NCBI GenBank assembly: GCA_035549575.1
Contig: DASZQP010000073.1
Span: forward strand, 26,644-90,643
Direction: 5' to 3'
DNA length: 64,000 bases
Source of the DNA: Rhizomicrobium sp.
GTDB taxonomy: Bacteria; Pseudomonadota; Alphaproteobacteria; Micropepsales; Micropepsaceae
The position numbers and the translations under genes were made by a program. The notes beneath the pieces are model-generated. The model did not search any database, was not told the origin of the DNA, and saw only the letters and a program-made list of their open reading frames with translations. This document shows positions 1-64,000 of this stretch, piece by piece (the stretch's first letter is position 1; each line of letters starts with the position of its first letter).

Positions 1-1
1 G

Positions 2-400
2 ATCCTGTCCGCATTCGGCCTGATGGCAGTGGCAACGGTTGCGAAGGCGTCACGATCGTCGACGGAATTCGTCCTTGTCCGGGCCAAGAATTCCTCGGGC
101 ATGGCCACGGACATCCTCCTGAGCGTTCGCGAGGACCGCATACGCGCGCTCGAAATCAAGCCAGCGCCGCATGGTCGATCCGTGCCGACTTCCCCTTTCG
201 ATATCGAGGAGGTCATTGTGGACTCCGGCAATTTCACGCTTTCCCCTCTCGGGTCCCAGATCTTCACGGTCGGTTCCGGCTCCTTATGCGTGGAAAACGG
301 AACGGTGTCGCCCGAGCAATTCAAAAAGCTGTCGCCGGCGGGCTGGAACGAGGTCGGCGGCGCAAAGAACAAGTGTCTGGAAACCGGCTCCGGTGGATGA
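2..400 (+). CDS. small hypothetical (probably exported) protein; 5' end may lie outside the window
   Basis: ORF track 23..400, but the frame stays open back to base 2 (ILSAFGL precedes the first ATG). The hydrophobic N-terminus ...AFGLMAVATVAKA looks like a signal or anchor. Stop TGA 398-400 overlaps GTG 393 of the downstream radical-SAM gene (GTGGATGA). Has more A/T-ending codons than neighbouring genes. No family recognised. Confidence 0.4.
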   Translation: MLSAFGLMAVATVAKASRSSTEFVLVRAKNSSGMATDILLSVREDRIRALEIKPAPHGRSVPTSPFDIEEVIVDSGNFTLSPLGSQIFTVGSGSLCVENGTVSPEQFKKLSPAGWNEVGGAKNKCLETGSGG

Positions 401-1559
401 GTTCGTTTTCGTCGTAAAACTCTCCAAGTTCTGCAATCTTCGCTGCGCCTACTGCTACGAGCACCGCGAGCTTCATCTTCGCGAGAACATGACTCCGGGC
501 ACCCTCGAGCGGCTGTTCGCCGATGTCGATGGATTTGGCGCGCGGCTGCGGGAGATGGGAGTGTCGCCGGAGTTCTCCTTCGTCTGGCACGGCGGCGAGC
601 CCCTGCTGCTCGGGCGCGGCTACTACGAGCGGATTGCCGAACTGCAGCAAAGGCACATCCGCGATTTCCCCTGTCGCAACAGCGTCCAGACCAATCTGCA
701 CGGCATCGCCCGGGACTCGCTGGAATTCGTTCTGGATTCGGGATGGCACCTCGGCGTCTCCATCGATTTCGGCGCCGATGTCCGGGTCAATGCCGGAGGA
801 CGCGATTCCGGCGCTTCCGTCGTTGCCGCGGCAGAGAAGCTCCATGCCTCGGGCGCCCGCTTCGGCGCGATTTCGGTGCTCGGCGCGCACAATCGCGATA
901 CGCTCGCCGGCGCCTACGACTGGGTGGCGGCGTTCTCCGACGGCTGGCGCATCCTGCCGATGTTCGAGGGCGGACCCGAGGCGGGCATTTCCCGGCTGCA
1001 GCTGCCCGGGGAGGAGGTGATCCGCGTGTTCGCCGAACTCTTCGAGCGGCGCGCCAATTCGAACAGGCACATCCCCATCGCACCCCTCGACGACTACGTC
1101 AAATTCGCCACGCTCGGCATCGCCGGCCACCGCTCGCAGCCGGATCTCGAGCGCGATCTGCTGGACAACATATTCGTCGTCAATGTGAACGGGGACATCC
1201 ATACGCGCCCCTTCGCCTACGATCCCCAGCGCTGCCTCGGCAATATCAATCGCGACTCCATGGCCGAGATGGTCGAGGGCGCAGCCTACAGGGCCTGCCA
1301 GCGCGACATCCGGCAGCGGAAGAGTCTCAACTGCGCCTCCTGCGCGATGCTCGGATTCTGCGACACCTCTCCGATGCACGAGCACGGAACGGTCACGGGC
1401 GGCCGCTGCGTCGTGCCGCAAGGGTCGATGCTGGCACTCGAGCGGGCGCTGCTCGCGGGCGGCGTGGACAGGACCGTCGTCGCCGGATGGGCCCGCGAAT
1501 GGCTCGCGGGACACCGCGGGCAATTCGCGCCCGCCGCGTCCGAAGGCGATCGGTCCTAG
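393..1559 (+). CDS. radical SAM / SPASM-like domain protein (peptide or protein maturase class)
   Basis: CNLRCAYC (CxxxCxxC) lies about 15 residues after in-frame GTG 393. C-terminal Cys cluster RCLGNI...YRAC...NCASCAMLGFC...GGRC resembles the SPASM/twitch auxiliary Fe-S motif. The ORF-track extension 171..392 overlaps the upstream ORF and is Arg/Pro/Ser-rich, so it was not used. Confidence 0.85.
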   Translation: MDEFVFVVKLSKFCNLRCAYCYEHRELHLRENMTPGTLERLFADVDGFGARLREMGVSPEFSFVWHGGEPLLLGRGYYERIAELQQRHIRDFPCRNSVQTNLHGIARDSLEFVLDSGWHLGVSIDFGADVRVNAGGRDSGASVVAAAEKLHASGARFGAISVLGAHNRDTLAGAYDWVAAFSDGWRILPMFEGGPEAGISRLQLPGEEVIRVFAELFERRANSNRHIPIAPLDDYVKFATLGIAGHRSQPDLERDLLDNIFVVNVNGDIHTRPFAYDPQRCLGNINRDSMAEMVEGAAYRACQRDIRQRKSLNCASCAMLGFCDTSPMHEHGTVTGGRCVVPQGSMLALERALLAGGVDRTVVAGWAREWLAGHRGQFAPAASEGDRS

Positions 1560-3472
1560 CGGTCCGGCGGCCAGGCGTAGCCGTGATCGGGCGCATGGCC
1601 GATTTGCACCGCCTTCATCGTCCCGTTCGCGACCGGCCCGCGGGCGACGAGCGCATGCCCGACGGACGGCGGAGCCACCCTGTATCGCGCCGCGGCGGAT
1701 GCGGCGTCGATCGCGAGCGTCTTGCCGTCGCGCAGCTCCACCGTTAGCCGGTACCCGGAGATGCCGCGCACCGTTCCGCGTATCTCGTGCTCGCCCGGCG
1801 CCAGCTTGGCGCGCGTATCGACGATCGCGGGCGGGGGCGGCATCGCGGCGGCCTGCGCGCCGTTCTTCTTCAGGCCCCAGATGGTCAGCGACTTGACCGT
1901 CGCCACATAGACCTTTCCGTTCGCCACCACCGGAACGGTGTTGGAATCGCTGATCGAGTTGGTCCAGTACCCCGCATCGGCGACGAAGATCTGGCCGCCC
2001 TTTTCGGCGTCGAAGGCGTGGAGCTTGAGGACCTCCTGCCCGAAATCCGTGGGCCGGCCCATCGCCCAGACGATCTGCGTCCCCGCCCTGGTTCCGTTGG
2101 AGGAGACGCTTGTCAGGAAGCCCGGGAAATAGATGCCTTCCACCTGGCCCAGGGTCTTGTCGAGCGTGAGCGACGGCGTTCCTTTCGGATCGAGCTTGTA
2201 GACGCGGGCGTTGTTGCCGCCGCTGGTGACGATGCGCGGCTTGCCGTCGCTGGCCACGAAATAGGACGGCCCGCACCAGCACGGATCGCTGGTGACGTGG
2301 CTGTACTCCATCCCGCCGTTGGGCTGGCCGTTGCTGACGTCGTCGGCATTGAAGACATAGGTGACGGCGACCTTGCCCGTGGCGACGGCGAGATTGCTGG
2401 GCTGTCCCTTCTGCGGCGGGATCAACATGAATCCGCCTGCGCCGAAGTCCTGATCGTTCTGGTCCAGCACCTTCCAGCCGTGCTGCGCGTCCATCGGGGT
2501 GAACAGGTGCTTCACCCCCGAGAGGTCCGGCGGCATCTGCACGACGCTTTCCTCGATGTTGTTGACCGGATCGAAGGAGTCGCCTGCGTAGTCCGAATTG
2601 CCGGTGATGAAATAGACGTCGCCGGCGGCGCTCGCGGCCAGCCCGTATCCCGACATCCAGATCGCGCTCAGGAAGAAATTGTGCGTGGTATGCGCCCAGC
2701 TGTCGGTGAGCTCGTTGGCGGGCAGCGGCTTCAGGTTCTTCGCCTTCCAGCCGAGGATCCATCCGCGCGAGAGATTGGCGTCGTAGTCGCAGAAACTTCC
2801 GAAGCCCGCATAGAGCTTGCCCTTGGACAGAAGCAGGCCGGGCCGCTGGCGGCTTTCGTGGGGATTGAATTCGTAGGTAGTCCCGTCGGTCAGCTTGGCT
2901 CGGGCGGTGACGAGCCTCGGCTTGACCGTGTCCTGCAGCGTCGCCGGATCGAGCGCGTGCACGTGATAGACGGGCTTCTGCCCCTCGTAGGTGTAGGCGA
3001 TCAGGTAGATGGTGTGCGTCTGCGGATCCATCGTGGGCGTCGAGTTGATGCCGAGATTGGGGCCGCCGTTGGGGCACTGGCCGGGCAGGCTGGTGCGCGG
3101 CACGGGAGCGCCGAGATTGCGTTGAAGCAGCACTTCCCCCGTGTTGGCGTCGATCGCATAGACCGTGTTGGCCTCGGTCGCGATATAGACGACCTCGCGC
3201 GCCGTCTGGCCGTTGACCGACTGGCTGGACAGGACAAGCGGCTGGGCGTCGACCTGGTCGTCGAGCACGGTCGAGGCGATCATCTGGAATTGCGCGCTGG
3301 CGACATTGGCGGGCGTCAGCGTCTTTTCCTTCCTGTTCCACCCGGTGCGGAAATTGTCGTAGTGATAGGTCGTGATATCGACCGGCCTGGCGCCGGCCGC
3401 AGCCGCGAGCAATGCCGATGCGGCGAGCAGCGCCGCGCAGACGGCGGACCGCGCGATATTGGATGGACGCAC
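1556..3472 (-). CDS. exported PQQ-like (BamB/quinoprotein-type) beta-propeller repeat protein with extra C-terminal domain
   Basis: Repeated motifs of the type VVYIATEANTVYAIDANTGEVL. Start chosen at GTG 3472, preceded by GAGGGGG at 7 nt, which gives the signal peptide VRPSNIARSAVCAALLAASALLAAAAGA. The ORF-track start at 3598 would add a non-signal, Arg-rich leader. Confidence 0.72.
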   Translation of the reverse strand: MRPSNIARSAVCAALLAASALLAAAAGARPVDITTYHYDNFRTGWNRKEKTLTPANVASAQFQMIASTVLDDQVDAQPLVLSSQSVNGQTAREVVYIATEANTVYAIDANTGEVLLQRNLGAPVPRTSLPGQCPNGGPNLGINSTPTMDPQTHTIYLIAYTYEGQKPVYHVHALDPATLQDTVKPRLVTARAKLTDGTTYEFNPHESRQRPGLLLSKGKLYAGFGSFCDYDANLSRGWILGWKAKNLKPLPANELTDSWAHTTHNFFLSAIWMSGYGLAASAAGDVYFITGNSDYAGDSFDPVNNIEESVVQMPPDLSGVKHLFTPMDAQHGWKVLDQNDQDFGAGGFMLIPPQKGQPSNLAVATGKVAVTYVFNADDVSNGQPNGGMEYSHVTSDPCWCGPSYFVASDGKPRIVTSGGNNARVYKLDPKGTPSLTLDKTLGQVEGIYFPGFLTSVSSNGTRAGTQIVWAMGRPTDFGQEVLKLHAFDAEKGGQIFVADAGYWTNSISDSNTVPVVANGKVYVATVKSLTIWGLKKNGAQAAAMPPPPAIVDTRAKLAPGEHEIRGTVRGISGYRLTVELRDGKTLAIDAASAAARYRVAPPSVGHALVARGPVANGTMKAVQIGHAPDHGYAWPPDR

Positions 3473-3644
3473 GTCTGACCCCCTCGGAGACTTCGCGGGG
3501 ATATTAGCGCAGGCGATGCCGCCCGCCACGCGCTCCGCTTCGCGGGGCTCATCCCGTGCGCACGATGCTTGCGCGACGCCGCGGCGATTCGCTTTCATTC
3601 GGTCCGCGCTCGCTTATTTTGTTGCGCCGCGCTAAAGAGCGGCC

Positions 3645-5312
3645 ATGACCGACCGCATCCGCATTGCGCTCGCCCAGCTCAACCCGCTGATGGGCGACAT
3701 CGCCGGCAATCTCCGCAAGGCGCGCGCCGCGCGCGTGGAGGCGGCGAAGGCGGGCGCCGATCTCGTCCTATTCAGCGAACTGTTCATCGTCGGCTATCCG
3801 CCGGAGGATCTCGTGCTCAAGCCCGCGCTGCAGGACGACGCGCGCCAGGCCATCGAGAAGTTCGCGGGCGACACGGCCGACGGCGGCCCCGCGGTGCTGA
3901 TCGGCACGCCCTGGACGGAGGCGGGCAAGCTCTACAATGCCTGCGTCTATCTCGACGGCGGGACGATCGCCGGCAGGACGTTCAAGGTGGACCTGCCCAA
4001 CTACGGCGTGTTCGACGAGAAGCGCGTCTTCGCGCCCGGGCCGCTGCCGGGGCCGTTCGACATACGCGGCGTGCGCATCGGCATCCCCATCTGCGAGGAC
4101 ATCTGGACGCCGGAGATCGTCGAGTGCCTGAGCGAGACGGGCGGCGAGATTCTCCTGGTCCCGAACGGCTCGCCCTTCGAGGCCGGGAAGGAAGACGTGC
4201 GTCTGAACCTCGTCGCCGCGCGCGTGGCGGAAAGCGGGCTTCCGCTCGTCTATCTCAACCAGGTCGGCGGCCAGGACGAGATCGTGTTCGACGGCGCATC
4301 GCTCGCGGTGAACGCGGACGGCACGGTGGCCTGGGCGCTTCCGGCGTGGGAAGAGCAGGTCGCCGTCACCGAATGGACCCGCACGGCAAAGGGCTGGGTC
4401 TGCGCGCGCGGACTCGTCACGCCGGAAGAGGAGCGCTCCCAGTCGGTCTATCACGCGATGATGCTGGGGCTGCGCGACTATGTGGACAAGAACCGGTTTC
4501 CGGGCGTCGTGCTGGGGCTGTCCGGCGGCATCGACAGCGCGCTGTCGGCGGCGGTGGCGGTGGACGCGCTCGGCGCGGACCGCGTGCGCTGCGTGATGCT
4601 GCCGTCGCGCTATACCTCGCGCGAAAGCCTCGACGATGCGGCCGAGGTGGTGCGGCTGCTCGGCTGTTCCTACGAGACGATTCCGATCGAGCCCATGGTG
4701 GAAGCATTCGGCGCGACGCTGACGCCGACCTTCGCGGGAAGACGCGCGGACACGACGGAGGAGAACATCCAGTCGCGCATCCGCGGCGTGATCCTGATGG
4801 CGATCTCCAACAAGTTCGGCCCGATGGTGCTGACCACCGGCAACAAGAGCGAGATGAGCGTCGGCTATGCGACCCTCTACGGGGACATGTGCGGCGGCTA
4901 CAACGTGCTCAAGGACGTCTACAAGACCGAGGTGTTCCGGCTGGCGCGCTGGCGCAACCAGACCCATCCGCGGAACGCGCGCGGGCCCGAGGGCCGCGCA
5001 ATGCCGGAGCGCGTCATCGACAAGCCGCCGAGCGCTGAGCTGCGCGAGAACCAGAAGGACCAGGACTCGCTGCCGCCCTACGACATTCTCGACGGCATCC
5101 TGGAATGCCTGGTCGAGAACGAGATGACGTTCGAGGCGACCTGCGCGAAAGGCTATCATCCCGCGACGGTCAAGCGCGTGGAGCAGCTTCTCTACGTCTC
5201 CGAATACAAGCGCCGCCAGGCCCCGCCGGGCGTGAAGATCACCCGCAAGAGCTTCGGCCGCGACCGCCGCTATCCGATCACCAATGCGTTCAGAGATGCC
5301 AGAGATATCTAG
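3645..5312 (+). CDS. nadE: glutamine-dependent NAD+ synthetase
   Basis: N-terminal CN-hydrolase domain (IALAQLNP..., catalytic CEDIW) plus PP-loop motif GLSGGIDSAL and an NAD-synthase C-terminal domain; 555 aa. Confidence 0.95.
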   Translation: MTDRIRIALAQLNPLMGDIAGNLRKARAARVEAAKAGADLVLFSELFIVGYPPEDLVLKPALQDDARQAIEKFAGDTADGGPAVLIGTPWTEAGKLYNACVYLDGGTIAGRTFKVDLPNYGVFDEKRVFAPGPLPGPFDIRGVRIGIPICEDIWTPEIVECLSETGGEILLVPNGSPFEAGKEDVRLNLVAARVAESGLPLVYLNQVGGQDEIVFDGASLAVNADGTVAWALPAWEEQVAVTEWTRTAKGWVCARGLVTPEEERSQSVYHAMMLGLRDYVDKNRFPGVVLGLSGGIDSALSAAVAVDALGADRVRCVMLPSRYTSRESLDDAAEVVRLLGCSYETIPIEPMVEAFGATLTPTFAGRRADTTEENIQSRIRGVILMAISNKFGPMVLTTGNKSEMSVGYATLYGDMCGGYNVLKDVYKTEVFRLARWRNQTHPRNARGPEGRAMPERVIDKPPSAELRENQKDQDSLPPYDILDGILECLVENEMTFEATCAKGYHPATVKRVEQLLYVSEYKRRQAPPGVKITRKSFGRDRRYPITNAFRDARDI

Positions 5313-5360
5313 AGCAGCAACGTCCTTCTCCTCGTTCGAGGGGGCGGGGGAGGTACGGAC

Positions 5361-6698
5361 ATGACGACGCTCGTCCGTTTCGCGCCGTCGCCCACGGGAT
5401 TGCTGCATGTCGGCAATGCGCGGACGGCTGTCGTCAACTCGCTGTTCGCGCACAAGATGGGCGGCAGGTTCCTGCTGCGCATCGACGATACCGATGCCGA
5501 ACGGTCGAAGCCGGAATATGAAGCGGCAATCGTCGAAGACCTCGCATGGCTCGGGCTCACGCACGATCTCTTCGCGAGGCAGTCGGAGCGTGCCGTCGCG
5601 CATCGCGCTGCCGCCGAATCCTTGAAGGCAAGCGGCAGGCTCTATCCCTGCTACGAGACCGCGGCCGAGCTGGACCGCCGCCGCAAGCGGCAGATCGCGA
5701 CGCACAAGCCGCCGGTCTATGACCGCGCTGCGCTCGCGCTGACCGACGACGACCGCGCGAAGCTGGAGGCCGAAGGGCGCAAACCGCATTGGCGCTTCAA
5801 GCTCAGCCAGACCAAGGTGAAGTGGCGCGACCTGATCCGCGGCGAGGTGGAGATCGACACCGCGCATCTCTCGGACCCGGTGCTGATCCGCGAGGACGGG
5901 CGCTTCCTCTACACGCTGCCCTCGGTGGCGGACGATGCCGATTTCGCGGTCTCGCATGTCGTGCGCGGCGAGGATCACGTCACCAACACCGCGGCGCAGA
6001 TCGAGATCTTCGAGGCGCTTGGCGCCAAGGTGCCGGCGTTCGCGCATTTCCCGCTGCTGGTCGGATCGGGCGGAGAGGCGCTGTCGAAGCGCGCCGGCTC
6101 GCTCTCCCTGCGCGAGCTGCGCGAGGGCGGCATCGAGCCGCTGGCGCTCGCCTCCTATCTCGCCAGGACCGGAACGTCCGATCCCATCGAGCTGCGCCCG
6201 GCGCTCGAGGTGCTCGCGCACGAATTCGACTTCGCCAAGATCGGCCGCGCGCCCGCGCATTTCGACCCCGGCGAGCTGGAGGCGCTGAACGCGAAGCTGC
6301 TGCATTCGCTGCCGTATGAGGCTGTCGCCGCGCGCCTCGAGGCGATGGGCATCGGATGCGCCGCGCCCGTCTGGGACGCCATCAGGCCGAACCTCGCGCG
6401 CCTGTCCGACGCCGCCGATCTCGCGAGGCTGATAACCGGCCCCGTTACGCCCGTGATCGAGGACGCCGTGCTTGCGGCAAGGGCTTGCGAACTTCTCCCT
6501 CCCGAGCCATGGAACGAGGAAACCTGGGGCGCGTGGACCAGGGCCGTGGGTGCGGCCACCGGCGCAAAGGGCAGGGCGCTGTTCCATCCGCTCCGCCTCG
6601 CGCTTACCGGCCGCGAACAGGGACCGGAGCTGAAGAAGTTGCTGCCGCTGATCGGACGTGCGAAAGCGCTATCCCGCCTGAACGGACTTGCCGCGTGA
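5361..6698 (+). CDS. gltX: glutamate--tRNA ligase
   Basis: [18 protein letters not shown] (HIGH-type motif) and ALSKRAG (KMSKS-type motif). 445 aa, the short alphaproteobacterial form. Confidence 0.93.
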
Positions 6699-8032
6699 CC
6701 CAGCTTCGCCTCACCAACACGCTCACCCGCACGAAGGAAGACTTCGCGCCGCTCGATCCGAAAAACGTGCGCATGTATGTGTGCGGGCCGACGGTCTACG
6801 ATTATGCGCATATCGGCAACGCGCGGCCTGCCATCGTGTTCGATGTGCTGTTCCGGCTCCTGCGCCATCTCTACGGGCCGGCGCACGTCACCTATGTGCG
6901 CAACATCACCGACATCGACGACAAGATCAACGCGCGCGCGCAGGAACGCGCGAAGGGCCGCAACCTGCCGATCCTCGACGTTCTGCGCGAGCTGACCGAG
7001 GAAACCTACGGCATCTATCGCGATGACGTGTCGGCGCTGAACTGCCTCGAGCCCACCTTCATGCCGCGCGCGACGGAGAACGTGCCACGGATGATCGCCA
7101 TGACCGAGCGGCTGATCACGGAGGGTTATGCCTATGCCGCGGAGGGCCACGTGCTGTTCCGCGTCAAGAGGAAGGCCGACTACGGCAAGCTCGCGCGCCG
7201 CAGCGTGGACGACATGCTGGCCGGCGCGCGGGTGGATGTCGCGCCCTACAAGGAAGACCCGATGGACTTCGTCTTGTGGAAGCCGTCGGACGCGGCGACG
7301 CCGGGCTGGGACTCGCCCTGGGGCCGCGGCCGGCCGGGCTGGCATCTCGAATGCTCGGCGATGATCGAGGCGACCATGGGCGAGACCATCGACATCCATG
7401 GCGGCGGCATCGATCTGGTCTTTCCCCATCACGAGAACGAGATCGCGCAGAGCGAGGGCGCGCACCACGGCCATCCGCTGGCGCGGTACTGGCTCCACAA
7501 CGGCTTTCTCAATGTCGAGGGCGAGAAGATGTCCAAGAGCCTCGGCAATTTCGTCACCATCCACGATCTTTTGAAGGACTGGCCGGGCGAGGTTCTGCGC
7601 TTCAACATGCTGCGCACTCACTACCGGCAGCCCATGGACTGGACCGTCGCCGGCATGAAGGAGAGCTGGAATACGCTCGAGAAATGGTACGCCGTGACCG
7701 AGCCGCTTGCCGATCCGCCGGTCGGACGGGCGTTTCTCGATGCGCTGTGCGACGACCTTAACACCCCGCAGGCCATTGCCGAACTGCACAAGGGCGGCGA
7801 TCACGAACTGGCGGGCGGATTGGGCCTCCTCGGCTTCTCCAACGTCCAGGAGCGTATCGCGGCGCGGCCGCCGATTGACGTTGCGGAAATCGCAGACGCC
7901 ATCGCGGCCAGGAACGAAGCGCGCAAGGCACGGAACTTCGCGGAATCCGACCGCATCCGCGACGAGCTGCTCGCCAAAGGCATCGTGCTGAAGGACGGAC
8001 CCGGGGGGACGTCCTGGGACGTGAAACGGTGA
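6695..8032 (+). CDS. cysS: cysteine--tRNA ligase
   Basis: [36 protein letters not shown] (HIGN), [20 protein letters not shown] 6695 overlaps the gltX stop (GTGA). ORF-track extension 6356..6694 rejected. Confidence 0.93.
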
Positions 8033-8135
8033 CGCGCGGGGTGTTTGGGTTTGCGTCCGCAACCGCCACGCTCCTGCATAGCCGCAATGCACTGTCCGGT
8101 GACGACGCGCGCGCCATCGTGGCTACATTGGACTC

Positions 8136-9047
8136 ATGAGCGCTGGTGCAGACGATCGCCGCGAAGAGGCGCTCGGCATTCTCTATGCCGGGGGCGCCTA
8201 TGTGCTGTGGGGATTCGTGCCGCTCTATTGGGCGCTGCTGGGTGGAACCTCGCCATTCGAAATCACCGCGCACCGCATTCTCTGGGGCGCGCTGTTCGCC
8301 TTGGGCGTAACGCTCGCGCGCGGCCGCATGGGGCCGTTTCGCGCCGTCTTCGCGAGCCGGGACACGCTCGGCGCGCTTGCGGCTTCCAGCGTCCTGATCG
8401 CGGTCAACTGGACGATCTATATCTGGAGCGTCTCGACCCATCAGCTCGTCGAGGCCAGCCTCGGCTACTACCTGACGCCGCTCGTCTCGATGGCGCTGGG
8501 CCTGCTCCTTCTCGGCGAGGAGATTTCGCGGCTGCGCATGGCGGCCATCGGGCTCGCGGCCCTGGCGGTGGCGGTGCAGGCGATCGAGCTCGGCCATGTG
8601 TCGTGGATCGCCCCGGCGCTCGCCGTGTCGTTCGGCTTCTACGGATTCCTGCGCAAGAAGACGGCGGTAGACGCGCTCGACGGCCTCGCGGTCGAGACCA
8701 TGATGATGCTGCCGGTGACGCTTGCGCTGATCCTCTACTGGGGCTGGAGCGGAACGGGCACGTTCGGCACCGGCCACGCCTGGCGCGACCTGCTGCTCGT
8801 CGGCGCCGGTCCGATCACCGCCGTTCCGCTCACCATGTTCGCCGCAGGAGCGCGGCGCGTGCGCATGACGACGCTGGGATTCCTGCAATACCTCGCCCCG
8901 TCGCTGACCCTGATCGTCGCCACCGTCTTCCTGGGCGAGCCGTTCACGCATACCGACGCGATCACCTTCGGCTTCGTGTGGAGCGCGCTGGCGCTGGCCG
9001 CGATCGACGGGCAGGTGGCGCGGCTACGCGCGCGCCGGGCGGCCTAG
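8136..9047 (+). CDS. rarD: EamA/RarD-family permease
   Basis: GILYAGGAYVLWGFVPLYW N-terminus typical of RarD; about 10 hydrophobic segments; 303 aa. Confidence 0.82.
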   Translation: MSAGADDRREEALGILYAGGAYVLWGFVPLYWALLGGTSPFEITAHRILWGALFALGVTLARGRMGPFRAVFASRDTLGALAASSVLIAVNWTIYIWSVSTHQLVEASLGYYLTPLVSMALGLLLLGEEISRLRMAAIGLAALAVAVQAIELGHVSWIAPALAVSFGFYGFLRKKTAVDALDGLAVETMMMLPVTLALILYWGWSGTGTFGTGHAWRDLLLVGAGPITAVPLTMFAAGARRVRMTTLGFLQYLAPSLTLIVATVFLGEPFTHTDAITFGFVWSALALAAIDGQVARLRARRAA

Positions 9048-9596
9048 ACGTTCGCGCAGCAGGTCGATCGCCTCTTCCGGCCGCTCCACGCGGCGGTAGA
9101 ACGAACGGATGTCGGGCCGCGCAAAACCTTCGGAGACGATGCGGGCGAGCAGCGCTTCGAGACTCGCGTAGAAGCCGGCGTGATCCACCAGGACGACGGG
9201 CTTCGGCAGCTCCCCCAGCTGGGCCGAGGTGATCACCTCGAAGAACTCGTCCAGCGTGCCGAGCCCGCCCGCCAGCACGACGAACGCGTCCGACTTCGAC
9301 AGCATGACCCGTTTGCGCTCCTGGAGGTCCGCCGTGAAAATCACCGATTCGTCCCGGGGAGAGGGCGGCTCGAGATAGCGCAGGAACTCGGGGAGGACGC
9401 CCGTGACCCTTGCGCCGGCCTCGCGCGCCGACCGCGCGACCTCGCCCATGAGACCGACATAGCCGCCGCCGAAAAGCAGGTCGAACCCGTGTTCTCCGAT
9501 GAGGGTGCCCATGCGGCGCGCGGCCGATGCGTGGGCCGCATCGCTCCCATGCGAGGAGCCGCAGAAGACGCAGACGACGGGATTGATATTGTCCAT
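9024..9596 (-). CDS. LOG-family protein (TIGR00730-type, cytokinin riboside 5'-monophosphate phosphoribohydrolase-like)
   Basis: MDNINPVVCVFCGSS..., GGGYVGLMGEV and LAGGLGTLDEFFE (PGGxGTxxE-type) motifs; 190 aa. This is only the 3' part of the 830-aa track ORF 9024..11516. Its 3' end overlaps rarD convergently by 24 nt. Confidence 0.9.
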   Translation of the reverse strand: MDNINPVVCVFCGSSHGSDAAHASAARRMGTLIGEHGFDLLFGGGYVGLMGEVARSAREAGARVTGVLPEFLRYLEPPSPRDESVIFTADLQERKRVMLSKSDAFVVLAGGLGTLDEFFEVITSAQLGELPKPVVLVDHAGFYASLEALLARIVSEGFARPDIRSFYRRVERPEEAIDLLRERLGRPARA

Positions 9597-9669
9597 GGAG
9601 CGAGCAGGGTTGCGGTGCAGGGAGCTTCTTCCTAAACAGGTTCGAACAGCAACACCACCGGAGGTTCGC

Positions 9670-9762
9670 GTGCCGCGCTGGCTTGTCACACTTTTGATCA
9701 TTGCCGTTGCGGCCACCGTACTGGGTTTCGTGATGTTCGTCCCCGGAGTGTGGGGGCACTGA
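9670..9762 (+). CDS. candidate 30-aa single-TM micro-protein, translationally coupled to the ABC exporter
   Basis: GTG 9670 is preceded by GGAGG (9660-9664) at 5 nt. Product is VPRWLVTLLIIAVAATVLGFVMFVPGVWGH. Stop TGA 9760-9762 overlaps ATG 9762 of the ABC gene (TGATG). Confidence 0.35.
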   Translation: MPRWLVTLLIIAVAATVLGFVMFVPGVWGH

Positions 9763-11642
9763 TGGCCGGCCCCATCGTGGAAGAAGGCGACGGCGCGCCA
9801 TCCTTCAGGCCGCTGTGGATGCTGATGCCCTATCTGTGGCCGAAGGGGCAGCCGGAGCTGCGCCTGCGCGTCTTCGCGGCGATCTTCTTCCTCGTCCTGG
9901 CGACCTCGGCGACGAGCATCTCGCCCCTCTTCTACGGCTGGGCCGTCGATGTGCTGGCGAAGACGCCGGCGGAGATCGTGCTCGGCGCGGCGCTGTCCTG
10001 GATCGCGGCCTACACGGTGTCGCGCATTCTCCTGCAGGCCTTCGCCCAGCTTCGCGACGGCGTCTTCGCCAAGGTCCAGTATCACGCCATGCGCGAGGTG
10101 GCGGTCTCGACCTTCGCCCATGTCCATACGCTTTCGCTGCGCTTCCACCTGGAGCGCAAGACCGGCGGGCTGTCGCGGGTCATCGAGCGCGGGACCAAGG
10201 GCATCGACACGCTCCTGTCCTTCGCGCTGTTCAGCATCTTCCCCACCATCGTCCTTCTGGTCTTCTACGCCGTCATCCTGTTCGTCAAGCTCAACCTCAC
10301 GATCGCGCTCGTCACCGTGGCGATGGTCGTGGCCTATGTCTGGTTCACCTTCGCGATCACGCGCTGGCGCATCCAGTTCCGCCGCGACATGAACCAGTCC
10401 GATCAGGATGCGAACACCAAGGCGGTGGACAGCCTGCTCAACTACGAGACGGTCAAGTATTTCAACAACGAGGAGCACGAGACGCGGCGCTTCGACAGGT
10501 CGATGGAGAAATACTCGCGCGCGTCGATCCAGGCGCAGATCTCGCTTTCGGTCCTCAATACCGGCCAGGCGCTGATCATGGCGCTCGGGCTGGGCGCGGT
10601 GATGGCGCTCGCGGCCATGGGCATCAAGGCCGGACAGTTCAGCGTCGGCACGCTGGTGGCGGCCAACGCCATTCTCGTGCAGCTCTACATCCCGCTCAAC
10701 CTGCTCGGCACGGTCTATCGCGAGATCACCCAGGCCCTCGTGGACATGGAGGCGATGTTCCGCCTGCTCAACCAGCCGCGCGAAGTGAAGGACAAGCCGG
10801 GAGCGAAGCCGCTCGTGGTGTCGAAGGGAGAAATCCGCTTCGACAATGTCGTGTTCGCCTACGAGCCGGCGCGGACGGTGCTCAAGGGCATCAGCTTCAC
10901 CGTGCCGGCGGGAAAGACGGTCGCCGTCGTCGGGCCTTCCGGCGCGGGGAAATCCACGATTTCGCGCATCCTCTACCGCTTCTACGACATCACTTCGGGA
11001 AGCGTGACCATAGACGGCCAGGACATTCGCGACGTGACCCAGGCGAGCCTGCGCGCCGTCATCGGGATCGTTCCGCAGGACACGGTCCTGTTCAACGACA
11101 CCGTCCGCTACAACATCGCCTACGGCCGCATCGGCGCCAACGAGGCCGACATCAAGGAGGCCGCGCGCATGGCGCAGATCGACAAGTTCATCGTCGAGCT
11201 GCCGCTGGGCTACGACGCGATGGTCGGCGAGCGCGGCCTCAAGCTCTCCGGAGGCGAGAAGCAGCGCGTCGCCATCGCGCGCACCATCCTCAAGAACCCG
11301 CCGATCCTGCTGCTGGACGAGGCGACCTCCGCGCTCGACACCGGCACGGAGCGCGAGATCCAGGGCGCGCTGCAGGAAGTGTCGCGCAACCGCACCTCTC
11401 TCGTCATCGCGCACCGGCTGTCCACCGTCGTGGATGCCGACGAAATTCTCGTGCTCGACCATGGAGTGATCGTCGAGCGCGGGCGGCACGGCGAGCTGCT
11501 CGCGCTGAACGGCCACTACGCGGCGATGTGGAACAAGCAGAAGGAAGCCGCCGCCGCGCGCGAGAAGCTCAAGCAGGTCGAGAACGATCCGGATGTCGCG
11601 CCCGGCGTCGCGCGCGCCGCTCCGCTGGGTGCCGCGGAATAG
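9762..11642 (+). CDS. Atm1/HMT1-type ABC exporter (fused permease + ATPase)
   Basis: N-terminal ...LMPYLWPKGQPELRLRV typical of Atm1-like proteins; six TM segments; Walker A GPSGAGKST, signature LSGGEKQRVAIAR, Walker B ILLLDEATSALD. The alternative start at 9750 (track) is equally possible. Confidence 0.9.
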   Translation: MAGPIVEEGDGAPSFRPLWMLMPYLWPKGQPELRLRVFAAIFFLVLATSATSISPLFYGWAVDVLAKTPAEIVLGAALSWIAAYTVSRILLQAFAQLRDGVFAKVQYHAMREVAVSTFAHVHTLSLRFHLERKTGGLSRVIERGTKGIDTLLSFALFSIFPTIVLLVFYAVILFVKLNLTIALVTVAMVVAYVWFTFAITRWRIQFRRDMNQSDQDANTKAVDSLLNYETVKYFNNEEHETRRFDRSMEKYSRASIQAQISLSVLNTGQALIMALGLGAVMALAAMGIKAGQFSVGTLVAANAILVQLYIPLNLLGTVYREITQALVDMEAMFRLLNQPREVKDKPGAKPLVVSKGEIRFDNVVFAYEPARTVLKGISFTVPAGKTVAVVGPSGAGKSTISRILYRFYDITSGSVTIDGQDIRDVTQASLRAVIGIVPQDTVLFNDTVRYNIAYGRIGANEADIKEAARMAQIDKFIVELPLGYDAMVGERGLKLSGGEKQRVAIARTILKNPPILLLDEATSALDTGTEREIQGALQEVSRNRTSLVIAHRLSTVVDADEILVLDHGVIVERGRHGELLALNGHYAAMWNKQKEAAAAREKLKQVENDPDVAPGVARAAPLGAAE

Positions 11643-11665
11643 GGCAGGCGGGCGCCCCGTTTCGC

Positions 11666-11684
11666 CCTTCGCGGAGCGCGAAGG
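11666..11684. terminator. short GC hairpin between convergent ABC and RND genes
   Basis: CCTTCGCG-GAG-CGCGAAGG, a perfect 8-bp stem. No clear U-tract on either strand. Confidence 0.35.
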
Positions 11685-11690
11685 CCGGGT

Positions 11691-14600
11691 CTATTCCGCC
11701 GCCTCCCCGACAAGCGGCACGTCCGCGTGCGGAGGCACGAGGCCCAGCGGCGCCTTCTGCCTGTGCGCGGCTTCCCTTGCGGCGCGGCGCTCCCGGCGGC
11801 GATAGGGCCAGGCGAGCATCGACGGCACGAGGCCGAGCGTGATCATCTTCGAGAATGCGAGCCCGAACACGATGGCGGTGGAAAGCTGGACCCACATCAT
11901 GCCGTTGGGGCCGCCGATGGTGACTTCCCGTGTCGCGAAATCGATCTCCACCGCGAACATCATCGGCAGCAGTCCGCCGATCGCCGTGATCGTGGTCAGG
12001 AACACCGGGCGCAGCCGCTGGGCCGAGGAGCGGATCACCGCCTCGATCGGCTCCATGCCCGCGTCGCGCAGGCGGTGGAAGGTGTCGATCAGCACGATGT
12101 TGTGGTTGACCACGATGCCGGCGAGCGCGAGCAGGCCGGTGCCGGTCATGATGATCGAGAAGGGCTGCGCCATCACGATCATCCCGAGCAGCGCCCCGAT
12201 CATGGCGAGCACCACGGCCACCAGGATCAGGAAGGCGTGATAGAAGCTGTTGAACAGCACCAGCAGCACCATCGCGATCAGGAACAGCGCCAGGAATGCG
12301 GCCTCGATCAGGAACGCGCCCGACTCGTCCTGCTGCTCCTGCCCGCCGCGGAACTTGACGCGGACGTCGGAGGGGAAGTTCCGGCCGTCGATCCACTGCT
12401 TGAGCTTGGCGACTTCCTCGCCCGGCTGGATCTTCCGGGCGATGCAGTCCGTGGTCACGCTGGCCGAGCACACCGGCTTGATGTTCGCGCGAACGTGATA
12501 GACGCGATGGCCGTCGACGCGCTCGATGGAGTTGACCTGCTGGGCCGCGCGCTTGGTCACGAAATTGCTGATGGGGACCATGCTGCCGTCGCCCGTCGCG
12601 ACCCGGAGATTGTCGAGCGCATGGAACCCGCGGAACTGCTCGGGATAGCGCACGCGGATGTCGACCTCGTCCTCGCTGTCGTCGGGCCGGTACTTGCCGA
12701 CCAGAATGCCGTTGGTCACGAGCTGCACCGCCGTCCCGATGGACTGCGCGTTGGCGCCGAAGCGGCTCGCCAGCTCGCGGTTGATGTCGAGGTCCCACTC
12801 GATGCCGGGCAGCGGCCGCGTGTCCTCGACATCGCGCAGCTCCGGCGTCTTGTCCATGTGCGCGCGGATGGCGCCCGTGACGGCGGCGAGCGCCTGGTAG
12901 TTGTCGGAGCTGACGTCGATCATCACGTCCTTGCCGGTGGGCGGGCCGTTCTGCGGCTCGCGCACCTCGACATGGACGCCGGCGATGCCGGCCGTCTTGC
13001 GCCGGATCTCCTCCTCGATCTGCTTGGCGGGACGGCGCTCGCGGTAGTCCTTCATCTCGATGCCGATGCGGCCGATGTTGTCGACCGGCACGCCGCCCTG
13101 GCTGTTGAGGGAGTTCGACTGGCCGCCCGAATTGGCGTTGACCGCGCGGATGCCGGGCACCGTCTGGATGATGTGCGATATGCCCATCACGATGTCGCGC
13201 TTCTCGTTGGCCGACAGATTGCCGCGCGCCGAGATGAAGACCTGGGCGTAGCCCGGATCCTGGTCGACGAAGAACTCCACGCCCTTGTTGAACACGGCGA
13301 ACAGCGCGATCACGGCGAACACGACGCCGCCCGCGCCCAGCGCCACACGGCCGGGATGGCGCGTGAGCTTCTCGGCGAGATGGGCGTACCATCCGGTGAC
13401 CCCGGAGATTTCGCGCCAGTCGCCCGTCTCCGACGCCTCGATCGCCCTCTCGTGCTCGAGATCGCGCGGCGGCGCCTTGCCGAAGATGCCGCCGAGCACC
13501 GGCAGGAAGATGAGGGCCACCACCATCGATGCCGAAAGGATGATGATGAGCGTGATCGGGAAGAAGCTCATGAACTTTCCGGCGACGCCCGGCCACAGCA
13601 GCATGGGCAGGAACGCGCCGATCATGGTGGCGGTCGCGCTGACGACCGGCCAGAACATGCGCAGCGCCGCCTGCGCGAAGGCGTCGCGCGGAGAATGGCC
13701 CTCGGTCATCTTCCGGTCGGCGTATTCGACGACGATGATCGCGCCGTCGACCAGAATGCCGACCGCCAGCAGCATCGCGAACATGATCATGAAGTTGAGC
13801 GTCATCCCCAGCCCGTTCAGGACCATGAATGCCATCAGGAACGAGGTCGGGATCGCCACTCCCACGAGCAGGCCGGAGCGGAGGCCGAGCGCCGCCACGA
13901 TGATGATCATCACCAGGATGATGGCCAGGATGATCGAATCCGACAGCGAGCCGAGCTGCTCGCGGATGTCGGTGGAGTCGTCGTAGAGATAGGTGACGTG
14001 AAGGCCGGCGGGCCAGGTCTTGGCCGCCTTGTCCACGATTTCGCGAACCTGCTGGTTGTTGGCGATGATGTTGGCGCCGATGCGCTTCGTGACCTGCAGC
14101 GAAAGGGTGGGCTGGCCGTTCACGCGCGAATAGGTGGTGGGATCGTAGAACGTGCGCCGGACCTGGGCGACGTCGCTCAGCGTCACCGTCGAGTTGTTGG
14201 TCGAGCGGATGGGCAGCCTGAGGAGGTCCGAGGCGTTCTCGATGACGCCGGGCACCTTGACGGCGAAACTGCCCCTGCCGGTGTCGATGAGGCCGGCCGC
14301 GATCAGGCGGTTGTTGTTGGAGACGGCCGAAAACATCTCCTGCTGGGTGATGCCGAAGTTCTCGAGCTTGGCCGGATCGATGACGATCTCGAGCATCTCC
14401 TTGCGCTCGCCCGAGATGTCGACGTCGAGCACGGTGGGGATGAGCTTGATGTCGTCCTTCAGGCTGCGCGCGACCTTGAGCAGCGTGCGCTCGGGCACGT
14501 CGCCGGACAGAGCGACCGCGATGACGGGCTGGAGCGAGGTGTTGAATTCCTGCACCGTCGGCGGATCGGTTTCCTGCGGCAGGAGTCCGCGCGCCTCGTC

Positions 14601-14939
14601 CACCTGCGCGCGCACGTCCTCCAGCGCCTTCTGCTTGTTGAAGTTGACGTCGAACTCCAGAATGACGATCGCAACGCCGCTATAGGCGCGCGCGGTGATC
14701 GTCTTGAGGCCCTCGACGGACCGGAGCGCGGTCTCGAGCGGCTTGACGAGCAGGCGCTCGCTGTCCTCCGGGCTGATGCCGGGATAGGTCGCCTGCACCA
14801 TGATGACCGGAATGGGAATGTCGGGGTCGGCTTCCTTCGGGATGTTGATGAAGGCGAGCAGGCCCGCGATGATGACGACGACGATCGTCGCGATCACCAC
14901 GCGCGTGTTGTTCACCGCCCATTCGACGATTCTTGTCAC
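11691..14939 (-). CDS. RND efflux permease (AcrB/HAE1-like)
   Basis: VTRIVEWAVNNTRVVIATIVVVIIAGLLAF... with 12-TM RND architecture, about 1082 aa. GTG 14939 overlaps the stop of the adaptor gene (GTGA). The upstream 165 codons of the track ORF are Arg/Gly-rich and were rejected. Confidence 0.92.
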   Translation of the reverse strand: MTRIVEWAVNNTRVVIATIVVVIIAGLLAFINIPKEADPDIPIPVIMVQATYPGISPEDSERLLVKPLETALRSVEGLKTITARAYSGVAIVILEFDVNFNKQKALEDVRAQVDEARGLLPQETDPPTVQEFNTSLQPVIAVALSGDVPERTLLKVARSLKDDIKLIPTVLDVDISGERKEMLEIVIDPAKLENFGITQQEMFSAVSNNNRLIAAGLIDTGRGSFAVKVPGVIENASDLLRLPIRSTNNSTVTLSDVAQVRRTFYDPTTYSRVNGQPTLSLQVTKRIGANIIANNQQVREIVDKAAKTWPAGLHVTYLYDDSTDIREQLGSLSDSIILAIILVMIIIVAALGLRSGLLVGVAIPTSFLMAFMVLNGLGMTLNFMIMFAMLLAVGILVDGAIIVVEYADRKMTEGHSPRDAFAQAALRMFWPVVSATATMIGAFLPMLLWPGVAGKFMSFFPITLIIILSASMVVALIFLPVLGGIFGKAPPRDLEHERAIEASETGDWREISGVTGWYAHLAEKLTRHPGRVALGAGGVVFAVIALFAVFNKGVEFFVDQDPGYAQVFISARGNLSANEKRDIVMGISHIIQTVPGIRAVNANSGGQSNSLNSQGGVPVDNIGRIGIEMKDYRERRPAKQIEEEIRRKTAGIAGVHVEVREPQNGPPTGKDVMIDVSSDNYQALAAVTGAIRAHMDKTPELRDVEDTRPLPGIEWDLDINRELASRFGANAQSIGTAVQLVTNGILVGKYRPDDSEDEVDIRVRYPEQFRGFHALDNLRVATGDGSMVPISNFVTKRAAQQVNSIERVDGHRVYHVRANIKPVCSASVTTDCIARKIQPGEEVAKLKQWIDGRNFPSDVRVKFRGGQEQQDESGAFLIEAAFLALFLIAMVLLVLFNSFYHAFLILVAVVLAMIGALLGMIVMAQPFSIIMTGTGLLALAGIVVNHNIVLIDTFHRLRDAGMEPIEAVIRSSAQRLRPVFLTTITAIGGLLPMMFAVEIDFATREVTIGGPNGMMWVQLSTAIVFGLAFSKMITLGLVPSMLAWPYRRRERRAAREAAHRQKAPLGLVPPHADVPLVGEAAE

Positions 14940-16099
14940 GACGCCGCTCCCGATTTGTCGAGGACCGTCTTCACCCTTTCGCCGTCGGTCACGTACTGCT
15001 GCCCGACGGTGATGACCTGCGTGTCGCCGGGGATGCCGGTGACCCAGATGCCGTCCGGCCCCTCGCCGATCGTCTGGACCGTCACGAAGCGGACGACGCC
15101 CTTGTCCACGACGCGCACCCCGACCTGGCCGGAGTCGTCCAGGACGAGGATGCCCGGCGAGATGCGCACGGCGCTGACCTTGCGCACCGGGATATGGATG
15201 TCGGCGCTGACGCCGTCGCGGAGCTTGTTGTCGGCGTTGGGCAGCTCGACCTCGATGCGGAAGGTGCGGGTGACGCTGTCCGCGCGGTTGGCGACGAAGC
15301 GGACCTTGCCCTTCACCTTCTCGCCGGTGACGAGATCGGCAGTGGCCGGATCGCCGACCTCGATCTGGCCGACCTCGTGCTCGGACACCGCGCCAACGGC
15401 GAGGAAAGGCTCCGGCGCGATCACCATCTCGCACTTGTCGCCGGCGCGCATGTAGTCGCCGACGTCGACATAGCGGTCGTCCACATAGCCGTCGAAGGGT
15501 GCGCGAATGCGGGTGTTGGCCAGCTGGATTCCCATCGTGCTGGCGCCTGCCCTTGCGGCCTCATAGGCGGCCTGCGACTGGGCCAGCTGCGTCTTCGAGC
15601 GGAAGCCCTGGGCGTAGAGCTCCTTTGCGACCTCGAGCTCCTTGGCGGTCTGCGCCACCATCGCGTTCATCTGCGCCACCTTGGCGCCGCGGTCGTTGAT
15701 GTCGATCTCGCAGAGTACGTCGCCCTTGCGGACCTTCTGGCCCTTGTCGAAATGGATTGCCTTGACGACGCCTTCCACCTCGGCGCGGACATCGACCTCG
15801 TGCAGCGCCTGGGTGCGGCCGCGCACGGTCACGGTCGCCGAGCGCTCCACGGGCGTCAGCGCGGCGACGCGCACCATCGGCGTCGCGTCGGACGTCTTCG
15901 GCTCGGAGGCTTCGGCCGTACCGTGCCTGGCGGGGGGGATGATCAGGCTGGAGGCTATCCAGAGCGTCGCCACGATCAGGATGGCGCCGGCCCATTGGTA
16001 GCTCGCCTTCCAGCGCAGCCAGAAGCCGGGCATCACCTTCTCGTACAGACGGTCGAGAACCGCCTTGACGCTGCGCAGAACGTTCATCAACCAGGACAT
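14936..16099 (-). CDS. RND efflux periplasmic adaptor (HlyD/MFP family)
   Basis: N-terminal TM anchor, coiled-coil segment (AQMNAMVAQTAKELEVAKELYAQGF) and beta-barrel C-terminus. Located immediately upstream of the RND permease. Confidence 0.9.
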   Translation of the reverse strand: MSWLMNVLRSVKAVLDRLYEKVMPGFWLRWKASYQWAGAILIVATLWIASSLIIPPARHGTAEASEPKTSDATPMVRVAALTPVERSATVTVRGRTQALHEVDVRAEVEGVVKAIHFDKGQKVRKGDVLCEIDINDRGAKVAQMNAMVAQTAKELEVAKELYAQGFRSKTQLAQSQAAYEAARAGASTMGIQLANTRIRAPFDGYVDDRYVDVGDYMRAGDKCEMVIAPEPFLAVGAVSEHEVGQIEVGDPATADLVTGEKVKGKVRFVANRADSVTRTFRIEVELPNADNKLRDGVSADIHIPVRKVSAVRISPGILVLDDSGQVGVRVVDKGVVRFVTVQTIGEGPDGIWVTGIPGDTQVITVGQQYVTDGERVKTVLDKSGAAS

Positions 16100-16113
16100 C
16101 GTTGCGACTTTCC

Positions 16114-16644
16114 CTACTCGGCGGCCATGGCTTCGGTGGCCTGGTATCTGGCGCGCTGGTGTTCCAGAAACTCCAGCATCGCCTTGTAGATGGCGCGCCC
16201 GAATCCGTTTGCAAACTCTTCGCCCGGGGTTTTCGGGCGGGTGTTGCCCTCGTTCAACTGTGCGAGCTTGGCTTCGGTCTGCCGCGCGTAGGCATCGATC
16301 ATCTCGGCGACCCGCGCGGGCGGAAGCAGATCGCTGAACAGCATCGCGAACACGAAGGGCGAACGGTGGCGGTCCTCGGGAAGCGGCTTCATCAGCGACG
16401 CGAGAAAGGCGCTGCGTCCCGCCGGCGTGATCGAATAGACCTTGCGGTCTGGACGTTTCTCCTGCGCTTCCTCGCGCACGGAGACGAGCCCCGCTTCCGT
16501 CAGCCGGTTCAGCGCCGGGTAGATCGAGCCGAAGCTCGCCTCGGCGAAGTGCTGATACCCGTCCTGCTGGAACAGGTTCTTGATTTCATAGCCCGTGGCA
16601 TCCCCGCGCGTGAGGATGCCCAAGCAGATCGTGCGGACGTCCAT
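16114..16644 (-). CDS. PadR-family transcriptional regulator
   Basis: ICLGILTRGDATGYEIKNLF...GSIYPALNRLTEAGLV...KVYSITPAGR winged-helix signature. Lies 14 nt upstream of the MFP gene. Confidence 0.9.
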   Translation of the reverse strand: MDVRTICLGILTRGDATGYEIKNLFQQDGYQHFAEASFGSIYPALNRLTEAGLVSVREEAQEKRPDRKVYSITPAGRSAFLASLMKPLPEDRHRSPFVFAMLFSDLLPPARVAEMIDAYARQTEAKLAQLNEGNTRPKTPGEEFANGFGRAIYKAMLEFLEHQRARYQATEAMAAE

Positions 16645-16657
16645 GCCCCGGTCCCGT

Positions 16658-16680
16658 ATCTATATTGGTCCGATATAGAT
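16658..16680. promoter_or_regulatory. inverted repeat, candidate PadR operator
   Basis: ATCTATAT-TGGTCCG-ATATAGAT (8-bp perfect arms) begins 14 nt upstream of the padR start codon. A further TCTATAT half-site lies at about 16685-16691. Confidence 0.4.
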
Positions 16681-16834
16681 CGGGTCTATATATGTGCGAA
16701 ATGTTACTATTCAAGGCGGGGACGGGTGTGAAATTCACAATCCCCGGATGCGAAATTGGGCAGTCTGACAAACTACCGCGGATTGCCGCAACATCAAGTT
16801 CCGGCCGGATGGCGGAATTCGCGGAAGGGGCGGG

Positions 16835-17455
16835 TCAGATCAGTTCGACCCGATCCACCTCGACACCCTTGTTGCCCTGCCTTGTCGAGAAGCGGATGCG
16901 CTGTTCCGGCTCGAGCGCCTGAACGCCCGAGCGCCGGAGCGCGCTGGCATGAAGATAGATGTCGCCGCCGCCGCCGTCGGGCATGACGAATCCGAAACCC
17001 TTCTGGTCGTTGAAGAACTTGACCTTGCCTTCCTGCATCGGCCCGCTCGGGCCGGAGTCCCGGTCGCGATAGCCGCCCCCTCCGAAACGGTCGTGCCCGC
17101 CCCCGAAACGGTCGCCGCGTCCGCCGCCGAAACGGTCGCCCCCGCCATAGCCTCCGCCGTCGCCGTAGTCGCGGCGCGGCTTGCGCGGCGCCGGCTCGGC
17201 CGTGCTCGCGTCGACGCTATGCACCGTCACCACCTGAAGGCCGCGAGGCGAATTCTGCAGGTCGCACACAATGGTTGTGCCCTGCTGCAAGCTGGGCTGA
17301 CCGACGCTCGCCAATGCCGATGCGTGGCAGAAGGCGTCCGCTCCGTCATCCAGGGTTATGAAGCCATACCCTTTGGTTGCGTTGAACCACTTCACGGTCC
17401 CCTTCACAGAAGCTCTTGCGAGAGGTCCAGAATTGCCGCTGTCGTAGTTTGCCAT
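16835..17455 (-). CDS. cold-shock protein with two CSDs joined by a Gly/Arg-rich (RGG-like) linker
   Basis: Two CSD cores (GTVKWFNATKGYGFITL... and GKVKFFNDQKGFGFVMP...) with RNP1-like motifs. Linker is DYGDGGGYGGGDRFGGGRGDRFGGGHDRFGGGGYRDRD. Confidence 0.9.
   Translation of the reverse strand: MANYDSGNSGPLARASVKGTVKWFNATKGYGFITLDDGADAFCHASALASVGQPSLQQGTTIVCDLQNSPRGLQVVTVHSVDASTAEPAPRKPRRDYGDGGGYGGGDRFGGGRGDRFGGGHDRFGGGGYRDRDSGPSGPMQEGKVKFFNDQKGFGFVMPDGGGGDIYLHASALRRSGVQALEPEQRIRFSTRQGNKGVEVDRVELI
17082..17138. repeat. three copies of a 12-nt unit (CCGAAACGGTCG) spaced 21 and 24 nt apart, encoding the DRFGGG linker repeats
   Basis: Units at 17082-17093, 17103-17114 and 17127-17138 on the + strand, inside the cold-shock gene. 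Confidence 0.8.
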
Positions 17456-17707
17456 TCGTGCCGATGCCGCGCCTCGCCGGGAAATCAGGACGCACGCGCC
17501 GCTCCCTCCAGGCCCAGGCCCGGCGCGCGAAGGCTATATTGCGCGAAAGCGAGGGCGAATCGCAACGGGGTTGCCGCGCACCCGCCTCTTTTTTGCAGTT
17601 GTTTTGCGGCGGCGGACGAAGGCGGGCAGCCGATTTTGTGCTCCATGCGCATTTCGGCACAAGGGCAAATCGCCTAGTTTCCGCACCACGCAACCGCTTA
17701 CGAGGAC

Positions 17708-18628
17708 ATGATGCCGGGCAGTCAGGATTTCGCCGCCGATCCGCGCAACGAGAATGTCCTGCTCTATCTGAACGGGGCGCTGGTTCCGCGCAGCGAAGCG
17801 AAGATTTCCGTCTTCGACGCGGGATTCGTGCTTGGCGACGGAGTCTGGGAGGGCCTGCGCCTGCACAACGGCGCATTCCTTTTCCTCGATGCGCATCTCG
17901 ACCGCCTTTACGCGGGCGCCGGGGCCATCGCGCTCGATATCGGAATGAGCCGTCCGGATTTGGTCGCGGCGCTGCGCCGCACGGTCGAGGCCAACGGCAT
18001 GCACAGCGGGGTTCATATCCGGCTGATGGTCACGCGCGGACCCAAGAAGGCGCCGAACCAGGATCCGCGCAACGCGCTGGGCCGGCCGACCGTGGTCATC
18101 GTGGCCGAGCACAAGGAGCCCAGCCCCGACATCGTCACGCGCGGCCTAAAGCTCGTCACCTCCTCGATCCGCTGCACGCCGAGGGAAATGTTCGACATGC
18201 GGCTCAACTCCCACAGCCGCCTCGCGCTCATCCGCGCGCTGCTGGACGTGCTCGACAAGGGCGCGGACGAGGCGCTGATGCTGGATCCCGACAGCTTCGT
18301 GTCGAGCTGCAATGCCACCAACTTCTTCTCGGTCAGGGACGGCGTGGTGCGGACCTCGACGGGAGAGTTCTGCTTCAACGGCGTGACGCGGGCGAACGTC
18401 ATCGCGCTGTGCCGCGAAAACGACATTCCGATGAAGATCGCGAATTTCACCCTCGACGACATCCACGCCTCGCACGAGGCGTTCGTCACGGGCACGTTCG
18501 GCGGGATCACCCCGGTGCGGGAGATCGACGGCTACACGCTGCCGCAATCCGTTCCCGGGCCGGTGACGGCGCGGCTCCGCGCGCTCTACGCCGCGCTCAA
18601 GGACGCCGATGCGGCGAGGGCGCAATGA
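17708..18628 (+). CDS. class IV (branched-chain / D-amino-acid) aminotransferase family protein
   Basis: Fold-type IV pattern: LNGALVPRSEAKISVFDAGFVLGDGVWEGLR..., ...EAFVTGTFGGITPVREIDG; 306 aa. Confidence 0.85.
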   Translation: MMPGSQDFAADPRNENVLLYLNGALVPRSEAKISVFDAGFVLGDGVWEGLRLHNGAFLFLDAHLDRLYAGAGAIALDIGMSRPDLVAALRRTVEANGMHSGVHIRLMVTRGPKKAPNQDPRNALGRPTVVIVAEHKEPSPDIVTRGLKLVTSSIRCTPREMFDMRLNSHSRLALIRALLDVLDKGADEALMLDPDSFVSSCNATNFFSVRDGVVRTSTGEFCFNGVTRANVIALCRENDIPMKIANFTLDDIHASHEAFVTGTFGGITPVREIDGYTLPQSVPGPVTARLRALYAALKDADAARAQ

Positions 18629-19371
18629 CCGGCACGGTGCGCATCGCCATGTGGTCCGGGCCTCGCAACATCTCCACGGCGATGATGCGCTCCTTCGGCA
18701 ACCGGCCCGACACGGCGGTCGCCGACGAGCCTTTCTATGCGGCGTTTCTAAAGGCCACCGGCATCGATCATCCGATGCGCGCGGAATCGATGGCCTCGCA
18801 GCCGACCGATCCGGACGAGGTCGTGCGCCGGATACTGGGTCCCGTGCCCGGCGGCAGGGCGGTCTGGTACCAGAAGCACATGACCCATCACATGGTGAAG
18901 GGATTTCCCATGGACTGGGTCGCGCAAATGCGCAACGCCTTCCTCATCCGCGCGCCGGAGGACGTGCTCGCCTCCTATGTGCGGAAGCGCGGGGAAGTGA
19001 CGCTGGACGACATCGGGTTCGCGAGCCAGGCGGCGCTGTTCGACCGCGAGGCGCAGCGCCTCGGCCATGCGCCGCCGGTGATAGAGGCGGACGACGTGCT
19101 CGCCGATCCGCGCGGAACGCTGGGCGCGCTCTGCGCCGCCCTCGGCATTGCCTTCAGCGAGCGGATGCTGTCCTGGCCGGCGGGAAGGCGCGACACCGAC
19201 GGCGCGTGGGCGCCGGTCTGGTATGCCTCGGTCGAGCGCTCGACCGGATTTGCCGCACCGCGCGCGGCGGTGTCTCGCGGCGAACTGCCGGCGCATCTCA
19301 GGCGCATCGCCGACGCCGCGCGTCCCCATTACGAGCATCTGCGCGCGTTCACGCGCAAACCCGCCAGGTGA
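18625..19371 (+). CDS. P-loop, sulfotransferase-fold-like protein of unknown function
   Basis: ATG 18625 overlaps the aminotransferase stop (ATGA). N-terminal IAMWSGPRNISTAMMRSF resembles a PAPS 5'-phosphosulfate-binding loop. 248 aa. The assignment is tentative. Confidence 0.55.
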   Translation: MTGTVRIAMWSGPRNISTAMMRSFGNRPDTAVADEPFYAAFLKATGIDHPMRAESMASQPTDPDEVVRRILGPVPGGRAVWYQKHMTHHMVKGFPMDWVAQMRNAFLIRAPEDVLASYVRKRGEVTLDDIGFASQAALFDREAQRLGHAPPVIEADDVLADPRGTLGALCAALGIAFSERMLSWPAGRRDTDGAWAPVWYASVERSTGFAAPRAAVSRGELPAHLRRIADAARPHYEHLRAFTRKPAR

Positions 19372-20350
19372 CCGCGCCGTCGGCGCAATCCGTGTGCAGG
19401 CTCAGCGTGCGATCATGGGCCGCGAGCGCGCCTTCCCACAGCGCGTTCCAGGAAAGGAACGCAAGGCCCGGATCGGCAGCCGCCACGCCATCCATCAGCC
19501 GCCAGCCCTGCTGCACGACGGTGTCGCCACTGCGCGCCACCTGCTCGCCCTGGGCGGACTGCATCGCTTCGAGATAGGATGCGAAGGAATCCGCGCCGAT
19601 CATCGCCGCGGTCTCCTCGTAGAATTGAAGGCCGATCAGCCGCGCCGTGCGGGCGACCAGCGCCATTCCGTCCCCGGCGCCGAACAGATCCTGCATGACC
19701 GGCAGGAGCGACCGCACATATTCCATCGCATAGGATCGTTCGACCTTGCGCAGCCTCTGCTCGGGCCAGCTTTCGCTGTCGAGCCTGGGCGCCGCCGCGG
19801 GATCGAATTCCGGCATGCGCTCGCCCGGCGCAAAGTGCACGCGTTCGTCGGGCCGCAGGTCGCGGTCGTACTCGAGATAGTAGCCCTCAAGCCCGGCATC
19901 GCCGAGGACCGTCTGGCCCGTGCAGACGAATCCCAGGCGCGGATTGCCGAGAGACACGCCGTTGTGACCGTGCCAGCCGTGCAGCATCGCTTCGTTCACC
20001 GCGCGCGGAATCGCGCAGATCGCCGTCCCCTGCCAGATCCAGCGCGGCGGGGGATAGCGCACCCAGGCCTTGCGGCCGGATTGGGCGACGTATTGCGTCT
20101 TCACGCCGCCGAGCGCGTTCGAGAAATAGTGATATTGCGCGCACGCGACCGCGTCGGGCAGGCCGTCCAGCCCGAGCTTCCTCAGGCCCGGAAGGAATTT
20201 CTCGAGGTGCTGCCGCCGGAAATGCGCGAATACGAATCTGCGCGCGTCGCCGGCGCCGCGCTGCGCGACGAGGGTCAGCACGAGGCCGGTCATGAGCGCA
20301 TTGTAGAGGCGCGAGACGGCGCGATAGGCCCCCGCGGTCCGGTCCGGCAT
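19349..20350 (-). CDS. hypothetical protein
   Basis: Coherent ORF. Start chosen at ATG 20350, preceded by AGGAGG at 8 nt (MPDRTAGAYRAVSRLYN...). No family recognised. Its 3' end overlaps the convergent gene by 23 nt. Confidence 0.6.
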   Translation of the reverse strand: MPDRTAGAYRAVSRLYNALMTGLVLTLVAQRGAGDARRFVFAHFRRQHLEKFLPGLRKLGLDGLPDAVACAQYHYFSNALGGVKTQYVAQSGRKAWVRYPPPRWIWQGTAICAIPRAVNEAMLHGWHGHNGVSLGNPRLGFVCTGQTVLGDAGLEGYYLEYDRDLRPDERVHFAPGERMPEFDPAAAPRLDSESWPEQRLRKVERSYAMEYVRSLLPVMQDLFGAGDGMALVARTARLIGLQFYEETAAMIGADSFASYLEAMQSAQGEQVARSGDTVVQQGWRLMDGVAAADPGLAFLSWNALWEGALAAHDRTLSLHTDCADGAVTWRVCA

Positions 20351-20579
20351 CAAATCCGTCCTCCTGGCTTCGTTAAGCATACCGTCAGGTTCGGTCCGCG
20401 ACACGTTCATGTGAGGACAACCTTTGATAGAATTTACCGCGAACGCCAAAATCCAGATTTGCGGGATGCGGAGTTTCGCGCGCTGCGTGCCAAAGAACTA
20501 ACAGCATCGAAAGATTCTGCGGCGATGATCCGCGCCGGATCCGCAAATCCCGTGGCATTGTGATCGCATCGGAGGGGAC

Positions 20580-21641
20580 ATGCACGCCGCGCTGGGGCTT
20601 ATCGAGGCATTCTACGGAACGCCCTGGACCTGGTCCATGCGGGCCGAGACGATCGGCTTCCTCGCAGCTCACGGTTACCGCTTCTACTACTACGCGCCGA
20701 AGGCTGACCCCTTCCTGCGGGAGCGCTGGCACGAGGACCATCCGCCGGAAGCGGCGGAAGAGCTGCGCCGCCTCGGCCGCATCTGCCGCGAGCGCGGCGT
20801 GCGCTTCGGCGTGGGCCTGAGCCCGTACGAAATCTACAGGGACTTCGACCGCTCCGCGCGCGGGGCGCTGGCGCGAAAGATCTCGTTCTTCGCCGACATC
20901 GGCGTCGAGAGCCTCGCCATCCTGTTCGACGACATGAAGGGCGATCTGCCCGGGCTCGCCCAGGCCCAGACCGATATCGTGCACTGGATCGTCGAGCGTT
21001 CGACCGCGGATCATTGCGTCGTGTGCCCGACGTACTACTCCGACGATCCGGTTCTCGACCGCTTCTTCGGCGCCCGCCCGGAGCACTATCTGGAGGAATT
21101 CGGCGCACGTCTCGACCCGACCATCGACATCTTCTGGACGGGCGAGGAAGTCTGCGCGCGGGAATACTCGCCCGGCCATCTTCAGCGCATCGCGCGCCTC
21201 ATCGGCCGCAAGCCGTTCCTTTGGGACAACTACCCCGTCAACGACGGAAGGCGCATGTCGCAGTTCCTTCACCTGCGCGCCTTCACCGGCAGGCCCGCGT
21301 CGATCGCGCCCTATATCGCGGCGCATGCGGTCAACCCGGCGCTGCAGCCGGTGCTCACGCGCATTCCGGCGCTGACTCTCGCGGAGAATTACGCGAAGGG
21401 CGAAGACTACCAGTACGGTTTCGCCTTCGCGCGCGCGGCCGAGGCGGTCGCCGGAGCCGAGCTCGCGCAGCGCATCCGCACCGATCTCGCGCTGCTTCAG
21501 GACACGGGACTGGATCGCCTGGGAACGGCGGAGGAGGGGCTCCGCGCGCGCTATCGCGATTTCGATCATCCCGCCGCCCGCGAAATCCTCGCATGGCTGG
21601 ACGGGGCCTACCGGCACGAAGGCGAGTTGGCGGGATCGTAG
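20580..21641 (+). CDS. GH84-like beta-N-acetylglucosaminidase (O-GlcNAcase-like), no signal peptide
   Basis: LIEAFYGTPWTW (compare GH84 IEGFYGxPW) and ILFDDMKG, which contains the catalytic Asp-Asp pair position; 353 aa. Confidence 0.72.
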   Translation: MHAALGLIEAFYGTPWTWSMRAETIGFLAAHGYRFYYYAPKADPFLRERWHEDHPPEAAEELRRLGRICRERGVRFGVGLSPYEIYRDFDRSARGALARKISFFADIGVESLAILFDDMKGDLPGLAQAQTDIVHWIVERSTADHCVVCPTYYSDDPVLDRFFGARPEHYLEEFGARLDPTIDIFWTGEEVCAREYSPGHLQRIARLIGRKPFLWDNYPVNDGRRMSQFLHLRAFTGRPASIAPYIAAHAVNPALQPVLTRIPALTLAENYAKGEDYQYGFAFARAAEAVAGAELAQRIRTDLALLQDTGLDRLGTAEEGLRARYRDFDHPAAREILAWLDGAYRHEGELAGS

Positions 21642-21681
21642 CAATGCGCTATGCGGGGCGGATGAACCCACGAAGCCGCCC

Positions 21682-22665
21682 ATGAAGCGCACCGGTCTCG
21701 TCGCGGACGCCGGCGGAACCAACATCCGCTTCGCGCTGATCGACCTCGACCGTCCGTCGGGCGGATTGCTTGCGCCCCGGAAGTTCGTCTCCGCGAACTA
21801 CGCGCGCATCGAGGACGCCGCGAAGGCCTATCTCGCCGCACAGGAGGGCTCCGCCGCGCCGGAGGGCGCGGTCATCGCGGTGGCGGGCCCCGTGAGCGCC
21901 AACGCGATTGCCATGACCAATCTCGGCTGGCGATTTTCGGGAGCCGCGCTGGAGCGGTCCCTCGGCATCGGCCGCGTGCGCCTGATCAACGATTTCGAGG
22001 CGATCGCGCTTTCGCTTTCCTCGCTTGGCGAGGGGGATTTGCACGACATCGGAAACGTGCCGCCCGTGCCCTCGCAGGCGCGCGAGACCGCCGCCATCGT
22101 CGGCGCGGGAACCGGCCTCGGCGTCGGAGGCTATGTCCGCGACGGCGACAGGTTCGTTCCTCTCGTCACCGAGGGCGGTCATTCCGATTTCGCGCCGGCC
22201 GACGACACCGAGGCGGAGGTGCTGAGGATCCTGCGAGGGCGCTTCGGTCATGTCTCGGCCGAGCGGGTCCTTTCGGGTCCGGGGCTCGTCAATCTCCACG
22301 AAGCGCTGGCGCTCGTCGAGGGCCGGCAGGAGGAACCGCGCAAGGCGCAGGCGATCACGCAGGAGGCGCTCGCCGATCCGGCCTGCTTCAGCGCAAGGGT
22401 GCTTTCGCGCTTCTGCGCGATGTTCGGTTCCCTGGCCGGCAATGTCGCACTCGTGATGGGCGCGCGTAAGGGCGTGTTCGTCGCTGGCGGAATCGCGCCC
22501 GCGATCGCCGGTTTCCTCGCGGCGAGCGAATTTCGCGCCCGCTTCGAATCGAAGGGACGCTTCGGAAACTACATGAAGGCGATACCGACCAGGATCGTCC
22601 TTCAGGAATATGCGGGCCTGCTGGGCGCGGCGGCATCGCTGCGGGCCGCCGCCGCGGACAGGTGA
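21682..22665 (+). CDS. glk: glucokinase
   Basis: LVADAGGTNIRFALID N-terminal ATP motif and typical Glk length (327 aa). Confidence 0.92.
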   Translation: MKRTGLVADAGGTNIRFALIDLDRPSGGLLAPRKFVSANYARIEDAAKAYLAAQEGSAAPEGAVIAVAGPVSANAIAMTNLGWRFSGAALERSLGIGRVRLINDFEAIALSLSSLGEGDLHDIGNVPPVPSQARETAAIVGAGTGLGVGGYVRDGDRFVPLVTEGGHSDFAPADDTEAEVLRILRGRFGHVSAERVLSGPGLVNLHEALALVEGRQEEPRKAQAITQEALADPACFSARVLSRFCAMFGSLAGNVALVMGARKGVFVAGGIAPAIAGFLAASEFRARFESKGRFGNYMKAIPTRIVLQEYAGLLGAAASLRAAAADR

Positions 22666-24737
22666 CGGAGATGGCGCGCTCCATCCGCGGTGTGCTCGTC
22701 GCGGCAGTCGCGGCCGCCGCGCTTAACGCATGCACGCATGCGACGCAGAAGGAGGAGGTGGCGGCCGTGCAGCCCGTGAGCGAGCCCGAGGAACCCGGCG
22801 TCGTCCATCCCGCGCTTTGGCCCGCCGGCGCGAGCGGCGTGGGGCGCGACGCGGCCATCGACGCCGAGGCTGCCCGCCTGCTTTCGCAGATGACCACGGA
22901 GGAAAAAGTCGGTCAGACGATCCAGGCCGACATCGCCTCGGTGTCGCCGCAGGACGTGCGGACCTACCATCTCGGCGCGATCCTCAACGGCGGCAATTCC
23001 GGTCCCCACCGCGACGACCGCGCCCCGCCCCCCGCCTGGCTGAAGGCAGCCGACGAATTCTTCGAGGCTTCGCTTCCCGCGGCGCCGGACCGGCCCCGCA
23101 TCCCCGTCATATGGGGAACGGATTCGATGCACGGCAATTCGAACATCGCCGGCGCGACGATCTTCCCGCACAACATCGGGATCGGCGCGGCGCGCGATCC
23201 GGAACTCGTGCGCGAGATCGGCCGCATTACCGCGATAGAGACCCGCGTCACCGGCGCGGACTGGGTGTTCGCGCCGGTCGTGGCGGTCGCGCGCGACGAC
23301 CGCTGGGGCCGCACTTACGAAAGCTATTCCGAGGATCCCGCGCTGGTGAGCGAGAACGCGGCGGCGCTGGTCGAGGGGCTTCAGGGAAGGCCGGGCGATC
23401 CGGACTTCCTGCGCGGCGGGCACGTCATCGCGACGGCGAAGCATTTCATCGGCGACGGCGGCACGGACAGGGGCAGGGACCAGGGCGACACGCTCGCCGA
23501 CGAGGCCACGCTGCGCGATCTCTTCGCGCCGCCCTACGAAGCGGCGATCGCCGCCGGCGTGCAGGCGGTCATGGCCTCCTATTCGAGCTGGCAGGGCCGG
23601 AAGCTGCACGCGAACCGCCCTCTCCTGAGCGATGTACTCGTCGGACGCCTCGGCTTCGACGGCATCGTGGTGGGCGACTGGAACGGATATGCGCAGGTGC
23701 CGGGCTGCAGCTTCGTGAGCTGTCCCGCCGTCTACAACGCGGGGATGGATCTCGTGATGGCGCCGGACAACTGGCGCGGCCTCTACCGGAACACGCTGGC
23801 GCAGGTGCAGTCCGGCGAAATCCCGATGGCACGGATCGACGAGGCCGTGTCGCGGATCCTCAGGGTGAAGCTGCGCGCCGGCGTGATGGATGCCGGCCCG
23901 CCCTCGACGCGCCCCTATGCGGGTCGCTGGGATGAGCTCGGCTCGCCCGGGCATCGCGCGGTCGCGCGGCGCGCGGTACGGGAATCGCTCGTGCTGCTGA
24001 AGAACGACGGGGCGATCCTGCCGCTCGCTCCCACGCTCGACGTTCTCGTCGCCGGCGACGGCGCCGACGACCTGGGCAAGCAATGCGGGGGGTGGACGAT
24101 CTCCTGGCAGGGCACGGGCAATTCGCGCGCCGATTTCCCGGGCGGCCAGACGATATTCGAGGGCATCCGCGAGCAGGTGCAGGCGGCGGGCGGTACCGCC
24201 ACGCTCAGCGCCGACGGAAGCTATTCGCGCAAGCCCGACGTCGCGATCGTCGTCTTCGGCGAGAATCCCTATGCGGAGTTCCAGGGCGACCGCGACGATC
24301 TCGCATTCCGCTCCCCCGATCTCGAGACGATGCGCGGCCTGCGAGCGAAAGGCGTGCCCGTGGTCGCCGTCTTCCTTTCGGGGCGGCCGCTCTATGTGAC
24401 GAGGGAGATCAACGCTGCAAACGCCTTCGTCGCCGCGTGGCTGCCCGGCTCGGAAGGCGGCGGCGTGGCCGACATGCTGTTTCGCCGGGCCGACGGCACC
24501 ATCGCCTACGATTTCCGCGGCCGGCTATCCTTTTCCTGGCCGCGCGCGCCCGGTCAGACCCCGCTGAACGTGCCGCGCCCGTCCGATCCTCCCGAGGTCC
24601 GGGCGGCCTACGATCCGCTGTTCGCGTTCGGCTACGGTCTCGACTACGCCCATCCCCGCGATCTCGGCCCGCTGCCGGAGGCCGGCGGAAGCACACAGGT
24701 CGCGGCGCGGGAGACTGCTTTTCGTGCCATGCGGTGA
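22662..24737 (+). CDS. GH3 beta-glucosidase / glucan exo-glucohydrolase, probable lipoprotein
   Basis: GTG 22662 overlaps the glk stop (GTGA). Signal plus lipobox-like AAALNAC. GH3 motifs KHFIGDGGT and VVGDWNGY. 691 aa. Confidence 0.88.
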   Translation: MTEMARSIRGVLVAAVAAAALNACTHATQKEEVAAVQPVSEPEEPGVVHPALWPAGASGVGRDAAIDAEAARLLSQMTTEEKVGQTIQADIASVSPQDVRTYHLGAILNGGNSGPHRDDRAPPPAWLKAADEFFEASLPAAPDRPRIPVIWGTDSMHGNSNIAGATIFPHNIGIGAARDPELVREIGRITAIETRVTGADWVFAPVVAVARDDRWGRTYESYSEDPALVSENAAALVEGLQGRPGDPDFLRGGHVIATAKHFIGDGGTDRGRDQGDTLADEATLRDLFAPPYEAAIAAGVQAVMASYSSWQGRKLHANRPLLSDVLVGRLGFDGIVVGDWNGYAQVPGCSFVSCPAVYNAGMDLVMAPDNWRGLYRNTLAQVQSGEIPMARIDEAVSRILRVKLRAGVMDAGPPSTRPYAGRWDELGSPGHRAVARRAVRESLVLLKNDGAILPLAPTLDVLVAGDGADDLGKQCGGWTISWQGTGNSRADFPGGQTIFEGIREQVQAAGGTATLSADGSYSRKPDVAIVVFGENPYAEFQGDRDDLAFRSPDLETMRGLRAKGVPVVAVFLSGRPLYVTREINAANAFVAAWLPGSEGGGVADMLFRRADGTIAYDFRGRLSFSWPRAPGQTPLNVPRPSDPPEVRAAYDPLFAFGYGLDYAHPRDLGPLPEAGGSTQVAARETAFRAMR

Positions 24738-24848
24738 GATTGCGGCCGTTTTGCGATTGCGGACGGCGCGCGGGCGATGAATTGTTCCCCCGCCGGATCC
24801 GGTGGGGGCAGGTACGGCGCGAAACCAGACCCAGCGGGATCGAGCCAC

Positions 24849-27440
24849 ATGAAATCGCTATTCGCCATGACGTCACTGGTCGCGGGCCTTGCGGTCCACG
24901 GCGCCATCGCCGCAACCCGGATCGTCCTTCCGGCGAATGTCGTGCCTTCGCACTACGATATCGCCATCCGCACCGACGCGGCGCGCCTGCGGTTCACCGG
25001 TTCGGTCAAGATCGACATCGTGGTGAGCCGCCCGGCACGGACGATCACGCTGAACGCGGCCGACCTCTCCTTCCGCCGCGCCGTCCTGTCGGACGTGCGG
25101 GGCGAGCCGGAAATCTCCTATGACAAGGCAGAGGAAACGGCGACGCTGACCTTCCCCGCCCCGGTCGCTTCCGGGCATCACGTTCTGACCATCGACTATG
25201 CGGGGAGGATCAACCGGCAGGCGGCCGGCCTTTTCGCGCTCGACTACGCGGGGGCGAAAGGCGACCGCCGGGCGCTGTTCACGCAGTTCGAGAATTCCGA
25301 TGCGCGGCGCTTCATCCCCTGCTGGGACGAGCCGAACCGCAAGGCGACCTTCACGCTGACCGCCACCGTGCCGGCCGGCCTGATGGCGATCTCCAATCAG
25401 CCGGTGGCGATGACCGACAGCCTGCCGGGCGGCCTCAAGCGGGTGGTGTTCGCGACCTCTCCCAGGATGTCGTCCTATCTCCTGTTCTTCGGTCTGGGCG
25501 ATTTCGAGCGCGTGTCGCGCAAGGTGAACGGTGTCGACATCGGTGTCGTGCTCAAGCGCGGCGATGCCGCCAAGGGGCAGTTTGCGCTCGATGCGGCGGC
25601 GCAGATCCTGCCCTTCTACGAAAACTACTTCGGGGTGAAATATCCGCTGCCCAAGCTCGACCTTATCGCCGGGCCGGGGTCCAGCCAGTTCTTCGGCGCC
25701 ATGGAGAACTGGGGCGCGATCTTCTATTTCGAACGGGCGCTCGAGATCGATCCGAAGCTGTCCACCGAAGCGGACCGTCGCCGCGTCTATATCGTCATCG
25801 CGCACGAGATGGCCCATCAATGGTTCGGCGATCTCGTCACAATGGACTGGTGGGACGATCTCTGGCTCAACGAGGGCTTCGCCTCCTGGATGGAGATGAA
25901 GGCGGCCGACCGCTTCCATCCCGAATGGAATGTCTGGCTGGATGCGGTCGAATCCAAGGAGGGCGCGATGCAGCTGGACGCGCGCGCCGGCACCCATCCC
26001 ATCGTCACGCCGATCCTCGACGTGCTGCAGGCGAGCGAGGCGTTCGACGGCATCACCTATTCCAAGGGCCAGGCGGTGATCCGCATGCTCGAGAACTACA
26101 CCGGCGCCGATGCCTTCCGTGCGGGGGTGCGCAACTACATCAGGGCCCATGCCTACGGGAACACGGTGACGGACGATTTGTGGCGGGAGATCGACAAGGT
26201 TTCGCCGCGGCCCATTACCCGGATCGCGCACGATTTCACCCTGCAGCCGGGCGTGCCGCTGATCTCCGCGGCGGCGGACGGCAGCAATATCCGGCTGAGC
26301 CAGGGCCGCTTCGCGATGGATGACAGCGCGAAGATGTCCCTGAGCTGGCACGTGCCCGTTCTGGCGCTCGCGCCGGACGCCAGGGACGTCTGGCGGGGCG
26401 TCGTGACGGCGGCCGCACCGGCTTCGCTTCCCGGCAAGGCGGGCACCGTCGTCAACGAAGGTCAGGCGGGCTATTTCCGCACGCTCTACGACGCCACGCT
26501 GTTTACCGGCCTGATCCACGGCTTCGCCCGTCTGCCGGCGGCCGATCAGCTGGGACTCGTCAACGATACGCTCGCGCTGGGCTATTCGGGGTACGAGCCG
26601 CTCGGCGATTTCCTCGGTCTGGCGAACCAGGCCGATCCCGCCATGGCGCCCCAGGTGCAGAGCGCGATCGCGGCCAGCCTTGCCGCGATCGACGATCTCT
26701 ATCGCGGGCTTCCGGGGCAGGCGCGATTCCGGGTCTTCGCGCGCAACCTGCTGGCGCCGCTGTTCGCGGCGGTCGGCTGGGACGCCAGGGCTTCCGACAG
26801 CCAGAACACGGCGTTGTTGCGCGCGAGGCTGCTCGCGGCCCTCAGCCAGTTCGACGACCCTGCGATCGTGGCGGAGGCGCGCAGGCGCTTCGCGTCCTAT
26901 CTGAGGGATCCGTCCCATATCGCGCCGGACGTGCGGCACAGCATGCTCGCCATCGTCGCCCGCCACGCGGACGCGGCGACTTGGGACAAGCTCCACGCGA
27001 TGGCGCGGCAGGCGACGGACACGCTGGAGAAGCGGGAGCTCTACGAGCTGCTCGGCACCGCCAAGGACCGCAAGCTGGCGGAGAAGGCCCTCGCCCTCGC
27101 GCTCACCGGCGAAGTGGCGATCACGACGCGGCCGACGATCCTGCGCAGCGTGAGCGGCGAGTTTCCCGGCCTGGCGTTCGATTTCGCGAACGGTCATCTC
27201 GGTGTCGTGAACGGCTGGCTGGAAACCGACAGCCGCAACCGCTTCGTCCCCAGCCTGGCGGGAAATGCGCACGATCCCCAGCTTGCCGCGAAGGTGAAGT
27301 CCTTCGCCGGCGCTCACATTCCGCCGACGGCCAGAAGTCCCGCGGTCAAGGCCGAGAGTGCCATCCGGTTCAACGCGCGGGTGCGCGCCGAGCGATTGCC
27401 CGAAGTGGACCGCTGGCTGTCCGCCCAGCACATCCAATAG
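24849..27440 (+). CDS. pepN: M1-family aminopeptidase N with signal peptide
   Basis: GAMENWG exopeptidase motif; HEMAHQWFG...WLNEGFA zinc site. Start at ATG 24849 gives the signal MKSLFAMTSLVAGLAVHGAIAA. Confidence 0.9.
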   Translation: MKSLFAMTSLVAGLAVHGAIAATRIVLPANVVPSHYDIAIRTDAARLRFTGSVKIDIVVSRPARTITLNAADLSFRRAVLSDVRGEPEISYDKAEETATLTFPAPVASGHHVLTIDYAGRINRQAAGLFALDYAGAKGDRRALFTQFENSDARRFIPCWDEPNRKATFTLTATVPAGLMAISNQPVAMTDSLPGGLKRVVFATSPRMSSYLLFFGLGDFERVSRKVNGVDIGVVLKRGDAAKGQFALDAAAQILPFYENYFGVKYPLPKLDLIAGPGSSQFFGAMENWGAIFYFERALEIDPKLSTEADRRRVYIVIAHEMAHQWFGDLVTMDWWDDLWLNEGFASWMEMKAADRFHPEWNVWLDAVESKEGAMQLDARAGTHPIVTPILDVLQASEAFDGITYSKGQAVIRMLENYTGADAFRAGVRNYIRAHAYGNTVTDDLWREIDKVSPRPITRIAHDFTLQPGVPLISAAADGSNIRLSQGRFAMDDSAKMSLSWHVPVLALAPDARDVWRGVVTAAAPASLPGKAGTVVNEGQAGYFRTLYDATLFTGLIHGFARLPAADQLGLVNDTLALGYSGYEPLGDFLGLANQADPAMAPQVQSAIAASLAAIDDLYRGLPGQARFRVFARNLLAPLFAAVGWDARASDSQNTALLRARLLAALSQFDDPAIVAEARRRFASYLRDPSHIAPDVRHSMLAIVARHADAATWDKLHAMARQATDTLEKRELYELLGTAKDRKLAEKALALALTGEVAITTRPTILRSVSGEFPGLAFDFANGHLGVVNGWLETDSRNRFVPSLAGNAHDPQLAAKVKSFAGAHIPPTARSPAVKAESAIRFNARVRAERLPEVDRWLSAQHIQ

Positions 27441-27463
27441 GCGCGGAGGCGGAGACAAAAGGA

Positions 27464-27516
27464 AACGGGCCGGACTTTCGTCCGGCCCGTTCCGTCTCGG
27501 GGCGGAAGTCCCGCCC
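27464..27516 (-). terminator. twin hairpins between convergent pepN and the kelch-like gene
   Basis: AACGGGCCGGAC-TTTC-GTCCGGCCCGTT (12-bp stem, 27464-27491), followed on the minus strand by TTCCTTTTG. A second 6-bp hairpin, GGGCGG-AAGTC-CCGCCC, lies at 27500-27516. Confidence 0.6.
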
Positions 27517-27528
27517 GCGAATATCGTC

Positions 27529-29088
27529 CTAGTTCACCGTGACGGCCTTGGCCTTGGAGGCAATGCCGTTCACGACGACCTGAGCGGTGCTGGCGCCCGT
27601 CTCGCACGAATTCGGAACATCGAACTTCGTGGTGTTGGCGGAGCCGTCCGAGATACCCATCGAGTTGTGGTCGTGGGTCTTGGCATAGCAGACGTGACCG
27701 GTGGAGTTGTTGGTGATCCGGATCAGCGGATAGTTGGTCGAGGTCTGCACGTCGTCGCCGTAGTAGCCGCCGAAGGTGAGGCCGTTGAAGCCGAAGCCCT
27801 TGGCGACATTGTTGGTGCTGCCGCGGGTCAGCGTGGCCGGGATCTTCTTCAGCTTCGGGATCGCCGCCTTCACCGGCTTGCCCTTGGGCGTGTAGATCTG
27901 GACGTCACCGACGTCGGAGCTCCACAGCACTTCGCCGGTCGGCAGCACGAGCATGCGCGCTTCCCAGGACGCCTGGATGGAGGCGCTGGCCGGTTCGCTC
28001 ACCTGCTTGATGTTGACCGTGTTCGGATCCTGCACCTCGATCTCGATGAAGTGCGACGGCGGATTGAACACGCCGGGGCTCACCTGGGCCAGAATGTGGC
28101 CGTTGGGCAGCACCGCCGCGGGACCGTCGGCCGAGTCGAGCTGGCCGTTGATGTTCGGCAGGTCGGGACCCGCCGTCCAGCTGTCGGACACGTAGTTGTA
28201 GACCGCCGTGTGCGTCGTGCCGCAGAGCTGGAACATCAGCCCGTTCGGCAGCAGCGGCGCCGGTCCGATTTCATGCGAGCCCTGATCCGTGCAGGAGGCG
28301 GGCGTCTTGTTGGCGGAGGTCGTCCACTGTCCGGAGGCTTCCGAATAGATTTCGACCTGGTTCGGAACGCCGAGGCTGCGGTTGGCGTCGACGGTCACGA
28401 TGGTCTGGTTGGGCAGCTGCGTCCAGCCTTCCTCGTCGTTCACGTCGCCCTTGCCGAAGATGCCTTCGGTCCAGGTCACGCTGGTGCCGCTGATCGCCGC
28501 ATGGGCCGTGTGCGTGGTGCAGCAGTCGGCCAGATAGTAGGTCCCGTCGCTGAGCACGACGCTCTGCGCGTCGCCGATCTGCGACCAGCCGGACGGCGGG
28601 TTGACGTTGGTCCAGGTGTTGGTCGCCGGGTCGTAGATGGCACCCTTGTTCGTCCAGACGGCGTTGCAGTTCAGATACTCGCCGCCGTTCACGATGAGCT
28701 TGCCGTCGGGCAGAACCTGCGAGGCGAAATACAGCGGCGAATAGCCGGACGGCATCGCGCCGACCGTCGACCAGGTGCCGTTCTTGTAGCTGCCCGCGTT
28801 GTCCGGCGTCAGGCGGAACCAGTTCACGGTGCAGCCGTCGTGCATGAGGACGGTGCCGTCCAGCATCAGCAGCGCGGTGTCCGGGAAGCCGCTGCCCGGG
28901 AAGGCATGGGTGAGGCCGCTCCACGTGCCCGACTTGATCTTCGGCGGGGCGACATAGGGCGCCTTCGTGACCTGGCCGTTCCAATGGCGGGTGGGAAGCG
29001 GATCGATGAATTTCTGGTTCGCGAGCGCGGTGGTGCTGAGCAGTGCCGCGGTCGTCGACGCCAGGAGAACGATTCGACTGAGACGCAT
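27529..29088 (-). CDS. secreted kelch/galactose-oxidase-like beta-propeller protein with C-terminal Ig-like (E-set) domain
   Basis: Signal peptide MRLSRIVLLASTTAALLSTTALA. Repeated blades of the type DGKLIVNGGE / GAIYDPATNTWT / LSDGTYYL. C-terminal beta-sandwich-like ...ASTAQVVVNGIASKAKAVTVN. Confidence 0.68.
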   Translation of the reverse strand: MRLSRIVLLASTTAALLSTTALANQKFIDPLPTRHWNGQVTKAPYVAPPKIKSGTWSGLTHAFPGSGFPDTALLMLDGTVLMHDGCTVNWFRLTPDNAGSYKNGTWSTVGAMPSGYSPLYFASQVLPDGKLIVNGGEYLNCNAVWTNKGAIYDPATNTWTNVNPPSGWSQIGDAQSVVLSDGTYYLADCCTTHTAHAAISGTSVTWTEGIFGKGDVNDEEGWTQLPNQTIVTVDANRSLGVPNQVEIYSEASGQWTTSANKTPASCTDQGSHEIGPAPLLPNGLMFQLCGTTHTAVYNYVSDSWTAGPDLPNINGQLDSADGPAAVLPNGHILAQVSPGVFNPPSHFIEIEVQDPNTVNIKQVSEPASASIQASWEARMLVLPTGEVLWSSDVGDVQIYTPKGKPVKAAIPKLKKIPATLTRGSTNNVAKGFGFNGLTFGGYYGDDVQTSTNYPLIRITNNSTGHVCYAKTHDHNSMGISDGSANTTKFDVPNSCETGASTAQVVVNGIASKAKAVTVN

Positions 29089-29588
29089 AGAGGGACTCCC
29101 CTTTTTTGATTGTTGGTCGACATGGGACGCGCGGACTTGAGTTCCCGCCTCGCCCTTTTTTCCGGAAATGTTGCGCGGACGTTAGATAGGAGTTCGGGCT
29201 TAAGCAAGCATTCGCTTTCGCGAAGGGCGGTCGATCGTCTTTTCTTCGCGATCGTATCGCAGGCGCGAAGCAATCGATCTCGCCGGCGCGCGCGCCGACG
29301 CACTATCGAGATACAAATTTCATCGAACTGTCAGCGAGGCGGGGCACCCGTGCGGATCGCGACAGATTGCTTTGCGCGATTTGGCGAACGTGAAACGGAA
29401 GCAACGTAAATTCAATAGTGAGTATCAAGTGCAAGAAGGCCATTGAGGGCGATAGTCGTTCGCAATTGCAAAAACTGCACGCCGGAAACGCCCAAAAGCG
29501 GGAGTCGAAGACTGGAATAATTCTTATTAGCAAAAATTATTTGTGCTTCGGGAACGCTCGCGGCGCCCGATGGGACGCCCGCACCGGC

Positions 29589-30242
29589 TCATTTGTCGAT
29601 TCGCCGCTGCACCTTGAGCGCCTCGGCCAGTCCGGCGGTGGGCACGGGAATGGCCACCGTCTTCCCGCCGCCGGATGGCGAAAATTCGATCGTCATCTTC
29701 CTCGCGCCTTCGATCGCGGGAAGATCGGCAAACCGTACGGAATAGATGGCAAGACAGAATTGTGCCGAGCAGGCCCGCACGGGAACGGGAATCCGGGTCC
29801 CGTCCACGCGAAGCGTGACCGTATCTCCCGTCGAGGCATCCTGCGTGGGCAGCCTCAGGAAGATCCCCAGCACGCGCTTGAATCCGAACAGGCGGAAGGT
29901 CATCCGCAGGTTCTCGGACGGATTTTGCGGACTGTGCATTCCGATCCCGACCCTGCAGCGCGGAATCCTCCAGCCCGGGGGCGGTCCGGACCTCGGCCGC
30001 GCATCCTCGTGGCCTTTCAGGGCGGGTGGAGTGGGCAGCGCCTCGCCCTTGCCGCATCCCAGCCGCCACGCGCCAATCTTCACATGGCCGACGAAATCGT
30101 CTCCGATCGCGGCGGCGATCCGGGCCGGCGTGGGAGGAGGGGGCTGTCTTTGCGGTTCCTGCCGGGGGCCGGGGCGCGAGACGGCGAACAGCGCGCCGAG
30201 GAAAACCACACCCAGAACCAGGCCGATGATCGTGTTTCGCAT
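29589..30242 (-). CDS. exported IalB-like (invasion-associated locus B family) protein
   Basis: N-terminal TM/signal MRNTIIGLVLGVVFLGALFAV. Paired Cys pattern (WRLGCGKG...CRV..., ACSAQFCLAI) recalls the IalB family. Lies 48 nt downstream of the last sulfotransferase gene on the same strand. Confidence 0.5.
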   Translation of the reverse strand: MRNTIIGLVLGVVFLGALFAVSRPGPRQEPQRQPPPPTPARIAAAIGDDFVGHVKIGAWRLGCGKGEALPTPPALKGHEDARPRSGPPPGWRIPRCRVGIGMHSPQNPSENLRMTFRLFGFKRVLGIFLRLPTQDASTGDTVTLRVDGTRIPVPVRACSAQFCLAIYSVRFADLPAIEGARKMTIEFSPSGGGKTVAIPVPTAGLAEALKVQRRIDK

Positions 30243-30290
30243 GTCTCTCCATCCGGCGCGGGTCTCGACTAGCCTCTGGGCGGCCCGTAC

Positions 30291-32342
30291 TCAAGTCCCG
30301 CATGCCGGCGGCGGGAACTCCGGCACGCCGGGATAGGCGTCCAGAACCGGCCCGAGCGCGGCCTTCAGCGGATCGAGCCAGGCCTCGAAATGCCGCCAGT
30401 GGTCCACGCCGCTCCGGTAGAGCGGCATGCGCACCTGCTCCGAACTGGCGGTGCGCACCGGCCGTTCGGTTTCGTGAAAGCGCAGGCATTGCTCGTCGAA
30501 CGGCAGGCGGAGGTAGTCCAGAAGGCGGCGGATCTCTCCCTCCGGATCGGCTACGAGGCGCTCGTAGAACACGCGATGCACCTTGCCCGGAAGGATGGCG
30601 TCGTAATGCGCCATGAGCTCGACATAGTCGCTGTAGTAGCGGCCGACATCGCCCAGCGCGTAGGAGAAGTGCTGGCCGCGCGCGAAGTGCTGCTTGTAGT
30701 TGGAGAAGCACGACGCCATCGGATGCCGCCGCGCGTCGACGATGCGGGCGCGCGGCAATATCAGGTGGATGAGCGGGATGTGCGCATAGTTGTTCGGCAT
30801 CTTGTCGATGAAGAACGCGCGGCCCAGCCTCCGGTGCGGACGCGTGCTCTCGATGTACGCCCTGCCGCGGCGCTCGAACTCCTCCGCCGGCAGCTCGCCC
30901 AGGACGTAGGGATATTCCGGACCCTCCGCCGCGTTGTCGTCGTTGAGATGGCGCGCGAGGGAGGTGATGTCGGGCAGCTCCATCGTGCCTTCGATCGCCG
31001 GGTGACTCGCCAGGATCTGCTCGATCAGCGTGGAGCCGGCGCGCGGCAGTCCGACGACGAAAATCGGATCGGGCGCGTCATGGCCGAAGCCCTCGCGCTC
31101 CGCGAAGAATTCCGGGGTGAAGAATTCCTTGCACGCCTTCACGTAGGCGCTCGTGCGGGCGGCGTCGTAGTCCACCGTCGACCGCCAGAGCGCGTTGCCA
31201 CGGCGGTAGTTCTCGAACGCCTGCTCGTAGCGGCCGAGGTCTTCCTGCGCCTTCGCGAGGGAGAAGAAGAACTGAACGCGCGCCTCGACGCGCAAGTCGC
31301 CGCGCTCCAGCTGCGCCTGCATCGCGGCGATATCGGCTTCGGTGAAGCGGAAGGTCTTGAGGTTTGCGAGGCTCCAATAGGCTCCGCCCAGCTGCGGCAG
31401 GAGCGCGATCGCCTTGCGATAGGCGGCAATTCCCTCGTCCTGCATTCCCGCCGACTTGAGCGCGTGGCCGTAGCTGATCCACGACGCGGGATGCCGGGGA
31501 AACTCGCCCACCAGCTCGGCGAACAGCGCCAGCGACCGGCGGTCGTCGCCCATCTGTCCGAGCAGCGACGCCTTCATCGTGCGGAATTGCGGGTTGGCGG
31601 GATCGCGTTCGAGCAGGATGTCGATATGCGGCATTGCCTCGTGCAGCCTGTTCTGCAGGTAGAGGGTCGAGACATAGCGATAGCGCGCGGCGGCGAAGTC
31701 CGGCGCGAGTTCGAGACAGCGCTCGAGCAGCGCGGACGCATCCTCGTTGCGGTCGCAGGCGATCGCGGCTTCCGCCAGCATCTTGATCGCGTTCACGTGG
31801 TCGGGGCAGGTCTCGAGGAATTCGAGCAGAATATCTTCGGCGACGTCCGGCCGCCCGTTCCGGAGCGCCGCCACGGCCTTGAGCAGCATGGGCTCGTGCA
31901 CCGCGACGTTGAAATGATGCGAATAGGCCGCGTCGGCGGCGAGAATGTCTCCGGCGAGCACATATTGCTCGCCGAGCGCCGACCAGGCACGCGAGAAGTT
32001 CCGGTCGATTGCGACCGCTTCCGTCAGCGCGCCGATCGCGGCCTCGCCCTGGCCGAGCGCGGCATAGGTCTCGCCAAGCTCGCAGCGGACCTCCGCCCAT
32101 TCCGGGAACGCGCGCGCGAGCGGCTCCAGAACACCCTTTGCCGCGCCGGCTTCGCCTTTCGCGAGCAGGGCCGCGCCGAGCTGCAGCAAGCTGTCGGGAT
32201 CGCGGGGCGAGCGGGCGAGGCGGTCCCGCGCCAGCGCTTCTTCCCGCGCCGGATCGGAATTGACGCGCCGCTTCATCGCCTCGTAGCGGGCGCGGGGCGG
32301 CTGCGGATCGCGGTCCTGCACGGTTTCGCGGCGTTCGGACAT
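30291..32342 (-). CDS. TPR-repeat + sulfotransferase (TPST-like, Sulfotransfer_3-type) protein, paralogue 1
   Basis: N-terminal TPR array. C-terminal FVVGLPRAGSTLIEQILASHPAIEGTMEL (5'-PSB loop) and RIVDARRHPMASCFS (3'-PB region). No signal peptide. 683 aa. Confidence 0.88.
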   Translation of the reverse strand: MSERRETVQDRDPQPPRARYEAMKRRVNSDPAREEALARDRLARSPRDPDSLLQLGAALLAKGEAGAAKGVLEPLARAFPEWAEVRCELGETYAALGQGEAAIGALTEAVAIDRNFSRAWSALGEQYVLAGDILAADAAYSHHFNVAVHEPMLLKAVAALRNGRPDVAEDILLEFLETCPDHVNAIKMLAEAAIACDRNEDASALLERCLELAPDFAAARYRYVSTLYLQNRLHEAMPHIDILLERDPANPQFRTMKASLLGQMGDDRRSLALFAELVGEFPRHPASWISYGHALKSAGMQDEGIAAYRKAIALLPQLGGAYWSLANLKTFRFTEADIAAMQAQLERGDLRVEARVQFFFSLAKAQEDLGRYEQAFENYRRGNALWRSTVDYDAARTSAYVKACKEFFTPEFFAEREGFGHDAPDPIFVVGLPRAGSTLIEQILASHPAIEGTMELPDITSLARHLNDDNAAEGPEYPYVLGELPAEEFERRGRAYIESTRPHRRLGRAFFIDKMPNNYAHIPLIHLILPRARIVDARRHPMASCFSNYKQHFARGQHFSYALGDVGRYYSDYVELMAHYDAILPGKVHRVFYERLVADPEGEIRRLLDYLRLPFDEQCLRFHETERPVRTASSEQVRMPLYRSGVDHWRHFEAWLDPLKAALGPVLDAYPGVPEFPPPACGT

Positions 32343-32343
32343 C

Positions 32344-34419
32344 TCAGCCGTTCCAGCCGAACTGCACGCCGCCGTCGTTCCACTGCGCGGCGATCGCGGC
32401 CCTGACGCCGCCGTAGGATTTCGGAACGGCGGGATAGGCGTCGGCGAGACCTCCGAGCGCGTGTTTCAGGGGCGCGAGCCATGGCTCGAAATGGCGCCAG
32501 TGATGGAGCGCTCCGCTGTGGATCGGCCTTCGCACCTGCTCCGCGCTGGCGCTTCGCACGACACGGCCGTTCTCGTGGAACCGCAGGCAGCGTTCCTCCA
32601 TCGGCAGATCCAGGTGGGCGAGCATCGCGCGTATCTCGCGCTCCGGGTTCTCGACCAGCCGCTCGTAGAAGACCCGGTGGACCCGTCCGGGAAGAACCGC
32701 GTCGAAATGCGCCATGAGCGCGGCATAGTCGCGATAGTAGCGGCCGATGTCGCCGAGCCCGTAGCTGAAAGCCTGTCCCGTGCCGAAATGCTGAGCGAAA
32801 TTCGACCAGCCGCAGGCCATCGGATGGCGGCGCACGTCGATGATCCTGGCGTGGGGCAGGATGAGATGGATGAGGCCGATGTGGGCGAAATTGTCGGGCC
32901 GCTTGTCGACGAAGAACGGGCGAGCCGTCCGCCTGTGCACGCGCGCGCGGTTCAGATATTCCGCTCCCAGCGCCTCCCGCGTTGCGCGGTCGAGCCGCGC
33001 CAGCGCCTCCGGCATGTGCGCGGCCTTGTCGTCCGGCGTCCGCTTGCCGCCGAGCCGGCCTGCGAGATAGGGGATCGCGCGCAGCTCCGTTGTGCCCTCG
33101 ATCGCGCTGTGGCTCGCGAGGATCTGTTCCACCAGCGTGGAGCCCGATCGCGGAAGGCCCACGACGAACACCGGGCCGGCCTCGCCGCATCCCTCGCCCG
33201 CGCGCGCCGCGAAGAAGCCGGGCGTGAAGAGCGCCTCGGACCTGCGCAGATTCTCCGACGTCTCTTCCGCGTCGTAGGGCAGGAGCCCGCGCACGATCGC
33301 ATTGCCGCGCGCATAGTTGTCGAAGGCGTCTTCGAAGCGGCCTTCGTCCTCGAGCGCCTTGCCGAGAGCGAAGTGGAGCTGTGCGCGGTTGTCGCCCCCG
33401 ATGTCGGCACGCGCCAGCTGGACGCGCATCGCTTCGCGCTCCTCCGCGGCGAAGCGGTAGGTCTTGAGGTTGGCGAGGCCCCAATAGGCTTCGCCGAGGC
33501 CCGGAAGCAGCGCGGCTGCCTTGCAATAGGCCGCGACCGCCTCGTCGCGCCGGCCCATGGCCTTGAGCGCATGACCGTAGGAAACCCATGCGCCCGGCCG
33601 GTTGGGATTTGCCGCAAGCAGGATTTCGTATTCGGCGGCGGCTTCTGCGAAGGCGCTCATGCGGATCAGGGCTGCGGCCTTGAGACCGCGGCTGTAGGGC
33701 TCGTCCGGCTCGCGCGCGAGAAGGGCGTCGATCTGCGCGATGGCCTCCTCGGGCCGGTTCAGCGACATCAGCACCGTCGCGTGGCGAAAGCGCGCGGCGG
33801 CGAAGTCCGGGGCAAGCTCGGCGCAGCGCCGGAACAGCGCCTCCGCCCGGTCAGGCCGGCGCGCGCGGGCCTCGACCTCGCCGAGCAGCTTCAGCGCGTT
33901 CACGTCTGAAGGGTCGTTTCCGAGCCGGTCGAGCAGATGTCCCCGCGCCTCGTCGAGGCGGTTCGCGCGCAGCGCGGTCAGTGCCTCGCGCAGCGCCGCA
34001 TCCTCGACCGTGGCGTAGAATGCATTCGCATAGGCCGCGTCCGCGCCCTTTCGGGACTGCATCCTGGTCATCTGGTCGCCGAGCGCATTCCAGGCTGCGG
34101 CGAAACCGGGATCGAGATCGACCGCCGCGCGCAGCGCCCGCGCCGCCTGCCGGTTCTCCCCGCATTCGCCCAGGACCAGGCCGAGCTCGTAATGCGCCTG
34201 CGGAAGCTGGGGCTGGGCCCCGACGAGGCCTTCGAGCACGCTGCGCGCGGATGCCAGGGCGTTTTGCTTCCGCAGCGCCGCCGCCAGCAGCAGCAGCGCG
34301 CCGGCGTCGGCCGGAGACTCCCTGAGGATTTCGCGCGCATGCGCTTCCGCCGCCCTGGGATCGGTTGCAAGCAGGCGCCGCAGCTCGGCGGCCTCCGGGC
34401 CGTGCCGGTCCCTGATCAC
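32344..34419 (-). CDS. TPR-repeat + sulfotransferase protein, paralogue 2
   Basis: FVVGLPRSGSTLVEQILASHSAIEGTTEL and RIIDVRRHPMACGWS. GTG 34419 overlaps the stop of paralogue 3 (GTGA). Its stop lies 1 nt before the ATG of paralogue 1. Track extension 34420..34812 rejected. Confidence 0.85.
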   Translation of the reverse strand: MIRDRHGPEAAELRRLLATDPRAAEAHAREILRESPADAGALLLLAAALRKQNALASARSVLEGLVGAQPQLPQAHYELGLVLGECGENRQAARALRAAVDLDPGFAAAWNALGDQMTRMQSRKGADAAYANAFYATVEDAALREALTALRANRLDEARGHLLDRLGNDPSDVNALKLLGEVEARARRPDRAEALFRRCAELAPDFAAARFRHATVLMSLNRPEEAIAQIDALLAREPDEPYSRGLKAAALIRMSAFAEAAAEYEILLAANPNRPGAWVSYGHALKAMGRRDEAVAAYCKAAALLPGLGEAYWGLANLKTYRFAAEEREAMRVQLARADIGGDNRAQLHFALGKALEDEGRFEDAFDNYARGNAIVRGLLPYDAEETSENLRRSEALFTPGFFAARAGEGCGEAGPVFVVGLPRSGSTLVEQILASHSAIEGTTELRAIPYLAGRLGGKRTPDDKAAHMPEALARLDRATREALGAEYLNRARVHRRTARPFFVDKRPDNFAHIGLIHLILPHARIIDVRRHPMACGWSNFAQHFGTGQAFSYGLGDIGRYYRDYAALMAHFDAVLPGRVHRVFYERLVENPEREIRAMLAHLDLPMEERCLRFHENGRVVRSASAEQVRRPIHSGALHHWRHFEPWLAPLKHALGGLADAYPAVPKSYGGVRAAIAAQWNDGGVQFGWNG

Positions 34420-36068
34420 GGCGGCACGGGATAGCCGGAAAGCGCGGGGCCGAGCGCGGCGCGCAGCGGCTCGAGCCATTCCTCGTAGGCGCGCCAGCTT
34501 TCGAGAGCGTCGCGGAAGATCGGCATGCGCACCTGCTCCGAACTCGCGGTTCGCACGGGACGGGCATTCTCGTGAAAGCGCAGCGCGGCCTCCTCGAACC
34601 CGAGGCCGAGGTAGTCGAACAGCCTGCGGATTTCCGTTTCGGGGTCGGCGACGAGCCGCTCGTAGAAGACGCGATGCACCTTGCCCGGCAGAACCTCGTC
34701 GAAATGCGACATCAGCTCGACATAGTCCGCATAATAGCGCCCCAGGTCCGCGAGGCTGTAGGAAAAATCCTTTCCGAGCGGGAAGTAGTGGCGGAAATTG
34801 GACAGGCAGCACGCCATCGGGTGGCGCCGCACGTCCACGATCTTCGCATTCGGCAGCATCAGGTGGATCAGTCCGATATGCGCGAAATTGTCGGGCATCT
34901 TGTCGATGAAGTGCCTGCGGCCCAGAACGCGGAACACGCGCGCGCGCTCGAGATATTCCTCGGCGAGCGCGGCGAAATCCGCGCTGCCGAGATTGCGCAG
35001 GATTTCCGGATAGGGCGCCTGGGTGTCGGTGCGCAGCGCCCGATTGGTCTGGCCGGGAATGAAGCGCATGGAACCGCCGGCGCCCATCCGGCCCACGAGA
35101 TAGGGCAGGATGCGCAGCTCCATCGTGCCTTCGATCTGCGAATGGCTGGCGAGGATCTGTTCGACCAGCGTGGAGCCGGAACGCGGCAGGCCCACGACGA
35201 AGACCGGATCCGATGCCTGCGAACCCGACCCGCGCGCGGCCGCCAGGAAGCCGGGCGTGAACAGGGTCCGGCAGTTCAGGACATAGGCCGATGTCAGCTC
35301 CGCATTGTAGCTCAGCGTCGCGCGCTTGAGCGCATTGGCCTCGCTGTAGTGCTCGAACGCCGCCGCGCGATCGCCTTCGTCGCCGAGCGCCTTTGCGAGC
35401 GCGAACCGGATCTGGATCCGGCTCTCGACCGGAAGCTCGCCGGCCGCGAGCAGCGCGCGCATCCGCGCGATCTCCTCGCCGGAGAAGCGGAAGGTCTGCA
35501 GGCTGGCGAGGCTCCAGTACGGGTCGCCCAGGCGCGGGAAGAGCTCCATCGCCTTCCGGTAGGCGGCGACACAGGCCTCGTGCCGGTCGAGGATGCGAAG
35601 CGTGTTGGCATAGGAAAGCCAGGGCCCGGGGTGACGCGGTCCGGATGCCAGCACGATCTCGTATTCCGCCGCGGCGCGGTCGTGCTGGCCGATCCAGACA
35701 TGCGCCATGGCCTTGAGATTGCGATGGGCGGGATTGCCGGGTTCGAGGCCGAGCAGGGCGTCGATCTCCGCGAAGGCCTCGCCGGGTCTGTTCTGCGTGA
35801 GCAGCGCCGTCACGAGGTTGTGGCGCGCGGGCGCGAAATCGGGCGCCAGGGCGACCACGCGGCCGAGCAGCTCCCGCGCGTCGTCCACGCGATCCTGGTG
35901 GAGCAGCGCCTCGGCGAGGAGCGTCATCGCCGCGGGGTGTCCCTCGTTCTCCTCGAGGAAGCGGCGCAGGACAGATTCCGCCGCCTGCGGACGGCGCTGT
36001 CCGAGGGCTTCGATCGCCTTCCTGAGCTGCGGATCGTCGAGACTCCGCCCGGGGTCCAGCGGCCGCAC
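34416..36068 (-). CDS. TPR-repeat + sulfotransferase protein, paralogue 3
   Basis: FVVGLPRSGSTLVEQILASHSQIEGTMEL and KIVDVRRHPMACCLS. Start taken at GTG 36068, 4 nt after the stop of the upstream secreted-protein gene. The track start at 36164 would overlap that gene by 92 nt. Confidence 0.83.
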   Translation of the reverse strand: MRPLDPGRSLDDPQLRKAIEALGQRRPQAAESVLRRFLEENEGHPAAMTLLAEALLHQDRVDDARELLGRVVALAPDFAPARHNLVTALLTQNRPGEAFAEIDALLGLEPGNPAHRNLKAMAHVWIGQHDRAAAEYEIVLASGPRHPGPWLSYANTLRILDRHEACVAAYRKAMELFPRLGDPYWSLASLQTFRFSGEEIARMRALLAAGELPVESRIQIRFALAKALGDEGDRAAAFEHYSEANALKRATLSYNAELTSAYVLNCRTLFTPGFLAAARGSGSQASDPVFVVGLPRSGSTLVEQILASHSQIEGTMELRILPYLVGRMGAGGSMRFIPGQTNRALRTDTQAPYPEILRNLGSADFAALAEEYLERARVFRVLGRRHFIDKMPDNFAHIGLIHLMLPNAKIVDVRRHPMACCLSNFRHYFPLGKDFSYSLADLGRYYADYVELMSHFDEVLPGKVHRVFYERLVADPETEIRRLFDYLGLGFEEAALRFHENARPVRTASSEQVRMPIFRDALESWRAYEEWLEPLRAALGPALSGYPVPP

Positions 36069-36072
36069 GCCG

Positions 36073-36630
36073 TTATTCGTAGACGACGTAGTCGTTCTGA
36101 TAGTGGCCAAGATAGGCGGGCGTGAAGGTGTAGAGATAGGTCTGGACGGCGTGGGTGCCCGCACCGATTTCCATATTGGTCTGGTTCGTCCGGTTGGCGA
36201 AATGGCCGATGGCGTCGATCGAGCCGGAGAAGTAGCAGGACCCGTTGGTGAAATAGCCGTCGACGATCGGGCATATCCCGACCTGGCTGTAGGAATAGTA
36301 CGAGAAGAGCTGCGCGACGTGGTTGGTCACGATCGTGCAGGTCTTGTCGCAGACAAATCCGTGCGGCGGATCGAGCCGGACGTAGCCGGGCGGAATCGCG
36401 GAGGTGGAGGCGGCCCAGGTCTCGATCAGGAATTTCTGCTTCAGCTTCCCGGAGCGCGCGGCGTGCGGCTGCTGGGCCTTCGAGAGGCGGAAGGGCGCCT
36501 TGGCGAAATTCGCGCTGCCGGCGGGCTTGGCCGCGGGCGGGGCGTGCTTCTTGCCGAGCGGCGCCGCGTGTCCGGCGACCGCGAATGCCAGGCTCACCGC
36601 CGTCGTCAGAAGGAGATGGGTCTTGCTCAC
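36073..36630 (-). CDS. secreted 4-Cys, Tyr-rich small protein, tandem paralogue B (unknown family)
   Basis: GTG 36630 is preceded by GAGGAG at 8 nt. Signal peptide VSKTHLLLTTAVSLAFAVAGHA. Conserved C-x3-C...GICP...GSC. C-terminus QTYLYTFTPAYLGHYQNDYVVYE. Confidence 0.75.
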   Translation of the reverse strand: MSKTHLLLTTAVSLAFAVAGHAAPLGKKHAPPAAKPAGSANFAKAPFRLSKAQQPHAARSGKLKQKFLIETWAASTSAIPPGYVRLDPPHGFVCDKTCTIVTNHVAQLFSYYSYSQVGICPIVDGYFTNGSCYFSGSIDAIGHFANRTNQTNMEIGAGTHAVQTYLYTFTPAYLGHYQNDYVVYE

Positions 36631-36653
36631 GCGAAATCTCCTCTCAGGGCCGC

Positions 36654-37205
36654 TCACTCATAAACGTGGTAGTCGTTCTGGTAGTGGCCGAGATAGGCGG
36701 GCGCGAAGGTGTAGAGGTAGGTCTGCACCGTATGCTGTCCGGGTCCGACCGAGAGATTGGTCTGGTTCGTCCGGTTGGCGAAGAGATCGTCGAAGGAAAG
36801 CGTGCCGGAGAAGTTGCACGAGCCGTTGGTCGCGTATCCGTCCACCACCGGGCAAATGCCGACCTGGTTGTACGAGTAGTAGGACAGCAGCTCGGCGGTG
36901 TTGTTCGTGACGATGGTGCAGGCCTTCTTGCACTTGAAGGATTGCGGCGTGTCGAGCGGCACCGTCCCGCCGGGAACCGCGACCGTCGTGGCCGCCCAGG
37001 TTTCGACGAGGAACTTCTCCTTCAGCGCCGTGGCGCTCGGCGTGCTGCTCCGGGGCGCCTTGAAGGGCGTCTTCGCAAAATCGGCATGGGACTGCGGCTT
37101 GGAGCCGGCCGGAGCGTGCCGTTTTCCCAGCGCGATCGCCGAAGGGCCGCTGACCGCAAAGGCCAGGCCGACAGCCGTGGAAAGAAGAAGACCCGCCTTG
37201 CCCAT
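36654..37205 (-). CDS. secreted 4-Cys, Tyr-rich small protein, tandem paralogue A (unknown family)
   Basis: ATG 37205 (or GTG 37214) gives the signal peptide MGKAGLLLSTAVGLAFAVSGPSAIA. About 70% identical by eye to paralogue B over the mature roughly 120-residue domain. C-terminus QTYLYTFAPAYLGHYQNDYHVYE. Confidence 0.75.
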   Translation of the reverse strand: MGKAGLLLSTAVGLAFAVSGPSAIALGKRHAPAGSKPQSHADFAKTPFKAPRSSTPSATALKEKFLVETWAATTVAVPGGTVPLDTPQSFKCKKACTIVTNNTAELLSYYSYNQVGICPVVDGYATNGSCNFSGTLSFDDLFANRTNQTNLSVGPGQHTVQTYLYTFAPAYLGHYQNDYHVYE

Positions 37206-37488
37206 TGCCTTCACCCCTTGCTCGCGAGCCTTGCGAAGCCCGGCGCGGCAAGACGCTACCGGCTCCTCAATCTGAGATCAATCCTCACTCGCACAAACTT
37301 TGCGTGCCGGCGGCATCGCGCGAGCCCGCGCGGCTGCGGTACGACTGACGAAAATTTAATTCCCTCCGCGGCGCGTTTCGGGGCGGCGTCGAAATGCGAG
37401 CAAGGATTGCACGGCGCGCAATGTGCGAGCCCCGCCGCGCGCGCGGGCGGTTGGAAAAGTCCGGGTGCGGCGGAAATTCGCTTCGGTA

Positions 37489-37502
37489 TTAAGCGGACTT
37501 AA
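37489..37502. promoter_or_regulatory. palindrome TTAAG-CGGA-CTTAA in an AT-rich patch of the divergent intergenic region
   Basis: Seen in the 424-bp region between the secreted-protein/sulfotransferase operon and gspE. Its function is unknown. Confidence 0.25.
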
Positions 37503-37638
37503 TATATTCCTTCCGTAATCTGCGTCGTAGATCGGGTGCCGGGGCGGGACGTTGCTCCGTCGCGATCCCTTCGCTCGGTCGTGGCAATTTGGAATGTCGC
37601 GACATAGGCTAGAGGCGCAGGCACGCCAAAGAACAGAC

Positions 37639-39300
37639 ATGACGGTGATGAAGCTAGAGCAGCTTGTCCTGGACAGGGGACTGGTTGCGCCGGAAACCCT
37701 GACACGCGCCCGGCTGGTACAAGCCGAAACGGGCGAGCGTCTGGATTCCGTTCTCACCCGGCTTGGAATGATCGCCGAACAGGCGCTGGCCAATGCCATC
37801 GCCGAGGAAACCGGCCTCGCCATCGTCTCGCCGACGGATTACCCCCCCGAGCCCGTTCTGGGCGACGCCGTGTCGGTCCGCTTCCTCCGGGACGTGAAGG
37901 CGGTGCCGCTGGCGGCGACCGACAGCGGCGTTGACGTCGCGCTCATCGATCCGCTCGATCCCTATCCGGTCGAGGCGCTCGGCTTCGCCCTGAAGCGTGA
38001 CATCCGGCCCTTCGTGGCCAAGGCCAACGATCTGGAAGCCGCGCTGGACCGTCTCTACGGCGCGGCGGCCGAAATGCAGGCCGATTCCGACACTGTCGAC
38101 GAATCCGACGTCGAGCGCCTCAAGGACCTGGCGAGCGACGCGCCGGTCGTGCGCACGGTGAACAATCTCATCGCCCGCGCCTCGGAATCGCGTGCTTCCG
38201 ACATCCATATCGAGCCGGCCGAGGACTGCGTGCGCGTGCGCTACCGCATCGACGGCGCGCTGGTCGATGTCGAGACCCTTCCGGCGCAGATGAAGCTCCC
38301 GCTCGTTTCCCGCATCAAGGTCATGGCCTCGCTCGACATCGCCGAGCGGCGCCTGCCGCAGGACGGCCGCCTGCGCGTCGCCGTGCGCGGGCACGAAATC
38401 GACCTTCGCATCGCGACCTCGCCCACCATCCACGGCGAAAGCGTCGTCATGCGCATACTCGACCGCTCGTCGCTGTCGCTCGATTTCAAGGCGCTCGGCT
38501 TCGCCGACGACGTGCTCGAAAAATTCCTGCACGTGCTCAAGCAGCCGCACGGCATCGTCCTGGTGACCGGCCCGACCGGCAGCGGCAAGACCACCACGCT
38601 CTATGCCTCGCTGACCGCGATCAACTCGCCGGACCGCAAGATCCTCACCATCGAGGATCCCATCGAGTACCGCCTCGCGGGCATCAACCAGACCCAGGTG
38701 AAGCCGCAGATCGGGCTGACCTTCGCCGCGGCTCTGCGCTCGTTCCTGCGCCAGGACCCCGACGTGATGATGGTCGGCGAAATCCGCGATCTGGAGACGG
38801 CGGAGGTCGCCATCCAGTCGGCGCTGACGGGCCACACCATCCTCTCGACGCTCCACACCAACAGCGCGGCGGCCTCGGTCACCCGCCTCATCGACATGCG
38901 CGTGGAGCCGTTCCTCATCACCTCGACCCTGAACGCGGTGCTGGCGCAGCGTCTGGTGCGCAGGCTCTGTCCCAGGTGCCGCGAACCGCACGAGCCGGCG
39001 CCGGGGTTCCTGGAAAGTCTCCTGCCGGGAGTGGACGTCGGCTGGGTCAAGACGCTCTACCGGCCCAAGGGCTGCGCCGAATGCGGCAACACCGGATTCC
39101 GCGGCCGCCTCGCGGTGATGGAACTGCTGCTCGTGGACGACGAGATCGCCGGTCTCATCCTGTCGCGGGCCGAGGCGCGGGAAGTCCAGCGTTCGGCGGT
39201 CGCCCACGGCATGCGCACCATGCTGGCCGACGGACTGATGAAGTCCGAGCAGGGGCTGACCACCATCGAGGAAGTCCTCCGCGCGACACGGGAAGTTTGA
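37639..39300 (+). CDS. gspE: type II secretion ATPase GspE
   Basis: Walker A GPTGSGKTT, Asp/His boxes and the tetracysteine CPRC...CAEC. Start at ATG 37639 (MTVMKLEQLVLDRGLV). Confidence 0.93.
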   Translation: MTVMKLEQLVLDRGLVAPETLTRARLVQAETGERLDSVLTRLGMIAEQALANAIAEETGLAIVSPTDYPPEPVLGDAVSVRFLRDVKAVPLAATDSGVDVALIDPLDPYPVEALGFALKRDIRPFVAKANDLEAALDRLYGAAAEMQADSDTVDESDVERLKDLASDAPVVRTVNNLIARASESRASDIHIEPAEDCVRVRYRIDGALVDVETLPAQMKLPLVSRIKVMASLDIAERRLPQDGRLRVAVRGHEIDLRIATSPTIHGESVVMRILDRSSLSLDFKALGFADDVLEKFLHVLKQPHGIVLVTGPTGSGKTTTLYASLTAINSPDRKILTIEDPIEYRLAGINQTQVKPQIGLTFAAALRSFLRQDPDVMMVGEIRDLETAEVAIQSALTGHTILSTLHTNSAAASVTRLIDMRVEPFLITSTLNAVLAQRLVRRLCPRCREPHEPAPGFLESLLPGVDVGWVKTLYRPKGCAECGNTGFRGRLAVMELLLVDDEIAGLILSRAEAREVQRSAVAHGMRTMLADGLMKSEQGLTTIEEVLRATREV

Positions 39301-40517
39301 TGGCCACCTACAAGTATCGCGCGGCGACACCGGCAGGGCAGTTGCGGACGGGGGTCCTCGAGGGCGCCTCGCGCACGGACGCCATCGAGCGCGTCAAGCG
39401 CCTCGGCCTGATGCCGATCGAGACGGTGGAAACGACGGCGAAGGGCAAGAGCGAGGCGCCCCGGCTCCGGCTCAGCACGCCCACGCGCCGCGGCATCGTC
39501 AATGCGGTCGGCGAGCTTGCGGTGCTGCTGAATGCGGGCCTTGCCCTCGACCGCGCGCTCGCGGTGTGCGTCGAGAACATCACAAGGCCGCCGGTCAAGG
39601 CGGTGTTCGCGAAGCTGCGCGACCGCGTGCGCCACGGCGCCTCGCTGGCGCGCGCGATGCAGGAAAGCGACGGCGCGTTCTCGCCCATGGCCTCGGCGAT
39701 GGCGGAGGCGGGCGAGGCGAGCGGCAAGCTGGACGAAAGCCTGGGAAGGCTCGCCGAGACGATGGAGCGCGCCGAGACGCTGCGCCAGACGATCGTCTCG
39801 TCCATGGTCTATCCCGCGATGCTCATCGTCATCGCGACGAGCGTCATCCTGGTCATGCTTCTCTTCGTCGTTCCGCAGTTCGAGGATCTGTTCTCGGACA
39901 CGGGGGCGAAACTCCCGTTCATGACCGAGGTGGTGATCGGCGCGAGCCACGCGGTGAAGAACTACGGGATCGTCGGCGCCCTGCTCGCCGCGGTCGGCGT
40001 CTACATGCTCGTGCGATGGGTGCGGCAGCCCGCGGTGAAACGCGTTGTGGACCGCCAGCTGCTCAACGCGCCGGTTTTCGGCGCCGTGATCCGCAATGCG
40101 GAAACCGCGCGCTTCGCCCGCACCCTGGGCAGCCTTCTCGACGGCGGCGTGCCGCTCGCCTCCGCGCTGCACATCGCGCAGCGCTCGATCGCGAACATGC
40201 ACATGTCGGAAGCGGTCGACAAGGTATCGTCGGGCCTTCGCCAGGGCGGCGGCCTGTCGCGGCCGCTGGCCGCGACCGGGCTTTTCCCGCCGATGGCGCT
40301 GAGCTTCCTGCGCACCGGCGAGGAGACCGCGCAGCTCGGACTCATGCTCGGCCGCCTCGCCGACGTGCTCGACCGGGAGGTGCGCAATTCGATACAACGC
40401 GTGATCGCGGTGCTCACGCCCGCAATCACCGTGATCATGGGGGCGATCGTCGCCGGCGTCATCGCCTCCATCATGTCTGCAATTCTGGGCTTCAACGATT
40501 TGGCGGTAGGACCATGA
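39300..40517 (+). CDS. gspF: type II secretion inner-membrane platform protein GspF
   Basis: MATYKYRAATPAGQLRTGVLEG... duplicated GspF domain architecture, 405 aa. The ATG overlaps the gspE stop (TGATG). Confidence 0.92.
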   Translation: MATYKYRAATPAGQLRTGVLEGASRTDAIERVKRLGLMPIETVETTAKGKSEAPRLRLSTPTRRGIVNAVGELAVLLNAGLALDRALAVCVENITRPPVKAVFAKLRDRVRHGASLARAMQESDGAFSPMASAMAEAGEASGKLDESLGRLAETMERAETLRQTIVSSMVYPAMLIVIATSVILVMLLFVVPQFEDLFSDTGAKLPFMTEVVIGASHAVKNYGIVGALLAAVGVYMLVRWVRQPAVKRVVDRQLLNAPVFGAVIRNAETARFARTLGSLLDGGVPLASALHIAQRSIANMHMSEAVDKVSSGLRQGGGLSRPLAATGLFPPMALSFLRTGEETAQLGLMLGRLADVLDREVRNSIQRVIAVLTPAITVIMGAIVAGVIASIMSAILGFNDLAVGP

Positions 40518-40945
40518 TCAGAGACAAAATTCGCCGCGGCGAAAGCGGCTTCACCCTCCTCGAGCTCCTCGTCGTTCTGGCGATCATGGGCATGCTGGCC
40601 GCGATCATCGCGCCCCAGGTGATCAAGTATCTCGGCACGTCGCGCACCCAGACGGCGAAGGTGCAGATCCAGAACGTGATGTCGGCGCTGGAACTGTTCC
40701 GGCTCGACGTCGGCCGCTATCCGACCGGCCAGGAAGGTCTGCAGGCGCTGGTCACGCAGCCGCAGACGGCGCCCAACTGGAACGGTCCGTATCTGAAGAA
40801 GGACAGCGCGCTCAGGGATCCCTGGGGCGCGCCGTACATCTACCAGATTCCGGGCCAGCACGGCGAAGTGGATGTCTTCACGCTCGGACAGGACAAGCAG
40901 CCGGGGGGGACCGGCGAGGCACAGGATGTCGGAAGCTGGCAATAG
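40514..40945 (+). CDS. gspG: major pseudopilin GspG
   Basis: Prepilin leader MIRDKIRRGESG/FTLLELLVVLAIMG with Glu at +5. DPWGAPYIY motif. ATGA overlap with gspF. Confidence 0.93.
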   Translation: MIRDKIRRGESGFTLLELLVVLAIMGMLAAIIAPQVIKYLGTSRTQTAKVQIQNVMSALELFRLDVGRYPTGQEGLQALVTQPQTAPNWNGPYLKKDSALRDPWGAPYIYQIPGQHGEVDVFTLGQDKQPGGTGEAQDVGSWQ

Positions 40946-41342
40946 CGTACCCGGCTTCACTCTGCTCGAGACCCTGGTCGTCGTCGCGATCATGGCGCTG
41001 ATCGGCGCCATCGTCGCGCCCAACCTCGCAAGCGCGCTCGACACGCTGTCGCTGCAGCAGACCGCGCGGCTGCTCCAGGCGGATCTGCGCGTCTTGCGCG
41101 GCACCGCGCTGAGGACGGGCCGCAGCGTGGACCTGAACGCGTCGAACGGAGGGCGCGAATACGACTGGATCGGCGGCACGCGCTATCTGCCGCCGGCCGT
41201 GCGGATGAGCATGGCAAGGCCGATCGTCGCCTATCCCGACGGGTCGGTGCAGACGACGCCGATCACCGTGAGCACCGCGCACCGCCGGTTCGTTCTGACG
41301 GTCGATCCGATCAACGGCGCGGTCGTGGTGAGCAGCCAATGA
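40926..41342 (+). CDS. gspH: minor pseudopilin, GspH-like
   Basis: MSEAGNSVPG/FTLLETLVVVAIMALIG. GAGG lies 6 nt upstream of ATG 40926. Overlaps the gspG 3' end by 20 nt. Confidence 0.72.
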   Translation: MSEAGNSVPGFTLLETLVVVAIMALIGAIVAPNLASALDTLSLQQTARLLQADLRVLRGTALRTGRSVDLNASNGGREYDWIGGTRYLPPAVRMSMARPIVAYPDGSVQTTPITVSTAHRRFVLTVDPINGAVVVSSQ

Positions 41343-41719
41343 CGGCGAGGCGGGGCGAAAGGGGCACGGCACTCGTCGAGGCGATGATCGGCGCGGCGAT
41401 CGTCGCCATCACGCTGGCGGCGATGTACGGCGCGATCACCCAGAGCGCCGCGGGCAACCGCATGGCGGAGGACCGCCGCATGGCGATGATGATCGCCAGG
41501 TCCCAGCTGGCCGCGGTGGGCTCGATCATCCCTTCGGTCCCCGGCCTCACCGAGGGCACCAACGGCGATTTCTACTGGCGCGTGGACATAGAGCCCTACG
41601 CGGGCGGACCGGCGCCCGGCAGCGCCGGCGTGCTTTGCACCGTGACGGTGACCGTCGCCGACCAGCATCGCAGGCCGCTTGCCAATCTGGTTTCCCTCAC
41701 GCTCGCGCGGGGGACCTAG
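41339..41719 (+). CDS. gspI: minor pseudopilin, GspI-like
   Basis: MTARRGERG/TALVEAMIGAAIV with Glu at +5. 126 aa. ATGA overlap with gspH. Confidence 0.72.
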   Translation: MTARRGERGTALVEAMIGAAIVAITLAAMYGAITQSAAGNRMAEDRRMAMMIARSQLAAVGSIIPSVPGLTEGTNGDFYWRVDIEPYAGGPAPGSAGVLCTVTVTVADQHRRPLANLVSLTLARGT

Positions 41720-41721
41720 CC

Positions 41722-42369
41722 GTGAGCGCGCACAACGCCGGCTACACGCTCGTCGAGCTGCTCGTCAGCCTGATCATCATCGGTCTCACCAGTGCGATGA
41801 TGTTCTCCGGCATCGTCGCCGGCCGCCGCGTGTGGGAGCATGGCGATGCCGCCAACGTCGCGGGGGAATCCGTGTCGGGGGCGCAGATGCTGCTGCGCGG
41901 GCGGATGGAGCGCATATTCCCCGCGACGCGCTTCGACAAGATCCCGACCTATGCCGATTTCTCCGGCAACGCGAGCAGCGTCACATTTCTGTCGCCCCCG
42001 CGCGACATCCATGCGCCGTCCGGCCTCGTGCGCTACACGCTGACGCTGGCCCCGAACGGCGATCTCGTGCTTCTGACGCTCAGCGATCTCGCGATCGATC
42101 CGAAGGCGCCCGGGAACCCGCTCGTGCTGTTGCACAATGTGCAGCAAATCGATATCGGCTATTTCGGCGTGCTTCCGCCCGACCCCGTCGCGGCATGGCA
42201 CGACCAGTGGCAGGGCAGGGCGACTTTACCTTTGTTAATTCGCGTCCGCGTACAATTTCCGCCCGACGACATCCGCGCGTGGCCGGATCTGCTGGTCAAA
42301 CCCTATGCAATGGTCGACTCCATGTGCGTGCTCACCGTCATGACCGGAAAGTGCCGGGGCCGGCAATGA
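41722..42369 (+). CDS. gspJ: minor pseudopilin, GspJ-like
   Basis: GTG 41722 gives VSAHNAG/YTLVELLVSLIIIG with Glu at +5. About 215 aa. Confidence 0.68.
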   Translation: MSAHNAGYTLVELLVSLIIIGLTSAMMFSGIVAGRRVWEHGDAANVAGESVSGAQMLLRGRMERIFPATRFDKIPTYADFSGNASSVTFLSPPRDIHAPSGLVRYTLTLAPNGDLVLLTLSDLAIDPKAPGNPLVLLHNVQQIDIGYFGVLPPDPVAAWHDQWQGRATLPLLIRVRVQFPPDDIRAWPDLLVKPYAMVDSMCVLTVMTGKCRGRQ

Positions 42370-43403
42370 ACGCCAAGGACCTGCTCAACATGGATCTGCA
42401 GACCGCCATCCAGCTGCTGCTGCGCGGCTGGCGGTGGTGGATCGACGAGCTGTCGGGGATGCTGCCGCTGGAATGGCGCGAGCGGCTCTCCCGCAAGAGC
42501 CATGTCGTCGCCGAGATCGAAGGCGATACGCTGGTCTACCGCAAGGAGGAAAGCGGCACGCCGCTCGCCGAAAGGCCGCGCGGTCCGGTCAAGTTCCTGA
42601 TGCCGGCCAACCGCGTGCTGCTGCGGCGGCTGGATCTGCCCCTTCTGCCGATGAGCGACGTCCGGCGCATGGTCGCGCTCGACATCGACCGCCTCACGCC
42701 GTTCCAGGCCGACCAGGTCTATTTCGACGCGGAAGTGACCGCGCGCGATCCGGAAAGCGGCCGCCAGCAGGTCACGCTCGGCTTTCTTCCGCGCGACACG
42801 GCGAACAAGTTTCTCGACTACGCGCGCCAGAACAATCTTCAGCCGGCCGCGATCGGGGTCGCGCCGCGCGACGGCGTCGTCCACGATTTCGATTTTCTCT
42901 CGGCGATGCGCGACGCGCACGGCGGAGACGCCGCGCAGCGCCGTTCGCTCTACTGGTGGGCGGCCGCGGGCGTGCTCCTCGTCCTCAACCTCGCGCTTCT
43001 GACCTGGCGCGACACGAACCGGCTCGACGAGCTGCGCCAGGCGGTCGAGGCGCAGCAGGCGCCGGTTTCGGTGGCGCTGCGCACGCGCGAGAAGGTCGAC
43101 CGCGAAACCGCGCGCCGCGCGGACTTGCTCGCAAAGAAGCAGAGAAGCTCGCCGCTGCCGGTTCTCGAAGCGGTGACGAAGGCGATGCCCCAGGACGCCT
43201 GGGTGAAGCGCTTCGAATGGAACGGCCGCGCGGTTCACGTCATCGGCTACCGCAAGACCTCGAGCGACATCCTCGCGAGGCTGGAGGCTTCGCCGGTCCT
43301 GCGCAACGCGCGCTCGCTCATCACCGAGGTCCGCAACAGCGACGCCGCCGCCAGCCAGCAATTCGACATGTCCGCCGAACGGCAGACCGGAGGCGGACGA
43401 TGA
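42366..43403 (+). CDS. gspL: GspL-like assembly protein (cytoplasmic domain + TM + PilN-like periplasmic domain)
   Basis: ATGA overlap with gspJ. Single central TM (LYWWAAAGVLLVLNLALLTW) followed by a coiled coil. Position and size (345 aa) fit GspL. Confidence 0.65.
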   Translation: MNAKDLLNMDLQTAIQLLLRGWRWWIDELSGMLPLEWRERLSRKSHVVAEIEGDTLVYRKEESGTPLAERPRGPVKFLMPANRVLLRRLDLPLLPMSDVRRMVALDIDRLTPFQADQVYFDAEVTARDPESGRQQVTLGFLPRDTANKFLDYARQNNLQPAAIGVAPRDGVVHDFDFLSAMRDAHGGDAAQRRSLYWWAAAGVLLVLNLALLTWRDTNRLDELRQAVEAQQAPVSVALRTREKVDRETARRADLLAKKQRSSPLPVLEAVTKAMPQDAWVKRFEWNGRAVHVIGYRKTSSDILARLEASPVLRNARSLITEVRNSDAAASQQFDMSAERQTGGGR

Positions 43404-43957
43404 GAACGCTGCAGCCCCGCGAACGGCAGCTCGTCGCGATCGGCATCCTGATCGTGGCCCTGATCGTGGCCTGGTTCGGCCTGATCGATCCGGTCCTCGG
43501 CGGATTCATCGCGCGGGCGGAGGAGCGCAGCCAGCTCATGGAGACCTACGCCCGCAACGAGCGGGTGCTCGCCGGGATTTCGGTCTGGCGCGCCGAGGCG
43601 GACCGGCAGAAGATGACGGAATCGCAATATGCCATCGTCGCGCCGACGAAGGTGCTGGCGACGGAAAATCTCAAGCAGCGCCTGACCAAGCTCGCTTCCT
43701 CGGTGGGCGGCAGCGTGCAGACCATGGCGGAGCTTCCCGCCGAGGCGCCGGACGGCTGGGTCAGGGTGCGCGCCGACATGCAGCTTACAATGAGTCAACT
43801 TTACAAGAGCCTGTCACGGCTTGAGAATGAGGCACCTTATGTCGTTGTTGGATACGTTTCGGTCGTTGCCGACCGTGCAGTTCAAACCGGACATCTTGCG
43901 ACAATGGATGTCCGGATTGAAGTCTCGGCTCCCGTCCGAACTAATCAGCCGTCGTAA
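43400..43957 (+). CDS. gspM: GspM-like assembly protein
   Basis: ATGA overlap with gspL. N-terminal TM (LVAIGILIVALIVAWFGL). 185 aa. Assignment rests mainly on position and topology. Confidence 0.62.
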   Translation: MRTLQPRERQLVAIGILIVALIVAWFGLIDPVLGGFIARAEERSQLMETYARNERVLAGISVWRAEADRQKMTESQYAIVAPTKVLATENLKQRLTKLASSVGGSVQTMAELPAEAPDGWVRVRADMQLTMSQLYKSLSRLENEAPYVVVGYVSVVADRAVQTGHLATMDVRIEVSAPVRTNQPS

Positions 43958-44507
43958 TCCGGAGTTGATGCCCGCGATGGCAGCGACCGTGTTGCTCATT
44001 GCCGCCGGCCTGCAGCTCGCCCTGCCGTCGAGCCTGGAGCTCCCGCAAGTGGCGCGCCGCGCGGCGCCGGCCCGCGCCCAGGACACGGCACCCGCGATCC
44101 GGCAGGCGGCCTATCCCGCGATCCTGGCGCATCCCATTTTCGCGCCGGACCGCGCGCCGCCGCCGGTCGAGGCGGATGCGTCGGGAAATCTGAGCGGTTA
44201 CGAGGTGATCGGCACGGCGATCGCCGGGAACGCGGCTGCCGCGGCGGTCTTGCGCGATTCCGGCGGGGAGATGTCGCGCGTGAAGATCGGAGAGACGATC
44301 GACGGCTGGAAGCTCGTCTCCATCGAGCCGGAGGGACTTGTCTTCGACCGCAACGGCGAGCGGCGTTCGCTTGCGGTGGACATGAGCGCCCCGAGGGTCG
44401 CCGGACAGGGCGGGGTGAAGATGGGCAAAGCCGGCGCGGCAAGCGGCTACAACAGCAGCAGCAGCTCCGACAGCGACGATTCCGACGACGACGACGACGA
44501 GGAATAG
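43908..44507 (+). CDS. GspC/GspN-like secretin-interacting protein with poly-Ser/Asp/Glu tail; start uncertain (43821, 43839, 43908 or 43968)
   Basis: TM segment PAMAATVLLIAAGLQLALP. HR/PilP-like segment VLRDSGGEMSRVKIGETIDGWKLVSIEPEGLVFDRNGERRSL. C-terminus SSSSSDSDDSDDDDDEE. Sits immediately upstream of gspD. Confidence 0.55.
   Translation: MSGLKSRLPSELISRRNPELMPAMAATVLLIAAGLQLALPSSLELPQVARRAAPARAQDTAPAIRQAAYPAILAHPIFAPDRAPPPVEADASGNLSGYEVIGTAIAGNAAAAAVLRDSGGEMSRVKIGETIDGWKLVSIEPEGLVFDRNGERRSLAVDMSAPRVAGQGGVKMGKAGAASGYNSSSSSDSDDSDDDDDEE
44454..44498 (+). repeat. trinucleotide tracts (AGC)4 and (GAC)5 encoding the acidic tail
   Basis: AGCAGCAGCAGC at 44454-44465 and GACGACGACGACGAC at 44484-44498. 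Confidence 0.9.
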
Positions 44508-44513
44508 GGGGCC

Positions 44514-46640
44514 ATGAACCGAATAATGCTAGCAGCGCTCGGCGCGCTCCTGCTCACAGGCGCCGCCGCCGCCGATGGTCCACCCCCGGCTCCGGCCTCA
44601 TCGCCGTCCGGCGGCAGCGCCGTCTATCCCGGCACGCAGACCTTCACCGCGCCGCATCGCCCGGCGCCTGCGTCGAGGCAGCCGAACGACGTCACGCTGA
44701 ACTTTCCCAACGCCGATGTGCACGAGGTCGCGAAGGCGATACTCGGCGACATCCTGGGACTGAACTATGCCGTCGATCCGTCGGCCACCGGCAATGTGAC
44801 GGTGCAGACCGCGGAGCCGGTCTCGCGCATCGACGTGCTGCCGATCCTCGAGGAGTCGCTGGCCGCGGCCAAGCTCGGACTGATCAAGAAGGGCAGCGTC
44901 TATACGATCATCCCCATCGACAAGGCCAAGCGCCAGCCGCAGCTCCTGAACGCGGACGAGCCGGGCTACGGCAGCGAGTCGATCATGCTGCGCTACGTCA
45001 ACGCGGTCGAGCTGAAGAAGCTGCTCGATCCGCTGGTGCCCGAAAACGCGATCAGCCAGGCCGATGCGGGGCGCAACATCCTGCTCATCACCGGCACGGC
45101 GGACCAGCGCAATGCCATGCGCGAGCTGATCAAGCAGTTCGACGTGAACTGGCTGCGCGGCATGTCGTTCGCCCTGCTGATACCCCAGCGCACCGACGTT
45201 CACATGCTTCAGCCCGAGCTCGACGCGATCGTGAACACGCAGGGCGCTCCCACCCAGGGTCTGGTAAAGCTCGTGGTGATCGACCGCCTCAACGGCATCC
45301 TGGCGATCTCGCCGCAGCCGCAATATCTGACCGACCTCAAGAAATGGATGGAGGTCCTGGATCGCGCCGGCGGAGACAACGACCGCAAGCTCTTCGTCTA
45401 TCACGTGCAGAACGGCCGCGCCGCCGATCTGGCGACCGTGCTCATCAACGCGTTCGGCGGCGGGCAGGGTGCTCAGAGCACGACGCCGAAACCGGCCGCG
45501 CCGAACCTGGCGGCGACCGGCCAGCCCTCGCAGATCGGATCGACCCAGACCGGCTTCGGCGCAAGCGGGCAGCAGACCGGCTTCGGCTCGTTCCAGTCCG
45601 GCAGCACCGGCTACCAGCCCGGCGGAGGCTTCGGTTCGAACACGCAGACCGGGGACCAGACCGGCACCGGCTCGACGGTGGGCGGGCAAGGCTCCAACCA
45701 GCCGCAGAACGTCTCGCAGACGCTTCAGCTTCCCGGCGGCGGCACGCCGATCAGCGTCAGCTCCGACGAGACCAACAACGCCATCGTCGTGTATTCCACG
45801 GGCCGCCAGTTCGGCATCATCAAGGATGCGCTGCATCAGCTCGACGTCGCGCCCCTGCAGGTCGTGATCGAGGCCGCGATCACCGAGGTATCCCTCACCA
45901 AGGAGCTGCAGTTCGGCGTGCAATGGCTGCTCAAGACCGGCGTCGGCAATGTCGGATTCTCGCAGGGCACCGACGCCAACCCCACCCAGGTCTTTCCGGG
46001 CTTCTCCTACATCACCTCGGGCAACGAGATCACCGCCACGCTCAACGCGCTGCAGAGCATCACGACCGTGCGGGTGATTTCCGCGCCGAAGGTGATGGTG
46101 CTCAACAATCATACCGCGTCGCTGCAGGTGGGCGACCAGGTTCCGGTCTCGACGGGAAACCTGGCCACCGGCGGCACGACCGAGCCCACGGTGGTCAACG
46201 AGATCCAGTACATGCCCACGGGCGTGCTGCTCACGGTCACGCCGCGCGTCAACGACAGCGGACTTGTCCTGCTCGACATCATGCAGGAGGTCAGCGACGT
46301 GAAGAAGACGACCTCGTCCAATCTCGACACGCCGACCATCGGCGACCGGAAGTTCACCAGCTCGATCGCGGTGCATGACGGGCAGACCATCGCGCTGGGC
46401 GGGCTGATCCGGGACAACAACAGCCATGGCCGCGACGGAATCCCGTTCCTGTCGCAGATTCCCTATCTCGGCTCGCTGTTCGGCTCGACCGACAACACGG
46501 ACGATCGCGTAGAACTGCTCGTGCTGCTCACGCCGCGCGTCATCCGCAACGCCCAGGACGCCAAGACCATCACCGACGAGCTCAAGGAAAAGATCGGGAC
46601 CGTTGCGCCGCCGGGTCCGCCCAGGGGAGTGATCAACTGA
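44514..46640 (+). CDS. gspD: type II secretion secretin GspD
   Basis: Signal peptide, N0-N3-type domains, and a Gly/Gln/Thr-rich linker. Secretin core ...VISAPKVMVLNNHTASLQVGDQVPV...GGLIRDN...IPYLGSLFG. 708 aa. Confidence 0.93.
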   Translation: MNRIMLAALGALLLTGAAAADGPPPAPASSPSGGSAVYPGTQTFTAPHRPAPASRQPNDVTLNFPNADVHEVAKAILGDILGLNYAVDPSATGNVTVQTAEPVSRIDVLPILEESLAAAKLGLIKKGSVYTIIPIDKAKRQPQLLNADEPGYGSESIMLRYVNAVELKKLLDPLVPENAISQADAGRNILLITGTADQRNAMRELIKQFDVNWLRGMSFALLIPQRTDVHMLQPELDAIVNTQGAPTQGLVKLVVIDRLNGILAISPQPQYLTDLKKWMEVLDRAGGDNDRKLFVYHVQNGRAADLATVLINAFGGGQGAQSTTPKPAAPNLAATGQPSQIGSTQTGFGASGQQTGFGSFQSGSTGYQPGGGFGSNTQTGDQTGTGSTVGGQGSNQPQNVSQTLQLPGGGTPISVSSDETNNAIVVYSTGRQFGIIKDALHQLDVAPLQVVIEAAITEVSLTKELQFGVQWLLKTGVGNVGFSQGTDANPTQVFPGFSYITSGNEITATLNALQSITTVRVISAPKVMVLNNHTASLQVGDQVPVSTGNLATGGTTEPTVVNEIQYMPTGVLLTVTPRVNDSGLVLLDIMQEVSDVKKTTSSNLDTPTIGDRKFTSSIAVHDGQTIALGGLIRDNNSHGRDGIPFLSQIPYLGSLFGSTDNTDDRVELLVLLTPRVIRNAQDAKTITDELKEKIGTVAPPGPPRGVIN

Positions 46641-47482
46641 CCGCAGGCCGGGAACGCGGCTACGCCATGATTGCGGCGATCATCGGGGTCGCGGCGTTCG
46701 GCTTCGTCGCGTTCCAGATGATCGCGCAGAACCGCGGCGTGCTGGCGGAAGTCCGCGCCGAGGCGGAGCAGGCCAAGCTCGAGGCGGCGTGCGATGCGGG
46801 GCTCTACATGGCCATCGCTGGCCTGGGCGTGCGCGACGTCACCCAGCGCTGGTCGATCGACGGGCGGCCGCGCGTCGCCTCCTTCGGCGATACGGTGCTC
46901 ACGATCACGGTGGAGGACGAGCGCGGCAAGGTGCCCCTCAACGGCATCATCGAGGAAGAAGTCCACGACATCTTCGCGGACGCGGGCGCAACCGGCGCAC
47001 AGCTCACCACCGTGGTCCAGGCCTATGAGGACTGGGAAGACACCGACAACACGCCCCGTCCGGGCGGGGCGGAAGCGCGGGACTACGCCAGCCTCGGCTA
47101 CAAGCCGCGCAACGGCGGGTTCCGCACCGTGGGGGAGCTGCGCATGCTCAAGGGCATGACCGATCAGCTCTACGAACGCATCGCGCCGGCGGTCACGACC
47201 TTCTTCGGAGAGAGCGGCGGATTCAGCGAATCCACCGCCCAGCCCCTCGCGCTCGAGGTTCTCGGCGAGCTCGAGCCGAACTCGCCGGAGGTGATCGAGC
47301 GCATCAAGGAGCTTACCGGACAGGCGCCGGTTCCGGAGACTCTGGCGAAGGCCAGCCTCATCGCGCGCACGCTCACCGTGCGGGTGGTGGCGCAAAAGGG
47401 CGCGGCCTATCTCAAGCGCACGGCGATATTCGAGTTCACAAACAATCCCAAGGATCCGTACTGGATCCGCTACCTCGACTAG
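46637..47482 (+). CDS. gspK: minor pseudopilin GspK (proposed CTG start; the conservative ATG start is 46667)
   Basis: GspK-type core ...DWEDTDNTPRPGGAEARDYASLGYKPRNGGFRTVGELRMLKGM. The expected N-terminal RG-x-A-hydrophobic motif (GRERGYAMIAAIIGV) lies upstream of the first ATG. CTG 46637 overlaps the gspD stop (CTGA). Confidence 0.72.
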   Translation: MTAGRERGYAMIAAIIGVAAFGFVAFQMIAQNRGVLAEVRAEAEQAKLEAACDAGLYMAIAGLGVRDVTQRWSIDGRPRVASFGDTVLTITVEDERGKVPLNGIIEEEVHDIFADAGATGAQLTTVVQAYEDWEDTDNTPRPGGAEARDYASLGYKPRNGGFRTVGELRMLKGMTDQLYERIAPAVTTFFGESGGFSESTAQPLALEVLGELEPNSPEVIERIKELTGQAPVPETLAKASLIARTLTVRVVAQKGAAYLKRTAIFEFTNNPKDPYWIRYLD

Positions 47483-47492
47483 CCGCGCGCCG

Positions 47493-47514
47493 CGCCGGCC
47501 GGGAAGGGCCGGCG
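47493..47514. terminator. GC hairpin between convergent gspK and the prepilin peptidase gene
   Basis: CGCCGGCC-GGGAAG-GGCCGGCG, 8-bp stem. No clear U-tract. Confidence 0.35.
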
Positions 47515-47525
47515 GACGCCTGCGC

Positions 47526-48173
47526 CTATATCATCGGCGCGAAGAATTCCGGCGGTCCGTAGAGCCAGACGAGCCAGATGCCGATGCAGAGCGCGGTGCC
47601 GAACGGAATGCGCTCGCGCAGCCCCTCCCGCCCGCGCCGGATCGTCGCGACCCCGACCCAGACGAGTCCGACGGCGCAGGCGAAAAGGACGACATAGGGA
47701 AGCGGCTCCCATCCGAGCCACGCCCCCGCGGCGCCCGCGAGCTTGACGTCTCCCAAGCCCAGTCCCTCCTCGCCGCGCAGGCGGCGATAGGTGGCGGCGA
47801 CCGCATAGAAGAGAAGCATCGCAATCAGGGCCGCAGCGATGTGCCCGACGATGTCGCGCGCCGGCAGGATCAGCGACACGCCGAGCCCTGTCACGATCAG
47901 CGGCAGCGTGAGCAGGTCGGGAAGCCGGAACGCGAGCGCATCGACTGCCGCCAGGACCAGCAGGGCCCAGCCCAGACCCAGGGTGACGGCAAGGAGCGGC
48001 AGGGACGGCATGATGACGGTGGCCCATGCGCCAAGCGCCGCCGCGCCGGCTATCATCGTCCAGACGGAGGGATGCGGGCTTTCCGCCAGCCGGCGCGCGG
48101 CCACCGCCGCTGCGTATCCGGCGGGTATCGCGCCCGCGGCGACAGCGGCGAAACAGGTATTGGAAACGATCAT
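47526..48173 (-). CDS. gspO: A24-family prepilin peptidase (GspO/PilD-like), short form
   Basis: Polytopic membrane protein with AAVDALAFRLPD and GLGDVKLAGAAG (both catalytic Asp contexts). No N-terminal CxxC domain. Start at ATG 48173, or 48215 per the track. Confidence 0.83.
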   Translation of the reverse strand: MIVSNTCFAAVAAGAIPAGYAAAVAARRLAESPHPSVWTMIAGAAALGAWATVIMPSLPLLAVTLGLGWALLVLAAVDALAFRLPDLLTLPLIVTGLGVSLILPARDIVGHIAAALIAMLLFYAVAATYRRLRGEEGLGLGDVKLAGAAGAWLGWEPLPYVVLFACAVGLVWVGVATIRRGREGLRERIPFGTALCIGIWLVWLYGPPEFFAPMI

Positions 48174-48366
48174 CGGTTCGGGAACCCTCGCGCCCTTGAC
48201 GGCGCACCCGCGCACGCCCGCATGTTTTCCACCCGGACGGGATGTTGCGCTCCCCGAGGCGATTTTTCACTTACCTCATACGCTATTTGGTGTCATTCTC
48301 AATTGCGAACGGAATGCGGACCGGTCGCGGACATCGGCGCGCGCAAGGGGATGAGGGGAGTCTGAC

Positions 48367-50076
48367 ATGAAAACATTCCTTTGCGGAATCCTGCTGGGGC
48401 TTTGGGTGGCGGCGCTTGTGCCCGGCCAGGCGCTCGCGGACGGCGGCGTATGTCCGAGGCCCGCGGGGCAGACGGAAATCCAGCAGCCGCCGGACATCTA
48501 CAGCGTCAACAACCTCATCGACATCAACCTCAACTACTACACCTCGATGGATGACGAAGGCAGGACGCTGTTTTGCTTCGTCACCGACGACGGCAAGGAA
48601 TCGCCCACGCTCCACGTCAAGCCGGGCGACACGATCAGGATAAAGCTGACGAACCAGGTGCCGGACGCCCCGGGTGCTCCTTCCGAGGTGGTGTCGAGCG
48701 GCGACCAGGTCTGCGGCGACGCGGTGATGACGATCACCTCGGTGAACATGCATTTCCACGGCACCAACACCTCGCCGAAATGCCATAGCGACGAGGTGAT
48801 CCGGACGCTGATCAATTCCGGCCAGACGTTTCAATACGTGCTGCGCATCCCGCCGGACGAGCCGCCGGGCCTCTACTGGTATCACCCCCATGTTCACGGC
48901 ACCTCCTCGCAGATGGTCCAGGGCGGATCGACCGGCGTGATCGAGGTCGAGGGAATCGAGAACATCCAGCCGATCGTGGCGGGGCTTCCGCAGCGCTATA
49001 TCGTGCTGCGCGACCAGCAGATGATGGGCGACGCACGCAAGGGCGCCGGGTTGCCGGCCGTGCCCAACTGGGACGTGTCGATCAACTACGTGCCGGTCGA
49101 CTACCCGAAATACTATCCCGCAACGATCACGATGCAGGCGGGCAGCCAGGAATTCTGGCGCGTGGTCAATGCCGGCGCCAACACGATCATGAACCTCCAG
49201 GTCCTCTACGACGGCGTGCCCCAGCCGCTGCAGATCGTGGCGTTCGACGGCGTGCCGACGGGCTCGAAAGACGGGCAACACCAGGGCAGCGTCGTCACGG
49301 AGGACACCGTCATTCTGCCTCCCTCCGGGCGGGTCGAATTCGTGGTCGCGGCGCCGGGCCCGGATGTCCAGAAGGCGCAGCTGGTCACGCTCGGAATCGA
49401 CGGCGGCGCGGCGGCCGACAGCAATCCCAAGCGGCCCTTCGCCAATATCCTGACGACGAAGAACCCGGTCCACCTCACCAGGATGCCCGAGCCGTCCGGC
49501 GCGATACGAAAGATGCGCTTCGACGATCTGGCCAACGCGAAGGTCACGGCCCATCGCGATCTCTACTTCTCCGAATATTTCAAGTCCTTCGGCCACGACC
49601 AGGAGCGCGTCGATTTCTTCATCACCGTGGACGGGCAGGCGGAGAAGCTCTTCGACCCCAACAATCCGCCCGCGATCACCACCACCAAGGGTGCCGTCGA
49701 GGAATGGCGCATCGAGAACCGCACCCAGGAGCTCCACGAGTTCCACATGCACCAGATCCACTTCCTGGTGACGGCGATCGACGACGTGCCGATTCCCAAG
49801 AAGAAGCAGCAGCTCTACGACGTGTTCCAGGTCGGATACTGGGACGGCGTCAGCGCCACCAAGCCCAGCATCACCGTCAAGCTCGACTTCCGCGGCCCGA
49901 CCGTCGGCGACTTCGTCTATCACTGCCACATTCTCGATCACGAGGACGCCGGCATGATGGCGATCATCCGCGTGCTGCCCCGGGGCACGCCGGCGAGCCC
50001 GCCCCGCGCCGCCAGCGCGGCCGCGCCCGTGCGGCTTGCGGCGGCCTGGCCCCACGCGGTGCTCGCCTCGCCCTAG
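48367..50076 (+). CDS. secreted multicopper oxidase (laccase-like)
   Basis: Signal peptide MKTFLCGILLGLWVAALVPGQALA. Copper ligand motifs HFHG, WYHPHVHG, HEFHMH and YHCHILDHEDAGMM. Confidence 0.9.
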   Translation: MKTFLCGILLGLWVAALVPGQALADGGVCPRPAGQTEIQQPPDIYSVNNLIDINLNYYTSMDDEGRTLFCFVTDDGKESPTLHVKPGDTIRIKLTNQVPDAPGAPSEVVSSGDQVCGDAVMTITSVNMHFHGTNTSPKCHSDEVIRTLINSGQTFQYVLRIPPDEPPGLYWYHPHVHGTSSQMVQGGSTGVIEVEGIENIQPIVAGLPQRYIVLRDQQMMGDARKGAGLPAVPNWDVSINYVPVDYPKYYPATITMQAGSQEFWRVVNAGANTIMNLQVLYDGVPQPLQIVAFDGVPTGSKDGQHQGSVVTEDTVILPPSGRVEFVVAAPGPDVQKAQLVTLGIDGGAAADSNPKRPFANILTTKNPVHLTRMPEPSGAIRKMRFDDLANAKVTAHRDLYFSEYFKSFGHDQERVDFFITVDGQAEKLFDPNNPPAITTTKGAVEEWRIENRTQELHEFHMHQIHFLVTAIDDVPIPKKKQQLYDVFQVGYWDGVSATKPSITVKLDFRGPTVGDFVYHCHILDHEDAGMMAIIRVLPRGTPASPPRAASAAAPVRLAAAWPHAVLASP

Positions 50077-50207
50077 TCCCGCGTTCCACGGCGGAGGCGG
50101 CATCGCGTTCCGCGCCGTGCCGGCGTATTCGCAACCAATTGTTGTGGTTTCGTTAATGAGCGCGCCGCTACTGTCGGGCCGTGTTCCGGCGCGATGGGAC
50201 GGCGCCC

Positions 50208-51353
50208 ATGCTCAAAAATCTCTACGGCGAGCCGCGTGCCCCGCGCACGCAGCAGGAGCTGAACGTCATTCTGCTTGCCCATGAGCGCTACGTCTCCTTT
50301 CGCGGCGGCTCGCGGGCGCAGCTTGCGCATGCCGAGCTCGACGGCCTCGTGCTCGCGAACCGCAATCTGGCGGAGGCGGATTTTTCGGGCGCCTCGCTGG
50401 TCGGCGCGAGTCTCTACGGATCGAACCTCGAGCGCGCCAGCCTCTACTGCGCCGATCTGCGCGACTGCAACCTCCAATCGGCGATGCTCGCGCGCGCGGA
50501 TCTGCGCGGCGCGTCGTTCAAGGGCGCGAAACTGTCCTACGCCGTGCTCGACAATGCCGATCTGCGCGCGGCGATGATGATGTATGTCGGCCCCGGCGGG
50601 GTCTCCCTCGTCGACCGCGAGCGCGCCGGCGGCGGCGAGGGCGCAACGGGCGTCGATTTCTCGAACTGCTCGATGAAGGGCGTCTCGTTCGGCAATGCGA
50701 AGCTGGACGGCGCGAATTTCACCGACGCGATCCTGCACGGCGCGAATTTCAAGAACGCCAGGCTGACCAACGTCACCTTCCGCAACGCGGTTTTGACGGG
50801 CGTCAACCTGGCCGAACTCCAGGTGCCGCCGGAAGCGATCGCCGGATGCGTCGGCGACGTCACGCCGCAGGCGGCCGCCAGATTCGAGACGCTGAAGGCG
50901 CGGCTGGAGGCGCACCAGATCTGGGTGACGTCGTTCGGCGCGCAGGGCGCTCCGGCGAATTTCGAGGGCGAGGATTTGCGGCCGCTGCAGGGACTGCTGG
51001 TCGGCAGGTCGCTGGCCGGCCTCTGTGCGCGCAATGCCGTCTGCGTCGGCCTGGATTTCTCGGGAAGCCAGCTTCAGGCGGCGAAGCTCGACGGCGCCGA
51101 CCTGCGCGATGCGAATTTCTCGAACGCCGATCTGCGCGGCGTGTCCCTGCGAACGGCGAAGCTCACGCACGCAAGGTTCGGCAACAGCAATCTCGGCCGC
51201 TTGCCGCTCACCAACGGTACCTCGCTCGCACCCGACCTTTCCGGGGCCGATGCGAGCGAGGACCAGTTCCGCGGCGCCATGTTCGACGACAAGCTGGCGT
51301 CGCTCGGTTTTGTTCCGGCACGAATGCCGGGTGCGCCGCCGGCCGGACCGTAA
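50208..51353 (+). CDS. pentapeptide-repeat protein
   Basis: Long runs of A(D/N)LxX pentads (ADFSGASLVGASLYGSNLERASLYCADLRDCNLQSAMLARADLRGASFKGAKL...). The start could also be GTG 50181. Confidence 0.85.
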   Translation: MLKNLYGEPRAPRTQQELNVILLAHERYVSFRGGSRAQLAHAELDGLVLANRNLAEADFSGASLVGASLYGSNLERASLYCADLRDCNLQSAMLARADLRGASFKGAKLSYAVLDNADLRAAMMMYVGPGGVSLVDRERAGGGEGATGVDFSNCSMKGVSFGNAKLDGANFTDAILHGANFKNARLTNVTFRNAVLTGVNLAELQVPPEAIAGCVGDVTPQAAARFETLKARLEAHQIWVTSFGAQGAPANFEGEDLRPLQGLLVGRSLAGLCARNAVCVGLDFSGSQLQAAKLDGADLRDANFSNADLRGVSLRTAKLTHARFGNSNLGRLPLTNGTSLAPDLSGADASEDQFRGAMFDDKLASLGFVPARMPGAPPAGP

Positions 51354-51368
51354 CGGCGCGGCGCGGCG

Positions 51369-52376
51369 TCAGTTCGGCTTGATCGAGCCGAGCAGTCCGT
51401 GGGCCTCGTCGTCGGGGCCGGCGGAGAACTGCACCGTCGACTGGCCGGGACCCGCGTCGAGCGCCCACAGCCCGTCGATCTTCAGCGGCTTGCCGTTCGT
51501 GCCCTTCAGCGTGCCGAGGAAATCGCCGGTGTTGGGATCGTAGGCGTTGATCTTGCCGTCGCCGAAATTGCCGACGAGAAGGGCGTTGGCGAACTCGCCG
51601 AAGCTGGAAGGCGCGATCGCGAGGCCCCACGGCGCGTTCAGCTTTCCGTTGGCGATCAGGTGGGTGAGGAGATTGCCGCTGAGGTCGAACACATCGACAT
51701 AGCCGCGGTGCTTGCCGGCCCTTTCGTCGATGCTGTGCTTCGCCCGCTCGGCAAAGGCGACGTAGATCTTGCCGCCGAGAACCTGCACGTTGAAGGGCGC
51801 GTAGTTCTTCGGAAGGCTCGGATCGGTGAAGCTTCCCACTTCCGTCCAGTTCGTGTCGATCATCTGCACCCGGTTGTTCCTGAAGTCGGCCGTGAGCAGA
51901 TGCTGGTTGGCGGTGTCGATGGCGATGCCCTTGTAGGCGGACTTCTGCGCCGAGCCGTCATAGCCGACGATGGCGTTGAAGTTGTCGAGCGAAGGAGCCC
52001 AGCAGGAGATCAGGCCGGATTCGGTATCGTAGGCGAAGGAGCAGTGTCCGCTCTGGCCGTTCTTGGTCACGTTGAAACCGACATTCGACGGCACCGAGAC
52101 GATGCCGGTCGGCGCGCCGGCGACGGCGACCACGGGGCTTTGCTTGTTTCCGGTGACGCGGTCGTAGAACGTCGATTTGTCGGTGCCGTTGTCCGAAACC
52201 CAAACCGGCGCGCCGTCGAAACTCTGCGCAAGTCCCCACGGATTGACGAGATCGGGATCCTGCACCTGCGCGACGCCTGCCTGATCGGAAACGAGCGGCG
52301 TTATGGTGTAGCCGGCGGCGAGCGCTGGCGAAGCGAACAGCGCGAGACACGCTGCGAGGCTGATCGAGTACTTCAT
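51369..52376 (-). CDS. exported TIGR03118-like (NHL/beta-propeller) protein
   Basis: Signal peptide MKYSISLAACLALFASPALA, then YTITPLVSDQAGVAQVQDPDLVNPWGLA, which I recall as the TIGR03118 family N-terminus. 335 aa. Confidence 0.75.
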   Translation of the reverse strand: MKYSISLAACLALFASPALAAGYTITPLVSDQAGVAQVQDPDLVNPWGLAQSFDGAPVWVSDNGTDKSTFYDRVTGNKQSPVVAVAGAPTGIVSVPSNVGFNVTKNGQSGHCSFAYDTESGLISCWAPSLDNFNAIVGYDGSAQKSAYKGIAIDTANQHLLTADFRNNRVQMIDTNWTEVGSFTDPSLPKNYAPFNVQVLGGKIYVAFAERAKHSIDERAGKHRGYVDVFDLSGNLLTHLIANGKLNAPWGLAIAPSSFGEFANALLVGNFGDGKINAYDPNTGDFLGTLKGTNGKPLKIDGLWALDAGPGQSTVQFSAGPDDEAHGLLGSIKPN

Positions 52377-52636
52377 ATTTTTCTCCCCAATGAATCGAGT
52401 TGATTTCGAATGCGCAATTGCTGCGGTTCAAGAGCGGGGCGGAGCCTGACACCGCATCGCGCGATTGCCAAGTGCATGGCACAAGCGAAATGCGCGTATG
52501 TCACCGAATATTGATTGTCTTACATCGTATTGTTCGCGCAGCCGCGTGCGACGTGCTTTTTTCGACCTCTCCGTTGCGATCCGCGCGGCGAATTCCCGGT
52601 TTGTGACATTCGCGTTCCGGGCGAGACGCGACGCGA

Positions 52637-52909
52637 TCAGGTCAGAACGTCGCCCGCATCGGGATGGCTCCGGAACCACGCGACCGCATAGGGACAGGCC
52701 GCAACGATTCGAAAGCGTTGTTCGCGCGCGAGCGCGACGATGCCTTCCATCAGTCGCGCGGCCTCGCCCTTGCCGCGAAGCTCGGGCGGCGTCTCGACAT
52801 GCAGAATCGTGACGATGTCGCCCGCGCGGCGATAGGTTGCGAATGCCGTGCGCTCCGGCGCATCGAGTTCGAACCGCCGGCGCTCCTCGTTGTCGATGAC
52901 CTTGCCCAT
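52637..52909 (-). CDS. small GNAT-type N-acetyltransferase (YjdJ-like, about 90 aa)
   Basis: MGKVIDNEERRRFELD...LHVETPPELRGKGEAARLMEGIVALAREQRFRIVAACPYAVAWF. ATG 52909 overlaps the upstream stop (ATGA). Confidence 0.8.
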   Translation of the reverse strand: MGKVIDNEERRRFELDAPERTAFATYRRAGDIVTILHVETPPELRGKGEAARLMEGIVALAREQRFRIVAACPYAVAWFRSHPDAGDVLT

Positions 52910-54024
52910 CAGTTCCGCTTGCCGATCCATTCCGCCATCATGTCCATCGCGTGCACGCGATGTTCCTCGCTGTCCTCGAAATAGTGAGCGCCGCGCACGA
53001 ATTCCAGTGTCTTGTCCGCGCTCGCGATGCTGTCGAAGATCTTTCTCGCGTCGCTCGGAAACACGCCCGTGTCGCCGAGGCTCTGGACGACGAGCGCGGG
53101 CACGTCGAGCCTGGCGAGCTGGCGGGGTCCCTGGCACGGCGACGTATCGAGGCCCCACATCGACAGCCATGTGCGCAGCGTGCTCGCGCGGCCGATCCCG
53201 AACGGGCCGCGGTTCGCAAGCCTGGGATCGCCCGCATAGCAGGCCGGACAGGGGCGGTCCGTCGGCTCGATCGCCGGATCCATGAACCGCAGGTCGGCCC
53301 ATGTCCGGAACAGGGGAAAGATGCGGTCGGGAATTCCGGCCGCGTTGAGACGCGCCAGTTCCGCCTGCGCCCAGGCTGTGATGCGCCGGTTGCGCGCGCG
53401 CTGTGCCGCACGATAGCGCGCGACGAATTCCGCCGGGTAGGGCGGACCGTTGGCCGCCTCGAACGGATCGAGCGCGCGGTCGGTCGCGGCCGGATCGGTT
53501 TCGTCGGTGACCGAGGCATCCATCCAGTTGGTGAGCACTTCGGGCCTGCCGGGATGGGCGTTGAGCGAGATGTAGAGATCGCCGCGCGGCAGGTCGGCGA
53601 GCGCCTCGGCCAGCCTGCCCGTGCGCGTCCCGGCCAGGGAGGGCGCTGCGGCCTCCGCCTGATACGCGGCCATCAGCGAGCCGCCGCCGGAATTGCCGAG
53701 GAGCACGATCCTCTCGGCGCCCGCCTCGCGCCGCAGCCAGGCGATGCCCGCCGCGATGTCGGCGAGCGCCTGTTCGAGCATGAAGAGATCCTCCGCCCCG
53801 CGATAGCGTGTGTTCCAGCCGAGGAATCCCAGCCCGCGCGCGGCGAAATAGGGCGCGCCGTAGTGCTCGGAGAAATCGACATTGTAGTGCGTGGCGATCA
53901 CGGCCGTGCGCGGCCGCTTTCCCGCCGGCGTCCAGTAAAGTCCCTGGCAGGGATGCCCTCCCGCGCTGGCGCGCGGCGCCGTCGGCGAGGCGAGGCCGAC
54001 GAACGCGCGTTCGACGGCGCTCAT
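52909..54024 (-). CDS. alpha/beta-fold serine hydrolase
   Basis: Nucleophile elbow LLGNSGGGS. 371 aa. ATG 54024 overlaps the upstream stop (ATGA). Confidence 0.72.
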   Translation of the reverse strand: MSAVERAFVGLASPTAPRASAGGHPCQGLYWTPAGKRPRTAVIATHYNVDFSEHYGAPYFAARGLGFLGWNTRYRGAEDLFMLEQALADIAAGIAWLRREAGAERIVLLGNSGGGSLMAAYQAEAAAPSLAGTRTGRLAEALADLPRGDLYISLNAHPGRPEVLTNWMDASVTDETDPAATDRALDPFEAANGPPYPAEFVARYRAAQRARNRRITAWAQAELARLNAAGIPDRIFPLFRTWADLRFMDPAIEPTDRPCPACYAGDPRLANRGPFGIGRASTLRTWLSMWGLDTSPCQGPRQLARLDVPALVVQSLGDTGVFPSDARKIFDSIASADKTLEFVRGAHYFEDSEEHRVHAMDMMAEWIGKRN

Positions 54025-55016
54025 ACGCGGACCATCAGCTTTCCGTGGTTCCTGCCCGCGAACATGCCCGCCAGCGCGTCCGGCATGCGATCGAAGCCTT
54101 CGACGATTTCGACCGGCGCCTTGATCCTTCCTTCGTCGAGCCAGCGCGCGAGCGCGGCGACGGCCTGGGCGCGGCGATTGTAGAAATCCATCACCACGAA
54201 GCCTTCCATGCGGATGCGCCTGGTGACGAGGAAGCCCGGAACGCCGAACGGTCCCGGCGCGGGCGTGGACGTGTTGTACTGCGAGATCGCCCCGCAGCAG
54301 GCGATCCGGCCGTACAGGTTCATGCGCCTGAGCGCGGCGGCCAGCACCTCGCCGCCCGTATTGTCGAAATAGACGTCGATCCCGTTCGGGCAGTATTCCT
54401 TCAGCGCGCTGTCGAGACCGGCGCTTTTGTAGTCGATGGCTCCGTCGAACCCCAGTTCCTCGACAAGCCATTTGCACTTGCCCGCTCCGCCCGCCGTGCC
54501 GATCACGCGGCAGCCCGACAGGCGGGCGATCTGTCCGGCGATCGACCCCACCGCGCCGGCCGCACCTGATACGAGCACGGTCTCGCCGGCCCTCGGACGG
54601 GCGACGTCGAGCATGCCGAAATACGCGGTGAGTCCGGTGATGCCCAGCACGCCAAGCAGATGTTCGGGCCGGTGCGTGCGGTCGTGCCGCGTGAGCGACC
54701 GCGCGGGCAGGCACGCATATTGCTGCCATCCGTACTCGCCGCTGACGAGATCTCCCGGTTCGAATCCGCTTGCCTTCGAGGAGACGACCTCGCCAAGGCC
54801 CCACCCTGCCATCACCTCGCCGGGCTTGAGCTGCGAGCGGTAGGTCGCGCCCTGCATCCAGGCTCGGCTGGCGGGATCGAGCGAGAGCAGCGTGGTCCGC
54901 ACCAGAACCTCGCCGGCGTTCGGCTCGGCGACCGGCGCTTCCCGCAGATCGAAGTGTTCGGGACCGACTTCCGCCGCCGGCTTTCGTGCGTAGATCCACT
55001 GCCTGTTGACCGCCAT
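54021..55016 (-). CDS. NADP-dependent MDR-family oxidoreductase (YncB / alkenal reductase-like)
   Basis: MAVNRQWIYARKP...; Rossmann motif VLVSGAAGAVGSIAGQIA; 331 aa. Lies 49 nt downstream of the glucan synthase stop. Confidence 0.86.
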   Translation of the reverse strand: MAVNRQWIYARKPAAEVGPEHFDLREAPVAEPNAGEVLVRTTLLSLDPASRAWMQGATYRSQLKPGEVMAGWGLGEVVSSKASGFEPGDLVSGEYGWQQYACLPARSLTRHDRTHRPEHLLGVLGITGLTAYFGMLDVARPRAGETVLVSGAAGAVGSIAGQIARLSGCRVIGTAGGAGKCKWLVEELGFDGAIDYKSAGLDSALKEYCPNGIDVYFDNTGGEVLAAALRRMNLYGRIACCGAISQYNTSTPAPGPFGVPGFLVTRRIRMEGFVVMDFYNRRAQAVAALARWLDEGRIKAPVEIVEGFDRMPDALAGMFAGRNHGKLMVRV

Positions 55017-55065
55017 TCCGTTCTCCCGTGCATGGCCGGAAGCAGCATGGCGCGGTTCGCGGCGA

Positions 55066-58000
55066 TTAGCCAAGAATGATGTGGAGCCTGTGCGACTGGC
55101 CGTCGTCGGCAAGGGCGATGGCGGACCGCTCCTCCTCGCCCAGCATGCGCCCGTCCAGCTTCGCGGCGAGGATTCCGCCGCAGACGCCGAGCGGATTCTC
55201 GACCAGGATCTCGTAGAGCGTCCGGCGGTAGCGGAACGCGATCTCGAACTGCGGCCAGCTGCGCGGTATGCACGGCGCGATCGCCAGCCGGTCCCCGGCG
55301 GGGCGGAAGCCCAGCAGTCCTTCCAGCGCGGCGCGATACATCCAGCCGGCTGAGCCCGTGTACCAGGTCCAGCCTCCACGCCCGGCGTGCGGCGGGACCG
55401 AATAGATGTCCGCGCAGACGACATAGGGCTCTACGCGATAGCGGTACATCCCGGTCCGGTCGTCGGCGTGATGGATCGGGTTCATCAGGGACAGCATCTC
55501 CGCGGCCTTGTCGCCGTCGCCGAGCATGGCGAAGGCGAGCGCCGCCCAGGCCGAGGCGTGGGTGTATTGCCCGCCGTTCTCGCGTACGCCCGGCGGATAG
55601 CCCGCGATGTAGCCCGGATCGCGGCCCGGCGCGTCGAAGGGCGGCGTGAACAGCAGCGAGAGCTTCTCGGACCGGCGGACGAGATATTTGTCGAGCGCCT
55701 CCATCGCCCGCCGGCAGCGTGCGGGGTCCGCGGCGCCGGAGATGACGGCCCAGGATTGGGCGATCGAATCGATGCGGCATGCGTTGTTGGAGACCGAGCC
55801 CAGCGGCGAGCCGTCGTCGAAATACGCGCGCCGGTACCAGTCGCCGTCCCAGCCGTCGCGCTCCAGCGCGATGTCGAGCCGGTCCGCGGCCTCGCGCCAG
55901 CGGCGGCTGCGCGCGCCGTCGCCGCGCCGGTCGGCGATCTCGGCGAACGATCTCAGATTGGCGCAGAGGAACCAGCCCAGCCAGACGCTTTCGCCCTTGC
56001 CGCGCTCGCCCACGCGATTCATGCCGTCGTTCCAGTCGCCGGTGCCCATCAGCGGCAGATCGTGCGGCCCGAACGCCAGGCTCTTCTCCAGCGCCAGCAC
56101 GCAGTGCTCATAGAGGCTTGCCTTGCGGGCCGATACGGCCGGTTCGAAGAAGGAGTCGTGCTCGCCGTCGCGCAGCTGGGGTCCTTCGATGAACGCAACG
56201 CTCTCGTCCAGAATCGCCAGATCGCCGGTCATGGCGGTGTACCGGGCGACCGCATAGACGAGCCAGCAGCAATCGTCCGACACGCGCGAGCGGATGCCGC
56301 GGCCGGATTCGGGCAGCCACCAGTGCTGCACATCGCCCTCGGGGAACTGGCGCGCCGCCGCGCGAAGCAGATGCGCGCGCGCAAGATCGGGGCGGGAAAT
56401 GCAAAGCGCCAGCACGTCCTGCAGCTGGTCGCGAAAACCGTAGGCGCCGCTGGCCTGGTAGAAGCCGGTCCGCGCCCACAGGCGGCACGCGAGCGTCTGA
56501 TAGGGAAGCCAGCGGTTGACGAGGATGTCCAGCGCGCGGTCCGGCGTCCGGATCTGCACGGTTCCCAGGACGTCTTCCCACTGTTTCTCGACCTCGGCCA
56601 GCACCGCATCGAGATCGGCGCTGCGGTATCTGGCGATCAGCGCCTGCGCCTGCGCGCCCGACGCCGTCTGCCCGAGAAGGAAATCCACCTCCGCGCCGGC
56701 GGTCGCGCCGAGCCTGATCTGCGTGGAGAGCGCCGCGCACGGATCGAATCCGGCGCCGACGAGATTGGTGAGCGCGGCCCCCGGCGTCAGCGCGACGGGA
56801 TGGTCGAGCGCCCCGTCCCGGCCGATGAACTCGGTGCGGTCGCAGGTCCATGACGTCTGCTTCCCGCCCAGGTCGGCGAAGGCGACGTGATCGCCGAACT
56901 GCTCGTTCCAGGGATTGCGCGCGAAGATGGCTCCGGTCTGCGGGTCCAGCTCGGTGACGACGAACGGGGCCGTCTGCGAGCGGTTCGGCCCCAGGACCCA
57001 CTCGGCATAGGCGAAGACGGAGAGCCTGCGCGGGCGTCCGGAACGGTTGGAGATCTTGAGCCGGCAGATCTTGATCGGGTCGTCCGTGGGCACGAACACC
57101 ACGAGTTCGAGCGCGATGCCGTGGGAGACATGCTCGAAGCGGCTGTAGCCCTGGCCGTGCCAGATCCAGTAGGGCGCGGACCTCTCGCGGATCGGAAGCG
57201 GCGTCGGCGTCCAGAATTCGCCGGTATCCTCGTCGCGTATATAAAGTGCCTCGCCGGGCGGATCGGAGACGGCATCGTTGGACCACGGCGTGAGGTGATT
57301 CTGCTGGCTGTTGATGGCCCAGGTGCCGCCGCTGCCGTCCGCCGAGATATGGAATCCGAAGTTCGGATTGGCGACGACGTTGACCCACGGCGCGGGCGTG
57401 GCGTCCTTGTCCTCGAGCACGATCAGATATTCCCGGCCGCCGTTCACGAAGCCGCCGAGCCCGTTGCCGAATTCCATCGGCGGGTGCGGAAGGGGAGGCT
57501 CAGGAGGATCCTGGGGGTAGGTCCGGCGCGCGGGCGGCTTTCCGACCGATTTCCGCTCCCGGGCGCGGTTGATCTGCTCGATGAGCGACCCGCGGCCGCC
57601 GTGGAGCACCGCGCGCGCGGCCGATTGGAGGAGCAGGCGCGTTTCCGGGGTCAGGGCATCGGCGCGAAGGGCGAAGACGGAGCCGCGCGCGCTGTCGCTG
57701 GCGAGCTTGGGGAGCGACTGGTTCATGCGCACCAGGCTCTCGATCCCGTTCTGGAAGTCCTGGATGTAGGACGTGGCCCGGTCGTTGACGATCACGAGAT
57801 CGACGGCCAGCAGCTTGAGCCGCCAATATTCGTGCGCGCGCAGGAGCTGGCGCACGAGCTTCAGATCGTCCTCTTCCTCGACGCGCACGAGTATCATGGG
57901 CAGGTCGCCCGAAATCCCGTATGGCCACAGCGTGGAGGACTTGCGGATTCCGCGCGCCAGAATGTCCGCCGGCGGGCGCAGGGTCGGATCGCTGAACAGC

Positions 58001-61000
58001 ACATGGTTCGCGAGGCGCTGGAACAGGTTTGCCTCGTCCGCGCCGATGCCCAGATGGCGCAGCTGCATCTGGCCCTGCGTCCACGCCAGTGTCGAGGCGC
58101 GCTCGAAGGCCTGCACGTCGCGGTGACGGTCCACCAGAGCCAGGATCTCCTCGCGCGTGGCCGCGGCGAGCGTCCAGAAGGCTATGCGCACGGTCGCGCC
58201 GCGCGGAATGCGCACGCGGCGGCGCAGGCTGAAAATGGGATCGAGCACGGCGCCCGCGGTGTTGGACAGCGGCCATCCGTCGGCGATCGCCGATGCGGAG
58301 CGGATGGTCTGCCCGCGTCCGAGGAAGCGCCCGCGATCGGTCTCGAACTGGACGTCTCCGGCCCCTTCGCCGTCCACGACGGCCAGATGCGCGGCCCAGA
58401 CCCTGGGATCGTCCGCCGAACGCTGGCGGCGGTGCGCGAGGATCGCGCCCTCGTCGGCGGCGAATTCGGTCTGCACGAAGAGCTTGGCGAAGGCGGGATG
58501 GGCGATGTCGTCGGCCTGTCGCGCCAGCGCGATCTCGCAATAGGACGTCACCTCGATCTCGCGCATCCGTGCGCCGCGATTGGTGATCGACAGGCGGCGC
58601 ACCTCGCCGTCGTCCTCGGGCGAAACCAGGATTTCCAGCACCGTGGTCAACGAGCCGTCGTTGCGCACGATTTCGGCGCGATCCTCGCTGAAGGTCACCT
58701 CGTAGCCGTCTGGCTCGACCGCCGCCGGCTGGTACGCGGCGGACCAGGTTTCGCCGCTGCGCATGTCCCGCAGGAAGATGTAGTAGCCCCACGGATCGCA
58801 GGTCACATCCTCGCGCCAGCGCGTGATCGCGACGTCGTGCCAGCGGCTGTATCCCGAGCCGGCGGCGGAAATCATCGTGGAATAGCGTCCGTTGGAAAGA
58901 ACATGGGTCCGCGGAATGCGCGAGTGCGCGTTGGTATAGCGGCGCTGGATCTCCGGAACGAGCGCCGCGTGGGTCGTCGCCACGTCGACCTGCATCGGCG
59001 GCGGCTTCGCCAGCGCCACTTCGCGCGGCATGCGCTCCTGCAGCAGCAGCTCCGCCGCCTGGACGATCGGCTCGGCATGGAAGCGGGCGCGCATGAGTCC
59101 GTCGTGCACCGCGTTGGAGATGGCGACCAGCGTCATCGCCTGGTGATGGGCCATGTAGGCGCGGACAACGGCGAACTTCACGCCTTCCGGAAGCCGCGCC
59201 GGCGTGAAGTCGATCGCCTCGTACCAGCCATAGGCGCCGCAAGCGCCCAGGCGGGCCATGCGCGCGTAGTTGGCGGCGGCGGCCGCCGGATCGATCATCG
59301 CCGCAAGGCCGCTCGCATAGGGAGCGATCACCACGTCCTGGATCAGGCCCCGCTTGTAGCCGAGATCGGGAACGCCGAAGCTGGAATATTGATAGGTCTG
59401 GTTCAGGTCGCGCGCGTTGAACGCGGATTCCGACATGCCCCAGGGAACGTCGAGCTCGTTTCCGTATTCCTCCTGCCGCCGCACGACGAGCCGGTTGGTC
59501 TGTTCGAGCAGGCTTCCCGACGGCGCGCGCATGACAAGCGACGGCATCAGGTATTCGAACATCGAACCCGACCACGAGATGAGCCCGGAGCTTTGCAGTA
59601 TCGGCGTCAGCGTCCGGCCGAGACGGAACCAGTGCTCCGCTGGCACGTCGCCCTTGGCGATGGCGTAGAAGCTCGCCAGCCGCGCTTCCGACGCCAGCAG
59701 ATCGTAGAAGCTGGGATCGAGCCGGCCGTCGCTTCCGCGATATCCGATCGACAGCAGCTTGCGTTCGGGGTCGAACAGAAATCCGAATTCCATCGCCGCC
59801 GCCGTGCTGCGCGCCCGCGCCGCGATGGACGACAGCCGGTGCTGGACGAGCTGCGCCGCGCCGCGCGACTTCTCGAGGGCGCTCGCCATGGCGTCGCGTG
59901 CCGCGTTCGCTCCGCCTTCGGCGCGCAGGCGCGAAAGCTCCTCGAGCACCAGATCGCAATGCGCCCCGAGCGTCGCGTAGGTGGGCATCACGTCGAGCAG
60001 GGCCGCGGTCTCGGTGTCGAGTTCGGGAAGCCGGAGCCCCGCCCAGGGCATCATCGTCTCGATGTCGTGCCGGTGCGTCCCGACCGCGGCGCAGAGCGAC
60101 TCGAGGCGCGCGACGACCGCTTCGGGAGCCTGGTCGCGGCGTGCCGCGGCGGAGAGCGCGCCGGCCTGCATCTCGAGGTCGAGGAGGCGGTCGGCCGTCT
60201 GCGCCGGGCCGAAGGGCGTGTCGCGAAGCATCTTCGCGAAGATTTCGATGTCGTCCCGGATCTTGCCCAGCGCCTCCTGGTCCCGCGCGGCTTCCAGCAC
60301 CTCGGTCAGAAGGAGGAGCTCGTCCTCCAGCCCGATCCTCCAGCTGGGATTGACGATCGGGCCCGCCGCCATGTCGCTGCAGGCGTTCGCCAGCGCGATG
60401 AGGTGTCCGGCGAGGTTGCCGCTGTCGACGGAGGAGATGTAGCGCGGCTCGAGCGGCCTCAGATCCGTCGTGTCGTACCAGTTGAAGAAATGCCCGCGGA
60501 ATCGTTCCAGCCTGTCCATCGTTGCGAGCGTGGCCTCGAGCCGGTCCAGCGTTGCCAGCGTTCCCAGCCAGCCGAAGTCGCGCGCCGAAACGGCGGACAG
60601 GAGATAGAGGCCGATATTCGTCGGCGAAGTCCGATGCGCGACGGCCGGATTCGGATCCTCCTGGAAATTGTCCGGGGGAAGATGGTTGTCCGCCGCGGTC
60701 ACGAAGTTGTGGAAGAAGTCCCAGGTCCGCCGCGCGATGAGCCGGAGGGATCGCGCGTCGCCCTCGCCGATCTTCAGATGCGCATCCGGCGGCGCGGGCA
60801 TGCTCGCCCAGCGCGCGACGACCGGCGACAGGACCCACAGCGCCGCGAACGGCGTCGCGATGGGCCAGGTGTGGTGGCCGGCAAGAACGATGACCAGTCC
60901 GACGCAGGCGGCGAAGGCGACGCTCGCGGCGATCTGTGTCGCGAGGTCGCGGCGGTCGAAGGTGGACTGCCGGCTCACCTGCGCCGCCGTCACCCATTCG

Positions 61001-63771
61001 AGAAGCCGGCGGCGGTGGATGAAGAGGCGGCAGAGCGTGCGCACCACCGCATCGACCATCAGCCATGCCTGGTGCGCGAGGAACGTGATCAGGAATCCGC
61101 TCTGCAGGAGCCCTAGCATGAGATCGCGCCCCATCCCGCGCAGGTGATTGCGCAGCGAGGCGCCGGGCCGCGGCGCGAGTCCTGCCGCGGCCGGCAGCAG
61201 CGGCGGCACGACGATCGTGGCGACGATATAGGCGGTCCAGACTTCCGCCGCGGCCGCCGGCAGGAGCCATCCCACCAGCATCGCCAAAAGCGCCGCCGGC
61301 GCGGAAAGCGAGCGCCGGAGATTGTCGAGCAGCTTCCAGCGGCCCATGAGCGGGATGACGACCTTCCTGTCGCATCCTTCGGCCTGCCGGCCCGAGCCGA
61401 ATATCCACGGCAGCAGCTGCCAGTCGCCGCGGGTCCAGCGGTGCTGGCGCGCGGAGGCGACGTCGTAGCGCGAGGGGAATTCCTCCACCACCTCGATGTC
61501 GGAGACGAGGCCCGCACGCGCGAAAATGCCTTCGAGGAGATCGTGGCTGAGGACGCAGTTCTCCGGGATCTGCCCGTTCAGCGCCTCCTCGAAGACGTCG
61601 ACATGGTAGATGCCCTTGCCGCAATAGGAGCCTTCCTCGAACAGGTCCTGGTAGACATCGGACACCGCGAGCGCATAGGGATCCAGCCCGTTGGGACCAG
61701 AGAACACGCGCTGAAACAGCGATCCCTGGCTGCCGGTCGGCAGCGACGGCGTGACTCGCGGCTGCAGCACCGCATGGCCGGCCACCACAAGGCCCTTTTC
61801 CGGATCGAACCGCGGCTGCACCAGCGGATGCGCCATCTTTCCCACCATGCGGCGCGCGGTTCCGATCGGCATGCGCGTGTCGGCGTCGAGGGTGATGACG
61901 TAGCGGACGTTCGCGGGAAGCGCGGGCGCCTGCCCGTCAAGGGCCAGGAACGTCGTGTCCGTCGCGCCGCGCAGGAGCCGGTTCAGCTCGTGGAGCTTTC
62001 CGCGCTTGCGCTCCCAGCCCATCCATTTTCCCTCGCCCTCGTTCCACACACGCCGCCGGTGCAGTAGATAGAAGCGCGCCGCGTTGCCGGGGCTGCGATA
62101 GCGCTCGTTGAGGCGGACGATGCCGTCAACCGCTTCCTGCAGGAGTGCGGCATCCTCCTCGGCGTGCTCCTCCGGCGCATCGCGCCAGTCCGACAGAAGG
62201 GCGAAATAAAGGTTTTCGTCCGGATTGGAGAGATGATGCACCTCCAGCCGCTCGATCTGCTCGCGGATGTCGCCGATGGAGGTGAGCAGGGTCGGCACCA
62301 CCACGATGGTGCGAAGGTCCGGCGGAATGCCGTGGCGCAGCTCGAGCGCGGGCATCCGCACCGCGCCGATCTGCGCGGTCACGATGCGGTTGACCATCGC
62401 CACGGCGACATCGGTGGCCGGCACCGTTCCCACGATCGCGAGCAGGACCAGAATCCAGCCCTCGGCGCCGGTCCGGCCCGCCGTAAGCAGCGCCAGCGCC
62501 AGCACGGCGGCGGTGATGGCGCCGATCAGCCCCACATAGCTCATCACGCCGAGGCACGAATGCAGGCGCAGCAGGCGCGTGCGGAGGGGAACGCGGCAAT
62601 TCAGCGATTTTTCGAAGGCCGGGCGGCCCTGCCCGACGAGGTAGTATCCCGGATCGCGTTCCCGCGGCGGCCCGCCGTCGACTTCCGGCGGACTGCCCGG
62701 CGCGCGGCGGGCCACGGCGACGACGCGCCGCGCGACCTCCGGCTCCTCCAGCCCGCTCTGCCGGGCGAGCGCCTCTATTGCGCGCCGATAGGAATCGCGC
62801 GTCGAGAAATCCATCTCCGCAAACGCGCTGCCCGCGCGCAGGACGGCGTCCACCGGGCTTACGCTTTCGAAGAACTCCGGCCAGTTCACCATCGAGAGCA
62901 GGCGCATGCTCGTGATGACGTTGCGCACGGTCACGTTCATCGCGATCTGCCGCTGCACCTCTTCGCGCACGAGCTCGTCGCTGGTGGTGTGCTCCGCCGC
63001 CAGCCTGTCGTTGAGCCAGCGGAGCGCCGGGGTCTTCTCCGGGTCGCGGTCGCGCAGGCGCTGCGCCAGGTGAACCGCGAACTCTGTGGACCAGGGCGTC
63101 CGGTTCAGGAGATCCACGACCGCTTCGGGCGGTTCGGGTCCGTCGCGGCTGATGACGCGCTCGGCGACGGCATCGGCGCTGCGCCCCGCCTCGAGGCGCA
63201 CGACGATGGCCTCGGCCAGCCGGCGCAAATTCTCGACGAGCGTGATGCGCAGGGTGATCGCGAGTGCCCACAGCTCTCCGATGGTGAGCGGCTGCACGCG
63301 CTGATAGGCTTCGACGAAGCGTGTGAGCTTCTCGATATCGAACGCGCTGTCGGTGTGCGCCACGACCGCCCATGCGATGCCGAACACACGCGGATAGCCG
63401 GCAAGCGGGCCGTCCACGAGTTTCGGCAGCAACCGGTAGAAGCCGGGCGGAAGATCCGCCTTGATCTCGCGGATCTGCCCGTCGACGATGTGAAAATTGT
63501 CGAGCAGCCATTCCGCCGAGGGCGAGATCGCCTGTCCCGCTCGCGCGGCTCTGGCGATGGCGCGGTAGGCCTCGGTCAGGACGTTCGTGTTGTCGTAGAG
63601 GCGCGGCTTGATCGGGCGGCCTGGCCTGCGCTGGGGATCGACACGCTGCGCCGCCGCGAGGCTTTCGGCGTGCTGCTCCATGCGCTCGATGCTGAAAAGC
63701 TCCGCGCGAATGGGCGGCTCCGGCGGCTGGGTGGAGTGTTGCCGGAAAATGCGCGAGCCCGGTGCGTTCAA
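55066..63771 (-). CDS. ndvB: cyclic beta-1,2-glucan synthase (GT84 + GH94 phosphorylase-like domains)
   Basis: 2901-aa single ORF. The N-terminal region (AELFSIERMEQHAESLA...EWLLDNFHIV), central TM block and glycosyltransferase region, and C-terminal GH94-like region (...GGWTWYTGSAGWMYR...) match the ChvB/NdvB/Cgs architecture. Confidence 0.94.
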   Translation of the reverse strand: MNAPGSRIFRQHSTQPPEPPIRAELFSIERMEQHAESLAAAQRVDPQRRPGRPIKPRLYDNTNVLTEAYRAIARAARAGQAISPSAEWLLDNFHIVDGQIREIKADLPPGFYRLLPKLVDGPLAGYPRVFGIAWAVVAHTDSAFDIEKLTRFVEAYQRVQPLTIGELWALAITLRITLVENLRRLAEAIVVRLEAGRSADAVAERVISRDGPEPPEAVVDLLNRTPWSTEFAVHLAQRLRDRDPEKTPALRWLNDRLAAEHTTSDELVREEVQRQIAMNVTVRNVITSMRLLSMVNWPEFFESVSPVDAVLRAGSAFAEMDFSTRDSYRRAIEALARQSGLEEPEVARRVVAVARRAPGSPPEVDGGPPRERDPGYYLVGQGRPAFEKSLNCRVPLRTRLLRLHSCLGVMSYVGLIGAITAAVLALALLTAGRTGAEGWILVLLAIVGTVPATDVAVAMVNRIVTAQIGAVRMPALELRHGIPPDLRTIVVVPTLLTSIGDIREQIERLEVHHLSNPDENLYFALLSDWRDAPEEHAEEDAALLQEAVDGIVRLNERYRSPGNAARFYLLHRRRVWNEGEGKWMGWERKRGKLHELNRLLRGATDTTFLALDGQAPALPANVRYVITLDADTRMPIGTARRMVGKMAHPLVQPRFDPEKGLVVAGHAVLQPRVTPSLPTGSQGSLFQRVFSGPNGLDPYALAVSDVYQDLFEEGSYCGKGIYHVDVFEEALNGQIPENCVLSHDLLEGIFARAGLVSDIEVVEEFPSRYDVASARQHRWTRGDWQLLPWIFGSGRQAEGCDRKVVIPLMGRWKLLDNLRRSLSAPAALLAMLVGWLLPAAAAEVWTAYIVATIVVPPLLPAAAGLAPRPGASLRNHLRGMGRDLMLGLLQSGFLITFLAHQAWLMVDAVVRTLCRLFIHRRRLLEWVTAAQVSRQSTFDRRDLATQIAASVAFAACVGLVIVLAGHHTWPIATPFAALWVLSPVVARWASMPAPPDAHLKIGEGDARSLRLIARRTWDFFHNFVTAADNHLPPDNFQEDPNPAVAHRTSPTNIGLYLLSAVSARDFGWLGTLATLDRLEATLATMDRLERFRGHFFNWYDTTDLRPLEPRYISSVDSGNLAGHLIALANACSDMAAGPIVNPSWRIGLEDELLLLTEVLEAARDQEALGKIRDDIEIFAKMLRDTPFGPAQTADRLLDLEMQAGALSAAARRDQAPEAVVARLESLCAAVGTHRHDIETMMPWAGLRLPELDTETAALLDVMPTYATLGAHCDLVLEELSRLRAEGGANAARDAMASALEKSRGAAQLVQHRLSSIAARARSTAAAMEFGFLFDPERKLLSIGYRGSDGRLDPSFYDLLASEARLASFYAIAKGDVPAEHWFRLGRTLTPILQSSGLISWSGSMFEYLMPSLVMRAPSGSLLEQTNRLVVRRQEEYGNELDVPWGMSESAFNARDLNQTYQYSSFGVPDLGYKRGLIQDVVIAPYASGLAAMIDPAAAAANYARMARLGACGAYGWYEAIDFTPARLPEGVKFAVVRAYMAHHQAMTLVAISNAVHDGLMRARFHAEPIVQAAELLLQERMPREVALAKPPPMQVDVATTHAALVPEIQRRYTNAHSRIPRTHVLSNGRYSTMISAAGSGYSRWHDVAITRWREDVTCDPWGYYIFLRDMRSGETWSAAYQPAAVEPDGYEVTFSEDRAEIVRNDGSLTTVLEILVSPEDDGEVRRLSITNRGARMREIEVTSYCEIALARQADDIAHPAFAKLFVQTEFAADEGAILAHRRQRSADDPRVWAAHLAVVDGEGAGDVQFETDRGRFLGRGQTIRSASAIADGWPLSNTAGAVLDPIFSLRRRVRIPRGATVRIAFWTLAAATREEILALVDRHRDVQAFERASTLAWTQGQMQLRHLGIGADEANLFQRLANHVLFSDPTLRPPADILARGIRKSSTLWPYGISGDLPMILVRVEEEDDLKLVRQLLRAHEYWRLKLLAVDLVIVNDRATSYIQDFQNGIESLVRMNQSLPKLASDSARGSVFALRADALTPETRLLLQSAARAVLHGGRGSLIEQINRARERKSVGKPPARRTYPQDPPEPPLPHPPMEFGNGLGGFVNGGREYLIVLEDKDATPAPWVNVVANPNFGFHISADGSGGTWAINSQQNHLTPWSNDAVSDPPGEALYIRDEDTGEFWTPTPLPIRERSAPYWIWHGQGYSRFEHVSHGIALELVVFVPTDDPIKICRLKISNRSGRPRRLSVFAYAEWVLGPNRSQTAPFVVTELDPQTGAIFARNPWNEQFGDHVAFADLGGKQTSWTCDRTEFIGRDGALDHPVALTPGAALTNLVGAGFDPCAALSTQIRLGATAGAEVDFLLGQTASGAQAQALIARYRSADLDAVLAEVEKQWEDVLGTVQIRTPDRALDILVNRWLPYQTLACRLWARTGFYQASGAYGFRDQLQDVLALCISRPDLARAHLLRAAARQFPEGDVQHWWLPESGRGIRSRVSDDCCWLVYAVARYTAMTGDLAILDESVAFIEGPQLRDGEHDSFFEPAVSARKASLYEHCVLALEKSLAFGPHDLPLMGTGDWNDGMNRVGERGKGESVWLGWFLCANLRSFAEIADRRGDGARSRRWREAADRLDIALERDGWDGDWYRRAYFDDGSPLGSVSNNACRIDSIAQSWAVISGAADPARCRRAMEALDKYLVRRSEKLSLLFTPPFDAPGRDPGYIAGYPPGVRENGGQYTHASAWAALAFAMLGDGDKAAEMLSLMNPIHHADDRTGMYRYRVEPYVVCADIYSVPPHAGRGGWTWYTGSAGWMYRAALEGLLGFRPAGDRLAIAPCIPRSWPQFEIAFRYRRTLYEILVENPLGVCGGILAAKLDGRMLGEEERSAIALADDGQSHRLHIILG

Positions 63772-63882
63772 GGCAGGCAGCCCCTTTTGGATGTCGAGCC
63801 GGAGCCGTGAGACTGCAAGCGCGGGGCGCGGGGATGCGCTCGCGATCAGCGCGCGGTGCCGGAATACCGGGAAAAACGTCTG

Positions 63883-63904
63883 AAAACCGCGGAAGTTCCC
63901 GCGG
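63883..63904 (-). terminator. rho-independent-type terminator of the gene upstream of ndvB
   Basis: On the minus strand, CCGCGG-GAACTT-CCGCGG is followed by TTTTCAGACGTTTTT. It lies about 40 nt downstream of an ORF end at 63943-63945 (...EFHLGTDPSAGAFHQGEGL*) that runs out of the window. Confidence 0.5.
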
Positions 63905-64000
63905 CGCCTTGGCGGTGCGCGCTATCGGCGCACCAAGCCGGATCAGTCCTTCGCCCTGGTGAAACGCACCGGCAGATGGGTCGGTCCCGAGATGAAATTC

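Follow-up and report, generated by a model that had tools for sequence, protein, structure and literature searches.

The window, a 64-kb stretch of DNA from a soil alphaproteobacterium, contains a block of six close-packed genes on the minus strand that encode two paralogous secreted proteins (small1 and small2), three TPR-sulfotransferases (ST1, ST2 and ST3) and one IalB-like protein, while a T2SS operon runs divergently (Table 1). All six genes have the high third-position GC that real genes should show. The intergenic spacings of 23, 4, -4, 1 and 48 nt are exactly those given by the original prediction, which as an observation was borne out as a whole. With these spacings (-4 to 48 nt) and no internal terminator-like site found by a terminator scan of the block, we infer that the six genes are co-transcribed. 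The sole strong terminator (27493..27462) follows the next gene, a Kelch-repeat gene that accompanies the cassette on its downstream side in the close clade alone and is therefore placed outside the conserved core. The block had been given as 29589-37214; its six minus-strand genes stand, but small1 is now started at the ATG at 37205, since its homologues open with MSKT or MNKT in the alignment.

Table 1. Features of the sulfotransferase cassette and its surroundings (positions in the window).
Feature	Position	Strand	Description
Kelch-repeat protein gene	27529..29088	-	Secreted, 519 aa; downstream of the cassette
IalB-like gene	29589..30242	-	217 aa, ATG 30242; PF06776 match
ST3	30291..32342	-	683-aa TPR-sulfotransferase, ATG 32342
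ST2	32344..34419	-	691-aa TPR-sulfotransferase, GTG 34419; 4-nt start overlap with ST1 stop
ST1	34416..36068	-	550-aa TPR-sulfotransferase, GTG 36068, short N-terminus
small2	36073..36630	-	185 aa, GTG 36630, upstream GGAG ribosome-binding site; tandem paralogue of small1
small1	36654..37205	-	183 aa, ATG 37205; alternative GTG 37214 gives 186 aa (+3 aa)
small1-gspE divergent intergenic region	37206..37638	.	Conserved blocks in alignment of 8 orthologous intergenic regions
T2SS operon gspE, F, G, H, I, J, L, M, N(C-like), D, K	37639..47482	+	Pfam labels of orthologous loci
Prepilin peptidase (GspO/PilD-like, Peptidase_A24)	47526..48215	-	

The divergent control region, described earlier as 424 bp, measures 424 or 433 nt according to the small1 start. 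The alignment of eight orthologous regions showed four conserved blocks, all given here in minus-strand reading. The block TTGATC-N17-TAGCGT (~37281-37252) may be a promoter; the promoter consensus scan gave no above-threshold site there. The others are ATTAAATTTTCGTCAG (37360-37345), TTAA-N6-TTAA (37502-37489) and, proximal to gspE, CTAGCCTATG...GCCACGACC (37612-37577). The T2SS is complete, as had been claimed, with GspE, F, G, the H/I/J pseudopilins, L, M, an N/C-like protein, D and K, together with the prepilin peptidase. In the IalB-like protein, the PF06776 IalB domain (31.7 bits against a Pfam cut-off of 22.1) is accompanied by a Pro-rich linker and, at the N-terminus, by a membrane anchor or a signal sequence; its gene is conserved as part of the cassette, yet fast-evolving (32-47% identity).

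All three sulfotransferases combine TPR arrays with a C-terminal Sulfotransfer_3 domain (PF13469, E 1e-46 to 5e-49), the Pfam family that also includes the tyrosylprotein sulfotransferases (TPSTs), and all three carry the loop GLPR[AS]GSTL[IV]EQILASH..IEGT.EL that had been read from the sequence. Their proposed likeness to TPSTs is confirmed, as these are the closest solved relatives in sequence as well as in predicted fold. The best PDB sequence matches are the CurM sulfotransferase and TPST2/TPST1, and in a profile search TPSTs outranked every other sulfotransferase among the 60 matches listed (E 2e-13 to 3e-12). Identity to TPSTs is just 20-26%, but the 5'-PSB loop GxPRSG[ST]T is common to both, and TPST2 R78, E99, K158 and S285 and the 3'-PB Arg/Ser, so that the catalytic Glu, Lys and Ser are included, align to residues conserved in the TPR-sulfotransferase family. 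We take the roles of these residues to be those described in structural work on TPST2. TPST2 R101 is present in ST1 and ST2 and absent in ST3 and in a clade linked to TonB-dependent receptors (see below). The AF2 model of ST1 (pLDDT 86.7, pTM 0.85) gave human TPST1/TPST2 (PDB 3AP1, 5WRI) and tick TPST (8W5Z) as top structural matches of the catalytic domain (TMt, the TM-score normalised to target, 0.62-0.74). The CurM and OLS sulfotransferase domains (PDB 4GBM, 4GOX) have the Glu base and PRSGST loop in common with the window enzymes, at a comparable sequence E of ~1e-9; they matched the fold less well than TPSTs, with the mycobacterial sulfotransferase Stf9 just below, and they sit in polyketide synthase modules, a context that the window lacks. 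Their substrate is protein-tethered (ACP-bound).

In contrast to TPSTs, the N-terminal part of the window enzymes is a TPR array 250-400 aa long. It matched the OGT TPR domain at E 4e-41 in the profile search, and the TPR part of the ST1 model matched consensus TPR, OGT and SPINDLY structures. OGT and SPINDLY likewise join an N-terminal TPR superhelix to a C-terminal transferase, and bacterial FlmG is a TPR-guided enzyme that modifies exported flagellin in the cytoplasm ahead of secretion; in these three the catalytic domain is a glycosyltransferase instead of a sulfotransferase, and substrate binding by the TPR part of the window enzymes is putative. Sequence and model together support the assignment of ST1-ST3 as PAPS-type sulfotransferases in which a TPST-like catalytic domain is joined to a TPR superhelix like that of OGT and SPINDLY. 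For both domains, the closest relatives have proteins as their targets. In agreement with the earlier statement that signal peptides are missing, none of the three enzymes has an N-terminal hydrophobic segment by inspection, and with neither the membrane anchor nor the luminal location of TPSTs they appear to be cytoplasmic.

ST1, ST2 and ST3 fall into separate old clades that have been kept together, which argues that they are non-redundant. Members of the orthologous ST1 clade directly follow the small-protein gene in most lineages, and ST3 is the best conserved of the three (71-76% identity to close-clade orthologues). The wider family was rightly described as widespread and without assigned substrate: it is broad, and a literature search found no characterised TPR-sulfotransferase. 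It also extends far beyond the small-protein family, whose members therefore cannot be its general substrate.

The two small proteins are 64% identical and share one architecture. By inspection, an n-region with K, a hydrophobic core and a cleavage site of the AxA type can be recognised at both N-termini. In small1 the signal peptide is followed by a basic disordered linker of ~37 aa (pI 10.6) and a Tyr-rich 120-aa domain with four Cys. Neither protein has a Pfam or NCBIfam match. The AF2 model of small1 (pLDDT ~90 across residues 61-183) predicts a TNF/C1q-like jelly roll for this domain, with Foldseek matches (TMt ~0.6) to the TNF-like lectins BC2L-C-Nt and Photorhabdus PLTL, the C-terminal domain of Chlamydia Pgp3, BclA and C1q. 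BC2L-C, PLTL, Pgp3 and BclA are secreted or surface proteins, like the small proteins, but the likeness lies in the predicted fold alone (~10% identity), and the small proteins additionally have the linker and two predicted disulfides. The linkers (pI 10.6-12, 7-9 Lys/Arg) contain no Tyr and are basic by eye in the other aligned lineages too.

Tyr-richness was the original reason to regard the small proteins as sulfation candidates. The composition holds, as the 120-aa domain contains 10-12 Tyr (8-10%, against 0.5-4% in neighbouring proteins), but its value as evidence does not. Most of the tyrosines lie in or beside predicted beta-strands of the jelly roll and lack acidic neighbours, which occur at Y179 and Y182 only, whereas TPST and RaxST are known to modify acidic, unstructured sites; this counts against their sulfation. 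Furthermore, the tyrosines are kept in paralogues without sulfotransferase linkage and are partly lost where the linkage exists: SYYSY, DGY and the acidic C-terminal context have disappeared from the sulfotransferase-linked proteins of L021/L022. P0236, which is close to these by sequence, has W at 179, and P0243 has lost YLY. The best-conserved Tyr is Y179 in the C-terminal QNDY motif, and no Tyr is strictly conserved across all sulfotransferase-linked small proteins. The tyrosines are thus a feature of the fold and a weak argument for sulfation.

Gene linkage was compared across loci that all derive from metagenomes or MAGs. The suggested co-occurrence of small protein, TPR-sulfotransferase and gsp genes holds in the close clade, in one diverged lineage and in three remote lineages. 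All 10 close-clade loci have the order GspE (divergent), small protein, sulfotransferases, IalB-like protein (L001 and L002 share the same small protein), and the diverged lineage L021/L022, which brings the count to 12 loci, keeps this order in front of other downstream genes, with 74% identity for GspE and 42-44% for the small protein. In the remote lineages the order is shuffled and small-protein identity falls to 26-35%: L103 has the small-protein gene followed by an ST1-like gene, L104/L105 have IalB-like, small and ST1-like genes, and L106 has a sulfotransferase gene, a small-protein gene and then gspE/F/G on the same strand. Small protein, sulfotransferases, IalB-like gene and T2SS were linked in every lineage checked. 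Since this linkage survives both the sequence divergence and the changes in gene order, a functional link between them is well supported.

Outside the operon, sister sulfotransferases are paired with one subfamily of TonB-dependent receptors (TBDRs) in 73 of 84 loci, where no third conserved gene was found. These receptors are Sec-exported, beta-rich and have a conserved acidic DYxDYxxxYD cluster. The pairing favours, only indirectly, exported proteins as clients of the enzymes.

Tyrosine sulfation in bacteria is represented by the RaxST/RaxX-RaxAB system of Xanthomonas (PMC6637879). As there, genes for PAPS-dependent sulfotransferases, in the window apparently cytoplasmic, lie next to those of a small secreted protein and of an export system, and the best-conserved Tyr of the small proteins forms a D-Y dipeptide reminiscent of RaxX. 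However, RaxX is made as a precursor of 60 residues, whose double-glycine leader goes with peptidase-containing type I export, whereas the window candidates are not homologous to it and have a Sec signal, a folded 120-aa domain with predicted disulfides and a T2SS as neighbour. The window enzymes differ from RaxST by their TPR domains and by occurring as three or four paralogues, and neither PDB search (sequence or fold) had a RaxST structure among its matches.

We propose, tentatively and with somewhat less than even confidence, that the co-encoded secreted proteins are sulfated by these enzymes while still in the cytoplasm, ahead of export by Sec and the T2SS, the acceptor being putative. 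The block would then be one functional module that includes the adjacent T2SS, in which three non-redundant, anciently diverged cytoplasmic sulfotransferases work with Sec-exported small proteins and a periplasmic IalB-like protein. The TPR domain would dock the small-protein precursor while it is still unfolded in the cytoplasm, and the catalytic domain would transfer sulfate from PAPS to its hydroxyls, with Tyr, and Y179 above all, as first candidate. The precursor would be exported by Sec, fold and form its disulfides in the periplasm, and may finally be released or displayed by the T2SS. There is precedent for this: in aah-aidA, tibC-tibA and hmw1C, genes for cytoplasmic modifiers adjoin those of the Sec-exported proteins that they modify. 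Compared with the original interpretation, the proposal keeps the enzyme class, the TPR fusion and the synteny and gives up Tyr-richness as evidence. Besides the position and uneven conservation of the tyrosines and the metagenomic origin of all loci, it counts against the proposal that the 64-kb window has no PAPS-synthesis gene and that one or two small substrates would, unusually, be served by three or four enzymes.

The linkage could be functional in another way, with a non-protein acceptor (LPS, exopolysaccharide, glucan or lipid) and the small proteins as lectin-like binders of the sulfated polymer, whose jelly roll and strongly basic linker would hold a polyanion after T2SS release. The match to bacterial TNF-like lectins (BC2L-C-Nt, 2wq4; PLTL, 9ib7; EclA), the charge of the linker and a Tyr pattern that does not follow sulfotransferase linkage fit this, as do a weak NCBIfam similarity to the Nod-factor sulfotransferase NoeE, far under cut-off, and a cyclic beta-1,2-glucan synthase-like gene ~18 kb off. 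Yet the lectin match exists at the jelly-roll level only, where C1q, Pgp3 and viral capsid proteins score equally, and the conserved block includes no glycosyltransferase, polysaccharide-export or lipid gene in any lineage. By sequence and fold, no solved carbohydrate sulfotransferase matches the catalytic domain as well as TPSTs or the ACP-directed CurM and OLS do, the TPR part resembles protein-binding TPR domains, and the two-gene TBDR pairing of the sister clade is hard to square with glycan sulfation. We consider a non-protein acceptor rather unlikely.

Less probable still are acceptors encoded elsewhere (TBDRs, other T2SS cargo or T2SS components), with the small and IalB-like proteins as co-regulated cargo or accessory factors. 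The DY.DY..YD cluster of the receptors paired with the sister clade points in this direction, and so do the locus L023, where a cassette-type sulfotransferase and IalB-like pair directly adjoins a sulfotransferase-TBDR pair, a further separate pair of the latter kind in Rhizomicrobium (L020), and the excess of enzymes over co-encoded candidate substrates. Against it, no window protein has a DY.DY-type motif, the cassette sulfotransferases fall in clades apart from the TBDR-linked one, and the adjacency that lasts through rearrangements points to the small protein specifically. That sulfotransferases, small proteins and T2SS are functionally independent and merely share an inherited gene order seems very improbable: vertical inheritance could suffice for the close Rhizomicrobium-like clade, which is collinear from the T2SS to an M1 peptidase, but not only is the core block kept between differing flanks (L021/L022), it also persists in three remote lineages with other order and orientation, and its spacing and lack of internal terminators indicate co-transcription. 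With sulfation of the co-encoded secreted proteins as the reading that we tentatively prefer, the operon offers a testable candidate for bacterial protein sulfation, with a putative acceptor.

The stretch 29589-37214 of the window contains six successive minus-strand genes, backed by third-position GC, that encode two paralogous small secreted proteins (small1 and small2), three sulfotransferases with tetratricopeptide repeats (TPR; ST1, ST2 and ST3) and an IalB-like protein, and that lie divergent from a T2SS. Their spacing of 23, 4, -4, 1 and 48 nt is that of the original prediction, but homologue N-termini favour ATG 37205 over the previously chosen GTG 37214 as the start of small1. Terminator-like sites were sought inside the block and none was found. 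The sole strong terminator of the region is a 14-bp stem (27493..27462) that follows a Kelch-repeat gene, and terminators overall showed no enrichment.

Genes of the cassette and blocks of the gspE/small1 intergenic region that are conserved over orthologous loci (window positions)
Feature	Position	Strand	Length	Basis
small1	37205..36654	-	183 aa	start-codon analysis
small2	36630..36073	-	185 aa	start-codon analysis
ST1	36068..34416	-	550 aa	start-codon analysis
ST2	34419..32344	-	691 aa	start-codon analysis
ST3	32342..30291	-	683 aa	start-codon analysis
IalB-like	30242..29589	-	217 aa	start-codon analysis
direct repeat TTAA-N6-TTAA(C)	37489-37502			conserved over 8 loci
ATTAAATTTTCGTCAG	37345-37360			conserved over 8 loci
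promoter-like TTGATC-N17-TAG(G/C)(T/G)T	about 37252-37282			conserved over 8 loci
CTAGCCTATG...GCCACGACC, gspE-proximal	37577-37612			conserved over 8 loci

The T2SS is separated from the cassette by 424/433 nt and is complete, as had been claimed, with GspE, F, G, H, I, J, L, M, an N/C-like protein, D, K and a prepilin peptidase. The core set (ATPase E, platform F/L/M, C-like protein, major and minor pseudopilins, secretin D and prepilin peptidase) is present, and at the orthologous loci it was recognised by Pfam labels. Each core Gsp protein is accounted for separately, so the idea that the small protein is one of the standard T2SS components was rejected. In the divergent region a consensus promoter scan gave no site above threshold. 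The TTAA repeat was considered as a CtrA box and rejected, since its spacing is N6 and that of a CtrA box is N7.

Relatives of the small proteins occurred at just 10 loci when 185,579 species genomes were searched, and seven of these carry the T2SS-small-ST cassette. The IalB-like gene follows the sulfotransferases at six of the seven, and the remaining one (L013) gave no matches past its second sulfotransferase. At the other three loci the relative is a distant paralogue (39-43% identity) whose surroundings are unrelated, and some genomes have it alongside a cassette. Such unlinked paralogues (L003-L005, L014-L016) are flanked by an AsnC-type regulator on one side and a DUF3574 gene on the other, with recA and flagellar export genes nearby (contexts read in L003-L005), and one co-occurs with a cassette copy in the genomes DASZQV01 and JAJPHG01. 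Every relative stems from a metagenome or a MAG, labelled as Rhizomicrobium (Micropepsales) or as an unclassified alphaproteobacterium. Among close relatives the whole region is collinear, which taken alone proves little about functional coupling. A diverged lineage (L021 and L022), with 74% identity in GspE and 42-44% in the small protein, retains the divergent GspE, the small protein, four sulfotransferases and the IalB-like gene, and its downstream genes differ from those of the close clade. After its cassette (L021:14576-19887, L022:10858-16383) come genes for a cysteine-synthase-like PALP protein, a rhodanese, an acetyltransferase and a Cys/Met-metabolism PLP enzyme; these sulfur-related genes could be there by coincidence or be tied to sulfur supply. 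All three remote relatives of the small protein that were looked up adjoin TPR-sulfotransferases, in differing gene orders: small then ST1-like (L103), IalB-like, small, ST1-like (L104/L105), and ST, small, gspE-F-G on the same strand (L106). In a neighbour-joining tree ST1, ST2, ST3 and a fourth paralogue form separate old clades that have been retained together. The co-occurrence of small protein, TPR-sulfotransferases and gsp genes, which the original prediction had set as a check, is kept in L021/L022 and in three remote lineages, although reordered. Since the linkage outlasts rearrangement at 26-35% small-protein identity, there is good evidence that the small protein, the sulfotransferases, the IalB-like protein and the T2SS form a functional module.

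A secreted Kelch-repeat protein (519 aa, 27529-29088, minus strand) is encoded after the cassette across a 500-nt gap. Its gene is kept in the close clade and missing from L021/L022, and the protein may be a separate cargo of the T2SS. Both this protein and an M1 peptidase were rejected as members of the module because the diverged lineage lacks them. The remaining genes of the window are housekeeping or unrelated, among them tRNA synthetases, NAD synthase, an RND pump, a GH3 enzyme, glucokinase, the M1 peptidase, a multicopper oxidase and a giant gene like cyclic-glucan synthase. The prepilin peptidase gene (47526-48215, minus strand) follows the T2SS operon, and just beyond it (48367-51353, plus strand) are genes for the multicopper oxidase (569 aa) and a pentapeptide-repeat protein (390 aa). 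The giant ORF (2951 aa, 55066-63921, minus strand), with GH94 supersandwich and catalytic domains and a glucoamylase-like domain, resembles cyclic beta-1,2-glucan synthase of the Cgs/NdvB type. It lies ~18 kb from the cassette, past the flanks fetched for other lineages; cyclic glucan was an acceptor named in the alternative that accompanied the original prediction. An ABC exporter (9636-11642) is 25 kb from the cassette and beyond the reach of the orthologous loci fetched, and a radical SAM/SPASM-domain protein at the left edge (123-1559, plus strand), ~28 kb off, has no apparent tie to the cassette. The window contains no gene for PAPS synthesis, and an Rfam scan of its whole length gave no RNA families.

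ST1-ST3 all combine TPR arrays with a sulfotransferase domain, as predicted, and match PF13469 (Sulfotransfer_3) at 160-168 bits against a cut-off of 27 (E 1e-46 to 5e-49). A PDB sequence search with the catalytic domain of ST1 found the CurM sulfotransferase and human TPST2/TPST1 at ~1e-9. The 5'-phosphosulfate-binding loop GLPR[SA]GSTL aligns with TPST2 GVPRSGTTL and the 3'-phosphate-binding Arg/Ser of RRHP...S with RDGRASVHS, and both are invariant in 26 family members. E99, K158 and S285, the catalytic base and its partners in TPST2, were matched by alignment: E99 falls on the second E of EGTxEL (EGTMEL in ST1), K158 on the K of DKxP (DKMP in ST1), and S285 at or next to a Ser of (A)SSEQV (ASAEQV in ST2), where an alignment gap blocks the exact Ser. 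The residues aligned to this set are invariant in family members inside and outside the cassette. In a family profile search TPSTs outrank other sulfotransferases among the matches listed (E 2e-13 to 3e-12), and for the TPR part the search finds the OGT TPR domain (E 4e-41). The AF2 model of ST1 (pLDDT 86.7, pTM 0.85) has 16 helices followed by a Rossmann-like domain. Foldseek places TPST2, TPST1 and a tick TPST on top for the catalytic domain (TM-score normalised to target 0.62-0.74, ~285 columns), above the OLS and CurM sulfotransferases and Stf9, and returns consensus TPR, OGT and SPINDLY for the N-terminal half. The TPST resemblance that had been noted is therefore real, by sequence and by predicted fold. 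ST1-ST3 lack an N-terminal hydrophobic segment on inspection, in line with the claimed absence of signal peptides. From sequence and models, they appear to be TPR-guided, TPST-like cytoplasmic enzymes. As in OGT, SPINDLY and FlmG, an N-terminal TPR superhelix and a C-terminal catalytic domain are combined in one compact protein. Two proteins from Rhizomicrobium/metagenome sources with TPR and sulfotransferase domains, P0138 (1141 aa) and P0140 (1082 aa), are ~2x the usual length and may have arisen by fusion of tandem sulfotransferases or by merged gene calls.

In small1 and small2 (64% identity) a signal peptide leads into a Tyr-free basic linker of ~37 aa (pI 10.6-12), after which comes a 120-aa domain that carries 10-12 Tyr besides 4 conserved Cys. 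They match no Pfam or NCBIfam model, and among 1.8 billion representative proteins a profile search gave 269 related clusters, nearly all of 160-210 aa; they are an undescribed family of small secreted proteins. The IalB-like protein matches PF06776 over residues 136-210 (31.7 bits against 22.1), and its homologues carry the name IalB at source. A homologue search found just 8 close relatives, because this protein evolves fast, and brought no new contexts.

The original argument that Tyr-richness points to sulfation fails on comparison within the small-protein superfamily. Unlinked paralogues retain SYYSY, DGY, YLY, PAY and DYHVY, while the ST-linked proteins of L021/L022 have lost several tyrosines and show GASTY, DGT and NQYSQIK at matching positions. 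Y179 is the sole nearly invariant Tyr, and P0236, close in sequence to the L021/L022 proteins, has Trp there. Two acidic neighbours within 5 residues are found only for Y179 and Y182 (QNDYHVYE); the other tyrosines have none or one and lie mostly in or next to predicted strands. The QNDYHVYE motif is not kept in every ST-linked lineage. The Tyr argument for sulfation is weak. ST linkage is tracked instead by a TN[QD]TN-type strand with many N-x-T triplets and, among closer lineages, by a conserved linker motif [VI][ND]FAKxPFK in the disordered region; a docking role for the latter is speculation. Residues 144-150 of small1 read NRTNQTN, and N-x-[ST] triplets are grouped in one strand in most ST-linked lineages (NRT/NQT, NDT/NIT, NLT/NDT/NIS, NRT/NIT, NAT) and largely missing from unlinked paralogues. 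Such a cluster might serve as a structural Asn/Thr ladder or as a site of modification.

The TPR-sulfotransferases had been described as widespread, and the family is indeed very large, with at least 7991 clusters, out of 8000 candidates scored, reaching E<=1e-10. Caulobacter, Arenimonas and Steroidobacter, which lack the small protein, have full-length relatives of ~55% identity; the small proteins are therefore not the general substrate of the family. Among close homologues outside the cassette (L017-L020, L023-L102; e.g. L017:10001-14557), the sulfotransferase gene is followed on the same strand, after ~50-250 nt, by one orthologous TonB-dependent receptor (TBDR, ~800 aa) in 4 of 4 genome look-ups and at 73 of 84 loci overall, most exceptions being contigs that end early. 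The surroundings of the pair share no further conserved gene, and 9-mer enrichment upstream of 68 pairs gave only a TTGACA-like word and no shared operator. At L064:1-11176, where the usual receptor is missing, three TPR-sulfotransferase genes flank two Oar-type TBDRs (CarboxypepD_reg and Plug, ~1025 aa), so the association reaches a second receptor class. The motif [DE]Y.DY...YD, with the cluster form DY[STNAV]DY[STAG]xx[YF]D, stands at the start of a long loop in 41 of 46 ST-linked TBDRs and is absent from six unlinked receptors in the same loci. It could not be placed on a solved TBDR, the nearest (FyuA, Cir) aligning in the plug and last strands only, and NCBIfam gave only generic siderophore-receptor models far under their cut-offs for the linked TBDRs. 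In the cassette and TBDR contexts alike the sulfotransferase gene adjoins a gene for a Sec-exported beta-rich protein, which fits client-specific modification before export. Precedents for such modification are aah-aidA, tibC-tibA and hmw1C.

What the sulfotransferases of the cassette modify can be read in several ways. Ranked first, if tentatively, is that ST1-ST3 sulfate the co-encoded small proteins. This is the core of the original reading, of which the predicted enzyme class, the TPST likeness, the TPR architecture of protein-binding type and the conserved module are solid as sequence- and model-based assignments, whereas the Tyr argument is weak. The predicted structure of the small proteins bears on a different acceptor. 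AF2 gives a 10-strand beta sandwich (pLDDT ~90) and a disordered linker, and Foldseek matches the domain to TNF/C1q-like jelly rolls (TM-score normalised to target ~0.6, ~10% identity), among them the BC2L-C N-terminal lectin, PLTL, the Pgp3 C-terminal domain and C1q, each at probability 1.0, and also EclA and BclA. At this level of identity, sequence similarity to the lectin binding sites is undetectable. The enzymes might sulfate a non-protein polymer that is then bound by the basic, lectin-like small proteins, a reading that we rank second and consider rather unlikely.

Action on other exported protein clients, as the receptor pairs might suggest, comes third and seems improbable for the cassette; the DY.DY-type motif is absent from every protein of the window. 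The idea that the linkage is coincidental could appeal to the collinearity of the close clade, but it has to face a linkage that survives reordering, and we regard it as highly improbable. The remaining probability belongs to acceptors or roles beyond these four readings.

In the literature covered, the sole bacterial tyrosine-sulfation system described is that of Xanthomonas, in which RaxST acts on the RaxX peptide (PMC6637879). A few further peptide sulfotransferases belong to secondary metabolism. A RaxST/RaxX-type layout, in which the sulfotransferase gene adjoins that of its secreted substrate, would apply to the module if the small proteins are the substrate; the adjacency itself is kept across rearrangements. 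RaxX is a leader-peptide precursor served by a peptidase-containing ABC transporter (type I), whereas each small protein combines a Sec-type signal peptide with a folded domain that contains Cys, and the exporter next door is a T2SS. A sulfotransferase with a co-encoded secreted partner is of a known kind, and the module itself is undescribed in the searchable literature. Searches on the TPR plus sulfotransferase family (from the angles of tyrosine sulfation, alphaproteobacteria, TonB-dependent receptors and Caulobacter) and on the ST-TBDR pairing found no literature.

The module brings enzymes, candidate substrates and export machinery together, and is a compact, testable candidate for the sulfation of folded secreted bacterial proteins. 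It also allows a broader proposal, which we hold to be doubtful: the TPR-fused, TPST-like sulfotransferases may be a widespread proteobacterial family of dedicated protein-tyrosine sulfotransferases in the cytoplasm, each modifying an adjacently encoded Sec-exported protein. The client would be a TNF-like T2SS cargo in Rhizomicrobium-like Micropepsales and, far more widely (Caulobacter, Arenimonas, Steroidobacter and many soil metagenomes), a TBDR subfamily at its DYxDYxxxYD loop. The clade of the window is known from metagenomes alone, but hosts of the ST-TBDR pair include the cultured Arenimonas oryziterrae and Caulobacter sp. KR2-114, and the idea is therefore testable. It provides a first concrete hypothesis for a family of at least 8000 clusters that carries the generic name 'tetratricopeptide repeat-containing sulfotransferase family protein'. 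If true, tyrosine sulfation would turn out to be a modification that is common among bacterial envelope proteins and has been overlooked.
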